In this document: piece after piece, positions 1 to 64,000 of the stretch
Position numbering within the stretch: position 1 is the first letter of the stretch
Layout: the number at the start of each line of letters is the position of its first letter
Assembly: GCA_963793725.1 (NCBI GenBank)
Contig: CAWCAY010000002.1
Location: 91,526-155,525 of the forward strand
Direction: 5' to 3'
Length of the DNA: 64,000 nucleotides
From: an uncultured bacterium
GTDB lineage: Bacteria; JAUVQV01; CAWCAY01
Made by a program: the position numbers and the translations under genes
Notes under the pieces: generated by a model
What the model saw: only the letters and a program-made list of their open reading frames with translations
Told to the model about the DNA's origin: nothing
The model's database searches: none

Positions 1-190
1 ACATCGGCGACCCTATACTCCTCGAAAGAACTTGTCAAGGGGTGAAAAGAAGTTTTTTCACTTGGTCCCCCGGGGAACATTCGATGGTGACGGAAAGGCG
101 GCCGGAGCCTACAATTGGCACATGGCCCACAAGCATGATCAACGGCGGCTCGCCCCCGAAACGATCGAAGTCTCCTCCGCCCCAGGAGGG

Positions 191-850
191 ATGCTGACCG
201 TCGCTGCCACGCCACTGGGAAACCTGGGCGACCTCTCCCCACGCATGGTCGAGGCCCTGCGCCAGGCCGACCTGGTGGCCGCCGAGGACACGCGCCGAAC
301 GCGGGCGCTGCTCACCAGCCTGGAGCTCTCCCGCCCGCTGGTCAGCTTCCGCTCCCACAACCAGCAGCGGCAGACGGCGGCCATCCTCGAGCAGCTCCGG
401 CTGGGCCGCCGGGTCGTCCTGGTGACCGACGCCGGCACCCCGGGCATCTCCGACCCGGGGTTCCTGGTGGTCCGGGAGGCCGCCTGCCGGGGATTCGCCG
501 TGGACGGGATACCGGGCCCCTCCGCCGTCGCGCTGGCCCTGTCGATCTCCGGCTTTCCCGCCGAGCGTTTCGTCTTCGATGGCTTCCCGCCGCACAAGAA
601 GGGGCGGCGGACCCGCCTGGCGCAGATGGCCGAGGAGCCGCGCACGGTGGTCTTCTTCGAGTCTCCGCATCGCGTCAGGGCGGCCCTGGCGGCCCTGGCG
701 GAACTCTGCCCGGATCGGCCGCTGGTGGTCGCCCGGGAACTGACCAAGCTCCACCAGGAGGTGACCCGGGGAACGGTGGCCGAGGTGGCCGGCCTCCTCG
801 GGATCCGGGAACCGAGGGGCGAATACACGCTGGTCCTCGGGCCCCGGTAA
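191..850 (+). CDS. rsmI: 16S rRNA (cytidine1402-2'-O)-methyltransferase RsmI (tetrapyrrole methylase family)
   Basis: Family-typical motifs; start chosen at the ATG at 191 preceded by a GGAGG RBS. The track ORF from 32 extends upstream into non-homologous sequence. Confidence 0.85.
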   Translation: MLTVAATPLGNLGDLSPRMVEALRQADLVAAEDTRRTRALLTSLELSRPLVSFRSHNQQRQTAAILEQLRLGRRVVLVTDAGTPGISDPGFLVVREAACRGFAVDGIPGPSAVALALSISGFPAERFVFDGFPPHKKGRRTRLAQMAEEPRTVVFFESPHRVRAALAALAELCPDRPLVVARELTKLHQEVTRGTVAEVAGLLGIREPRGEYTLVLGPR

Positions 851-865
851 GTCCTATCCCCTGGA

Positions 866-1802
866 TCACCCCGCCCGCAGGTCCCGGTCGAGGTACCACG
901 CGGCGGTGGCCCCCTCGCCGGCAGCGGTGACGATCTGGCGCATCTCCTTGCTGCGGATGTCGCCGACGGCATAGACCCCCGGCACGTCGGTCCGGCCGAC
1001 GGCGTCGGTCGGCACGAAACCCTGCTGGTCGAGGGCCACCGTTCCTTTGATGAACTCGCTGTTGGGGGTGACGCCGACGAAGATGAACACCCCCTGCACG
1101 TCCAGGCGGCCCGTCTCCCCGCTCTTGACGTTGCGCACCCGCACCCCGGTGACTCCCGAAGCGTCGCCGAGGATCTCTTCGACCACCGAGTTCCAGGCGA
1201 AGGCCACGCCCGGCGCGGCGAAGAGTTCCTCCTGCTCCCTGGGCTTGGCCCTGAGCGCGTCACGGCGGTGGATCAGGGTCAGTCTGCTCGCGAACCGGGT
1301 CAGGAAGACGGCCTCCTCGACGGCGGTGTCGCCGCCGCCGACCACGGCCACCGGCTGCCCGGCGAAGAAGGCCCCGTCGCAAGTGCCGCAGGTACCAGAC
1401 ACCCCGGCCGATGTATTCCCCCTCGCCCGGAACGCCGAGCCGGTTCGACCGCGCCCCGGCGGCGATGATCACCCCCCGGCCCCGGACGGCCCCGGCGGCG
1501 GTGACGATCTCCTTGACCGGGCCGGCCAGGCGCGCGCCGACCACCTCGGCGGTCTGAATGGCGCAGCCGGCATCGCGGGCCTGCTTCTCCATCAGGGCAA
1601 TCAGTTCGGCCCCGCCCCCCCCGGCGAAACCGGGATAGTTGTCGACCTTCCAGGTGAGCAGCACCTGGCCGCCGGGGATGCTCCGCTCCAGGATGACCGT
1701 GCGCAGGTTGGCCCGGGCGGCATACAGCCCGGCGGAGAGACCCGCCGGCCCGGCGCCGATGATGATCACGTCGAAGACGTCGCCGTTCCGCTGGTCGCTC
1801 AT
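866..1802 (-). CDS. trxB: Thioredoxin-disulfide reductase, split into two frames by one frameshift near 1395
   Basis: N-terminal part (MSDQRNGDVFDVIIIGAGPAGLSAG...GRGV) is in the frame of ORF 1260..2639. C-terminal part (CGTCDGAFFAGQ...VYAVGD) is ORF 866..1402. The CxxC active site sits at the junction. ATG at 1802 with a GGAGAGAGG RBS. Confidence 0.8.
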
Positions 1803-2629
1803 AGGATCGGTTTCCTCTCTCCCTCCGGCTCGAGGACGGCCTCGGCCAGGCTCCCCGGGCGGTAGCCTACAAGGTCGGCCGACACGAAGGGGTAACCCGC
1901 CCGGCGCAGGGCCTTGGTGACGTCGCGGCGCATCGGCCAGCCCATCAGCCGCGCGAGATCCGCGTCCGGCACCTCGATCAGCGCCGCCGGGAAGTGGTCG
2001 CGCACCCGGACCATCGGGAACCCAATCTCGCGCAGCGCGGCCTCCGCCGCGCCGACACGCGCCAGGCCTTCGAGGGTGATCATGGTGTTGTACGGCATCC
2101 GGGTGGCCAGGCACGGGGAGGACGGACGGTCCGCTCCGGGAAGGCGGTGGATGGCCATCTGTCGGCGGATGTCCTCCTTGGTGAAACCCGCCTCGGCCAG
2201 CGGGCTGCGGACACCCAGTTCGGCCAGGGCCAGGAGCCCGGGCCGGAAGTCCTGCTGGTCGTCGGCCTGGCTGGCGTCGATCACCTGGCCTTCGCCTCGC
2301 CGGGCGGCCTCGTCGCGCAGCAGGTTCATGATGTATCTCTTGCAGAAGTAACATCGCTGCGGCGAGTTCAAGACGATCTCGGGGCGGCGCATCAGGTCGA
2401 GTGGCAGCACCAGGTGGCGGGCCCCCAGTTGCCCGGCCACCTTCTCGGCCCACTCGCGGTCGCCCGGCTGCAGGAACGGCGTGTCGACCGTCGCCGCGGT
2501 CGCCCGGTCGCCCAGCACGGAACGGGCGACGTACAGCAGGAAGGTGCTGTCGACGCCGCCGGAGAAGGCCACGGTGACCGCCCCCATGGACGACAGTATC
2601 GACTCCAGCTTGGCTATCTGACCGCTCAT
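1799..2629 (-). CDS. PP-loop ATP pyrophosphatase, LarE-like ATP-dependent sulfur transferase
   Basis: SGGVDS PP-loop, conserved CxxC..C pattern and overall similarity to LarE/TIGR00268. Its stop overlaps the trxB start (ATGA). Confidence 0.75.
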   Translation of the reverse strand: MSGQIAKLESILSSMGAVTVAFSGGVDSTFLLYVARSVLGDRATAATVDTPFLQPGDREWAEKVAGQLGARHLVLPLDLMRRPEIVLNSPQRCYFCKRYIMNLLRDEAARRGEGQVIDASQADDQQDFRPGLLALAELGVRSPLAEAGFTKEDIRRQMAIHRLPGADRPSSPCLATRMPYNTMITLEGLARVGAAEAALREIGFPMVRVRDHFPAALIEVPDADLARLMGWPMRRDVTKALRRAGYPFVSADLVGYRPGSLAEAVLEPEGERKPIL

Positions 2630-2757
2630 ATCGGGTCAACTCCCTTCGTGGTTGAAGGCTGCGGTTTCCTTGACGGACGCACTCCGGTCATCTATTCTCC
2701 CGGTCTGTCCGCCGGCGCCTCTGGGGCGTCACGGACCGTGCCTCCCATGATGATGGA

Positions 2758-4121
2758 GTGTACGGACCGCGGCGGCGTGCTGTCAAGGCGGAATCTCCCC
2801 TAGGGGCAACCCGGATCCATCGTCGCGGAGGCGGATTGATCGTACGGATCGAAGCACTGGTCTCGGAGGGCGCCGGACTGGCCCGGGACCCCTCCGGCAA
2901 GGTCGTCTTCGTGCCCCTGGCGGCTCCCGGCGACCTGGCCGAGGTGGAGACGGTCTCCTCCACACCCGGGTACGATCACGGACGCCTGGTCAGGCTGATC
3001 GAGCCCTCGCCGTCGCGCCGCACCCCCCCTGCCCGGCTTTCCCCGACTGCGGCGGCTGCCAGTGGCAGCACCTCGACTACCCGGCCCAACTGGCCGCCAA
3101 GGAGAGCATCCTGGCCGACGCCCTTCGGCGCATCGGACGTTTCCCATTCCCCGATCCGGCGCCGATCACCCCTTCGCCGGGCGAGTTCTTCTACCGCCAC
3201 CGGGTGCAGGTCAAGTTTCTCACCCGGGGAGGACGGCCCACGTGGGGTTTCTTCTCGGCCGCCTCCCACCGCCTGGTGGAAGTCCGCCGGTGCCTGATCG
3301 CCCATCCGGCCATCAACACCCTTCTTCCCTTGCTCGACCGCTTCCTGGCCGGTAACGGAGTTGATCCCCGCCTGGTCGGCACGGTCGAGATGGATGTCGA
3401 CGGGCCGGGCAGGAAGGTGGCCTGCATCCTCCACCCCCGGCGGCGCTCCATGGACCCCGGCGCCCACGGCGTCGCGACCGAGGTCCCCGGGGACGGCGGC
3501 ACCACGCTGACGGTCGAGTTGGCCAACGCCACCCGGGTGCGGCAAATGCCCGTGCGGCCCGGTTGGTTCACGTTCGACTCGGCCGGCTTCACCCTCTCCT
3601 CCGGGCCGGGAGTGTTCAGCCAGAACAACCTGTCGCTCAATCCGCTGCTGGTCGGGACGGTGCTCGATTTCGCCGCGGTGACGAAGGAGGACGTCGTGGC
3701 CGACATCTACTGCGGAGTGGGCAACTACTCCCTCCCGCTGGCGGCCCGTGCCGGCCAGGTCTGGGCGGTGGAGAACAACCGCATCGCCTGCCGGTACGGC
3801 GAGGCGAGTGCCGCCGCGGCCGGCCTGGGAAACATCCGCTTCATCCAGGAGAACGCCGGCGACGCCCTGAGCGGCATGCCGCCGAACCTGGCGGTGGCGG
3901 TCATCAACCCGCCGCGAGTGGGGGCGGCCGAGATCATGGCGGGCCTGGCGGCCGCGCGGCCGCGCCGGATCGTCTACGTGTCATGCAATCCGGCCACCCT
4001 GGCCAGGGACCTTGGCACGCTGGCCGGGCAGGGCTACCGGGTCACCCGCCTGGCGCCCTTCGACATGTTCCCCCAGACCCGCCACTTGGAAACGGTCGCC
4101 CTGGCCGAACGCCAGGAGTGA
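2758..4121 (+). CDS. rlmD: 23S rRNA (uracil-C5)-methyltransferase RlmD/RumA-like (TRAM domain, Fe-S cysteines, SAM methyltransferase); one frameshift in a C7 run at 3023-3029
   Basis: TRAM domain (GGLIVRIEALV...) lies in frame 1. CPAFPDCGGCQWQHL and the methyltransferase domain continue in the frame of ORF 3204..4121. The switch is inside cacccccccct. True start is uncertain; a TTG at 2836 is possible. Confidence 0.7.
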
Positions 4122-5006
4122 TCAGTCAGCCACCAAACGCGCGGTCCACTCCATCGGGTCGACCCGCACGTCGTTGACCACCATGCCCCAGTGCAGGTGC
4201 GGCCCGGTGACCATGCCGGTCTGGCCGACCTTGGCGATGACCTCCCCGGTGGCCACCCGGTCCCCCTCGGCAGCCACGAATTCGCTCAGGTGCATGTAGA
4301 CCGAGAAGATGCCCAGGCCGTGGTCGACGACGACGGTGCCGCCCAGCGTGGTGAACTTCCTGGCCAGGACGACCGTGCCGGCCGCCGGAGCCTTGACCGG
4401 CGACCCTTCCGCGCCGGCCAGGTCGACGCCGCGGTGGGTCCCCTGCCGCAGGCCCTTGTAGACGCGCCGGTTGCCGTACGGCGAGGTCACCCGCCCGGGA
4501 ACCGGCCGCTTGAAGATGCCCGACCAGCCTTGAGTGTCGCTCCGCCGGTCGAGGACCTCCTGGACGACCCGGTTTTCCTGCCGCATGATTTCCAGGAGCT
4601 TCGGGTCGCGGCTCTTGGGTGGGAGGGTGATGACGTCGGTGCGGTACTTGCCGGCGACCACCATCAGTTTCCCCTCGAACCGCCGCCGCCCGGCCTCCCC
4701 CTCCAGGGCAAGCACGTAGCCGTGGCCGCCGGGTTTGGCATCCAGCGGAACTCCGAGAATGGCCCTCAGGCCCTCTCCGTGCCGGTGCAGCGGCACGTCC
4801 CGGTCGATGAAGCGCACCGTTCCCGCGCTTGACCCGTCCCGGACCACGATGGTGAACGTCTTCCCCTGGGCGACCCGTTCCGGAACAACTATTCCCGGCT
4901 CGGCGGCACCGACGGGCGCGAGCGTGAACGCCGCCAGCGTCATAACCGCCACCACCACGCCAATCAGGTTCAGCACCCGGAGGGAGGAACGGCCGGCGGC
5001 CGGCAT
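4122..5006 (-). CDS. M23 family (LytM-like) metallopeptidase with N-terminal membrane anchor
   Basis: C-terminal HxxxD...HLHWG M23 signature. Start taken at the ATG giving MPAAGRSSLRVLNLIGVVVAVMTLA. Confidence 0.75.
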   Translation of the reverse strand: MPAAGRSSLRVLNLIGVVVAVMTLAAFTLAPVGAAEPGIVVPERVAQGKTFTIVVRDGSSAGTVRFIDRDVPLHRHGEGLRAILGVPLDAKPGGHGYVLALEGEAGRRRFEGKLMVVAGKYRTDVITLPPKSRDPKLLEIMRQENRVVQEVLDRRSDTQGWSGIFKRPVPGRVTSPYGNRRVYKGLRQGTHRGVDLAGAEGSPVKAPAAGTVVLARKFTTLGGTVVVDHGLGIFSVYMHLSEFVAAEGDRVATGEVIAKVGQTGMVTGPHLHWGMVVNDVRVDPMEWTARLVAD

Positions 5007-5065
5007 CCACGGATGGCCCGGGGAAGCCGTTCCGCTCACACGCTCACGCGTCCGACCCTTGCCGC

Positions 5066-5110
5066 CCGCCCCGCCGCGGAATCCTTCCCGCAATTCGCGG
5101 GCTTTCCGCG
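5066..5110. repeat. Nested inverted repeat (CCGCCGCGGAA...TTCCGCGGCGG with inner CCCGC-AATTC-GCGGG) in the intergenic space
   Basis: Direct reading; no U-tract follows, so probably not a classical intrinsic terminator. Confidence 0.3.
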
Positions 5111-5202
5111 GCGGGCCGGGCTGGCTGGGTCCCCGGCCGCTTGCCGCTACAGTTCGCTTCAGGCTTCCCCGGGCCATCCAAGATGCATGGTCGGCGCCGC
5201 CG

Positions 5203-6108
5203 CTATACATAGTGGAACCAGAAGGCGTAGCCGACCGCCGATGCCAGGGTCGACAGGCTGATGGTCGCCCCGGCCAGTTCCTCGTCGCCGCCCATCTCCC
5301 GGGCCATGACGTAAGTCAGCGTGGCCGTGGGCGCGGCCAGGATGAGCAGGGCCGGGCCGGCGAAATCGGCCGGGACGCGGGCCAGCCGGAAGAAGACCAG
5401 GCCCGCCAGCGGCAGGCCGACGAGCTTGATCGCCGTCGCCGTCGCCACCCGCCACAGGCGGCGGCGCAACTCCCGGAAGGAGAGCCCGGCACCGATGACC
5501 AGCAGGGCCATGGGAAGCGACATGTTGCCGACGATGTGCAGGCTCCGGTCGATCGGGACGGGGAGCGCGACGCCAACGAACGAGGTCGCCAGCCCGAGCA
5601 TCGAGGCGATCACGATCGGGTTGAGCAGGGCCGCCCGGACACCTTCGGCCGAGAGGCGGTGGGTCTTGCCCCAGCGCACCAGCGAGAAGACCGCCAGAGT
5701 GTTGTTCAGCAGGATCAGGAAGCCCGAGAGCACCCCGGCCCGTTGCAGTCCCCGGTCGCCGAGCGAGTAGAAGACCATGGCCAGGCCGATGTAGCTGGTG
5801 TTGCCGTGGACGGCGGCCTGCAGGAAGGTGCCCCGCGCGCCGGCCTCCATCCCGGTCGACAGGAGCCAGGCGGCGGCGAAGGCCAGCAGGACCGCGGCCA
5901 GGCTGAGAAGGATGGCCGGGGCGTTGAAGTGGCTCGAGAAGTCGGCCCGGGCGACTTCCCGGAAGATGAGCGCCGGCACGCCGACATAGAAGACCAGGCG
6001 GTTGGCCGAGGCGGTGAAGGCGTCGTCGACGAAACCGCGCCACCTGAGGAACAATCCCAGGAAGATGACGGCAAAGACCGGGAGGATATTCTCGATGATC
6101 GATTCCAT
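5203..6108 (-). CDS. AEC (auxin efflux carrier) family transporter
   Basis: Polytopic membrane protein matching the AEC/malate-permease family. Start at MESIIENILPVFAV. Confidence 0.75.
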   Translation of the reverse strand: MESIIENILPVFAVIFLGLFLRWRGFVDDAFTASANRLVFYVGVPALIFREVARADFSSHFNAPAILLSLAAVLLAFAAAWLLSTGMEAGARGTFLQAAVHGNTSYIGLAMVFYSLGDRGLQRAGVLSGFLILLNNTLAVFSLVRWGKTHRLSAEGVRAALLNPIVIASMLGLATSFVGVALPVPIDRSLHIVGNMSLPMALLVIGAGLSFRELRRRLWRVATATAIKLVGLPLAGLVFFRLARVPADFAGPALLILAAPTATLTYVMAREMGGDEELAGATISLSTLASAVGYAFWFHYV

Positions 6109-6221
6109 GGGCGCTCGATGGGCGGTATGGATAGCACAGAAGCCCACCCCTTGTCCATTCTTCCCTCAAAACCGTACCTGGATCGAATTTTTCTTGGAGG
6201 AATTCTTGAAAAGGTGTAATT

Positions 6222-8480
6222 ATGTGTCAAGGTTTCGGGGTGCACCGTGCAAGTTTCGACCGTAGGGAGTGGACCGTGGGCCCGACGGACAGGAATTCCC
6301 ACATAGAGGCCGAGTTGCAGGCCTCGGTCAGGCGCTGGATGGCGCGGACCATTCTCGGCGGGGCGGTCATCCTGGCCGTCCTGATGATCTTCGACCTCCT
6401 CGTCACCGGGCTCGACAGCCAGTTCGTCATCCTCCGCCTGGCCATGCTCGTCCTGCTGGCCCTCACCGCCGCGCTGGTCTGGAAGTACGACCGGGCCTCG
6501 CGGTGGTTCCATCACGTCTTGGGCTGGACGGCCCTCCTGGGAACAGCCGGGGCAATCGAGGCGATGATCCTGCAGCGCGGCGGCGACGCCTCCCCGTACA
6601 TCGCCGCCCACCTGCTGGTGGGCATCTGCGCCATCGGTTTCATCCCCGCGCCGACCTTTGTCCACGCCATCACCGCGCTCCTGGTCCAGTTCGTCTTCAC
6701 CATGACCGTGCTGCTCTTCTTCCCTCCGGTCGGCGAGAGCTACCGGGCCTTCATCGCCGGCAACATCCTGATGACCGCGCTCTTCGTCCTGGTCATGTTT
6801 CTCCGCTGGCAGAGCACCCGCAGCCTGGCCGCCGAGCTTGGCCTGCGATTCGACCTCGACGAGTCCGAGCAGCGGCACCGCGACCTTTTCGAGAACGCCA
6901 GCGACGCCATCTTCATGCTCGACTTGAACCACCGGTTCGTGGACGTCAACCGGCGCGCCACGGAGATATTCGGCTGGAACCGCGAGGAATTCCTGCGCAT
7001 GTCGGCCTTCGACCTGATCCCCCCGGAGAGGTGTGACATCTTTGGAGGGGAGTTCATCGAACACTCCGCCCTGGGGCGCTCCGAGACCTTCGAACAGCAG
7101 ATGCGCACCAAGGATGGGCGGAATCTCGACGTTGAGATCGGCTCGTCGTCGATCGTCAAGAACGGCCGGGTGACCGGCTTCCAGGACGTCGTCCGGGACG
7201 TGACCAACCAGCACCGTGCCGAGGAGGAACTCCGCCGGTCCCGGAAGGATCTCGAGCAGAAGGTCGAGGAGCGGACGGCGGCCCTGATCGACACCAACCT
7301 GACCCTGAGCCGCGAGGTGGGCGAGCGTCGGCGGGCCGAGGAACAGCTCCGGGAGCAGCTTGAGCGGCAGGGCGCCCTGCGGACGATCCAGACGGCCATC
7401 ACCTCGAGCCTCGACCTGGGGCTGACCCTGAACGTCTTCATCGAACAGGTGCGGGTCCACCTCAGGGCCGACGCGGCCACCATCCTGCTCTACAATCCCA
7501 AGAACCTCACGCTGGCGTTCGGCGCCGGCCGGGGCTTCTCATCGAACCGGATCCGGCGGGTCATCGTCAAGGCGGGCGAGAGCCTGGCCGGATCGGTGAT
7601 CATGCGGCGCGAGAAGCTGGCCATCCCCGACATGACGGCCAAGAACCTGCACCTGCCGACCGGCTTCGGCTACGAATTCCAGAACTCGTTCCTGGTGATG
7701 GAGGAGGGATTCAAGTCGTACGTCGGGATTCCGCTGCTGGCCAAGGGACAGATCATCGGCGTGCTCGAGATCTTCAACCGGTCCCCGCTGGTTATCGACG
7801 AGGCATGGAGCGAGTTCCTGGAGGCCCTGGCCCAGATGGCGGCCATCGCCATCGACAACTCGACCATGTTCGAGGAGCTCCAGCAGTCGCGCGACGAGGT
7901 GGTCATGGCCTACGACAAGACCATCGAGGGCTGGTCCCGGGCGCTCGATATCCGCGACAACGAGACCCACGGCCATTCCCGCCGGGTGACCGACATCACC
8001 GAGTTGGTCGCCCGCCGCATGGGCGTGCCCGAGGAGGAGCTGACCCACATCCGCCGGGGCGCCCTGCTGCACGACATCGGCAAGCTGGGGGTGCCCGATC
8101 AGATCCTGCTGAAGCCCGGCAAGCTGTCCGATGAGGAGCTGACGGTCATGCGACGCCACCCCGAGATCGCCTACGACATCCTCTCGCCCATCCCCTTCCT
8201 GCGTGACGCCATCGCCATCCCCTACAGCCACCACGAGCGTTGGGACGGCACCGGCTACCCCAAGGGGCTGCGGGGCGAAGACATCCCCCTGCCGGCCAGG
8301 ATCTTCGCCGTGGTCGACGTCTGGGACGCTCTCCGGTTCGACCGCCCCTACCGCCAGGCGTGGGAGGAGGCCAGGGTGCTCGATCACCTGGTGAACCAGA
8401 AGGGCACTCACTTCGACCCGGACGTGGTCGACGCCTTCTTGGACATCCTCCGCAACCAGATTTCCATACACTCCGGCTGA
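6222..8480 (+). CDS. Membrane sensor with PAS, GAF and HD-GYP domains (putative c-di-GMP phosphodiesterase)
   Basis: N-terminal TM helices, PAS (DAIFMLDLNHRFVDVNRRATEIFGW), a coiled coil, GAF, then HD ... HHERWDGTGYPKGL (HD-GYP). Exact start unclear (MARTILGG is an alternative). Confidence 0.8.
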   Translation: MCQGFGVHRASFDRREWTVGPTDRNSHIEAELQASVRRWMARTILGGAVILAVLMIFDLLVTGLDSQFVILRLAMLVLLALTAALVWKYDRASRWFHHVLGWTALLGTAGAIEAMILQRGGDASPYIAAHLLVGICAIGFIPAPTFVHAITALLVQFVFTMTVLLFFPPVGESYRAFIAGNILMTALFVLVMFLRWQSTRSLAAELGLRFDLDESEQRHRDLFENASDAIFMLDLNHRFVDVNRRATEIFGWNREEFLRMSAFDLIPPERCDIFGGEFIEHSALGRSETFEQQMRTKDGRNLDVEIGSSSIVKNGRVTGFQDVVRDVTNQHRAEEELRRSRKDLEQKVEERTAALIDTNLTLSREVGERRRAEEQLREQLERQGALRTIQTAITSSLDLGLTLNVFIEQVRVHLRADAATILLYNPKNLTLAFGAGRGFSSNRIRRVIVKAGESLAGSVIMRREKLAIPDMTAKNLHLPTGFGYEFQNSFLVMEEGFKSYVGIPLLAKGQIIGVLEIFNRSPLVIDEAWSEFLEALAQMAAIAIDNSTMFEELQQSRDEVVMAYDKTIEGWSRALDIRDNETHGHSRRVTDITELVARRMGVPEEELTHIRRGALLHDIGKLGVPDQILLKPGKLSDEELTVMRRHPEIAYDILSPIPFLRDAIAIPYSHHERWDGTGYPKGLRGEDIPLPARIFAVVDVWDALRFDRPYRQAWEEARVLDHLVNQKGTHFDPDVVDAFLDILRNQISIHSG

Positions 8481-8605
8481 TCCGTCCCCTGTTCGACCCC
8501 CGCGGCCATCTTGCCAGCCGCTCCCCCGGCGGGTAGACTGCCTGAAGATGCCGGTCGCGCGCCAGGCCGACCGGGCCTATCCCCGCCCAACCGGGAGGTC
8601 GATCA

Positions 8606-11048
8606 ATGGAACCGAACGCCGCGGCACCCGTCGAAACACCTTCCATCAGCGCCTACGGCCCGGCCCGGGCCACCGTTCCCGGGACCCCCCTCGACCCGGG
8701 CGAACTCCTCCTCATCGACGCCTGGTGGCGGGCAGCCAACTACCTGGCCGCGGGGATGATCTACCTCCACGACAACCCCCTGCTGCGCGAGCCGCTGCGC
8801 CCCGAGCAGATCAAGAACCGTCTCCTGGGGCACTGGGGCACGAGCCCGGGCCTTTCTTTCGTCTGGGCCCACCTGAACCGGGCCATCAAGCGCCACGACC
8901 TCGACATGATCTACATGGCCGGCCCGGGCCACGGGGCCCCGGGCGTCCTGGCGCCGATCTACCTCGAGGGGACCTATTCCGAGGTCTACCCCGACCAGAG
9001 CCGAGGACGAGGAGGGGCTGCTGCAGTTCTTCAGGCAGTTCTCCTTCCCCGGCGGGATCGGCAGCCACTGCACCCCCGAGACGCCGGGATCGATCCACGA
9101 GGGCGGGGAACTGGGCTACGTCCTGTCGCACGCCTGCGGCGCGGCCTTCGACAACCCCGACCTGATCGTCGCGGCGGTGGTTGGCGACGGCGAGGCGGAG
9201 ACCGGGCCGCTGGCCACCTCGCTGGCACATCAACAAGTTCCTCAACCCCGTCCGGGACGGCGCGGTCCTGCCGATCCTGCACCTGAACGGCTACAAGATC
9301 AACAATCCCACGCTGCTGGCCCGGATCAGTCACCGAGGAGTTGGACGACCTGATGCGCGGCTACGGCTGGACGCCCTACTTCGTCGAGGGCTCCGAGCCC
9401 GCGTCGATGCACCAGGCGATGGCCGCCACCATCGACAGCTGCGTCGCCGACATCGCCGACATCCAGAGGACGGCCCGCGACGGCGGGCCGGCCCGCGCCC
9501 GCGCTGGCCGATGATCGTCCTGCGCACCCCGAAGGGGTGGACCGCGCCCCGGGAGGTCGGCGGGCACACGCTCGAGGGCTTCTGGCGGGCGCACCAGGTG
9601 CCGATGGCCGGCGTGAAGAAGGACCCGGCGCAGCTGAAGCTGCTGGAGGACTGGCTGCGGAGCTACAGGCCGGAGGAACTGTTCGACGAGCAGGGAACCG
9701 TCCGGGCGGAGATCCGGGCGCTGGCCCCCGAGGGCAGGCTGCGCATGGGCGCCAACCCGCACGCCAACGGCGGGCTGCTGAAGAAGGCCCTGCGGATGCC
9801 CGACTTCCGCGACTTATGCCCTCCCCGTGGCCGAGCCGGGCAAGACCGAGGCCGAGAACACCAAGCCGCTGGGGATCTTCCTGCGCGACATCATGCGCGC
9901 CAACCCGTGCAACTTCCGGGTCTTCGGCCCGGACGAGACCACTTCCAACAAGCTCCACGCCGGTCTACGAGGCGAGCAAGAAGTTCTGGATCGCCGAGTA
10001 CCTGCCGGAGGACGCCGACGGCGGCGAACTGGCGCCCGACGGCCGGGTGATCGAGATGCTCAGCGAACACACCATGGAGGGGATGCTCGAGGGCTACCTG
10101 CTGACCGGCCGCCACGGCTTCTTCTCCACCTACGAAGCGTTCGCCCACGTCATCGACTCGATGTTCAACCAGCACGCCAAGTGGCTCGACGTCTGCAGCA
10201 ATCTCTCCTGGCGCGAGGAGGTCGCCTCGCTGAACCTGCTGATCACCTCGACCGTTTGGCGGCAGGACCACAACGGCTTCACCCACCAGGACCCGGGCTT
10301 CCTCGACGTGGTGGTCAACAAGAGCCCGCGGGTGACCCGCATCTACCTGCCGCCCGACGTCAACTGCCTGCTGTCGGTGGCCGACCACTGCCTGCGGAGC
10401 GAGAACTACATCAACGTCATCGTCTGCGACAAGCAGAACCACCTCCAGTACCTCGACATGGACGCGGCCATCAAGCACTGCACCAAGGGAATCGGCATCT
10501 GGGACTGGGCCATCGACCGACCGGGGCTCGGAGCCCGACGTGGTCATGGCCTACGGCCGGCGACATTCCCACCCAGGAGGCGCTGGCCGCCACGGTCTAC
10601 CTGCGGGAGGAGTTCCCCGACCTGAAGATCCGGTTCGTCAACGTGGTCGACCTGTTCAGGCTCCTGCCCGACTCGGAGCACCCCCACGGCCTTTCCGACC
10701 GGGACTTCGACAGCCTGTTCACCGTCGACAGCCCGGTCATCTTCAACTTCCACGGCTACCCCTGGCTGATCCACCGGCTGGCGTACCGCCGGACCAACCA
10801 CGCCAACCTGCACGTCCGCGGCTACAAGGAGAAGGGGAACATCAACACCCCGCTGGAGCTGGCCATCAACAACCAGATCGACCGCTTCATCGCTCGCCAT
10901 CGACGTGATCGACCGGGTGGCCAGGCTGCAGGTCGCCGGCGCCCACGCCAAGGAGCAGTTCAGGAACCTGCAGATCGAGTGCCGCAACTACGCCTACGAG
11001 TTCGGCATCGACAAGCCGGAGATCGGCCGCTTGGAAGTGGCCATACTG
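8606..11048 (+). pseudogene. xfp: Xylulose-5-phosphate/fructose-6-phosphate phosphoketolase, interrupted by at least 9 frameshifts
   Basis: Phosphoketolase sequence can be followed through track ORFs 8606, 9181, 9537, 9827, 10540 and 10905 with frame switches. The true C-terminus ...AAWKWPY* is in a different frame from ORF 10905. Examined indels look like single inserted C. Confidence 0.75.
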
Positions 11049-11203
11049 ATCCATCAGGCAGCGCGGGGTCCTGTCGACCGGCCACCTTCCCGCCGTGCTC
11101 CCGTGCGGTGCGCGCGGGGCAAATGGGACATCACTTCAGTGGTGTCCCGTCCTCCGTCCGGCGCCACCCCGCCCCGATCGACGGAATCAGAGAGGCCGGC
11201 GTA

Positions 11204-12433
11204 ATGAAGATACTGGTGCTCAATGCCGGCTCTGGCAGCCACAAGAGCTGCCTGTACGACCTGGGCGACCGCGCCGAGCCGCCCGACGCCCCCCCGCGAC
11301 CCGCCTGGCGGGCTCACATCGACTGGACGTCGGCCGAAGGGTCGGGGCGCCTCTCGGCCCGGGCGGGCGATGCCACGGTCGAGATCGCCCTGCCCACCGG
11401 CGACCGGCCGGCCGGCATGTCGGCCATGCTCGACACGCTCGTCTCCGGCCCGACCAGGGTGCTCGACCGGCTCGAGCTGATCAGGATCGTCGGCCACCGG
11501 GTGGTCCACGGCGGTGAGCACTTCACCGGCTCGGTCATGGTCACCCCCGAAGTCAAAGCGGCCATCGCCGAACTTATCCCCCTCGCCCCCGACCATAACG
11601 CCCACCAGCTCGACGGGATCGAGTCGATCGAGCGGGTCCTGGGCGCCGTCCCCCAGGCGGCCGTCTTCGACACCGCCTTCCACGCCACCCTTCCCCCGGC
11701 GGCCCGCGTCTACCCGATCCCGATCGAGTGGCGCGAGTGGGGAATCCGCCGATACGGCTTCCACGGCATCAGTCACCAGTACGTCTCGCGGCGGGCGGCG
11801 CTGCTCCTCGGCAAGCCGATCGGGAAATTGCGGATGGTCACCTGCCACCTGGGGAACGGTTGCTCGCTGGCGGCCGTCGACGGCGGGCGCAGCGTCGACA
11901 CGACCATGGGCTACACCCCGCTGGAGGGCTTGATGATGGGCGACCGCTCGGGTTCGATCGACCCGGGCATCGTCATCAACCTGATCCGGCGGCACGGCCT
12001 CTCGGCCGACCAAGTCGACTCGATGCTGAACGACTTCTCGGGGCTCAAGGGGGTCTCGGGGCTCTCCAGCGACATGCGCACCATCCTGGCGGCCCGCGCG
12101 GAAGGGAACGAGCGGGCCGGCCTCGCGCTGGACATCTTCGTCCACCGCCTCTGCTCGGGGATCGGCGCGATGGCCGCCTCCCTGGGCGGTCTCGATGCGC
12201 TGGTCTTCACCGCCGGCATCGGAGAGAACGCCCCGGTGGTGCGCGAGATGGCCTGCGCCCGCCTGGCCCACTTGGGGGTGGCCATCGACCGGGGCCGAAA
12301 CGCCGGTTGCCCGCCGGGGGCGGAGGTCGACGTGAGCGCGCCGGGGGCGGCCGCCAGGACGCTTGTCATCCCCACCGCCGAGGACTGGGCCATCGCCCGA
12401 AAGTGCTGGCGGCTCCTCCGCGAGCGAGCATGA
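11204..12433 (+). CDS. ackA: Acetate kinase
   Basis: [14 protein letters not shown]... and acetokinase signatures intact. RBS GAGAGG. The stop overlaps the next gene's ATG. Confidence 0.85.
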
Positions 12434-14250
12434 GCGGTCGGGCGCCGTCCTGGCCGGCGCGGCATCGGGCCGATTACCTGATCGTCTTCGCCGTGGCCCT
12501 GGTGCTGCGGCTGGTCTACCTGGCCGAACTGTCGCGCTCCCCCCTGCTCGACCTGCTGATCGGCGACGGCGAGATGTACAACGACTGGGCCAGGGAACTG
12601 GCCGAAGGGAACTGGATCGGCACCGGGGTCTTCTACCATTCCCCCCTCTACCCGTACTTCCTGGGATTGATCTACCTGGTCGTCGGCGCCCGGCCGCTGA
12701 CGGCCAAGCTGGTCCAGTGCCTGCTCGGGGCGGCGGCCTCGGTCCTCCTGGCCCGGGCCGGGCGGGCGGTGGCCGGCAGGTGGGCGGGCTTGGGCGCCGG
12801 CCTCGCCCTGGCTTGCCACCCGACGGCCATCTTCGCCGACGGCCTGATCCAGAAGTCGTCCCTGGACACCTTCTTCACCGCCCTGCTGCTCGCGCTCGCC
12901 TGCGGCCGGCCGCAGGGCTTCACCAAGGGCCGGTGGGTGGGCATCGGCGCGACTCTCGGCCTGCTGGTGCTGACTCGCGAGAATGCCCTCACGCTGCTCC
13001 CGGCGCTGCTGCTCTGGATCGCCGTCCTGTCCTTCCGCGACCGGCGGGCAGCCGCCGCCCGGATGGCCCTGCTCGGCGCCGGCCTGGCCGCGGTGCTCCT
13101 GCCGGTGGGCTTGCGCAACCTGGCCGTCGGAGGGGAGTTCCATCTGACCACCTCGCAGTTCGGGGCCAACTTCTACATCGGCAACCGGGCCGGCGCCGAC
13201 GGCCTGTACGAACCGCTGCGCCCCGGGCGGGGTTTCGCCGCCGGCGACCGGGGGGACGCCGCAAGCCTCGCCACGGCCCACCTGGGACGTCCGCTGTCGC
13301 CCCGCGAGGTTTCCTCCTACTGGACCCGGAAGACCCTCCGGGAGATCGCCGCCGATCCCGCCGCCTGGGTCCGTCTGCTGTTGCGCAAGCTGCTGCTGCT
13401 GGTCAACCGGGTGGAAGTGGCCGACACGGACGACGAGTACACCTATGGCGACTGGTCGGCGGTGCTGCGCCTGGGGGGCCTGCTACTCAACTTCGGCGTG
13501 CTGATCCCGCTGGCGACCGCCGGCGCCCTGCTCACCCTGCCCCGCTGGCGGGACCTCCTGGCGGTCCACCTGACCCTCGTCTTCTACGCCGCCGGCGTGC
13601 TCCTCTTCTTCGTCTTCGGTCGGTACCGCTTCCCGCTCGTCCCCGGCCTGATACTGCTGGCCGCCGCCGGATTGGCCCGGGCGCCGGCCGCCTGGCGCGC
13701 CTCCCCCAGGCGCCTCGCCGCCGCGGGCGCTGCCCTGGCCGTCGCCGCCGTGGCCGCCAACTGGCCGCTCATCCCCGACCGGCCGGTCATCGCCCGCTCG
13801 GTCATGTACAACAACATCGGCACCGGCCTGTGGAACCGCGACCGTGACCAGGGCGCCGCCGTGCCCTGGTTCGAGAAGTCGATCGCCCTGGCCGCCGGCT
13901 ACGCCGATCCGCACCGCAACCTTGGGGCCGTGCTGCGCCACTCCGGCCGCAACGCCGAGGCGGCCGAAGCCTACCGCAAGGCGGTCGAACTTCAGCCGGG
14001 GGGGGCCGATTCGTGGGAGGGCTACGGCATCTGCCTGACCAACCTGGGGAGGACCGCCGAGGCTCTCGACGCCTTCGGCCGGGCCCTGGCCTTGGACGGC
14101 AATCTGGCCACGTCGCACTGGGGCCTGGCGATCAACCTGGCCAAGCTCGGCCGTTCGGACGAGGCCCTCGGGCACTACGCCGTCGCCGCCCGGCTCGATG
14201 CGCGCTTCGCCCGCCCGGACAACCCGGCCATCGGCGGCCAGCCCCGGTAG
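12430..14250 (+). CDS. GT39/PMT_2-family (ArnT-like) membrane glycosyltransferase fused to C-terminal TPR repeats
   Basis: Multi-TM N-terminal region typical of the dolichyl-phosphate-mannose protein mannosyltransferase / ArnT family. TPR repeats at the C-terminus. ATGA overlap with ackA. Confidence 0.7.
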
Positions 14251-14292
14251 CCCCGCAAACGGCGAAAAATCTTTCCCACGCTCCGGGCGGCA

Positions 14293-15660
14293 ATGTATAG
14301 TGCCATCATGCAACCGGAGAAAAGCGTCGGATTGACCCTGCTGGGCAAACTGGTTGTCCTCTTCTTCATCCTGGGCTGCGTGGCCGGGGGCTTCTACCTC
14401 CTGTCCGGCAAACAGCCGCTGGAAACCCTGCGGCGCTACCTCGGTACCGGCGCCACCGACACCGCCGTTCCCGGCAAGACCCCCGGCACGCCGGCGGCCT
14501 ACGCCTTCCGGGTCAAGGGTTCGTCGACCATCGCCAAGGCGATGACCGTTGTGGCCGAGGCCTACCGGGCCGGGGGCGGACCGCCGGTGGAGGTGGTCTC
14601 GGAGAGCACCGGCAAGGGATTCGAGGCGCTCCGGGCGGGCGAGGTCCCACTGGCCATGGCCTCACGGCCGATCAAGCCCGAGGAGGATGCGGCCATGGGC
14701 GGGGCGATGACCGACCCCTCCCACGAGCACGTCATCGGCATCGACGCCGTGGCGGTGGTGGTCAACGTCCGCAACCCGCTGCGCAAGATGACCGTGGGCG
14801 TCTTCCGGGACATCCTGAGCGGCGTCGTGACCCGCTGGGAGGACGTCGACGGCTCCGACTATCGGGGCGAGATCCACGTCTACGGCTACGCCGACACCTC
14901 GGGCATCCAGGAGATCGTCAAGGGCGCGGTCCTGCGCGGCACGGCGCCCATCGCCCCGCGGAAGATCGCCGCCAACGGCGACGAGGAAAGCGCGCTGGTC
15001 GAGGGCGACCCGCTGGCGGTCGGCTATGCCTCGCTGGCCTTCACCAACCGCAACCGGGCGGTGGCCCTGTCGGACGGCCCGGGCCTCCCCCCCTTCTACC
15101 CCAACCGCTTCACCGTGGCCACCGAGAGCTACCCGATCACCCGGCGCCTGCTGGTCTACTCGGCTGCCGGGACGACCCTTCCTGAGGTGGCCGCCTTCCT
15201 CGATTTCATCAAGGGGGACAAGGGGCAGGCGATCATCGGCAAGACCTTCGTGCCGCTCACGCTGGCCGCCTCTTCGGAGCTCGGCTACCGCGAGGCCGAC
15301 GAGGGGCCGATAGCCCGGCGCTACCCCGGAGCGTCCCGCCTGTCGACCGACTTCCGCTTCCGCAGCGGCAGCGCCCGGCTCGACACCAAGGCGCTGGGGG
15401 ACATCGGCCGGATCGTCGGCCTGATCGAGCGCAACCCGGGCAAGCACCTGCTGCTGTTCGGCTTCGCCGACAGCATCGGCGGGGTCGAGGCCAACCTGCG
15501 TCTGTCGCGTGAACGAGCCCAGGTGGTGGCCGACGAGTTGATCATGAGCGGTCTCAAGGTCGAAGCGATAGACGGTTTCGGCTCGGCTCACCCGGTGGCC
15601 GACAACGCCACCGCAGAGGGGCGCGAGCGCAACCGCCGGGTGGAGATCTGGATCAAGTGA
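14293..15660 (+). CDS. PstS-like periplasmic phosphate-binding domain fused to C-terminal OmpA-like domain; N-terminal TM anchor
   Basis: PBP/PstS-like core (GSSTIAKAM...VIGIDAVAVVVNVRNP...) plus OmpA-like C-terminus (LLLFGFADSIGGVEANLRLSRERAQVV...NRRVEIWI). Confidence 0.7.
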   Translation: MYSAIMQPEKSVGLTLLGKLVVLFFILGCVAGGFYLLSGKQPLETLRRYLGTGATDTAVPGKTPGTPAAYAFRVKGSSTIAKAMTVVAEAYRAGGGPPVEVVSESTGKGFEALRAGEVPLAMASRPIKPEEDAAMGGAMTDPSHEHVIGIDAVAVVVNVRNPLRKMTVGVFRDILSGVVTRWEDVDGSDYRGEIHVYGYADTSGIQEIVKGAVLRGTAPIAPRKIAANGDEESALVEGDPLAVGYASLAFTNRNRAVALSDGPGLPPFYPNRFTVATESYPITRRLLVYSAAGTTLPEVAAFLDFIKGDKGQAIIGKTFVPLTLAASSELGYREADEGPIARRYPGASRLSTDFRFRSGSARLDTKALGDIGRIVGLIERNPGKHLLLFGFADSIGGVEANLRLSRERAQVVADELIMSGLKVEAIDGFGSAHPVADNATAEGRERNRRVEIWIK

Positions 15661-15694
15661 CCCGCCCGGCCTGACCGCCACCCTTCATGACAGC

Positions 15695-15782
15695 GCGGGG
15701 TCCTGCCGACTCCCACCCCCGCGTTGTGCTCGCGAAAGGCCTGCGCGCAACGTGGGGCCCCCGGAGTCGTCACCCCGCCCGG
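15695..15782 (-). repeat. Copy C of a roughly 90-bp extended-palindrome repeat element (REP/RPE-like)
   Basis: About 90% identical to the reverse complement of 23201-23291. Lies in a convergent intergenic region. Confidence 0.55.
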
Positions 15783-15801
15783 TCTTGAAGAGCCGGGGAA
15801 A

Positions 15802-16419
15802 TCAGTGGGCGTGCTCGGCGGGCGCTTCGCCGCCGGCGTGGTGCGACGGCGGGTTGACCGCCGCCTGGTAGATCCGTTCGCCGTAGTGGATGAACTCCAC
15901 GTACGAGGCGACCCAGGAGCGGCCATGCTCGACATCGTGCGCGGCGTGCTTCTTGCGCTCGACGGTCTCCTCGAAGCGGTGGCGGATGCCGTGCTCGACG
16001 GCCTCGACCACCAGCTTCACCAGTCCCTCAACCTTCCCTTCGGCCAGCGCCTTGTCGGCGGCGACGATCGTCTCCTCCTCGACCCCGGCGGCCTTCAGGC
16101 CGGTGTAGGGCGCGCCCTCGCTGGCGCGGTGCACCCGGACAAGCGTCTCGAAGAAGTAGTAATCGGCCAGTTCCTTCGCCTCGGCGCCCTTGCCGCGAAC
16201 GGCCAGCGCCCGGGCGAAGGCCGCCCGCAGCTCCGGCTCTTCCTTGGCCGGGATCCACTTCAGCACCGGGGTGATGTCACCCTTCTCCAGCGCAACCCTG
16301 GCGTCGGTGACGACGGGACCGTCGAGGGTGTCGCAGTGCCCCCAGACCAACGGCGGCAGCGCGAGGAACAGCGCGGCGACAAGACCGGCAACCCCGAAAG
16401 AAACGTGTACCGAAAGCAT
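15802..16419 (-). CDS. Hypothetical secreted protein with His-rich C-terminus (possible metal binding)
   Basis: Signal-peptide-like N-terminus, HCDTLDGP motif, C-terminal PPSHHAGGEAPAEHAH. Confidence 0.5.
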   Translation of the reverse strand: MLSVHVSFGVAGLVAALFLALPPLVWGHCDTLDGPVVTDARVALEKGDITPVLKWIPAKEEPELRAAFARALAVRGKGAEAKELADYYFFETLVRVHRASEGAPYTGLKAAGVEEETIVAADKALAEGKVEGLVKLVVEAVEHGIRHRFEETVERKKHAAHDVEHGRSWVASYVEFIHYGERIYQAAVNPPSHHAGGEAPAEHAH

Positions 16420-16464
16420 GGCTCCCTCCCTCTATTTCCGCCCCGTGTGGGCGGGGGTTGAAGT

Positions 16465-16725
16465 TCAGGCCGGCGCGCCGGCGTCTGTGCCGGAGCGGCG
16501 GGAGAAGAGCACCAACAGGGCCGTCGAGGCCAGGACGACGGCCACGATCCAGAGGGCCAGGTTCCAGCCGAAGTATCCGGGCATCATCGAGGCCACCACC
16601 TCACCCGCCAGGGCGCGCTCGAACGTGCGAAAGACGGCCGGCGTGGCCAGGTAGGTGTAGAGCACGTTCCCCCCGGTCAGCAACGCCAGCGACAGCAGGT
16701 ACAACGACACCAGGAACCTCTTCAT
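16465..16725 (-). CDS. Small hypothetical membrane protein
   Basis: Two predicted TM helices; AAAAAGGAG RBS before the ATG at 16725. Confidence 0.45.
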   Translation of the reverse strand: MKRFLVSLYLLSLALLTGGNVLYTYLATPAVFRTFERALAGEVVASMMPGYFGWNLALWIVAVVLASTALLVLFSRRSGTDAGAPA

Positions 16726-16744
16726 GCTCTTGGCTCCTTTTTCG

Positions 16745-16942
16745 TCATAATTCGGGCCACTCCCCAATTATGTATGAGGCGATGTGGGTCAGGTACGCGG
16801 CACTCCTCATGCGAATATGAGCTTGCCGCGAGGTTGGGGGATGGGCCATGCACCCAGGTAGTTCGGGCACCTCCACGACAGCGGCGTTGTCCTCTCCACT
16901 CCGGTAGAGAATCATCTCGTACTTCACCTGGAGGCGACTCAC
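16745..16942 (-). pseudogene. HicB-like (UPF0150) antitoxin N-terminal remnant
   Basis: KYEMILYRSGEDNAAVVEVPELPGC resembles the HicB N-terminal signature; the rest is degenerate. Sits at the left edge of the lower-GC island. Confidence 0.3.
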
Positions 16943-16980
16943 GTCGTCAAGTTATTCCTGTGTCGAAGCGGAGTCAAGCG

Positions 16981-17002
16981 GGCCGGCGAACAGAGTCAGC
17001 GC
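16981..17002. repeat. Left copy of a 22-bp imperfect direct repeat (GGCCGGCGAACAGAGTCAGCGC)
   Basis: 20/22 identity with 21454-21475. The pair brackets the 1,438-aa ORF. Confidence 0.35.
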
Positions 17003-17113
17003 TGATCTTCGATAGTGGAGATGTCGGCCGGGCAAAGGCGTAGAGAGATGGTCGGCGAGTTGGCCGCACGAGTTGCCGGTGCGACTCGACACGCCGGCTC
17101 CCGGTGAACTAAC

Positions 17114-17127
17114 ATGTCAATTGACAT
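17114..17127. promoter_or_regulatory. Perfect 14-bp palindrome ATGTCAATTGACAT (candidate operator) in the 5' leader of the large ORF
   Basis: Direct reading; contains TTGACA. The track ORF's ATG lies inside it. Confidence 0.35.
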
Positions 17128-17239
17128 AACTTTGAGAAGTTGTCACAACAGTGCAATTCGCTCAACTCCAGAGAAAGGATCTTTCGGAGTCATGAGTCAG
17201 GCTTGGCGAAAGAGCATCTGGCCGCAAAGGAGAACGCAC

Positions 17240-20200
17240 ATGAAGGCCCCAAACCTACAGTCTGGCAGGCATGCCCTCGGCTGGCGCTGGGTCAAGCTCC
17301 TGGTAGGAGCATCTCTTGTCCAACTCGTCCTCCTGTGGACAATTCCGGTCTTCTCGGGCATTGCCTTTGCCATGTCCATTGACCGGTTCATCTTGACCCT
17401 GCCGAACTGCCGGCTGGAACTCGCCCTGGACACCGACGCTGCTGAGAAGCGGACATCCACCGTTGACATCTTCGTGGGGAATCAGGTGCTCTCCAGAGAC
17501 GGACAATGGGAGTACAAGAGACTCGATGGAGAACGTTTCCGCATTCGCCATCCAAAGTGGAGGGGCACGTACCTCGAGATTGATCCCGTCGCCGGGAGCG
17601 TCCTCCAGGGCAACGGCGGCCTGGAGGATGCGGCTTCGATGGGAAGCCCGCTCAGCGGAGCCTCCTGCCTCATCGACGAGGCGCGCCAGCGAGCCGTTCT
17701 TGCCTTGCCCGCGATATCACTGACCGCAAACGTGAACCCGAAGAAGGTGTCCATTGCCTTCGAAGGGTCGGCCGCGCCGGCCAAATCGGGTCCGTGGAAT
17801 CTATTGATGGTGCCCGAACTACAGGCCATTCGACTGGTGCTGGCCGAGGACAACTGCTGGCAGCTCGCCGAAACCGGGGTTTCGCTCTATCACCTGCGCC
17901 ACGACGACTGGGAAAAGAAAGGCCACTACTGGGAGGTGGATGCGGCGCTGCGGACCGTTTCCACGATTCGTGGCGAGCGTTTCGGCTCGCTGGGCGACAT
18001 TGGCCACCCTCTTCAGGCGGCTCTTGAGACCGAATTCGCCCCCAAGCGGGCCACCCGGGGTGTCACGTTCCGGGATGGACCAATGATCCCGCGCCGTGAC
18101 AAGCCGGATTCCCTCTTTGCACAACTGCTCCTCCAGGAATACGAATCCAGTGTCCCCGTCCTGCGCTCGGACAGCGATCCAGCCGCGGCCGGGAAGAAAC
18201 TGCCGCCTCCCTCAGCATGGATGGAAGCGGATAAGGCGAGATACTTCCGGGCACTGACGGAGGAGCGTTACGATGTGCTCATCGTGCCGTTTCAGGTCGA
18301 AGGCTTCGCCCTCGACCGGATTGAAAGGGCTCTCATGACGCGGTATCTGTACGACGCTGCGGGGCATTCCTCGGAATTCAAGCTTGCCAATCCCATCCTG
18401 GTGTTCCGAGCACTTGGTGATGGGGCGCGGACCATCTCCGACGACGAGATCTTCCGCTTGGCCAAGGAACTTGGAGTGAAGCTGCTTGTCCGATGCTTCT
18501 GCGGTCACAACCGTGAAGAGCGGATGACGGTGACCCTGCTGGTGCAGGAAAAGGCGCCCGGCATCCCGTTGGACAGCGGGACCACAACGAAGCGCCTTGT
18601 CTGGAACGATATTCCGTTCTCTGACGAGAGAATGCCCTCTGAGGCCTTCAAGGATATTCTGCACGAGGTGGTCGCTGGTATTCCGCTGGGGGAGAAGAAG
18701 CCGCCTGTCGTTGCACAATTCGCCGCTCCGGAGGAACTCCCCGTCCCGGGCACCCTGGAAGCGCTGGTCAGCGGAAGCGGGCTATCCGCCCTGAGAAGTG
18801 CCTTCCACCTGCAGTTGCTCGCACTCCTCTCCTTCGAGGAGAGCACAGCGCAAGAGGGTCTGCTGGAGCGTTCCCTTGTAGCTTTGGACGGCATCTCACC
18901 GGACTCGCCAGACTGGCGCCTCCTGAAGGCTACTGCCTTCGCCTGGCTCGGTCGCCGCCCGGCCGCCCTGGCCGCACTCGGTGCACCGCAAACACCCGAA
19001 GAATCATCCCTGGCCGCCTTCTTGAATGGGAATCTGCCGGCCATGGAGGAACAGGTCGGCAACATCCGCCGGCCGCTCCCGAGACTGATGGCCCGCATCA
19101 TGCTCGTCGATCTCAAGAGATCCTATGGCCGAGACCGAGAGATGATCGAGAAGGAGTGTCTCCTCCTGGCGAGCGAGCACCCGGATCTTGAAGCACTGTT
19201 GTCGGCCCGCCTGAGCGCCAAGGATGAGTGGGCATGGCCATCAAATGTCGGCGTCAAGGAGCAGCTCGACGCCCTGCTGCCCGTCCCCGAGTACCGGCTT
19301 GCGAGTCTGGTTGCCAGTGCAACCGCCTCCGGAAAAGAACTCTCGGAGGAGAACATCGATCAGGCCATCTACAACCACTACCACGAGGCCTTCAGGAGGG
19401 AGCTATTCGGCCAGAAGGATATTCCCTTCCCCGTCATGGCGGATGGGCTGGATCTTCTCTTTGAGCACTTCCAAGCCAACCACGTCAAGCGGATCCGGAG
19501 GATGGTCCTCTCGCAAGGCAACCACTCGTCTGCCCTCGAGTCGATGAGCCACGACGAATCCCTCTGGCGGGACCACCCGGAGCTCTCCTATCTGAAGGCG
19601 ACAGCCATCGGCAACCTGGGCCGAAGGGAAGCCGGTGAAGCGGGGAGGAGGATGGAGCAGGAAGCGGTCGAGATCGCGCAAAGGGTGTTCTTCTGGTCGG
19701 GAGGGCAGACGTGGGTTGCCAGTCGTCTGCATTCTCATCTTCCCCAAGGCCTTTACGCGCTCCCCTCCTATGATGGCGACTTCCCCCGACGCCCCTATTG
19801 GTACTTCGGCAGCGTTGGTGACCGGAAGAAGTTCAGGTCTTTCCACCTCGGTCCGGCTTCCAGTGGACTTCCCGAAACCACGAAACACGACCTGAAAAAT
19901 GCCGCCATCAGTCTCGCATACACGCGAGACAACTTGCTGATACTGAAGAACCTCTTCCGGAAACTCACAACGGATGGCCTTCCCGGTGACGCTCGAGCCG
20001 TGCTCGACGCCAACCGTCACCGATTCGACGGCCATCCTCTCTGGCCAGACCTGTTGACCAGCGTAGACGGCGAGGCCGAGGAGAAGAAGTCGATCCTTCG
20101 GAAGGCGATGTCCGACAATCCGCTGAACTGGGATGCCCACAACAAATTGGCCATGCTATCGATAGCTGAAGGCGACTTCGCCAAGGCGGCGGAGACGTTC

Positions 20201-21430
20201 ATGATGTTCCCACCGTTCCATCAGCCCGAGATGATGGACAACGTCCAACTGTCGCATGCGGCCTACAATGCAGCGCAGGAGCTGTTGTTCCGAGGGGCGA
20301 CGGATGAAGCGATACCGTTCCTGAAGATCGCCGTCGCCTTGGGCACGGGTTCCTCTTCCGAGATGGGGGCAGCCGGCTATCTGGCCCAACTGAGCGGCGA
20401 CTATGCCCAAGAGGCGGTTGAGTTCCTGCGGAGGTGCAACCGCTACCACCACCGCGGTGCCTATGCGCTCTACTTGTCGATCCTGCACCTTGCGGGCTAC
20501 CACGACGAGGCCAAGGCACTCTTCGACTCGCTCCAGGCGAAACCTGGCGAAAACGAGTTGTGGGGCGTTCGGGTCACCGCGTTACGGGTCACCGGGAAGT
20601 CCGATGAAGAGATTCGTGACTGGTTCCAGGAGAGCCCGATGGGCAAGGGATTGCTCCACCTCAATGACGGTCAGGTGCTCATCCCCGCCTTCCTGGTCGA
20701 CCGTGGCCCGAATGAATTCCTACAGCAACTTATCATCGCCCGACAAGACGCGGGAGAAGTATACGCGCTCTGGTTCGCGGAAGGATGCCGACTCATCCTG
20801 CAAGGCAGGTACCTCGATGCCTACCGCACCCTGCGCACGCGAGTGGCACCGCCATGGGAGACCAGCCTGCAGGAGTACCGCTATGCGCTGCCGGCCTTGG
20901 CTTGGAGCGCTGTGAAGAGCGGCCAGACCAGAGACGTTGAAGATCTGCTGGCTGTCTACCGGTCGGCCAGGGGAGATGACTTCCACTACTTCCTGGCTCA
21001 AGCGTGCATGAGCGGGCAACGGGGGAATGTGGTCCACGCTGAAGCGCTACTCAAGAAGGCTCGGCAGTTCATCGACATCGATTACCCGCCGATTTTCCAC
21101 TCCTATCCCTGGTATCAACTCCTGGAAGCGGCGGAATGGATACTGGAAGAGACAAAATCTCCGGTGCTGCGCGATCTCATCCTGCAGTGGTCGAGGTCAT
21201 GCCAGAAGATATACCCGTTCCAGCCGTGGGGCTATTCATTTGAGGCGCGCCATACCTCATCCGCGGAAGACCGGCGCCGCTCGCTGGGGATGACCCTCTA
21301 CTTGGATCGGAACAGCCTGCGGATCGCTGGCTTCACCGCTGACGAGAAGGAGAAGGCCTCGGAATGGGTGAAGGAGAACAACCCCTTCAAGTTGCCAGGC
21401 AGAGAAGAGACAGAGACACGAGTTCCGTAG
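17240..21430 (+). CDS. Large hypothetical protein (about 1,396 aa from this start): N-terminal signal/TM anchor, then extensive alpha-helical TPR-like repeats; no recognisable catalytic domain
   Basis: Long uninterrupted ORF in the lower-GC region. AGGAGA RBS 7 nt before the ATG at 17240. Hydrophobic WRWVKLLVGASLVQLVLLWTIPVFSGIAFA near the N-terminus. The track ORF starts at 17114. Confidence 0.7.
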   Translation: MKAPNLQSGRHALGWRWVKLLVGASLVQLVLLWTIPVFSGIAFAMSIDRFILTLPNCRLELALDTDAAEKRTSTVDIFVGNQVLSRDGQWEYKRLDGERFRIRHPKWRGTYLEIDPVAGSVLQGNGGLEDAASMGSPLSGASCLIDEARQRAVLALPAISLTANVNPKKVSIAFEGSAAPAKSGPWNLLMVPELQAIRLVLAEDNCWQLAETGVSLYHLRHDDWEKKGHYWEVDAALRTVSTIRGERFGSLGDIGHPLQAALETEFAPKRATRGVTFRDGPMIPRRDKPDSLFAQLLLQEYESSVPVLRSDSDPAAAGKKLPPPSAWMEADKARYFRALTEERYDVLIVPFQVEGFALDRIERALMTRYLYDAAGHSSEFKLANPILVFRALGDGARTISDDEIFRLAKELGVKLLVRCFCGHNREERMTVTLLVQEKAPGIPLDSGTTTKRLVWNDIPFSDERMPSEAFKDILHEVVAGIPLGEKKPPVVAQFAAPEELPVPGTLEALVSGSGLSALRSAFHLQLLALLSFEESTAQEGLLERSLVALDGISPDSPDWRLLKATAFAWLGRRPAALAALGAPQTPEESSLAAFLNGNLPAMEEQVGNIRRPLPRLMARIMLVDLKRSYGRDREMIEKECLLLASEHPDLEALLSARLSAKDEWAWPSNVGVKEQLDALLPVPEYRLASLVASATASGKELSEENIDQAIYNHYHEAFRRELFGQKDIPFPVMADGLDLLFEHFQANHVKRIRRMVLSQGNHSSALESMSHDESLWRDHPELSYLKATAIGNLGRREAGEAGRRMEQEAVEIAQRVFFWSGGQTWVASRLHSHLPQGLYALPSYDGDFPRRPYWYFGSVGDRKKFRSFHLGPASSGLPETTKHDLKNAAISLAYTRDNLLILKNLFRKLTTDGLPGDARAVLDANRHRFDGHPLWPDLLTSVDGEAEEKKSILRKAMSDNPLNWDAHNKLAMLSIAEGDFAKAAETFMMFPPFHQPEMMDNVQLSHAAYNAAQELLFRGATDEAIPFLKIAVALGTGSSSEMGAAGYLAQLSGDYAQEAVEFLRRCNRYHHRGAYALYLSILHLAGYHDEAKALFDSLQAKPGENELWGVRVTALRVTGKSDEEIRDWFQESPMGKGLLHLNDGQVLIPAFLVDRGPNEFLQQLIIARQDAGEVYALWFAEGCRLILQGRYLDAYRTLRTRVAPPWETSLQEYRYALPALAWSAVKSGQTRDVEDLLAVYRSARGDDFHYFLAQACMSGQRGNVVHAEALLKKARQFIDIDYPPIFHSYPWYQLLEAAEWILEETKSPVLRDLILQWSRSCQKIYPFQPWGYSFEARHTSSAEDRRRSLGMTLYLDRNSLRIAGFTADEKEKASEWVKENNPFKLPGREETETRVP

Positions 21431-21453
21431 TGGTGCAGACAGGGGGCAAAGCA

Positions 21454-21475
21454 GGCCAGCGAACAGAGTCGGCGC
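21454..21475. repeat. Right copy of the 22-bp imperfect direct repeat (GGCCAGCGAACAGAGTCGGCGC)
   Basis: See 16981-17002. Confidence 0.35.
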
Positions 21476-33027: not shown

Positions 33028-33814
33028 CTAGATGCGCTCGACGAACCGGGGCGCGAGCGACCGGAAGACGGCCTCCCCGGCCACCGTGACCAGCGCGCCG
33101 AAGGCCAGCACCACCGCCAGGTCGGTCGGCCTCGGCCAGGCCGCCCCGTAGAGGATGTCGCGCCACACCCTGATCAGCGACGCGGCCGGGTTGAGCATGG
33201 CCAGGTCCCGGTAGCGCTCCGGGATCATCTCCTCGCTGTAGAGCACCGGGGTCAGGAAGAAGAGGAGCATGATCAGGTTGCCGATCAGGTGTTCGATGTC
33301 GCGGAAGAAGACCGTGGCCGCGGAGAGGAGGAGCGACAGGCCGTACAGCACCAGGAACTGGAGGATGGCCGCCACCGGGAGGAGGACCAGCGGCCAGCCG
33401 AACCGGACGCCGAACGCGGCGGCGAAGACGAAGTAGCAGCGGCAGCGACAGGGCGAAGTTCACCGTCGTGGCCGACAGGGTCACGAACGGCAGGATGACC
33501 GGCGGAAAGTTGACCTTCTTGAGCAGGTGGCCGTCGCGCAGCACCGCCGTGGTGGCCTGCGACAGGGATCCGGAGAGCCAGATCCAGGGGAGCAGGCCGG
33601 CGAAAACGAACATCGGGTAGCGGGGCACCTGGGCCCGCATGTAGACCGAGAAGACCAACGTGTAGACCAGCATCATCAGCAGCGGGTTGAGGAAGGTCCA
33701 CAGGAAGCCGATGACCGATCCGCGGTAGCGGACCTTCAGCTCCTTGGCGGTCAGTGTGGCCACCAGGACACGATGGCGGTGGATGTCGGCGAGGCTGCCC
33801 ATGGCGCCGCACAT
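33028..33814 (-). CDS. ABC-2 type transporter permease (KpsM/TagG-like), 1 frameshift near 33400
   Basis: ORFs 32594..33814 (N-terminal) and 33028..33375 (C-terminal) together make an ABC-2 permease. Confidence 0.6.
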
Positions 33815-33919
33815 TATAGTGAATCCCGGCCGGTTTGGGAAACGTCGCGCGCGGGCTGCGGCCGGCTTGTCCCCGGCGACGGGGGTATGCTACAGTAAAT
33901 CATCCGAAAGGAGCCACCC

Positions 33920-35128
33920 ATGGGCAACGGGATAATCGACCAGTTGGCCGTCCAGAACACCACCAAGATCGTCCTGCTGGTCATGGACGGCCTGGGCGGC
34001 TGTCCGGGCGAGCCGGGTGGACCGTCCGAACTGGAGGCGGCCCGCACCCCCAACCTGGACGCGCTGGCGGCCTCCGCCGAAACAGGCCTGCTCGATCCGG
34101 TCTACCCCGGAGTGACCCCCGGCTCGGGGCCGGCCCACCTGTCCCTCTTCGGCTACGACCCGGTGGCCGGGAACATCGGCCGGGGCGTCCTCTCCGCGTT
34201 GGGGGTCAACTTCCCGATCCAGCGCGGCGACGTGGCCGCCCGGGTCAACTTCGCCAGCCTCGATCCCGAAGGCTTGGTGACCGACCGGCGGGCCGGGCGG
34301 ATCTCGACCGGCGAGAACGCGCGCCTGTGCGAGCGCATCCGGAACGGTGTGCGCCTCGACCCGAAGGTGGAGTGGTTCATCGAACCGGAGAAGGAGCACC
34401 GGGCGGTGTTGGTCCTGCGCGGCGAAGGCCTGTCCGACGACGTGTCCGACACCGACCCCCAGAAGACCGGCGTGCCGCCCTTGGCTCCCATGGCCCACAC
34501 CCCCCCGGCCGCGCGGACCGCCGCCCTGGTGGCCGACTTCCAGCGACAGGTCAGGGCCATCCTGGCCGACGAACCGAAGGCCAACATCATCCTGCTGCGC
34601 GGGTTCGCCGCCCACCGCCACTACCCCACCTTGGTCGAGCGGTTCAGGCTCCGGCCGCTGGCCCTGGCCGTCTACCCGATGTACAAGGGGCTGGCGCGGC
34701 TGGTGGGCATGGACGTCCGCGAGGGGGCCTCGTCGACGGCCGACCTGGTGGGCCTGCTGGAGAAGGACCTGGCCAACTACGACTTCTTCTTCATCCACTT
34801 CAAGGAGACCGACAGCCGCGGCGAGGACGGCGACTTCGCCGCCAAGGTGGCCGCCATCGAGGCCATGGACGCCCTGCTGCCGCGGATCACCGCGCTGGCC
34901 CCCGACGTGCTGGCGGTCACCGGCGACCACTCCACCCCGGCGGCGCTGAAAGGGCACTCGTGGCACCCGGTGCCGCTGATCCTCAAGTCGCGCTGGAGCC
35001 GCCCCGACCGGGTGACCCGCTTCGACGAGGTGTCGTGCGCCGGCGGGGGGCTTGGAAGGATGCCGTCGCTCCACCTGATGGGCCTGATGCTGGCCGCCGC
35101 CCTCCGCCTCAACAAATTTGGAGCCTGA
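33920..35128 (+). CDS. apgM: 2,3-bisphosphoglycerate-independent phosphoglycerate mutase, archaeal type
   Basis: Full-length match to the ApgM family; AAAGGAG RBS. Confidence 0.85.
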   Translation: MGNGIIDQLAVQNTTKIVLLVMDGLGGCPGEPGGPSELEAARTPNLDALAASAETGLLDPVYPGVTPGSGPAHLSLFGYDPVAGNIGRGVLSALGVNFPIQRGDVAARVNFASLDPEGLVTDRRAGRISTGENARLCERIRNGVRLDPKVEWFIEPEKEHRAVLVLRGEGLSDDVSDTDPQKTGVPPLAPMAHTPPAARTAALVADFQRQVRAILADEPKANIILLRGFAAHRHYPTLVERFRLRPLALAVYPMYKGLARLVGMDVREGASSTADLVGLLEKDLANYDFFFIHFKETDSRGEDGDFAAKVAAIEAMDALLPRITALAPDVLAVTGDHSTPAALKGHSWHPVPLILKSRWSRPDRVTRFDEVSCAGGGLGRMPSLHLMGLMLAAALRLNKFGA

Positions 35129-35138
35129 GACTCTCCGT

Positions 35139-35243
35139 GGCTTTCGGGTGGGGTGGCGCCGACGGGGGACCCCCACGGAGAGCGCAGTCCTTTCGCGAGC
35201 ACTCCGTGGGGGTGTGAGGCGACAGGACCCCGCCCGAAAGCGC
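35139..35243 (+). repeat. Copy B of the roughly 90-bp extended-palindrome repeat, with 14-bp terminal inverted repeats GCTTTCGGGTGGGG / CCCCGCCCGAAAGC
   Basis: Homologous to 23201-23291, more diverged; convergent intergenic location. Confidence 0.5.
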
Positions 35244-35259
35244 CGGAATGGCCGGCAGC

Positions 35260-35547
35260 CTAGTTGATGGAGGAGCGCTCGGCGGCCTGCGGCGGGACGG
35301 CCTCTTCGATCACCCCATGCTGCTGCTCGTAGGCCTCCAGATTCCTCCCCAGCGCCCGGATCATCCGCTTCATGTGCCCCGGCGAGATGATCACCCGGGC
35401 GTTCACCACCCCCTCGGGGGGAAATAGGTTCATGAAGTCGAGGATGAACTCCTCCTTGGTGTGGCTGACGACCATCTGGTTGGCGTAGACACCCTTGAGC
35501 ACCTCGTCGGGAATCTTGACCCGCAACTCCTTCTTCTCCTGGGACAT
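35260..35547 (-). CDS. DUF3467 domain protein
   Basis: MSQEKKELRVKIPDEVLKGVYANQMVVSHTKEEFILDF... is the DUF3467 signature; GGAGGAGG RBS. Confidence 0.7.
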   Translation of the reverse strand: MSQEKKELRVKIPDEVLKGVYANQMVVSHTKEEFILDFMNLFPPEGVVNARVIISPGHMKRMIRALGRNLEAYEQQHGVIEEAVPPQAAERSSIN

Positions 35548-35688
35548 GCCTCCTCCTCGGAATAGGCTTGGTGGACAATATACCATGGGGTCAGGTCTTG
35601 AAAACGCATGATTGTGCAGTGACGGTATTCGCCTGACAGGTGCCGCACGGGTTGCAAAAAGGGCGTCCGCGGTCTACTGTTACACCCC

Positions 35689-36107
35689 GTGAAACCTGAA
35701 AGAACCTTCCGCGCACTGCTGGCCGTCGGCATCCTGTGCCTGGCGACGGTCGTGCCGGGCGCCGCCGGGGGGGCGACGACCCGCACGACTTCGACGCGCT
35801 CGGGTGCGAGGCCTGCCATACCAGCGGCGATCCCGGAACCGGCGACCTCCGGGCGGGCGTGGCGGCGATCTGCAGGAACTGCCACGTGCCCTGCCTGCAG
35901 GGCCGCAAGCACGTCGGCGGCAACGGTTTCCCGTCGGCCATGTCCAGGCCCCTCCCGCTGGAAACGCCTTCGGTCATGACCTGCCACACCTGCCACGCCC
36001 CCCACGACGGGGCCGTCGACGCCGCCGGCCGGAAGACCCTCTACCTGCGCATCCCGGCGGCCTCCCAGGCGCTCTGCCTCAACTGCCATGGGGGAGTCCG
36101 CAAGTGA
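35689..36107 (+). CDS. Small tetraheme c-type cytochrome (4 CxxCH) with signal peptide; 1 frameshift near 35770
   Basis: CEACH, CRNCH, CHTCH and CLNCH motifs. The signal peptide MKPERTFRALLAVGILCLATVVPGAAG is in a neighbouring frame. Confidence 0.55.
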
Positions 36108-36279
36108 AACCGAAGAACGGGTCGTACCGAGGACCTGACGGCGACGGCCCTCTTCTGCAGCCGGTGCGGCGGCGCCGTGCCGGTCCGCGAGCGTCTGCTG
36201 CTGGTCCTCCCCGACGGCGAACTGCACGAGTACCGGTGCCAGGACCGCTGGCAGGCGCTGGGCACCAAGAAGGTCACCC

Positions 36280-36780
36280 ATGGCGGAACCAGCGGCGGCA
36301 TCGTCGTCCCCTGAACCGGACGAACCGGAGCGGTCGGCCTTCGATCCGGGCCAGCCGGTGGAGTTTCCCGGCGCCGAGGACGAGCCCGAGCCGGCCACGC
36401 CGGCGGGGCGTTCCCGGCGGCACCAGCGCATCCTCCTCTTCTGGACGATCCTGCTGCTGCTCGTCGCCCTCGGCTATGCGCTGAAGCTCGACCGCCACCT
36501 GGTGGCCGCGCTGGCCATCCTGTGGGGCCTGGTCACGCCGATCTTCACCGCCGCGTTCACCTTCCTCGTGGGCGCGCTGGGGGCCACGCCGATCCTGGGG
36601 CCGGTGCTGGTCAAGGTCATCACGCTGCCCATCGTGCTGCTCATCCAGGGGCTGGCCTTCATTGCCTCCCTGGTGGGGGTCAAGCTGGGCCACGGGCGGA
36701 AGGTCTTCGAGGCCCGGGTGGCGGCCACCATCCTGCTGATCGGGCTGGTCATCGGCTACATCCTCGGGAAGCTCTTCTAG
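36280..36780 (+). CDS. Hypothetical membrane protein (acidic N-terminus, 4 predicted TM helices)
   Basis: Hydrophobicity pattern only. Confidence 0.45.
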   Translation: MAEPAAASSSPEPDEPERSAFDPGQPVEFPGAEDEPEPATPAGRSRRHQRILLFWTILLLLVALGYALKLDRHLVAALAILWGLVTPIFTAAFTFLVGALGATPILGPVLVKVITLPIVLLIQGLAFIASLVGVKLGHGRKVFEARVAATILLIGLVIGYILGKLF

Positions 36781-36863
36781 CGGCGCGGAGACCGCGGGCG
36801 GGCCATGCGGGCGGCGGGCCTCGTTGACACTGCCCGGGCGCTGCCATACAATCGACAACGACG

Positions 36864-38441
36864 GTGGCGCATGACGCGCCCCTGGAAACGATGACCGAGC
36901 CCTTCACCGGCACTCCCGCCTCCGACACGCCCGGAAGCATCCTCAGGGCGGCCGACTTCCCATCCGCGCCGGTCCTCGCCGGGATCATGTCCCCCAAGTT
37001 CATGAAGGAATACCGCGTCCTTCCGCTCGCCCTGGAGGACGACGTGCTGCGCCTGGCCATGGCCGATCCCGACGACCGGGCCACCGTGGGCCAGGTCGAG
37101 GTCCTGGTCGGCTGCCGGGTCATCCCGGTCAGGGGCGCCGAGCCGGACATCCTGGCCGCCATCGACCGCCTGCACGGCGAGTCGGGCTCCATCCGCAGGA
37201 TCGTCGAGGACATGGCCGGCGAGGAGGAGGGCGCCGCCGAGGGCGAAACGGCCGACGTCGACCACCTGCGCGACCTGGCATCCGAGGCCCCGGTCATCCG
37301 GATGGTCAACCTGCTCATCTCCCGGGCGGCCGAAGCACGCGCCAGCGACATCCACTTCGAGCCGTTCGAGGACCGCCTGGTGGTCCGCTACCGGATCGAC
37401 GGCATCCTGCACGAGGCCGAGTCGCCCCCGAAGCGGCTCCAGGCGGCGGTCATCTCGCGGTTCAAGATCATGGCCCGGATGAACATCGCCGAGTCGCGCC
37501 TCCCCCAGGACGGGCGCATCCGGATGAACCTGCCGGGGCACGACCTGGACATCCGCGTCTCGTCCGTCCCGACGGTCTACGGCGAGAGCGTCGTGCTGCG
37601 CCTCCTCGACCGGGCCTCGGTCTTCATCGGCCTGGAGGACCTCGGCTTCGAGCAAGGCATGCTGGCGACCTTCGATCGCCTGATCCGGCGCCCCTACGGC
37701 ATGATCCTGGTGACCGGCCCGACCGGCTCGGGCAAGACGACCACCCTCTACGGCGCCCTGGCCAAGATCAACTCGACCGACCGGAAGATCATCACCATCG
37801 AGGACCCGGTCGAGTACCAGCTGGCCGGAGTCAACCAGATCCAGGTCAAGGCCAAGATCGGGCTCGACTTCGCCTCCGGCCTGCGGTCGATCGTCCGGCA
37901 GGACCCCGACGTCATCATGGTGGGCGAGATCCGCGACCGGGAGACGGCCGAGATCGCCGTCCAGTCGGCCCTGACCGGCCACCTGGTCTTCTCCACCCTG
38001 CACACCAACGACGCCGCCGGGGCGGTCACCCGCCTGCTCGACATGGGCGTCGAGAACTACCTGATCAGCTCCTCGGTGATCGGCATCATGGCCCAGCGGC
38101 TGGTCCGGCGGGTCTGCCCCGACTGCCGGACGGCCGACCCGTCGCAGGCCGCCCTGGTGCGGCAGATGGGCGTCGCCCCCCCGGCCGACGCGGTCTTCGC
38201 CCGCGGCACCGGCTGCGAGGCGTGCGCCGGCACCGGCTTCCGCGGCCGCGTCGGCATCTTCGAGATCATGCCGGTCGACGAAGCCGTGCGCCGCCTGGTC
38301 ATGACCGACCCGGGCGCCGACACCATCCGGAACCTGGCCATCTCCCAGGGAATGGTCACCCTCCGCCGCGACGGCTTCACCAAGGTCTTCCGGGGCCTGA
38401 CCACCCTGGCCGAGGTGATCCGGGTGACCCAGGAGGAGTAG
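36864..38441 (+). CDS. gspE: Type II secretion system ATPase GspE
   Basis: T2SE_Nter domain, Walker [15 protein letters not shown], Asp/His boxes and a C-terminal tetracysteine; intact. Confidence 0.85.
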   Translation: MAHDAPLETMTEPFTGTPASDTPGSILRAADFPSAPVLAGIMSPKFMKEYRVLPLALEDDVLRLAMADPDDRATVGQVEVLVGCRVIPVRGAEPDILAAIDRLHGESGSIRRIVEDMAGEEEGAAEGETADVDHLRDLASEAPVIRMVNLLISRAAEARASDIHFEPFEDRLVVRYRIDGILHEAESPPKRLQAAVISRFKIMARMNIAESRLPQDGRIRMNLPGHDLDIRVSSVPTVYGESVVLRLLDRASVFIGLEDLGFEQGMLATFDRLIRRPYGMILVTGPTGSGKTTTLYGALAKINSTDRKIITIEDPVEYQLAGVNQIQVKAKIGLDFASGLRSIVRQDPDVIMVGEIRDRETAEIAVQSALTGHLVFSTLHTNDAAGAVTRLLDMGVENYLISSSVIGIMAQRLVRRVCPDCRTADPSQAALVRQMGVAPPADAVFARGTGCEACAGTGFRGRVGIFEIMPVDEAVRRLVMTDPGADTIRNLAISQGMVTLRRDGFTKVFRGLTTLAEVIRVTQEE

Positions 38442-39650
38442 TGCCCCCCTTCGCCTACTCCGCCACCGACGCCGAAGGGAGGATCGTCAGCGGCCAGATG
38501 GATGCCCGCGATCCGGGCGCAGTTGCCGACCGTCTCCACCACCTGAAACTCTACCCCCTGGAGATCAAGCCCGCCGAGGAAGGCGCCGGCGGGCGGGCGG
38601 CGGCGGGATTCCGCTGGCGGCGGCACCGCTCGGTGGTCTTCTTCACCGCCCAGCTGGCCACGCTGCTCGAGGCCGGCCTGCCGGTCGACCGGAGCCTGGC
38701 CATCCTCGAGCAGTTGACCGAGAATCGGCGCTTCGCCGTCGTCGTCGGCGAGGTGCGCCACGCGGTCGTGGAGGGGTCGTCCCTGGCCGACGCGCTGGCG
38801 GCCCACCCGGACTGGTTCGAGGACCTGTACGTCACCATGGTCAGGGCGGGCGAGAGCGGCGGGGCGATGGAGATCGTCATGCGGCGCCTGGCCGAGTTCC
38901 TCGACCAGAACCAGAAGACGCGCGACTTCATCCTCGTCGAGCCTGGCCTATCCGATCTTCCTGGTCCTCTTCTCGGGAGTCTCGCTGGCGATCATCTTCA
39001 TCTTCGTCATGCCCCGGTTCGCCAGGATCTTCGAGGACCTGGGCGAGGCGCTCCCCCTCCCGGCGCGCCTGCTGATGGGCGCCAGCGACCTGATCGGCCA
39101 GTGGTGGTGGGCCGCCCTGCTGGGCCTGGCCGCCGCGGTGCTGCTGCTCCGGACCTGGATTTCCACCGCCGAAGGAAAGCTGGCGTGGGACAGGAGCCGG
39201 CTCGACTGGCCGCTGATCGGCACGCTGACGCGCAAGCTCGAGACGGCCCGCTTCGCCCGGACGCTGGGAACGCTCCTGTCGGGCGGGGTGCCGATCCTGC
39301 AGGCGGTCGAGATCGTCGGGCGGACGGTCGGCAACCGCCACATGGCCGGTTTCATGGGGGATATCAGCGGCGGTCTCAAGAAGGGCGAGGGGCTGGCCAC
39401 GCCTCTGAAGCGGACCGGCGTGTTCCCGCCCCTGTTCATCCACATGGCCACCGTGGGGGAGGAGACGGGGCAGATCGAGGAGATGCTGGTCAGGACGGCG
39501 GGCATCTTCGAACGCGAGGTCGAGTCGGCCACCAAGGGGATCCTGGCGCTGATCGAACCGGTCATCCTGGTGGCCCTTGGCCTGTTGCTGGGGGGGATCG
39601 TCATTTCCGTCCTGTGGGCCATCTTCAGCGTCTACAGCATCTCTTTCTAA
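38441..39650 (+). CDS. gspF: Type II secretion system inner-membrane platform protein GspF, 1 frameshift near 38945
   Basis: Two GspF repeats. The frame switch is at ...QKTRDFILVE | LAYPIFLVLFSG..., consistent with an inserted C in gagcctggcc. Confidence 0.75.
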
Positions 39651-39663
39651 GGGGAGGAATCGC

Positions 39664-40068
39664 ATGCCTTCGACCGCCGAATACCGCCGCAACCGGGGCC
39701 GGCCAGCCGGCTTCACCGTCATCGAGCTGATGGTCGTCCTGGTCATCCTGGGGCTGATCGCCAGCCTGGTCTACCAGGCGGTCATTCCCAAGGTCGACGA
39801 GGCCAAGCACAAGACGGCCAAGGCCCAGATGGAGATTCTCGGCCTGTCGCTGGACAACTACCGGCTCGACGTGGGCACCTACCCGCCGGCGCTGGACGAG
39901 CTCGTCTCGTCGTCGGCCACCGGCTGGAAGGGCCCCTACCTGAAGAAGGCCGTCCCGGCCGACCCGTGGGGGAACCCCTACGTCTACGAGGTGATCGACG
40001 AGGGGAAGGACTACCGTCTCGGCTGCACCGCCGGCGGGTCCGACGTGGTCATCAAGAGCTGGGAGTGA
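39664..40068 (+). CDS. gspG: Type II secretion major pseudopilin GspG
   Basis: Prepilin cleavage/methylation motif GFTVIELMVVLVILGLIA and the GspG-typical DPWGNPYVY; GGGGAGG RBS. Confidence 0.85.
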   Translation: MPSTAEYRRNRGRPAGFTVIELMVVLVILGLIASLVYQAVIPKVDEAKHKTAKAQMEILGLSLDNYRLDVGTYPPALDELVSSSATGWKGPYLKKAVPADPWGNPYVYEVIDEGKDYRLGCTAGGSDVVIKSWE

Positions 40069-40543
40069 CCCTCCGCCGCCGGGCTGCCGGCCTGACCCTG
40101 ATCGAACTGTCGGTCGTCCTGGTCATCATGGGGCTTGCGCTGGCGCTGGCCATGCCCTTCGTCGGCCGGGGGATGGAGTCGGTCCGCATCGCCGCCGGGC
40201 GCCGCCGGGTGGTGTCGTTCCTGACCGACGCCGGGGTGCGCGCGGTCAATACCGGCAAGCCGGTCCTGGTGGGCTACGATTTCGCCTCGAACACCTTCTC
40301 CCAGACGCTCTCCGGCGAGCCGAAACCGAAGAGCAGTCTCACCCTGCCCGAGGGGCTGCGGGTCACCCGCGTGGAGTCCCCCTCCGGGGAGGGGGGAGAG
40401 GGGGAGAGGTTACCCTCCTGTTTTTCCCATTGGGGGACTCCAGCGGGGCCGTATTCCATCTCGAGGAGTCGGGGGGGCGCCACTTCAGCGTCACCGTCGG
40501 GCGGCTCGACCCGTTGCCCGTCGTGGCCGCGGAAGCCGACTGA
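40066..40543 (+). CDS. Minor pseudopilin (GspH-like), frameshift in a G-rich run near 40390
   Basis: Prepilin N-terminus GLTLIELSVVLVIMGL. The plausible C-terminus (...GEVTLLFFPLGDSSGAVFHLEESGGRHFSVTV...) is in the +1 frame after GGGGAGGGGGGAGAGGGGGAGAGG. Confidence 0.5.
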
Positions 40544-40561
40544 CGCCCGCCCCGCTCCCCG

Positions 40562-40747
40562 TCAGATCGTCCTGCCGACGGCGAACTCCCCGTTGATCCG
40601 GTCGGCCACCGCGGTCAGCAACGGCCGGTCGAACAGGCTCCCGTAGCGGACCACCATCCGGTCGATGATCCGCAAAGTCACGAAGCGCCCGTGTTCGCGA
40701 CTGATCTCGTCGAGCATCAGTTCCCTGGCAAAGTCTTCCCGGTTCAT
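40562..40747 (-). CDS. Small hypothetical protein (61 aa)
   Basis: AAGGAAGGA RBS before the ATG; no family recognised. Confidence 0.4.
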   Translation of the reverse strand: MNREDFARELMLDEISREHGRFVTLRIIDRMVVRYGSLFDRPLLTAVADRINGEFAVGRTI

Positions 40748-40880
40748 GATCGTCCTTCCTTTCGCACATGAATGTGGTCCATGTTCTGTTTCGACGCGGA
40801 ATGTCGCCATTTGGTTCCCGAGAATCGGGACACTCGCCATTTGTGATTCGCGGCGGGGCCGATTTTTGTATAATGGAGGG

Positions 40881-42599
40881 ATGGACATCATCTTCCTGCA
40901 CGCGCCGAGCGTCTTCGACTTCCGCAAGGAAGCCATCTTCTTCGGGCCGATCAGCGACATGGTCCCCTCCACGCCGGTATTCGAGATGTACCCGGTCGGG
41001 CTGGCGTCGATGTCGGCCTACCTGGAGGAGCACGGCATGCGGGCCCGGATCGTCAACCTGGCCTACCGGATGCTGGCCTCGCCGCGATTCGACCCGGCGG
41101 CCATGATCCGCAAGCTCGACGCGCCGGTCTTCGGCATCGACCTGCACTGGCTGCCGCACGCCCAGGGGAGCATCGAGGTGGCCCGGCTGGTGAAGGAGAT
41201 CCACCCGAAGGCCAAGGTGCTCTTCGGCGGCCTGTCGTCGAGCTACTTCCACCGGCAACTGATGGACTACCCCCAGGTCGACCTGGTGCTGCGGGGCGAC
41301 TCGGTCGAGGAGCCGCTGCGCCAGTTGCTGGTTGCCCTGCGCGACGGGGGCGACCTTTCCACCGTGCCCAACCTGACCTGGCGGGACACCGACGGCACGG
41401 TCCGGGAAAACCCGTTGACCCACGTCCCGACCGACCTCGACTACACCGACTTCAGCTACCGGTCGGTGATGAACCAGGTCTTCCGCCACCGCGACCTCCG
41501 CTCGGTGGTCCCCTTCCAGAACTGGGTCTCGTACCCGGTCACGATGCCGCTATTGTGCCGCGGCTGCACCGAGAACTGCGTCATCTGCGGCGGCTCCCAG
41601 TACGCCTTCCGGAACTCCTTCGGCCGGACCGAACTGGGGGTGCGCTCGCCGGCGCGCTACGTCGACAACATCGTCCAGCTATCGCGCATGGCCCACACGC
41701 CGGTCTTCCTGGTGGGGGACATCCGCGTGCCCGGAATGGCCTTCGCCGACGAGGTCCTCGACCGGCTGGCCCGGGCGAAGGTGGAGAACGAGATCGTGTT
41801 CGAGTTCTTCCGAGGCGTGGACGAGCCGTTCATGCGCAAGCTGGCCGCGGCGGTGCCGGTCTTCTCGATGGAGATGTCGCCCGAGACGCACGACGAGCGC
41901 ATCCGGATGGCTTCGGGCAAGCCGTACTCCACCCTCGATTTCGAGAACACGATCCGCTTGGCGCTGCAGTACGGGGCCAAGAAGGTCGACATCTACTACA
42001 TGGTCGGCATCCCGCGGCAGGACTATGCCTCGGTCATGGAGACGGTCGACTACTCCCGCCACCTGATCCGCGACATCGGACACCGGCGCAACGTCTTCCC
42101 GTTCATCTCGCCGCTGGCGCCCTTCCTCGACCCGGGAAGCATCGCCTTCGAGGAACCGGAGAAGGTCGGCTACAAGATGCGCTTCCGCACGCTGGAGGAG
42201 CACCGGCGGGCGCTGCTCGCGCCGAGCTGGAAGTACACCCTCAGCTACGAGACCGAGTGGCTGAACCGGGACGAGATCGCCGATGCCACCTACGAGGCGT
42301 CGCTGCGCCTGATCGACATCCGGGCCGAGGAGGGGATCCTCGACCGGAAGAAAGCGGCCGTGCAGCGGTCCAAGATCGCCGATTCCCGACGGATCATGGC
42401 CGAAATCGACGCCATGGTTGCCGCCGACGGAGTCGACCGGCTCAAGGCGGGGGACATCTACCGCCAGCGGATCGACAAGAAGCGTGTATCGGCCCTGATC
42501 GACAGCCAGGAACTGATGTCGATCCTCCCCGGCCACGGGCTGCGCCTGCGCGGCCTGCTGGGGAGCTACGCCCGCTGGATCACCGGCGGGCGGGCATGA
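40881..42599 (+). CDS. B12-binding domain / radical SAM domain protein
   Basis: N-terminal B12-binding-like region, then CRGCTENCVICGG containing the CxxxCxxC radical SAM motif. GGAGGG RBS; TATAAT lies 6 nt upstream of the ATG. Confidence 0.75.
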   Translation: MDIIFLHAPSVFDFRKEAIFFGPISDMVPSTPVFEMYPVGLASMSAYLEEHGMRARIVNLAYRMLASPRFDPAAMIRKLDAPVFGIDLHWLPHAQGSIEVARLVKEIHPKAKVLFGGLSSSYFHRQLMDYPQVDLVLRGDSVEEPLRQLLVALRDGGDLSTVPNLTWRDTDGTVRENPLTHVPTDLDYTDFSYRSVMNQVFRHRDLRSVVPFQNWVSYPVTMPLLCRGCTENCVICGGSQYAFRNSFGRTELGVRSPARYVDNIVQLSRMAHTPVFLVGDIRVPGMAFADEVLDRLARAKVENEIVFEFFRGVDEPFMRKLAAAVPVFSMEMSPETHDERIRMASGKPYSTLDFENTIRLALQYGAKKVDIYYMVGIPRQDYASVMETVDYSRHLIRDIGHRRNVFPFISPLAPFLDPGSIAFEEPEKVGYKMRFRTLEEHRRALLAPSWKYTLSYETEWLNRDEIADATYEASLRLIDIRAEEGILDRKKAAVQRSKIADSRRIMAEIDAMVAADGVDRLKAGDIYRQRIDKKRVSALIDSQELMSILPGHGLRLRGLLGSYARWITGGRA

Positions 42600-43733
42600 G
42601 CGGGAAGACCACCCCGACCCCGGTGCTGCTGCAGCAGGCCTCGTACGACCGGATGGCGCCGGCCGTCGACGAGGTCTTCCGGCGCTTCCCGATGCCGCTG
42701 GCCGGAGCCCGGGTGCTGGTCAAGCCGAACATGCTGGGGCCCTACCCACCCGGGCAGGGGGTGACCACCCACCCATCGCTGGTCGCGGCCGTGGTCGACC
42801 GGATGCAGAGCCGCCGGCGCGGTCGTCCAGGTCGGTGACAACCCCGGCGCGCGCGGCTACGGCATCGGACGGCGCTGCGGCGAGGTGACCGGCATCCAGG
42901 AAGCCTCGCGGGGGTGCTACACGGTCATGGGCGAGAGCGCCGTCGAGGTGCCCGTCGATTCGCCCTTCACCCGCACCGTGCGGGTGTCGCGCCAGGTGCT
43001 CGAGGCCGACCTGGTGATCAGCCTGCCGAAGATGAAGACCCACCTCCAGACGCTGATGACCGGCGCGGTAAAGAACACGTACGGCTATCTGGTTGGGGCC
43101 GACAAGTCGCGGCTGCACGCCGTGGCACGCCGGAAGCGGGAGTTCGCCCGGGTGGTGGCCGACGTCTTCTCGATCAGGCCGCCCCACCTGACGATCATGG
43201 ACGCGGTCACGGCCATGGAGGGGGACGGCCCGTCGAACGGCTCGCCCAGGGAGGTCGGCCTGCTGATCGCCTCGACCGACGCGGTGGCGGTCGACCGGCT
43301 GGTCTGCCGGCTGATGGGCCTGCCCGAGGATCGGGTCCTCTACCTGGCCGAGGTGCGCCGGCAGCACCCCGCCATGGGCGAATACGCCATCGACGGGATC
43401 GATTTCCCGGGGGCGATCCCCAGTTGGCGGTTACCGGCCTCGTTCGCCCGGGATTTCGTCAGCTGGGTGGGCAACGCCGTCCTCTTCTCGTTCCTGCGCA
43501 AGGCCCGCCTGCGGGTGGACTGCCGTCGCTGCACCGCCTGCGGCATCTGCCGGGACGGCTGTCCGGTGGGAGCCATCGACATGTCATCCGGCTGGCCGGT
43601 GATCGACGCCCGGGCCTGCATCGCCTGCTACTGCTGCCACGAACTCTGCCCGGCCGGGGCGATCACGCTGACCCCGCTGTTGCGCCGCGCGCTCCACGGC
43701 CCCGCCGGTCACGACTGCCCGGGGCGGCGATGA
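42596..43733 (+). CDS. DUF362 domain Fe-S protein with C-terminal 2x[4Fe-4S] ferredoxin domain; 1 frameshift near 42818
   Basis: ATGA overlap with the rSAM stop. DUF362-like core (LVISLPKMKTHLQTLMTGAVKN..., MDAVTAMEGDGP). C-terminal CRRCTACGICRDGCP ... CIACYCCHELCP. Confidence 0.65.
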
Positions 43734-43800
43734 CCCAGCCAACCACCCGGCTGGGGCGCCTCCCGTTGACAGGGGCCAGCGGCCAGCCTACCATCAACCC

Positions 43801-44208
43801 ATGGGACGTCTGCCGACGGAACTGCGGATCGAGACCGGCACCAGGACCCAGTTCCTGGACATCACCACCGAGGTCGCCCAGGCGGTGCGCGAGGCCGGCT
43901 TGTCCAACGGCACGGTGGTCGTCTTCGTCCCCCACACCACCGCCGGGATGACCATCAACGAGCACGCCGATCCCGACGTGGTGGCCGACCTGATCGCCGC
44001 CCTGGATCGCCTCGTCCCCTGGAAGAGCCATTACGCCCACGCCGAAGGGAACAGTGCCGCCCACATCAAGGCCTCCCTGATCGGTTCCTCGGTCACCGTG
44101 CCGGTCGGCGCCGGCAAGCTCCTGCTGGGCACCTGGCAGGGGATCTTTCTGGCCGAGTTCGATGGGCCCCGCTCCCGCCGGGTCCTGGTTTCCTGCCTCC
44201 CCGCCTGA
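43801..44208 (+). CDS. YjbQ/UPF0047 family protein (secondary thiamine-phosphate synthase enzyme family)
   Basis: Full-length UPF0047 match (VVVFVPHTTAGMTINE...). Confidence 0.8.
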   Translation: MGRLPTELRIETGTRTQFLDITTEVAQAVREAGLSNGTVVVFVPHTTAGMTINEHADPDVVADLIAALDRLVPWKSHYAHAEGNSAAHIKASLIGSSVTVPVGAGKLLLGTWQGIFLAEFDGPRSRRVLVSCLPA

Positions 44209-44244
44209 CCGGGGACCTACCGGAGCGAGGAGAGAGCGGACGGC

Positions 44245-45298
44245 ATGTGCGAGTTCTGCACCCAGCATGGCGAGGGGAAGGTCTGGTACCTTGAGGCCCG
44301 CAACCACTCCCGCGAGCTGATGGACCGGCTCGGCGTGGAAGCGCGCCACCAGTCGCACTCCGGCTCCTTCGAGGATTCGATCATCCGCCTCTACACCCTG
44401 TACGACAAGCTCTCGCCGCTCTGGCGCCGCGTCGGCTGGCTCAAGCGGGCCGGGCACGACTGGGCGGTGCGAAAGTACAAGAAGAAGCACTACGGCCAGA
44501 TCGTGCCGCGCGAGCATGTCCACCGCATCTTCCAGATGACCCAGTCGATCGTGCGCCTGCCGTGCACCTGCCGCCGCTTCGTCCGCGGCAAGCCCGAGGC
44601 GCGCTACTGTTTCGGGCTGGGATTGGGCCCGGCGGGGTACCGGGAATCGGATCCCTTCAGGGCCGACCTGGAAGTGCTGACTCCCGAAGCAGCCGCGGCC
44701 ATGACCGATGCCTACCAGCGCGACGAGGGGCTGATCCACACCGTCTGGACCATGCCCAGCCCGTTCGTGGCCACCATTTGCAACTGCTCCCACCGCGACT
44801 GCGGAGCGCTCTTCACCACCTACCGGATGGGCATCGAGGTCCTCTTCCCCGGCGAGCACAAGGCCGTGGTCTCAGACTCGCTCTGCCGCCGGTGCGACCG
44901 CTGCGTCAAGGCCTGCCCCTTCGGGGCGATCACCCCCGGGAAGGGCGGCCGGCCGGTGGCCGTGGTCGGCTTCCTGTGCCAGGGCTGCGGCCTCTGCCGC
45001 CAGGCGTGCCCGCACGGGGCGCTGGCCCTGGGGGGCCTCGACGACGGCCGCCACCCGCACGAACACGAAGGGCTCCATGGGCACCCCGATCAGCCTTGAC
45101 ACCGCGGCGTGCCCCGGCCCCTTTCCCTGCGGGCGCTGCCTCGACGCCTGCGACGAGGGGGTGCTGATGGCCCGTCCATTTCCGACGGACCTGGGTGGCA
45201 AGGAGTACCGGGTGGTGATCGTCCTGCGCCACCGCTGCACCGGCTGCCGGCGGTGCGTCGAAGCCTGCCCGGCCGGCTGCATCCGCGTCGGCGCCTGA
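44245..45298 (+). CDS. Cys-rich iron-sulfur protein with multiple 4Fe-4S ferredoxin motifs; probable frameshift in a G6 run near 45055
   Basis: CxxC and CxCx4C motifs, CRRCDRCVKACP and CQGCGLCRQACP. The downstream ORF 45077..45298 (CGRCLDACDEG... CTGCRRCVEACPAGC) is probably its C-terminus. Confidence 0.5.
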
Positions 45299-45448
45299 AG
45301 CACCCGGGCAGCACCCGGAGGCACCCGTCACCGAAATCGTGCCCAATTTGTGCCAATTTTGGCAACTTTGTGCATACAGCTTGCCATTCCGCCATTCTTT
45401 CACTTCGAAATCGTTGCCTCCGGCCGGAATTTCGCTTATGTTTGACTT

Positions 45449-47221
45449 ATGGGCACCGACGACGCCTGTCCCTCGAACGGGACGGGCCATGGTTTTCTTT
45501 CCTCGATACGCTTCCGCGTAATGGCCCTGGTGTTGATTGCCGTCCTGGTTCCGTCCGTCTGCGCCGGCTTCGTCGCCTGGCGGTTCCTCAAGAGCAACAT
45601 GGAGAAGGCCATCCACCGCGAACTGGAGGCGACCGCCATCAGCCGCGGCGAGCGCGCCGTCGAGTGGCTCAGCCAGCGGCGCGCCGAGATGAGCGCCATC
45701 AACCGGGAGCAGTCGCTGTTGCAGGCCGAGCGGGAGGGCCTCCTCTCCGGTTCGGCCATGTCGATCGAGATCATCCGCGAGAACCTGCGCTTGCAGAAAG
45801 AGAACTACGACGGTTTCACCGCCTTCGCCCTGATCGACCAGAACCACGCGGTCATCGCCCAGGCGCCGGCGAGCTACATCGCCTCGCCCTTCCCGCCTCT
45901 CCAGACGCCCATCCCGGCCGCCGACAAGGGTGAACTCCACCGGGTCTCCGGGTGGCACAACCTGGTGATCGCCGAGCGGGTGATCGAGGCCCCCGGCCGC
46001 TCCGGTTCCGGCCCCAAAAGCATCACCCTGCTCGGCTTCATCGATCCGGAATCACTCGAGCGCCACCTGGCTGACGACAACACACACAACCTGAAAAGCT
46101 ACCTGGTGACCGCCGACGGGAAGGGCGCCTCCCCATCGGCCAAAGGCATCTCGGCCGACCAGGTCAGGCGGCTCATTGGCGAGTCCCTGCCGGCGAATGA
46201 CATCCGGCCATACACCGGCGCGGGCAGGATGGATGCCCTGGGCATCGCCTTCAAGCTGAGGGAGTTCCCCGTCATCCTGGTGAGCGAATCGGCGCGCGAG
46301 GAGATCCAGGCGGCGCTGTCGGGGCTCCGCCAAAGCATGGTGACGGTCATTCTCGTCATCACCGTGCTGATGCTGGTGCCGAGCCTCCTCCTGGCCAGGT
46401 CGATCATCCTTCCGCTGGAGGATCTGAGCCGGACGGCCAAGCTCATCCGAGAGGGGCGCCTCGGCCTGGCGGCCACGACCAAGGCCGGCGGCGAACTGGG
46501 CCGCCTGACGGCCAACTTCAACGACATGTCCAACGTCCTCAAGACGATCATGGACGAACTGACCCTGGCCAACGCCCGTTTGAACATCCTCTCCACCACC
46601 GACCACCTGACCGAGATCCGCAACCGCCGCTTCCTGATGGACCACCTGCAGGAGGAGATCAAGCGGTCGACGCGCACCGGAGAGCCCCTGTCGGTCATCA
46701 TGCTGGACATCGACCATTTCAAGAGCTTCAACGACCGCTACGGGCACAAGGGAGGGGACGCCGCCCTCAGGGAGGTCGCCCGGAGGATCGTCACGGCGGT
46801 CAGGGAAACCGACATGGTCGGCCGGTTCGGCGGCGAGGAGTTCCTGATGATCCTGCCCGACACCGACAAGGCCGGGGCCATTGCCGTAGCCGAGAAGGTC
46901 CGGGTCGAGATCTCCAGCCGCCCGCTGGAGCTTGAAGGCGAGAACGCCACCGGCCTGACGGTCAGCCTGGGGGTGGGCACCCTCCCGGAAGACGCCGACA
47001 CGGTCGACCGGCTGGTGGACAGCGCCGACCGGCAGCTCTACCGGGCCAAGAACTTCGGGCGCAACCAGGTCGGCAACCTGGTCCGGTCCGTGACCGAAAG
47101 GATGGACACGCCGGATGACCCCAGCGCGGCCTTCACTTCTGGCTCAGCTTCTGGAAGCGGGAGTATATCCCCGAAATCTGCGAAAAATAGAACGCCGCGC
47201 CGGCCGAGTTCTCCTTCTTGA
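45449..47221 (+). CDS. Membrane sensor diguanylate cyclase (periplasmic Cache-like sensor, HAMP, GGDEF)
   Basis: TM helix, extracytoplasmic region, second TM plus HAMP, GGDEF domain with GGEEF and RYGGEEF. Exact start is uncertain; the C-terminal tail overlaps the next gene and may be shorter. Confidence 0.75.
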   Translation: MGTDDACPSNGTGHGFLSSIRFRVMALVLIAVLVPSVCAGFVAWRFLKSNMEKAIHRELEATAISRGERAVEWLSQRRAEMSAINREQSLLQAEREGLLSGSAMSIEIIRENLRLQKENYDGFTAFALIDQNHAVIAQAPASYIASPFPPLQTPIPAADKGELHRVSGWHNLVIAERVIEAPGRSGSGPKSITLLGFIDPESLERHLADDNTHNLKSYLVTADGKGASPSAKGISADQVRRLIGESLPANDIRPYTGAGRMDALGIAFKLREFPVILVSESAREEIQAALSGLRQSMVTVILVITVLMLVPSLLLARSIILPLEDLSRTAKLIREGRLGLAATTKAGGELGRLTANFNDMSNVLKTIMDELTLANARLNILSTTDHLTEIRNRRFLMDHLQEEIKRSTRTGEPLSVIMLDIDHFKSFNDRYGHKGGDAALREVARRIVTAVRETDMVGRFGGEEFLMILPDTDKAGAIAVAEKVRVEISSRPLELEGENATGLTVSLGVGTLPEDADTVDRLVDSADRQLYRAKNFGRNQVGNLVRSVTERMDTPDDPSAAFTSGSASGSGSISPKSAKNRTPRRPSSPS

Positions 47222-47909
47222 GTTGTGCCTCCCCCTCGTGGAGGTGCCCCCGGGCATATCCCGCCAGTTCGACCGCCGCCGCTGACTTGACCGTTTCCAT
47301 CCGCTGGACCATGACCTTCGCTTCGGCGTGCATGGCCGCCACTTGCTTGGTCGAGTACTTCCGGACGTTCTCGATGATCTCGGCGGCTGAGGCCTGGGCG
47401 TCGCCGAGCTGGCTCTTCAGCTCCCTGACGGTCAGCTCGGCCTGGGCGAGTTCGTTGCGTAGCGCCCCGTTCTTCAGCCGGTAGCGCTCTACTTCCTCCT
47501 TGAGGCTCCTGATCCTCGTTTCCCAAGCCTGCCGGCTCACCACCCCCGCTTCCATGGCAGCCGTCCCGCCTCCGGCGGCCAGTTCCACCCGCAGGGTATC
47601 GAAGAGCGGCGCCATGGCCTCCTCGAGGCGCGCGAACCCGGCGGTGTCACCGGCATCCCGTGCGACGGCGAGTTGGTCGAGGAGGGCGTCGAGACGCCCC
47701 ACCTGGTAGGGGACGGCGCGCATGCCGGCCTCCCGCTGGTCGTTCAGTTCCCGGGCGGCCCGGGTGTAACGGTCGGCAAGTGATTCACGCCCCGGCAGTT
47801 GCCCCGAGGCGGCGGCACGGGCGGCCGGTTTCGACGGCTGCATCAACGCGCAACCCACGCCCGCAAGAACCAGAATGAACGCCACCATCAGTATCTTCCG
47901 CATACGCAC
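47133..47909 (-). CDS. Coiled-coil lipoprotein, hypothetical
   Basis: Lipobox LVLAGVGC followed by coiled-coil-prone sequence. Confidence 0.5.
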   Translation of the reverse strand: MRMRKILMVAFILVLAGVGCALMQPSKPAARAAASGQLPGRESLADRYTRAARELNDQREAGMRAVPYQVGRLDALLDQLAVARDAGDTAGFARLEEAMAPLFDTLRVELAAGGGTAAMEAGVVSRQAWETRIRSLKEEVERYRLKNGALRNELAQAELTVRELKSQLGDAQASAAEIIENVRKYSTKQVAAMHAEAKVMVQRMETVKSAAAVELAGYARGHLHEGEAQLKKENSAGAAFYFSQISGIYSRFQKLSQK

Positions 47910-47933
47910 GCTCCATGAAAGGCGGTTCCACCA

Positions 47934-48557
47934 TCACGATGAAGGACGCCGGGCGAAGGAGAGCCCCGGCGGCCAGAATGACAACAGGCACCCGGCGCTG
48001 ATGCCCAGCGTGGCCGCCCAGAAGGCGGGCAGGTGCCACCCGGTCTCGTGCAGCAGGGCGAAGTCCATGATGAAGAAGACGAAACCGGCGTGGATCAGGA
48101 TCGAGCCGAGCTGCATCAGGAAGCCCGACTTGCGGAAGCGCATCCGCTTGCCGGCGACCAGCAGCCCGAGAGTCACCATCTGGAAACCGATCGACACCGT
48201 CAGGATGACCATGATGGCCGGCATGAGACCGTAGGCGAGCCACAGGACGGCCGTGACCACCAGCAGGACGGCCGCCGAGACAACCAGCCAGCGCCCCGGC
48301 AGCATCCGCTTGGGGACGCAGACGACCAGCAGCAGGCAGATCAGGATCACCAGCGGCGAGGCCAGCCGGTTCATGGTCATCTGGTAGCCGATGACGTTCC
48401 AGCCGGGCCTGGCCGAGGCGTACTTGTAGTAGAACATCGACCCGAGGCAGAGGAGCCCCAATCCCAGCAGCGCCAGGGTGGTAAGGAAGGTCAGGATGAA
48501 GTCCGAGTCGAATTGGGCGCCCGGCGCCACCCCGCCCGAAGCCTCGGGCCGCTGCAC
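47934..48557 (-). CDS. Hypothetical polytopic membrane protein
   Basis: 5-6 predicted TM helices; 1-nt overlap with the upstream ccsA-like stop. Confidence 0.45.
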   Translation of the reverse strand: MQRPEASGGVAPGAQFDSDFILTFLTTLALLGLGLLCLGSMFYYKYASARPGWNVIGYQMTMNRLASPLVILICLLLVVCVPKRMLPGRWLVVSAAVLLVVTAVLWLAYGLMPAIMVILTVSIGFQMVTLGLLVAGKRMRFRKSGFLMQLGSILIHAGFVFFIMDFALLHETGWHLPAFWAATLGISAGCLLSFWPPGLSFARRPSS

Positions 48558-49585
48558 TAGAAGGTGTGTTCACCGGGGAAGAACCAGGACATGAAGTAGG
48601 TGAACAGCAGCGAGGCGTAGCAGAGGACCCCCAGCGCGGCCGTCTGCCTCCGCCCGGCGTCGGTGTGCATAACGAAGCGGTGGTGCAGGTAGGCCGAGTA
48701 GAGGAGCCACATCATGATCGACGCGGCGATCTTCGGGTCCCACCACCAGTTCGGCCCCCAGGCCATGATCGCCCAGGGGTAGCCGACCAGCATGCCGAAG
48801 GTGAGCAGCAGGTAGCCGAGCTTGGCATATTCGTAGCCGGAGCGGTCGATGCCGGGGTCGATCCCCCGGAAGGTGAACAGCGACGCGGCGAAGGTGGCCG
48901 CCAGCGTGGCGTAGCCGATGAACAGCAGCGGCGGGTGGATCCACATGTACGAGGCGTTGTAGAAGAAGACCATGCGGGGGTAGAGGCCCATGAAGACCTG
49001 CTCGCGCGGCGCGCCGGCGAAGAAGGGGAGGACCTCCTGGTGGAACTGGGGCAGCGGCGGGGCGAAGGGGTTGTCCCAGATGGCCATGCCGGTCACCTGC
49101 AGGGCCAGCATCACCCGCAGGGTCATCAGGTAGCCGAAGTGCCGCCGGCGTTCCTCGACCAGCAGGATCAAGGCGGTGATCAGGGTCCAGAAGTAGAACT
49201 TCCCCCCCTCGACCCAGAGGGGGATCAGGTAGCGGGGCGGAGACGCCGGATCGACCTGGCCCAGCGACGATCCCCCGCGCATCTTCCGCAGCAGGAAGTT
49301 GACCCACGACGCCTGCTCGGCGGTGAGTTCCAGCGGCAGCAGGCGGTTGATCCGCCAGTGGTACCAGACGAGCAGCAGGAAGCCGCCCAGGAGGCAGGCG
49401 AACGAAACCGCCGAGGCGGCCGCCGGTCGCATCCACGGCCGGTCGGGAACTCCGCCGCCCCGTGCGCGGCGGAGGAAGGCCACCAGGATGCCCGCCCATG
49501 CCGCCGCGACCGCCGGCCAGACAAACAGCTGCCCGAGCCGCCCACAGAGTTCCCGGGAGGCCACATAGGCGCCGAAGTCGGCCAT
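48557..49585 (-). CDS. ccsA: Cytochrome c-type biogenesis protein CcsA/ResC-like (System II heme handling, WWD domain)
   Basis: Trp-rich WWD motif WGPNWWWDPKIAAS and flanking conserved His residues in a polytopic membrane protein. Confidence 0.7.
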   Translation of the reverse strand: MADFGAYVASRELCGRLGQLFVWPAVAAAWAGILVAFLRRARGGGVPDRPWMRPAAASAVSFACLLGGFLLLVWYHWRINRLLPLELTAEQASWVNFLLRKMRGGSSLGQVDPASPPRYLIPLWVEGGKFYFWTLITALILLVEERRRHFGYLMTLRVMLALQVTGMAIWDNPFAPPLPQFHQEVLPFFAGAPREQVFMGLYPRMVFFYNASYMWIHPPLLFIGYATLAATFAASLFTFRGIDPGIDRSGYEYAKLGYLLLTFGMLVGYPWAIMAWGPNWWWDPKIAASIMMWLLYSAYLHHRFVMHTDAGRRQTAALGVLCYASLLFTYFMSWFFPGEHTF

Positions 49586-50214
49586 CAGAGGTTGAAATCC
49601 CGGGCGGTGACGATCCGGTAGCCGTGCGCAGTCAGGGCCGCTTCCACCGGTTTGGGATCGGTCGTCATGACCCGCACAACGATGATGCGCATGCCCGGCT
49701 GCGCCTCGAAGAAGGTGGCCAGGCTGACGATGTTCAACTCCTTCTCCTTGATGATGCGGGAGATCTCCAGCAACTGCCCCGGCTTGTCGGGGACCTCGAT
49801 CGAGATGCGCGAACTGGGGACCTTCTGCCCCATCTCCTCGACGAACATCTCCAGCATGATGGTCCGGTTGATGTAGCCGACCAGCTTGCCGTCCTTGACC
49901 ACCGGCAGTCCGGAGATGTCCTTGTCGTGCATCAGGACCGCGGCTTCCTCGATGGTCGCCTCCGGGCCGATGGTGACCACGTTGCGGACCATGAACTTGG
50001 CCACCGTCAGCTTCGACAGCAGGTAGGTCAGCTCATGGATGGAGAGGCTGGTGGCCGGCGAGGGGAGGACGTGCTGCAGGTCGACGTCGGAGACGATGCC
50101 GACCAGCCGCTCCCCCTCGACGACCATCAACTGGCGGACCTTGTTCTCCTTCATCAGGCGGACGGCATCGTCAAGGCCGGCGTCCGGCGCGCAACTTATC
50201 GGCGTCTTCATCAT
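49585..50214 (-). CDS. CBS-pair plus ACT domain protein
   Basis: Two CBS motifs then an ACT-like C-terminus. Confidence 0.7.
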
Positions 50215-50278
50215 TCTGAGTCCGACGTACATGACGATCTCCTCCTTTGGAGAGGCGAGGTCCGGGCGAACCGGATCA

Positions 50279-51566
<1,288 letters not shown>

Positions 51567-51757
51567 GCAGGGCCCCTCCTGTTGCGGCGCGCACGGCGCC
51601 CGGTTGAAACGATCTAGGCCATGAAGACCGCCGCCGCCGCCAGGCCGCGCGCATGCCGATCCGGGCCTCCGGCCGCTACTGACGGGCATTGTAGGGCTGC
51701 CGTCACGGCCTTGTCAATCGCCCAATTGACGTGGAAATCCGCGCCCGAGGGGATATA

Positions 51758-54010
51758 ATGGCCGGCATGGAGCGTATCGGGAAATCGAGCCCGCCCGGCC
51801 TCGGCAGGTTGACCGTCCTGGCCGCGATGATGGCCGGCGTGATGGCCATGTCGGTCTACTTCCACTTCGTCCTGCGGGTGGAGACGGTCTACACCCACTT
51901 CTTCTACGTCCCGATCATCCTGGCCGCCTACTGGTGGGCCTGGAAGGGCTTCGCCGTGGCCATCCTGTCGGCCGCCAGCGTCGTCACCTGCCACGCGCTG
52001 GCGCTCGGGGCGGCCGAAATCCACGACGAGTTGATGCGCGGCGGGGTATTCCTGCTGGTCGGGGCGATGGCCTCCCAGCTCGCCGTCGTGCGGGACCGGG
52101 CCACCTCGGCCCTGCGGGAGAACGAGCGGCGACTGCGCGACATCATCGACTCGTCGCCCTTCGGCTCACACCTCTTCCGGCTCGTCGGCAACCGCCTGGT
52201 CCTGACCGGCTACAACCAGACGGCCGAGCGCATCCTGGGCGTCCCACACGCGCAGTTCGTCGGCCAGGAGATCGCCGAGGCCTTCCCCGGCCTCGAGGAC
52301 GGGGTCATCCCGGCCACGTACGCCCGCATCGCCCGCAACGGCGGGCACGAGGTCATCCGCCACCTCGTCTACGACCGGGGGGGCATCGCCGGGACTTTCG
52401 AGATCCACGCCTTCCAGACCGCCCCGGGATCGATGGCCACCTTCTTCCAGGAGATATCCGAACGGGAGCAAGCCGCCGCGCAGCTCGCGGCCGAGAAGGA
52501 GCGGCTGGCGGTCACCCTGCGGAGCATCGGCGACGGGGTCATCAGCACCGACGCCGGCGGGCGGGTGCTGCTGATGAACGGGACAGCCGAGAAGATCACC
52601 GGGTGGAGCGACCAGGAGGCGCGGGGGCAACGGTTCGCCGAGGTTTTCCGGCTCATCCACCCGGCCACCCTGGAGCCGATCGACGATCCCATCGGGCCGG
52701 TGCTGCGGGGCGAGGCGGCCGCGGGCACCGACCGCCAGACGGCCCTGATCGACCGCGACGGCGCAGTCAAGCTGGTCCAGAGCGGCTGCGCCCCGATCCG
52801 CGACGGCAAGCAGGGGATCGTCGGCGTGGTGGTCGTCCTGCGGGACGTGACCATGGCCCTCCGCGTCGAGGAGGAAGCCCGCAAGATGCAGCGGCTGGAA
52901 TCGCTGGGGATCATGGCCGGCGGCATCGCCCACGATTTCAACAACCTCCTGGCCGGCATCATGGGCAACGTCTCGGCCGCGCGGGCCCTGTGCGACCCCG
53001 CAGGCCCGGTCCACCGCCACCTGGAGGAGGCCGAGGAGGCCTCGCGGCGCGCCGCGGCCCTGGCCGGGCAGCTGCTCACCTTCGCCAAGGGGGGGGAGCC
53101 GGTCAAGCGGGCCATGGCGCCCGAACCGCTGGTCGCCGAGGCGGCCCGCTTCGCCCTGCGCGGCACGTCCACCCGCCTCGAGACGCGCAACGGGCCCGAC
53201 CTCTGGCCGATTGCCGCCGACGAGCGCCAGATCGCCCAGGTCATCCACCAACTGGCCCTGAACGCCTCCCAGGTCATGCCCCCGGGAGGGACGCTGCGGA
53301 TCGAGATGGGCAACCGGCGCCTGGAACCGGGGGAGGTCGGCCTCCTGCCTGCGGGCCCCTACGTCCGCATCGACGTGGCCGACTCGGGGCCGGGCATCCC
53401 GCCCGACCTGATGGGCAAGATCTTCGACCCCTACTTCACCACCAAGCCGGGAGGGGGCGGCCTGGGGCTGCCGATCTGCCACTCGATCGTCGAGCGGCAC
53501 GGGGGGCACCTGGGCGTCGTTTCGCCGCCGGGCAGGGGGACCATCTTCACGCTGTGGCTGCCGGCCCTCCCCGAGCACCGGTCCTCGGACCCGGCGCCGC
53601 CGCCGAAGGCGCCCGGCCCGCGGCGCGGGAGGCGGGTGCTCATCCTGGACGACGAGGAGCTGATCCTGTCGATGGTCACGACGATGCTCACGCGGATGGG
53701 ATGCGAGTGCGTCGGCACCCGTGACGGCGACGAGGCCGTGGCCCTGGTCGAGTCGGCGCTGCGTGATGGGAAGCCCTTCGCCGTGGCCATCCTCGACCTG
53801 ACCATTCCGGGCGGGCCGCCCGGGGAGGTGGTCATGGCCCGCATGCGGCTGGTCGATCCTGACATCCTGGGGATCGTGTCGAGCGGCTACTCGGAGCACC
53901 GGATCATGTCCAACCACCGCCAGTACGGCTTCGCCGCCATGCTCCCCAAGCCCTACCGCCTCGCGGACCTGACCGAGATCATCGATCGCCTGATCCCCGC
54001 CGATGCCTGA
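51758..54010 (+). CDS. Hybrid sensor histidine kinase (membrane N-terminus, 2 PAS, HisKA, HATPase_c, C-terminal receiver)
   Basis: H-box GIAHDFNNLL, G-boxes, receiver D in RVLILDDEELI...AILDLTIPGG. TATAAT overlaps the first ATG; the alternative ATG at 51767 could be a leaderless start. Confidence 0.8.
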   Translation: MAGMERIGKSSPPGLGRLTVLAAMMAGVMAMSVYFHFVLRVETVYTHFFYVPIILAAYWWAWKGFAVAILSAASVVTCHALALGAAEIHDELMRGGVFLLVGAMASQLAVVRDRATSALRENERRLRDIIDSSPFGSHLFRLVGNRLVLTGYNQTAERILGVPHAQFVGQEIAEAFPGLEDGVIPATYARIARNGGHEVIRHLVYDRGGIAGTFEIHAFQTAPGSMATFFQEISEREQAAAQLAAEKERLAVTLRSIGDGVISTDAGGRVLLMNGTAEKITGWSDQEARGQRFAEVFRLIHPATLEPIDDPIGPVLRGEAAAGTDRQTALIDRDGAVKLVQSGCAPIRDGKQGIVGVVVVLRDVTMALRVEEEARKMQRLESLGIMAGGIAHDFNNLLAGIMGNVSAARALCDPAGPVHRHLEEAEEASRRAAALAGQLLTFAKGGEPVKRAMAPEPLVAEAARFALRGTSTRLETRNGPDLWPIAADERQIAQVIHQLALNASQVMPPGGTLRIEMGNRRLEPGEVGLLPAGPYVRIDVADSGPGIPPDLMGKIFDPYFTTKPGGGGLGLPICHSIVERHGGHLGVVSPPGRGTIFTLWLPALPEHRSSDPAPPPKAPGPRRGRRVLILDDEELILSMVTTMLTRMGCECVGTRDGDEAVALVESALRDGKPFAVAILDLTIPGGPPGEVVMARMRLVDPDILGIVSSGYSEHRIMSNHRQYGFAAMLPKPYRLADLTEIIDRLIPADA

Positions 54011-54961
54011 CGCGGCGCCGGCCGGCCACCCCTTTCGCGTCCTGGTCGCCTGGTACAGCCAGACGGGGCAGCTCGGCCGCATCCTGGAGCGGGTGGCCGA
54101 GCCGCTGGCCGGTTCCTGCGAGGTGGAGCTCGACCGGCTGGAAATCCGCCCGATACCCCCTACCCGTTCCCTTGGACCTACGCCGCCTTCTTCGACGCCT
54201 TCCCCGAGTCGGTCGGCGAGGTGCCGCCGCCGATCGAGCCGCCGGGCATCAACCCCGCGCGGCGGTACGACCTGCTGATCCTGGGCTGCCAGGCCTGGTT
54301 TCTCTCCCCGTCCCCGCCGCTAACCGCCCTGCTCCGACACGCCCGTGATTCGGGTCTGCTGCGCGGAACTCCGGTGGTCACCGTCTGGGGGGTGCGCAAC
54401 ATGTGGGTCATGGCCCACGAGGCGGTCGGGCGGCGGCTGGCCGAGGCGGGCGCCAGGCTGGTCGGCAACGTCGTCCTGGAGGACCCGGCGCCGAACGGGG
54501 TGAGCGTGGCGACCATCTTGCGCTGGATGCTGACCGGCCGCCGCGGCACCTTCCTGGGCATAATTCCCGCCGCCGGGGTGCCCGACGGCGCGGTCGCCGC
54601 CGCCGGACGCTTCGGGACGCCCATGCTGGCGGCGCTGCGATCGGGCGATTTCGACGGCCTGCAGCGGGAAATCGTCCGCCTCGGGGGTGTGCGCGTCTCG
54701 CCGGTGCTGGTCTTCATCGAGCGGCGGGCGCGGGCCATCTTCGGGCTCTGGGCTCGCTTCATCAACGCCGGGGGGGGGCCGGGGAGCCGTTCGCGGGCCC
54801 GCCGGGTGGGTCTCTTTTCGATCTACCTGCCGCTCGCCTTCGTGCTGGCCGTCCCGCCGGTCACCCTGGCCGCCTTCCTGCGCTACCTGGTGGATCCCGC
54901 GGGGCGGCGGCGGCTGGTCGACCGGGTGACAGGCTGCGGCACGGCGAACGGCAGGGATTGA
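54003..54961 (+). CDS. Flavodoxin-like fold protein, possibly DarA (dialkylresorcinol-condensing enzyme) family; frameshifted
   Basis: N-terminus RVLVAWYSQTGQLGRILE resembles flavodoxin-like nucleotide-binding starts. The body is ORF 54221..54961 in another frame. Family assignment is tentative. Confidence 0.35.
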
Positions 54962-55016
54962 TCCGGGGGAAGATGCGGGGGAGGCCTACCGCACGACGCA
55001 GCCGGCGGTCACCGGC

Positions 55017-55271
55017 TCACGCCTCGGCCAGTTCGATGATCGCCTCGGCCCGCTCGACGTTGTAGGGATCGAGATCGCGGGGCACCTTCTCGATGCCCAG
55101 GGAAGCGAACACCAGGTGCCGGGCGCACCGGGCGGGGTGCCCTTCACAGAACTTCCGCCGCATCAGGCCGGCCATGGCCGGCAGGTCGGCCATCCTGTCC
55201 CGGAAGTAGGTGCATGACCCGAGCAGGTCACACTTGCTCTCGAGTTCCCTGTCCGTCCCACCATTTTCCAT
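55017..55271 (-). CDS. Small Cys-containing hypothetical protein (84 aa)
   Basis: ORF starting MENGGTDRELESKCDLLGSC. Confidence 0.4.
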   Translation of the reverse strand: MENGGTDRELESKCDLLGSCTYFRDRMADLPAMAGLMRRKFCEGHPARCARHLVFASLGIEKVPRDLDPYNVERAEAIIELAEA

Positions 55272-55386
55272 ATTGGGCGAAATAATGTAACGATTCAACA
55301 GAAAATGCAATAGATATTTTTGGTGTATACTTTGACCGCCATGTTCCTGGTCAACCTCTTCCGGCTCGTGTCGAGGTAGGCCGGCG

Positions 55387-56055
55387 GTGAGGCGGGGCCC
55401 GACGCACGATTTTTCCGCCGGCTCCGCGCCGCCGGCGTCGACCGCTTCGCGGGTGCTCGACTCACTGCTGGTGGCCTCGACCAACCTGGTTCCGCTCTAC
55501 GGCGTCTGGCGACACGGCTGGAACAGCTTCCTGCTGATCCTCCTGTTCGTCGTCGAGGCGGTCATAGTGCTAGCCACCGACGCCGTCAAGACCCGGCTCC
55601 GGCCGCCACCCCGCGCACAGAACATCCTCTCCTTCGAGTTCGCCTTCATCCTATTCTTCGGCACGTTCGCCATCCTGATGTTCGGGCGGGACGAGAACTC
55701 CTCGGACCTGCTGGAGACCACCGTGTCGGCCTTCAACGCGGCCCGGGCTCTCCCGTTGTGGTCGGTGACCGGCATCGCGCTGATGCGCGCGGTGCGAACC
55801 GTGCACGAACTGCGCGAGGCAGGCGCGCTGGGGGGACACGGCGCCGCCAAGGTCCAACTCCATGGCGGCGGATGGATGCTGCTCCTCTTCTTCCTGGTGA
55901 TGACCGGACCCTTCATCGCCGACCGGAGCCCCAATCCGACGGCCGGTCTGGCGGCGCTGGTGCTCCTCAAGTCGTCCGGCGAGTTGCTGGAGATATGGGG
56001 CGACCGGATCGCCGGCCGGATCGACCGGCGGGCCGGGTCAGGACGGATCGGATGA
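55387..56055 (+). CDS. Hypothetical membrane protein
   Basis: Multiple TM helices; start codon ambiguous (GTG). Confidence 0.45.
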   Translation: MRRGPTHDFSAGSAPPASTASRVLDSLLVASTNLVPLYGVWRHGWNSFLLILLFVVEAVIVLATDAVKTRLRPPPRAQNILSFEFAFILFFGTFAILMFGRDENSSDLLETTVSAFNAARALPLWSVTGIALMRAVRTVHELREAGALGGHGAAKVQLHGGGWMLLLFFLVMTGPFIADRSPNPTAGLAALVLLKSSGELLEIWGDRIAGRIDRRAGSGRIG

Positions 56056-57279
56056 CTGCAGGCGGCGGGACTGCTTCTCGGCCGGCTCGACCGTCTGGAT
56101 CTCCTTGTTGACGCCGCACCCCAGCTCGCCGAAGCGGCGGGCCGACACCAGCACGCGGCTCTCGAGCGTGCCGACCGCCCGGTTGTAGGCTTCCACGGCG
56201 TTGTCGAGGCTGCCGCCGACCTTGCCGAAGTGGTCGGCCAGGATGGCCAGGCGCTCGTAGAGTTCCTTCCCCAGGTCGCTGACCCGCTGGGCGTTCTCGG
56301 CCACCTTCTCCTGGCGCCAGCCGAAGTAGACCGCCTTCAGGAGCGCAATCAGCGTGGTCGGGTTGGCCAGGATGACCCTCTTGGCCACCGCCTCCTCGAT
56401 CAGGCCCGGCTCGACCTGCAACGCCGACGAGAAGAACATCTCGCCCGGCAGGAAGAGCACCACGAATTCGGGTGACGAGTCGCCGAACTGCTCCCAGTAA
56501 GCCTTGCCGCCGAGCTTGGCGATGTGGTCGCGGATCTGCCGGACGTGGTTCTGGAGGTGGCGGTTCCGGTCGTTCTCGTCGGTCGCCTCGACCGCGTCGA
56601 GGTACGCCTGCAACGGCGCCTTGGCATCGACGACGACCGTCTTCCCGCCGGGGAGGCGGACGACCAGGTCTGGTCGGAGGCGCCCGTCGTCGGTCCGCAG
56701 GGTCTCCTGCGCGGTGAAGTCGCAGTAGGCGGTCATGCCGGCCAGCTCGACCACCTTCTCGAGCTGGATCTCGCCCCAGCGGCCGCGGACGATCGGCTGG
56801 CGCAGCGCCTTGACCAGGTTGCCGGTGGTCACCTGGAGGTCCTTCTGGCCCCCCGCCAGCGACGACACTTGGGTGATCAGCTCGCCGTAGGCCTTCTGGC
56901 GCGACCCCTCCAACTCCCTGACCTGGGCGGCCATCTGGTCGAGCGACTCCCGCAGCGGCGTGACCAGGTGCTGGATCGACTGCTGGCGCTGGTCGAGATC
57001 CCCCTTCGCCTCGACCTGGTACTTCTCGAGGTTGGCCCGGGCCAGGCGCAGGAACTCCTCGCTGTTGCTCTTCAGCGCCTCCGACGACAGGGTCGAGAAG
57101 GCGTTCTTCAGCTCTTCGGTCGACGCGGTCAGCAGCGCCAGCTTCTCCGCGCCCGCCTTCCTCTCGTGCTCCAGCGAGGCCCGCAAACCGGCCGACTCGG
57201 CCCGTGCGGCCAGCCAGCCGATCATGAATCCGGCCGCGGCGGTCACGGCGGCGATGGCGATGACGGCGATGATGTTCAC
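56038..57279 (-). CDS. rmuC: DNA recombination protein RmuC
   Basis: N-terminal TM helix, coiled coil, RmuC C-terminal nuclease-like domain. GTG start with GGAGGAAG RBS. Confidence 0.8.
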   Translation of the reverse strand: MNIIAVIAIAAVTAAAGFMIGWLAARAESAGLRASLEHERKAGAEKLALLTASTEELKNAFSTLSSEALKSNSEEFLRLARANLEKYQVEAKGDLDQRQQSIQHLVTPLRESLDQMAAQVRELEGSRQKAYGELITQVSSLAGGQKDLQVTTGNLVKALRQPIVRGRWGEIQLEKVVELAGMTAYCDFTAQETLRTDDGRLRPDLVVRLPGGKTVVVDAKAPLQAYLDAVEATDENDRNRHLQNHVRQIRDHIAKLGGKAYWEQFGDSSPEFVVLFLPGEMFFSSALQVEPGLIEEAVAKRVILANPTTLIALLKAVYFGWRQEKVAENAQRVSDLGKELYERLAILADHFGKVGGSLDNAVEAYNRAVGTLESRVLVSARRFGELGCGVNKEIQTVEPAEKQSRRLQSSDPS

Positions 57280-57306
57280 GTCTTCCTCCCGGTCTTCTTC
57301 ATTCCG

Positions 57307-58809
57307 CTATGGCTCGATCAGGTCATCCGACCGGTCCGCCGGAATCCGGTACTGTTTCAGCAAATCCGCGGCCGTCGAGGTGGCCAATTGCCTGTCGAGT
57401 ATCAGGGTGGTGCCGTTGTCGGACTCGAAGACGGTGTATGGCGAACCGTCCCCCTGACCCGTCAGGCGCACCAGTTCGGCCAGGTTGTGGATCCGGACCC
57501 CGTTCACCGAAACGATGCGCAGTATGTCGAGCTCGTCGTAGCCATGGTTGACCTCGGCCGGCAGCACCTTGGTCAGTATCACGGCCTGTTCGCCCTTGAC
57601 ACTCCGCATGTCATCGAAATAGAGCGACAGGAGATCGGGCGACGCCTGCTCGGGCCAGTCGTCCCCCCACATCATCAGGTAATTCTTGGTCAGGGGCTGG
57701 AAGACGAAGCCGCCGTAGACGAAGTAGCTCGGGCGGATGTCGTACTGTTCCCGGGGCACGAGCCGAATGTCCTCGATGGTCGCCGTCAAGGCGATCTTGA
57801 ACGACTTCCGGGCGCCGGCGCGGACCAGTTCGATGGTCACCGCTTCACCGACTTGACGCTCCTGGATCATGGAGCTGAAGCCCGTGCGCTCGTTGGGGCG
57901 CATCTCCACCGTCCCGTCGCCGGCGATCTTCCGGCTGTCGATGGCGGTGAGGACGTCGCCGGGGAGGATCATCCCGTCGCCCGGCGAGCCGGGCACGACA
58001 CGTCTCACGAGGACGCCGGTCTCCTTCCCGGAGAGGCCGAACTTCCGGCGAAGGCTTTCGTTCTCCATGCCTTGCCACCGGAGCCCGAGCGTCGGGAATC
58101 CGTCGTACCGGCCGTCGGCGAGGTCCGTCAGGAAGTGCTCAATGACCGGTGTCGGCACCATGTAGCCGATGTTCTCGGCATCGGGCATGTTCTGCATGAC
58201 CACCCCGACGACGCGGTTCCCGGCCAGGACCGGCCCCCCGCTGTTGCCGGGGTTGACCGCGGCGTCGATCTGGACCGCCAATAGGTTCGCGGAACTGTGG
58301 ACGTAGGAGCTCTGCTCGATCCGCGAGATGACGCCCCGGGTGCTGCTGAGTGAGTCGCCGCCGGTCGGGAAGCCGTACACCACGACTTCCGACTGCACCT
58401 CCGGGAGTTCCCCGAGCACGAGCGGCGTCGCCCCCTCGAAGAAGGCCGGGTCACCCACGGTGAGGAGCGCCAGGTCGGCGGTGTGCGAGATCGCCTTGAC
58501 CTTCGCCGGGTACTTCTCGGCGACGCCGTGCCGGCGCACCTCGATGTACGTCCGGTCCGCCACGGCGTGGGCGTTCGTCAGGATCAGCTTCCCGGCGATG
58601 ATGCAGCCGGAAGCGCTCGAAGACTCGGGCGAGAGCGTGCTCCACGGGATGTCGTAATTCGGGCTGGTGTGGACGGTGTATATCCTGACCATTGCCTCGC
58701 GGATTCCCGAAGAGGCTTCCGCCCCGGCTGGATGGGGCGTGAGGAGGAACGCCAGCATCCCGCAGATGACACCGATGAAATGCCCCCTGCCTGTGGTCAT
58801 GATTCTCAT
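57307..58809 (-). CDS. Trypsin-like serine protease (S1C/HtrA-like) with PDZ-like C-terminal region
   Basis: Catalytic triad context (TNAHAV..., D, GNSGGP). Confidence 0.75.
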   Translation of the reverse strand: MRIMTTGRGHFIGVICGMLAFLLTPHPAGAEASSGIREAMVRIYTVHTSPNYDIPWSTLSPESSSASGCIIAGKLILTNAHAVADRTYIEVRRHGVAEKYPAKVKAISHTADLALLTVGDPAFFEGATPLVLGELPEVQSEVVVYGFPTGGDSLSSTRGVISRIEQSSYVHSSANLLAVQIDAAVNPGNSGGPVLAGNRVVGVVMQNMPDAENIGYMVPTPVIEHFLTDLADGRYDGFPTLGLRWQGMENESLRRKFGLSGKETGVLVRRVVPGSPGDGMILPGDVLTAIDSRKIAGDGTVEMRPNERTGFSSMIQERQVGEAVTIELVRAGARKSFKIALTATIEDIRLVPREQYDIRPSYFVYGGFVFQPLTKNYLMMWGDDWPEQASPDLLSLYFDDMRSVKGEQAVILTKVLPAEVNHGYDELDILRIVSVNGVRIHNLAELVRLTGQGDGSPYTVFESDNGTTLILDRQLATSTAADLLKQYRIPADRSDDLIEP

Positions 58810-59033
58810 GTGGCGCTTCCCCATCCCCGTTCAGTTGCCGCCCGGCGGGCACCGGCGGCGCCAATGCTACGCGCTGAAGGGCGCAAGATCAAGAAGCCAT
58901 TGGGCGACCGCGCCGACCGGCTGGCGGGCATTGGCGGCCCCGATGAGCGGGCCGGACAGGAGGGTGGCAAGAAGAGAACGCCCCGGCGGGTCCGAGGGCC
59001 GGGGCGTCCGTTGGAGCAGGGTATCGAGGAGCG

Positions 59034-60245
59034 TTACTTCTGGTGCTCCTTCCGCATCGACGCGGCCTCGGCACGAATCTCGACGATGTCCTTCTTCAAC
59101 TCGGCGTAGCCGTACCAGGTCACATAGTCGGGGTTCATGTGGAACGCCCCCTGGAAGGCCCGCATGCGGTGCTCGAGGAACATCACGTAGAGCGTCTGCT
59201 CGATCGGCGTCATGGCGTCGTAGAAGGTGAGCAGGTCCGGGTAGGCCGGCTTGCCCGCCTGCGGCTTGATGATGCCGTCCTTGTAGAGGCCGGCCACGAT
59301 CTCGATCGCCTCGGCCATGACCTTGTCGGCTTCCTTGATCATCTGGTCGGCGTCGCCCAGGTTCTGCTTCACGAACGGCGCGCCGTGGCACTTGGTGCAC
59401 ACCGCGACCATCTTGCTGCGCTCGGCGTCGAAGGACTCCTTGGTCAGGCGCGCCACGTCGCCGGCCTTCACGACATCGAGCCGGCCGGTGGGCTTGCCGT
59501 CCGCATCGAGGACCTGGAGCCCCTTGAGGATCGTCGCCCGGTAGCCCATCCACTCCGCATCGTCCTCGGGCAGGCGCACCGCCAGGAAGCCCCACGCGGT
59601 CTTCACGCCGTGGTCGCCGCCGCTCATGTGGCAAGTCTGGCAGGTCGGGGCGCGCTCGGTGTCGTCGGTCGAGAGGGCGATCGTGCCGTGCTTGGAGGCG
59701 GACCACATCTCCCACTGCGGGTGGTCGAAGCCCATGTGGCAGGTCTGGCAGGCCTGCGGCTTCTGCGCCTCGGCCTTCGAGAAGACGTGCCGGGTGTGGC
59801 AGGAGTTGCAGCCCATGCCGTACTTGCTGTACTTCTTCTCATCTTCCGGCTTCACGCCGACCCGGTGGCAGCCGCCGCAACCCTTGAGCCCCGAGATGTA
59901 CGGGTGGGGCTGGAGGCTGTTCGTCGGCATCGCGGCCATGGCCACCCAGCTCTTGGAGTGCTTGCCGGCCATGTACTGGCCGTACTGGCCCTCGTGGCAC
60001 TTCTTGCAGGTTTCCGCGGTCGGCATCGTCGCCTTGGCCGAATCGTCGTTGCCCTTGTGGGCGTCGCCGTGGCAGCCTTCGCAGCCCAGCGAGTCGTTCA
60101 TGGCGCTCTTCTTCCAGTCCTTGACGATCCCCGGCGTCACCTTCTCGTGGCAGGCGATGCAGGCCGAGTCCGCGGCAGCCGCCGGCATCGACGTCAGCAT
60201 GCCGAAGCCGACCAACGCAACCAGCATGGACACGATCTTCTTCAT
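59034..60245 (-). CDS. Octaheme c-type cytochrome, HAO/ONR-family-like (8 CxxCH)
   Basis: Signal peptide plus CIACH, CEGCH, CKKCH, CGGCH, CNSCH, CQTCH, CQTCH and CTKCH. Strong AAGGAGGAGGAAGGG RBS. Confidence 0.75.
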   Translation of the reverse strand: MKKIVSMLVALVGFGMLTSMPAAAADSACIACHEKVTPGIVKDWKKSAMNDSLGCEGCHGDAHKGNDDSAKATMPTAETCKKCHEGQYGQYMAGKHSKSWVAMAAMPTNSLQPHPYISGLKGCGGCHRVGVKPEDEKKYSKYGMGCNSCHTRHVFSKAEAQKPQACQTCHMGFDHPQWEMWSASKHGTIALSTDDTERAPTCQTCHMSGGDHGVKTAWGFLAVRLPEDDAEWMGYRATILKGLQVLDADGKPTGRLDVVKAGDVARLTKESFDAERSKMVAVCTKCHGAPFVKQNLGDADQMIKEADKVMAEAIEIVAGLYKDGIIKPQAGKPAYPDLLTFYDAMTPIEQTLYVMFLEHRMRAFQGAFHMNPDYVTWYGYAELKKDIVEIRAEAASMRKEHQK

Positions 60246-60304
60246 CCCTTCCTCCTCCTTCTTGGAGTTGTCTCGCCGCTCCCCGGCCGATCCGGGAAAA
60301 GTCC

Positions 60305-61045
60305 CTAGCCTTGTCGCTCGGAGAGGATGTCGCCCCCCGCGCCGATCACCACCTCGCGCACCGGCAGGTCGCCCCGGCCCGAGGCTTCCAGCGCCTTCTG
60401 GACCGCCCGGCTCAAGCCGCCGCAGCAGGGGACTTCCATCCGCACGACCGTCACCCCGGTGATCCCGCCGCCGGCGAAGATCCCGGCGAGCTTCTCCTGG
60501 ACGAAATCCTGCGGACCGAACTTGGGGCACTGGATCACCACGGCGTTCCCCTTGAGGAAACGCCGGTGGAAGTCGCCGTAGGCGACCGGCGCGCAGTCGG
60601 CCGCGACGACCAGGTCCTTGCCCCGGAAGAACGGCGCTGTCGGCGGGACGAGCTGGAGCTTCACCGGCCAGTGGGTGAGCTCGGATCGGTCATCCCCGCG
60701 TTGCCCGCCCCCGTCGACCACGGGCCTCTCGACGGAGAACGCCCGCGAGGATGGGCAAGCGAACCCGCCGGGGTGAACCCCGTGGGCCGGCGCCGGTCGG
60801 CGGCCGATGCGCTCGAGGTGTGTCTCCACGATCTTCTCGTCGAAGGCGTCGGCCTCGCGCACCTCGATGGTGATCGCGCCCTGGGGGCACTCTCCCAGGC
60901 ACGCACCGAGCCCGTCGCACAGGTTGTCGGCGACCAGGCGCGCCTTGCCGTCGATCACCTGGATCGCCCCCTCGGCGCAATTGGGCACGCACAGGCCACA
61001 GCCGTTGCAGAGCTCTTCGTCGATGTGCACGACCTTGCGATTCAT
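60305..61045 (-). CDS. 4Fe-4S ferredoxin-domain protein (2 clusters) with Cys-rich C-terminal domain
   Basis: CNGCGLCVPNC ... CDGLGACLGECP motifs; C-terminal CPKF...PCCGG. GAGGAGG RBS. Confidence 0.6.
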   Translation of the reverse strand: MNRKVVHIDEELCNGCGLCVPNCAEGAIQVIDGKARLVADNLCDGLGACLGECPQGAITIEVREADAFDEKIVETHLERIGRRPAPAHGVHPGGFACPSSRAFSVERPVVDGGGQRGDDRSELTHWPVKLQLVPPTAPFFRGKDLVVAADCAPVAYGDFHRRFLKGNAVVIQCPKFGPQDFVQEKLAGIFAGGGITGVTVVRMEVPCCGGLSRAVQKALEASGRGDLPVREVVIGAGGDILSERQG

Positions 61046-61098
61046 GATCCGTCCTCCTCGGAATACGAGAATGGTACTGCCCGGGTGAAGAAGAGTCT

Positions 61099-61112
61099 TT
61101 GACTTATGTCAA
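61099..61112. promoter_or_regulatory. FNR/FixK-type box TTGAC-TTAT-GTCAA
   Basis: Perfect TTGAY-N4-RTCAA palindrome centred about 60 bp upstream of the 4Fe-4S gene start, directly downstream of the Crp/Fnr regulator gene. Confidence 0.5.
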
Positions 61113-61135
61113 GTGGGAGGGGGGGCCGGGAAATC

Positions 61136-61825
61136 CTAGCGGGTCGAAATGCCGGCGGCGAGATCGCGGAGCCCGGCCAGGTCCTTGATGACGATCTCCC
61201 GTTCCTCGACCTCGATCAGTTCCTCGTCGCGCAGCTTGGCGAAGGCCCGCGAGAGCGTCTCGCCCACCGTGCCGAGGTGGGCCGCCAACTCCCCCTTGTT
61301 CACCGTGAGCCTGACCCGGGCGCCGTCGGCCAGCGCCGTCGGCTGCTGGCGGAGCGCCTCCGCGAGCAGGTATCCGGCCAGTCGGGCGGGCACGGCCTTC
61401 GAGTACTCGGCGAGGAGCGCGTTGAACTGGCGCACCCAGCGGGCGAACCCGCCCAGCAGGCTCAGGCCGACCTGGGGATTGCGCTCCACCAGGCGGAAGA
61501 GCCCCTCGCGCGGGATGAACACCACCCGGCTGGGCTCCAGGGCCTGTGCCGAGGCCGGGTACGACTTGCCGGCGAAGAGCGCCACCTCGGCGAACGTCTC
61601 GCCGGGGAAGATGAAGTGCAGGATCTGCTCGCGCCCGTCCGGCGCGGTCTTGAAGACCTTCAGCTTGCCCTCGGTCAGCAGGAAGAATCCCTTCGCCTCG
61701 TCGCCCTCGTCGAAAAGCGACCCCCCCCTCGGCAGTTCGCGGAGGCTCACCGCGCCGGAGAGCAGACGGAGATCCGCCTCCTCCAGGTCGGAGAAGATGG
61801 GCGCCCGGCGAAGGGTTTCGATCAT
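61136..61825 (-). CDS. Crp/Fnr family transcriptional regulator
   Basis: cNMP-binding beta-roll plus C-terminal HTH (ELAAHLGTVGETLSRAFAKLR). Confidence 0.8.
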   Translation of the reverse strand: MIETLRRAPIFSDLEEADLRLLSGAVSLRELPRGGSLFDEGDEAKGFFLLTEGKLKVFKTAPDGREQILHFIFPGETFAEVALFAGKSYPASAQALEPSRVVFIPREGLFRLVERNPQVGLSLLGGFARWVRQFNALLAEYSKAVPARLAGYLLAEALRQQPTALADGARVRLTVNKGELAAHLGTVGETLSRAFAKLRDEELIEVEEREIVIKDLAGLRDLAAGISTR

Positions 61826-61843
61826 GCCGGCGGCGTTCCGCGG

Positions 61844-62911
61844 TTACGGCGTGAAGTCGGTCCCGGGCTTCAGGTCGAGCACGAAGCGCGACAGCAGCTT
61901 CACCGCCGCGTCGAGGTCCTTGAGCGACAGCACCTCGGTCGGCGTGTGCATGTAGCGCAGCGGGACGATATGAGCGCCGCCGCCTTGCCGCCGCGGGAGA
62001 GCTGGATGGCGTTCGCGTCGGTGCCGGTGCCGCGCGGCTCGGCGCCGATCTGGTAGGCGATCTTCGGCCTTGTCGGCCGCCTTGACGAGCAGGTCGAACA
62101 GCGCCGGGTTGATGTTGGGGCCGCGGGCGATGATCGGGCCCGCGCCGCACATCGCCTCGCCGTGCTTGCGCTTGTCGATGTCCGGGTAGTCGGTGGCGTG
62201 GCCGACCTCGACCGCGATGCCGACGGCCGGGTTGACCCCGTAGGCCGACGTGGCGCCGCCGCGCAGGCCGATCTCCTCCTGCACCGTGGCCGCCGCGACC
62301 AGGTCGCCGGCCGCGCCGCCGGCCTTCTTGACCTCCTCGAGCACGCGCGCCGCGATCCAGGCGCCCATCTTGTCGTCGAAGGCGCGGGAGACGGCCATGC
62401 CGTCGCCGAACGTCTCGAGCCCGACGTCGAAGGTGATCGGGTCGCCGACGCGGACGCGCTTCTTCACCTCCTCGCCGGCAGGCCCAGGTCGATGAAGAGC
62501 TTGTCGATCTTGGTGACGTTCTTGCGCTCGTCCTCCTCGATCAGGTGGATCGGCTTGCGCCCCATGACGCCGAGCAGCGGGCCGCCCTTGCGCGTGCACC
62601 CGCACGCGCATGCCCGGGCAGGATCGCCGCGTCGACGCCGCCGATGGCCGAGAAGGCGACGAAGCCCTCGGGGGTGATGTAGTTGACCATCATGCCGATC
62701 TCGTCGATGTGACCGGCGAGCATGACCGAGATGCCGTTCTTCTTCCTGCCCTTCAGCAGCGCGTGCACCGAGCCCATGACGTTCGTCTCGACCGCGTCCG
62801 CCGTGCCGGCCATCCGGTCGCGGAAGACCTTGGCCGCCGGCTGCTCGAAGCCGGACGGCGACGGCGCCTCGATCAGCGCCTTCAGGAACTCGAGATCCTT
62901 CTTGTGCATCG
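61844..62911 (-). CDS. M42 family peptidase (FrvX/glutamyl aminopeptidase-like), about 3 frameshifts
   Basis: N-terminal ORF 62541..62951 (MHKKDLEFLKALIEAPSPSGFE...) and C-terminal ORF 61844..62611 (...PLRYMHTPTEVLSLKDLDAAVKLL) with a broken middle. Confidence 0.6.
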
Positions 62912-63085
62912 GTGACCCTCCGTATGGATGTCTTCTCCGCGCCACGGGCACGCCTGGCCGTCAGTATTCCACGTCCGTCATCATACCACCGCCGGGCCGC
63001 CGCCGGTAGCGGTGGGCAGGCTCCCCGGGAGAGGACAACCGGGACGTTTCCTGCTATCATGAACTGTTTTCCCGGAGGGTCTTGC

Positions 63086-64000
63086 ATGCTGGTGCAGTGC
63101 TCGTCGTGCGGGAAGAGGATTTCCGACCGTGCACCGGTCTGCCCGTTCTGCAAGGCCCCGCCGCCCCGGCCAACCGCGCCCGGCGCGCCCGCGGCACCTG
63201 CGAAGCCCGCTGCGCCCGCAGCACCTGCGAAACTCGCTGCGCCCGCTGCGCCCGCTGCGCCCGCTGCGCCCGCTACGCCCGCACCACCCGCCGCGCCTGC
63301 GAAACCGCCGCCGGCGCCCGTCCCCGAAGCGCCCTCGTCGCCCCCCCCGGCGATGGAAGCCTGGGAGCACTCCAACCGGGGCAACAGCCTGGGCGGCCTG
63401 GGACGCTGGGAGGAGGCCCTGCAGAGTTTCGACAAGGCCCTCGCGCTGGACCCCGGCAACGCCGCCATCCACAACAACCGCGGCAACGCGCTGCGGCAAC
63501 TGGGGAGGACGTCCGAGGCGACCGCCGAGTTCGAGCAGTCGATCTCCCTCGACCCGGCCTGCTCGCAGCCGTGGGTCAACAAGGGGCTCGCGCTGGCCGA
63601 CGCGGGCAAGGACGCCGAGGCGCTGGCGGCCCTCGACCGGGCGCTGGAGCTCGATCCCCGCCGGACCGACGCCTGGGTCAGCCGGGGGGTCGTCCTGGGA
63701 CGCCTGCGACGCCCCGAGGAGGAGATCGCCAGCTACGACCGGGCCCTCGAGGTCGACCCCCGTGAACCGCTGGCCCTGGTCAACAAGGCCAACGTCCTCC
63801 TCTCCGCCGGGCGGCCTGCCGAGTCGCTGGCGTCCGTCGAAGCCGCCCTGGCCTCGAACCCGCGGGACCCCAACGGATGGATGCTCATGGGGCTGGCCCT
63901 GGGGCGGCTCGGCCGGCAGGGCGATGCGGTCGGCGCCTTCGACGAGGCGGTCCGGCTGGATCCGGAGAGCGGCCAGGCCTGGTACAACCGGGGCAATGCC
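63086..64000 (+). CDS. Zinc-ribbon plus Ala/Pro-rich linker plus TPR-repeat protein (partial; runs off the window end)
   Basis: N-terminal CSSCGKRIS...CPFC zinc ribbon, (AAP)n linker, then at least 6 TPR repeats. This reading frame is not in the supplied ORF track because no stop falls inside the window. Confidence 0.6.
   Translation, partial: MLVQCSSCGKRISDRAPVCPFCKAPPPRPTAPGAPAAPAKPAAPAAPAKLAAPAAPAAPAAPATPAPPAAPAKPPPAPVPEAPSSPPPAMEAWEHSNRGNSLGGLGRWEEALQSFDKALALDPGNAAIHNNRGNALRQLGRTSEATAEFEQSISLDPACSQPWVNKGLALADAGKDAEALAALDRALELDPRRTDAWVSRGVVLGRLRRPEEEIASYDRALEVDPREPLALVNKANVLLSAGRPAESLASVEAALASNPRDPNGWMLMGLALGRLGRQGDAVGAFDEAVRLDPESGQAWYNRGNA
63236..63280 (+). repeat. 9-bp tandem repeat (GCTGCGCCC) x5 encoding an (Ala-Ala-Pro)n linker
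   Basis: Direct reading. Confidence 0.5.

Follow-up and report, generated by a model that had tools for sequence, protein, structure and literature searches.

Class B radical SAM enzymes such as TsrM, TokK, CysS, MgmA, OxsB and AprD4 have a Rossmann-type B12-binding domain at the N terminus, followed by a radical SAM barrel. In archaea, B12-binding radical SAM enzymes carry out the cyclization and methylation of GDGT lipids (10.1101/2025.10.20.683597). The menaquinone C-methyltransferases MenK, MqnK and MenK2 belong to a different class, class C, and are HemN-like (PMC8065906). The DUF362 family (PF04015) has been linked to the LarA lactate racemase superfamily (PMC11770544).

We describe here a locus, in a 64-kb stretch of DNA from an uncultured bacterium (hereafter, the window), in which a class B radical SAM gene overlaps a gene encoding a DUF362-ferredoxin fusion. 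The enzyme belongs to TIGR04190 (B12_SAM_Ta0216), a catalogued yet uncharacterized family for which our literature search found no published function or experiment.

Organization of the locus

The initial annotation described an operon of four genes, encoding a B12-binding radical SAM protein, a DUF362-ferredoxin, YjbQ and a Cys-rich ferredoxin protein, situated between gspEFGH and a GGDEF sensor gene. These genes are in place, closely spaced and all on the same strand, and the gspE, gspF, gspG and gspH genes upstream and the GGDEF sensor gene downstream (45449-47221) lie where they were said to lie, but the description needed three corrections. The cluster does not directly follow the gsp genes, because a conserved small ORF (61 aa, 40562-40747, minus strand) intervenes and is divergent from the radical SAM gene. 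Gene calls in all relatives place a counterpart of 61-100 aa here, with tblastn identities of 47-95% in L001, L088, L086, L002, L003 and L091. A Pfam search matched no family to this ORF, which possibly encodes a regulator.

The intergenic region that follows (40748-40880, plus strand) presumably holds the promoter of the operon, as judged from its sequence and from an alignment of upstream regions. A block reading GTTCC is invariant in all six aligned relatives, and hexamers resembling a -10 element occur in every aligned upstream region. In the window, TATAAT (40869-40874) is only 6 nt ahead of the radical SAM start codon, and so the mRNA may be leaderless; in L086, L002, L003 and L091, the leader is longer and contains GGAGG. 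Because a consensus promoter scan did not flag the TATAAT site, we treat it as a putative promoter. Just ahead of yjbQ is a second promoter-like site, TTGACA-17-TACCAT (43766-43794, plus strand), identified by consensus match only. It has 10 of 12 consensus matches and is the sole such site in positions 40000-45600, where 0.3 would be expected by chance. This site may give yjbQ and the later genes their own transcription start.

A class B radical SAM enzyme of the TIGR04190 family

The radical SAM gene (40881-42599, plus strand) encodes 572 amino acids, of which residues 2-529 match the NCBIfam model TIGR04190 with 661.9 bits, against a curated equivalog cut-off of 500. The subfamily search proposed with the initial annotation assigns the enzyme to a family that is catalogued but not characterized. 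Secondary NCBIfam matches to HpnR (E = 5e-10) and HpnJ (E = 6e-06) are both far under their cut-offs. The B12-binding-like N terminus that had been noted is borne out by a Pfam B12-binding domain (PF02310, E = 1.2e-12, residues 32-141), which is followed by a Radical_SAM domain (PF04055, E = 3.3e-08). The motif CRGCTENCVIC is likewise present, at residues 226-236 (nucleotides 41556-41588). All 19 TIGR04190 family members compared have C229, C233 and C236, and at least 90% have C226. The radical SAM cluster motif is thus C229-x3-C233-x2-C236, with the conserved C226 ahead of it. The window enzyme shares with the family a full-length match, the domain order, this motif with its extra upstream Cys, and a conserved C-terminal domain.

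A sequence search of the PDB returned no match. With an AF2 model of the enzyme (pLDDT 82.3), Foldseek ranked TsrM best (E = 9e-20, TM 0.58), followed by TokK, MgmA, CysS, AprD4 and OxsB, and the matches to these class B enzymes ranged from E = 9e-20 to 1e-13 and from TM 0.47 to 0.59, although sequence identity to them is just 11-17%. The protein is thus a class B, cobalamin-binding enzyme by domain content and fold. The fold matches span methylases and non-methylases; AprD4 and OxsB are among them, and class B enzymes are not all methylases.

Conservation of the gene combination

The initial annotation proposed that the radical SAM and DUF362 genes overlap by ATGA. This overlap is real: the TGA stop codon of the radical SAM gene and the ATG of the DUF362-ferredoxin gene share ATGA at 42596-42599. 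In the window and in every relative (six further lineages, with radical SAM identity of 57-98%), the overlap measures 4-28 nt, or else a single nucleotide lies between the two genes, and they are translationally coupled. Such coupling distinguishes this lineage from the rest of TIGR04190.

Downstream, yjbQ (UPF0047; 43801-44208, plus strand) encodes 135 amino acids and matches PF01894 (E = 1e-44) and TIGR00149 (153 bits, where the cut-off is 67.75). The Fe-S genes annotated after it are present on the same strand, but as two ORFs rather than one. The first (44245-45099, plus strand) encodes a Cys-rich protein of 284 amino acids that matches Fer4 families only at residues 207-260, and its C terminus is a 2x[4Fe-4S] ferredoxin domain. 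The N-terminal 200 or so amino acids contain several Cys (MCEFC, PCTC, CNCSHRDC) and matched no Pfam family in a Pfam search. The second (45077-45298, plus strand) encodes a small 2x[4Fe-4S] ferredoxin of 73 amino acids (Fer4_7, Fer4_6, Fer4_9). The two genes are called apart in L001, L002 and L088, and the 73-aa ferredoxin is found wherever relatives have the Cys-rich gene. Homologues of the Cys-rich protein, of about 270-285 aa, occur in many anaerobe phyla with 35-42% identity over about 92% of the length. In one distant genome (L173), the two genes are separate and adjoining. A 347-aa protein of L175 (P0286) has a C-terminal extension with the Cys pattern of the 73-aa ferredoxin; our view that P0286 fuses the two proteins comes from reading by eye, because MAFFT left this stretch unaligned to the ferredoxin. 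The pair thus forms an independent two-gene Fe-S unit, which exists elsewhere apart from the other cluster genes.

The initial annotation raised the possibility that the radical SAM enzyme, DUF362-ferredoxin, YjbQ and Cys-rich protein constitute one dedicated pathway in which a novel cofactor or small molecule is made or modified. The B12 enzyme and its coupling to DUF362 hold up, but we consider a single pathway of four genes unlikely. The genes are close together on one strand, their order is kept in the window, L001, L088, L086 and L091, and the radical SAM/DUF362 overlap persists to 57% identity. However, a genome-context search found radical SAM, DUF362 and UPF0047 genes together only in this one lineage, to which the four-gene combination is confined. 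The surrounding genes (gspEFGH upstream; ccsA-like, CBS and enolase genes downstream) are syntenic in the same relatives, and conservation of the order is therefore explained by common descent and does not count as independent evidence. The downstream genes are variably present: most relatives have yjbQ but L002 does not, neither L003 nor the contig encoding P0006 has the Cys-rich/ferredoxin pair, and L086, L091 and the P0006 contig carry additional inserted ORFs of 133-164 aa. Among 80 TIGR04190 loci of other phyla, none has YjbQ, the Cys-rich protein or the small ferredoxin nearby, and one has a DUF362 neighbor, on the convergent strand. Conversely, 80 other DUF362-ferredoxin loci from metagenomes include none with a related radical SAM gene and show no recurrent neighbor; a single distant locus (L098) has yjbQ immediately upstream. 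The independence of the two-gene Fe-S unit and the promoter-like site ahead of yjbQ also argue against one pathway. The enzyme thus has unrelated neighbors elsewhere, as a fortuitous gene order would predict, although its subfamily is not a characterized one. Our best reading is a real operon restricted to one lineage, not a conserved four-gene pathway.

Neighborhoods of TIGR04190 genes in other phyla

In other phyla, the neighbors of TIGR04190 genes are MenA-like, UbiE/MenG, nuo or MoxR/DUF58 genes. The commonest is a MenA-like DHNA polyprenyltransferase gene, found in 24 of 81 clustered loci, mostly immediately upstream on the same strand (three of the 81 are from the window lineage, and none of these three has it). 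UbiE/MenG genes (TIGR01934, 241 bits against 158) occur in 12 loci. Four Dehalococcoidia loci carry the TIGR04190 gene between nuoC and nuoD, and in three others (L023, L033 and L064) it adjoins nuoB. MenA-like, UbiE/MenG or nuoB/C/D genes are within 1.5 kb in 34 of 80 loci from several phyla, and MenA-like, UbiE/MenG or nuo genes are within that distance in 26 of the 51 loci that have at least 3 kb on both flanks. Several deep branches of the TIGR04190 tree show these contexts: Dehalococcoidia, KSB1/'Cytophagia', Actinomycetota and Bathyarchaeota. On the branch nearest the window clade, L085 has UbiE, a MenA-like gene and, judged by eye, a polyprenyl synthase-like gene.

From these neighborhoods, we tentatively propose that the B12 radical SAM enzyme is related to quinones or to complex I and that, in the window lineage, it is coupled to a LarA-like DUF362-ferredoxin as redox partner. 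The enzyme would act on a prenylated naphthoquinone or a precursor of one, most simply by C-methylation; less likely, it would act on the quinone-binding module of complex I. A possible functional analogy is with MenK, MqnK and MenK2, in that a radical SAM gene beside late menaquinone genes would alter the naphthoquinone ring. Membership of the window enzyme in that family is ruled out by its B12-binding domain and by its lack of a HemN-like domain, and HemN is a weak fold match (TM 0.30).

Several observations weigh against the quinone-related proposal. The link is carried over from homologues that are just 45-52% identical, and the window clade, which forms a deep branch of its own in the TIGR04190 tree, could have a different substrate. 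Neither the 64-kb window nor the loci of its relatives contain a MenA, UbiE or nuo gene. In Anaerolineae, the genes on either side of the TIGR04190 gene are MoxR and DUF58 genes (13 loci) rather than quinone genes. The MenA-like neighbor scores below the NCBIfam curated cut-offs (151 bits against 277), and UbiA-family enzymes also serve lipid and heme pathways.

An improbable alternative is that the enzyme methylates or cyclizes a membrane lipid or isoprenoid chain, by analogy with the archaeal B12 radical SAM enzymes Grs, Gmm and Cgm or with HpnR, a hopanoid methylase; the UbiA-type neighbors elsewhere would then reflect isoprenoid lipid rather than quinone chemistry. The family takes its name from a Thermoplasma protein, Ta0216, B12-binding radical SAM enzymes in archaea act on GDGT (10.1101/2025.10.20.683597), HpnR and HpnJ are among the secondary matches, as noted above, the UbiA family includes archaeal lipid prenyltransferases, and about 10 Dehalococcoidia loci have ispD and ispF nearby. 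Yet the UbiA-type neighbor matches the lipid prenyltransferases only weakly (E = 1e-7) and DHNA polyprenyltransferase models best (E = 3e-44), it is often accompanied by UbiE/MenG above cut-off, and a location within nuo operons suggests a connection with quinone or complex I. Moreover, the ispDF-cysS block, which is a widespread housekeeping neighborhood, is encoded on the opposite strand.

It is also quite unlikely that the enzyme acts post-translationally on a protein (a subunit of complex I close to the quinone site, for instance), in the manner of the B12 radical SAM enzymes Mmp10 and MgmA, which methylate methyl-coenzyme M reductase. MgmA ranks high among the fold matches (E = 3.5e-15), and the TIGR04190 gene overlaps both nuoC and nuoD in L044 and is within tens of bases of both in L011, L065 and L078. 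The MoxR-type AAA+ ATPase gene on one side of the Anaerolineae gene fits as well, since ATPases of this type are generally considered to act in the maturation of protein complexes. But TIGR04190 genes adjoin MenA-like or UbiE genes in 27 loci and nuo genes in only 7, roughly a fourfold difference, nuo genes are absent near the radical SAM gene in the window lineage, and no candidate modified residue is known.

The DUF362-ferredoxin gene and its possible role

The DUF362-ferredoxin gene (42596-43733, plus strand) is present and overlaps the radical SAM gene as annotated, but in the window it is split by a 1-nt insertion at about 42809, placed by alignment against L001, L088 and L086. The N-terminal part (42596-42838; Pfam profile positions 1-32) stops at 42838, and the C-terminal part, in frame 0 and ending at 43733, covers profile positions 65-200 and the Fer4-matching ferredoxin domain; the PF04015 match sums to about 160 bits over the two frames. 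The frameshift is most likely a sequencing or assembly error, because none of the relatives examined has a disrupted gene (375-401 aa where the contig holds the whole gene; 378 aa in L001), and because similar lone 1-nt indels occur in gspF (38937), the gspH-like gene (40400) and enolase (50481, where the C terminus is garbled). That the gene is a genuine pseudogene, or is read by programmed +1 frameshifting, in a decaying or recoded operon is very improbable: the window sequence as given does hold the gene in two frames, and the insertion is outside any homopolymer run, but relatives with 93-94% DNA identity have it uninterrupted, no slippery motif is conserved at the insertion site, and the other indels, one of them in an essential glycolytic gene (enolase), fit assembly error together with the phosphoketolase and acetate kinase frames, which also look merged in the window.

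An AF2 model of the intact L001 orthologue (pLDDT 84.6) matched the lactate and malate racemases of the LarA family best in Foldseek (TM 0.36-0.39, E = 5e-5 to 2e-3), and ferredoxins as well. The similarity to LarA (Pfam clan CL0471) is weak, with 8-14% identity, and LarA does not have the C-terminal 2x[4Fe-4S] ferredoxin domain of the window protein, which contains eight invariant Cys at positions 312-351. Homologues of the fusion elsewhere are without a recurrent partner.

Under the quinone-related proposal, the DUF362-ferredoxin may be, purely by inference, an electron donor to the radical SAM enzyme. In the window lineage, it would pass low-potential electrons to the [4Fe-4S] cluster of that enzyme, to its cobalamin, or to both; alternatively, it would perform an adjacent redox step on the same substrate.

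Gene content of the radical SAM cluster

The cluster occupies positions 40881-45298 on the plus strand of the window, whose G+C content is approximately 68%. It begins with a gene for a 572-aa B12-binding radical SAM protein (40881-42599), which is followed by a DUF362-ferredoxin gene (42596-43733), by yjbQ (43801-44208) and by a region that the initial annotation described as a single Cys-rich ferredoxin protein. This last region actually consists of two genes, which encode a 284-aa Cys-rich protein (44245-45099, plus strand) and a 73-aa ferredoxin of the Fer4 dicluster type (45077-45298, plus strand). The two are called separately in the homologous loci L001, L002 and L088, and one gene extending to 45298 is ruled out by the different frames of the ORFs. 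Among related loci, every one with the Cys-rich gene also gave a tblastn match to the small ferredoxin.

The domain assignments made initially agree with Pfam and NCBIfam (B12-binding plus Radical_SAM, DUF362 plus Fer4, UPF0047/TIGR00149, and Fer4 dicluster). YjbQ scores 153.2 bits, compared with the TIGR00149 curated cut-off of 67.75. The reported ATGA overlap is likewise present, with the DUF362-ferredoxin start at 42596 falling inside the end of the radical SAM gene. A promoter-like site, TTGACA-17-TACCAT, is found upstream of yjbQ at 43766-43794.

Upstream of the radical SAM gene, and separated from it by a 133-nt intergenic region, lies a divergent 61-aa ORF (40562-40747, minus strand) that matches no Pfam family. 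It is present at this location in every relative, with 47-95% identity, and may encode a small regulator of the operon. In both the window (40869-40883) and L001, only 6 nt lie between the end of a perfect TATAAT and the radical SAM start codon, and this spacing suggests that the transcript could be leaderless in these two cases. Longer leaders with a GGAGG ribosome-binding site are found in L086 (5806-6010), L002, L003 and L091. A GTTCC block roughly 60-110 nt upstream of the gene is invariant in all six sequences compared. An Rfam scan of the whole window detected no riboswitch and no other RNA family, and the cluster is therefore not preceded by a cobalamin riboswitch.

The radical SAM protein belongs to TIGR04190

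HMM-based assignment of the radical SAM subfamily identified TIGR04190 (B12_SAM_Ta0216), a catalogued family for which no published function was found. The protein scores 661.9 bits against the NCBIfam curated cut-off of 500, and the match is nearly full length (residues 2-529, corresponding to profile positions 1-525 of 554). The protein is thus a new addition to a family that is catalogued, uncharacterised and large: among 8,000 candidate proteins scored, 7,762 had E-values below 1e-10, which implies thousands of members. Literature searches returned no paper on TIGR04190 or Ta0216 and no published function, and nothing relevant on DUF362 combined with radical SAM proteins or on B12-dependent radical SAM proteins combined with menaquinone.

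The B12-binding N-terminus and extended cysteine motif noticed initially are both borne out. PF02310 (B12-binding) covers residues 32-141, ahead of PF04055 (Radical_SAM) at residues 226-390. The cluster motif is C-x3-C-x2-C within CRGCTENCVIC (residues 226-236). Across 19 aligned family members, no substitution is seen at C229, C233 or C236, and C226 reaches at least 90% conservation; the extended motif is therefore a family trait. No cysteines beyond these three or four cluster cysteines are conserved, so nothing points to an auxiliary Fe-S cluster.

The AlphaFold2 (AF2) model (pLDDT 82.3) shows a predicted class B cobalamin-type fold, in which a Rossmann-type domain packs against the radical SAM barrel. 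The best Foldseek matches, all with probability 1.00, were TsrM (E = 9e-20, query TM-score 0.58), TokK (2.5e-16, 0.55), MgmA (3.5e-15, 0.47), CysS (3.3e-14, 0.56) and OxsB (1.2e-13, 0.55); AprD4 also matched (7.7e-14, 0.54). A PDB sequence search with the protein gave no match. The class C enzymes MenK, MqnK and MenK2 differ in having a HemN-like fold, including a C-terminal HemN domain, and in lacking a B12 domain. The window's protein is not of this type, as no HemN-type family is among its Pfam or NCBIfam matches, and its structural match to HemN is weak (TM 0.30).

A frameshift in the DUF362-ferredoxin gene

The DUF362 family (PF04015) matches the second gene in two frames, with 27 bits for the N-terminal part and 133.7 bits for the C-terminal part (cut-off 24). 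The frame that opens at 42596 covers profile positions 1-32, and the one ending at 43733 covers positions 65-200 together with the ferredoxin domain. Alignment with three close relatives locates one extra base at about 42809. The same comparison, with relatives of 93-95% DNA identity, reveals lone 1-nt indels at 38937 (gspF), 40400 (a gspH-like gene), 50481 (enolase, whose C-terminus is visibly out of frame), 33436 and 36128. The gene is uninterrupted in every relative examined, encoding 375-401 aa where all of it is on the contig, and PF04015 is present in all relatives with such a whole gene. Given the intact gene in relatives and the other lone indels in the window, we treat the frameshift as most likely an assembly error. 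A genuine pseudogene or a recoding event is very improbable; it concerns the frameshift alone and is compatible with the functional readings discussed below. Programmed frameshifting and true pseudogenization were rejected in favour of assembly error.

The assembly of the window appears prone to indel errors, and any "pseudogene" within it should therefore be viewed with caution. A second GspE-like ATPase gene (25683-27073, minus strand), with approximately 71% DNA identity to gspE of L001, is split into three or more short ORFs, reflecting either the decay of a paralogue or yet more indel errors. In the ORF at 9827-12433, phosphoketolase C-terminal domains are apparently merged with acetate kinase.

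Partner proteins of the cluster

The AF2 model of an intact DUF362-ferredoxin orthologue (pLDDT 84.6) has LarA-family racemases as its closest folds, although these matches are weak (TM 0.36-0.39, E-values from 5e-5 to 2e-3). Pfam places the DUF362 domain in one clan with the N-terminal domain of LarA (PMC11770544). Residues K147-T148-H149, K159, K170 and H174 are invariant among DUF362-ferredoxin proteins. Eight invariant cysteines in the C-terminal domain are typical of 2x[4Fe-4S] ferredoxins, and a PDB sequence search yielded ferredoxin-domain matches only. The LarA-type fold match and the ferredoxin cysteines suggest that the protein itself acts in electron transfer or as a redox enzyme.

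The Cys-rich protein belongs to a family of approximately 270-285 aa spread over many anaerobe phyla; its N-terminal MCEFCTQHGEGK...WYL is in a region with no Pfam domain. In a distant genome (L173, 6001-7063), the Cys-rich gene is followed by a separate, adjacent gene for a 77-aa ferredoxin. Another homologue, the 347-aa protein P0286 (L175, 6001-7044), has a C-terminal extension with the cysteine pattern of the small ferredoxin. It looks like a fusion of the two proteins, a reading made by eye because MAFFT left the C-terminal stretch unaligned. Neither locus has a radical SAM, DUF362 or yjbQ gene near the Cys-rich gene. These observations point to a widespread, unnamed two-component Fe-S protein.

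The gene combination is confined to one lineage

The core of the cluster was found in seven related lineages, the window included. Identity of the radical SAM protein to that of the window is 97-98% in L001 and L088, 96% in L086, 72% in L002, 68% in L003, 67% in L091 and 57% in the contig encoding protein P0006. In all seven lineages, the small divergent ORF, the radical SAM gene and the DUF362-ferredoxin gene occur in the same order, the latter two overlapping by 4-28 nt or separated by 1 nt, so that their coupling within this one lineage is tight. All seven also share gspEFGH upstream. Wherever the contig is long enough (L001, L088, the P0006 contig and the window), ccsA-like, CBS and enolase genes are found downstream. 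These shared flanking genes indicate that conservation of the cluster is synteny by descent. Other components vary: yjbQ is absent from L002, the Cys-rich/ferredoxin pair is absent from L003 and the P0006 contig, and insertions of additional ORFs (133-164 aa) are seen in L086, L091 and the P0006 contig.

Independent genomes were surveyed from both sides. A genome scan with the radical SAM protein gave 80 loci with 44-52% identity and returned no close relative. These loci are mostly from Chloroflexota, and also from Thermodesulfobacteriota, Actinomycetota, KSB1 and one Bathyarchaeota. A DUF362 gene is near the TIGR04190 gene in one of the 80, on the convergent strand, and none of these loci outside the window lineage carries YjbQ, the Cys-rich protein or the small 73-aa ferredoxin. 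Conversely, no related radical SAM gene is present in 80 metagenome loci with DUF362-ferredoxin homologues, where any neighbour recurs in at most seven loci and YjbQ occurs in one. In this one case, a distant metagenome contig (L098, 7546-9065), yjbQ is directly upstream of the DUF362-ferredoxin gene; this is the sole independent recurrence of any pair from the cluster, and it could be due to chance.

The four-gene combination is therefore confined to one lineage with conserved flanking synteny and is absent elsewhere. The initial annotation had suggested an integrated pathway of the radical SAM protein, DUF362-ferredoxin, YjbQ and Cys-rich protein, possibly for a novel cofactor or for small-molecule modification. 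Retention of the core across the seven lineages is in keeping with this idea, but the co-occurrence check was negative in both sets of 80 loci, and we regard such a pathway as quite unlikely. The neighbourhood surveys instead resolve the cluster into a radical SAM/DUF362-ferredoxin pair, a facultative YjbQ and an independent two-gene Fe-S unit. The pairing of the first two proteins is lineage-specific.

Several further features of these genomes were observed. Assembly GCA_040960625.1 contains two versions of the whole locus, L001 and L003 (radical SAM proteins 98% and 68% identical to that of the window), and therefore holds two related populations. L086 originates from a rice-root iron-plaque metagenome. 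The GGDEF sensor gene (45449-47221) and an opposite-strand 258-aa gene (47133-47909) are present in the window and L086 and missing from L001 and L088; window positions 45333-47932 are thus an insertion/deletion polymorphism among close relatives, directly downstream of the cluster. Elsewhere in the window, a stretch at approximately 16000-25400 has lower G+C content (60-62%, versus approximately 68-70%), with several short ORFs and a gene for a 1053-aa Eco57I/MmeI-type restriction-modification enzyme (22197-25358, minus strand). This stretch is probably a horizontally acquired island.

TIGR04190 genes near menaquinone and complex I genes

To characterize the neighbourhoods of TIGR04190 genes, ORFs within 7 kb of the radical SAM gene were clustered for 81 loci, which comprise the 80 scanned loci and L001-L003, with two loci lacking a full-length radical SAM ORF left out. 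The commonest neighbour, in 24 loci, is a MenA-like 1,4-dihydroxy-2-naphthoate polyprenyltransferase gene, in most cases directly upstream and in the same orientation; the best NCBIfam match of its product has an E-value of 3e-44, yet falls under the curated cut-off. UbiE/MenG is next (12 loci; TIGR01934, 241 bits versus a cut-off of 158). In four Dehalococcoidia loci (L011, L044, L065 and L078; approximately 9500-12900 in each), the radical SAM gene lies inside a complex I operon between nuoC and nuoD, and in L044 it overlaps both. It abuts nuoB in L023, L033 and L064. In an HMM-based recount, a MenA-like, UbiE/MenG or nuo gene is within 1.5 kb in 34 of the 80 loci, and in 26 of the 51 that have at least 3 kb on both flanks.

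The Bathyarchaeota locus (L085) has UbiE and MenA-like genes nearby, and a further ORF that, judged by eye without a family-library check, looks like a polyprenyl synthase. In the Actinomycetota locus L043, the radical SAM gene is followed by UbiE and then by an ORF that looks like an amidohydrolase on the same basis. A second recurrent context has no obvious link to quinone genes: in 13 Anaerolineae loci (L006, L009, L010, L012, L016, L017, L026, L039, L041, L048, L055, L070 and L075), the radical SAM gene directly follows a gene for a MoxR-type AAA+ ATPase, and a DUF58 gene comes next in several.

In a neighbour-joining tree, the quinone-related contexts fall on several deep branches, and the window clade forms a deep branch of its own, with L085 as its nearest neighbour. 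Only in other phyla does the family have this quinone and complex I neighbourhood. MenA-like, UbiE and nuo matches are absent from L001-L003, neither the 64-kb window nor any of the relatives' loci contains a MenA, UbiE or nuo gene, and tblastn searches of the window for men, ubiE and nuo genes gave only ferredoxin-domain cross-matches.

Possible functions

We tentatively propose, as a possibility somewhat short of probable, that the window's radical SAM protein acts on a prenylated naphthoquinone, or else on the quinone module of complex I, and that the DUF362-ferredoxin of the window lineage serves as electron donor or catalyses an adjoining redox step. For a class B radical SAM enzyme acting on a prenylated naphthoquinone, methylation would be the simplest chemistry. 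In Synechocystis, quinone methylation has been put forward as a speculative role for Slr0320, a B12-dependent radical SAM protein (PMC8065906) that may or may not belong to TIGR04190. The weak points of our proposal are that function is carried over at 45-52% identity and that no quinone genes are near the window's radical SAM gene. Among other substrates, a lipid or isoprenoid seems unlikely, and a protein slightly more so. The lipid reading takes in a possible link to the archaeal GDGT enzymes Tes, Grs, Gmm and Cgm.

A broader and more doubtful idea is that TIGR04190 represents an unrecognised cobalamin-dependent radical SAM class in anaerobic quinone metabolism, with a LarA-like DUF362-ferredoxin recruited as its dedicated redox partner. 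One role for such enzymes might be methylation or some other modification of menaquinone, arrived at convergently with the class C enzymes MenK and MqnK; another might be maturation of the complex I quinone site.

Implications

As framed initially, the cluster is a modest finding: a gene order limited to one lineage, in which genes for common Fe-S proteins accompany a member of a catalogued radical SAM family. The coupling with DUF362-ferredoxin would offer a first handle on DUF362, a large domain of unknown function, and recruitment as a dedicated redox partner, if real, would provide its first functional context. The more useful result, and the lead most worth following, is that in Chloroflexota, Actinomycetota, KSB1 and Bathyarchaeota, TIGR04190 genes repeatedly reside within complex I operons and next to genes for the final steps of menaquinone biosynthesis. 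That TIGR04190 proteins modify quinones is directly testable by quinone LC-MS. If they do, a B12-dependent step would be added to anaerobic quinone biosynthesis, and this would aid the reading of respiratory chains in abundant uncultured anaerobes.
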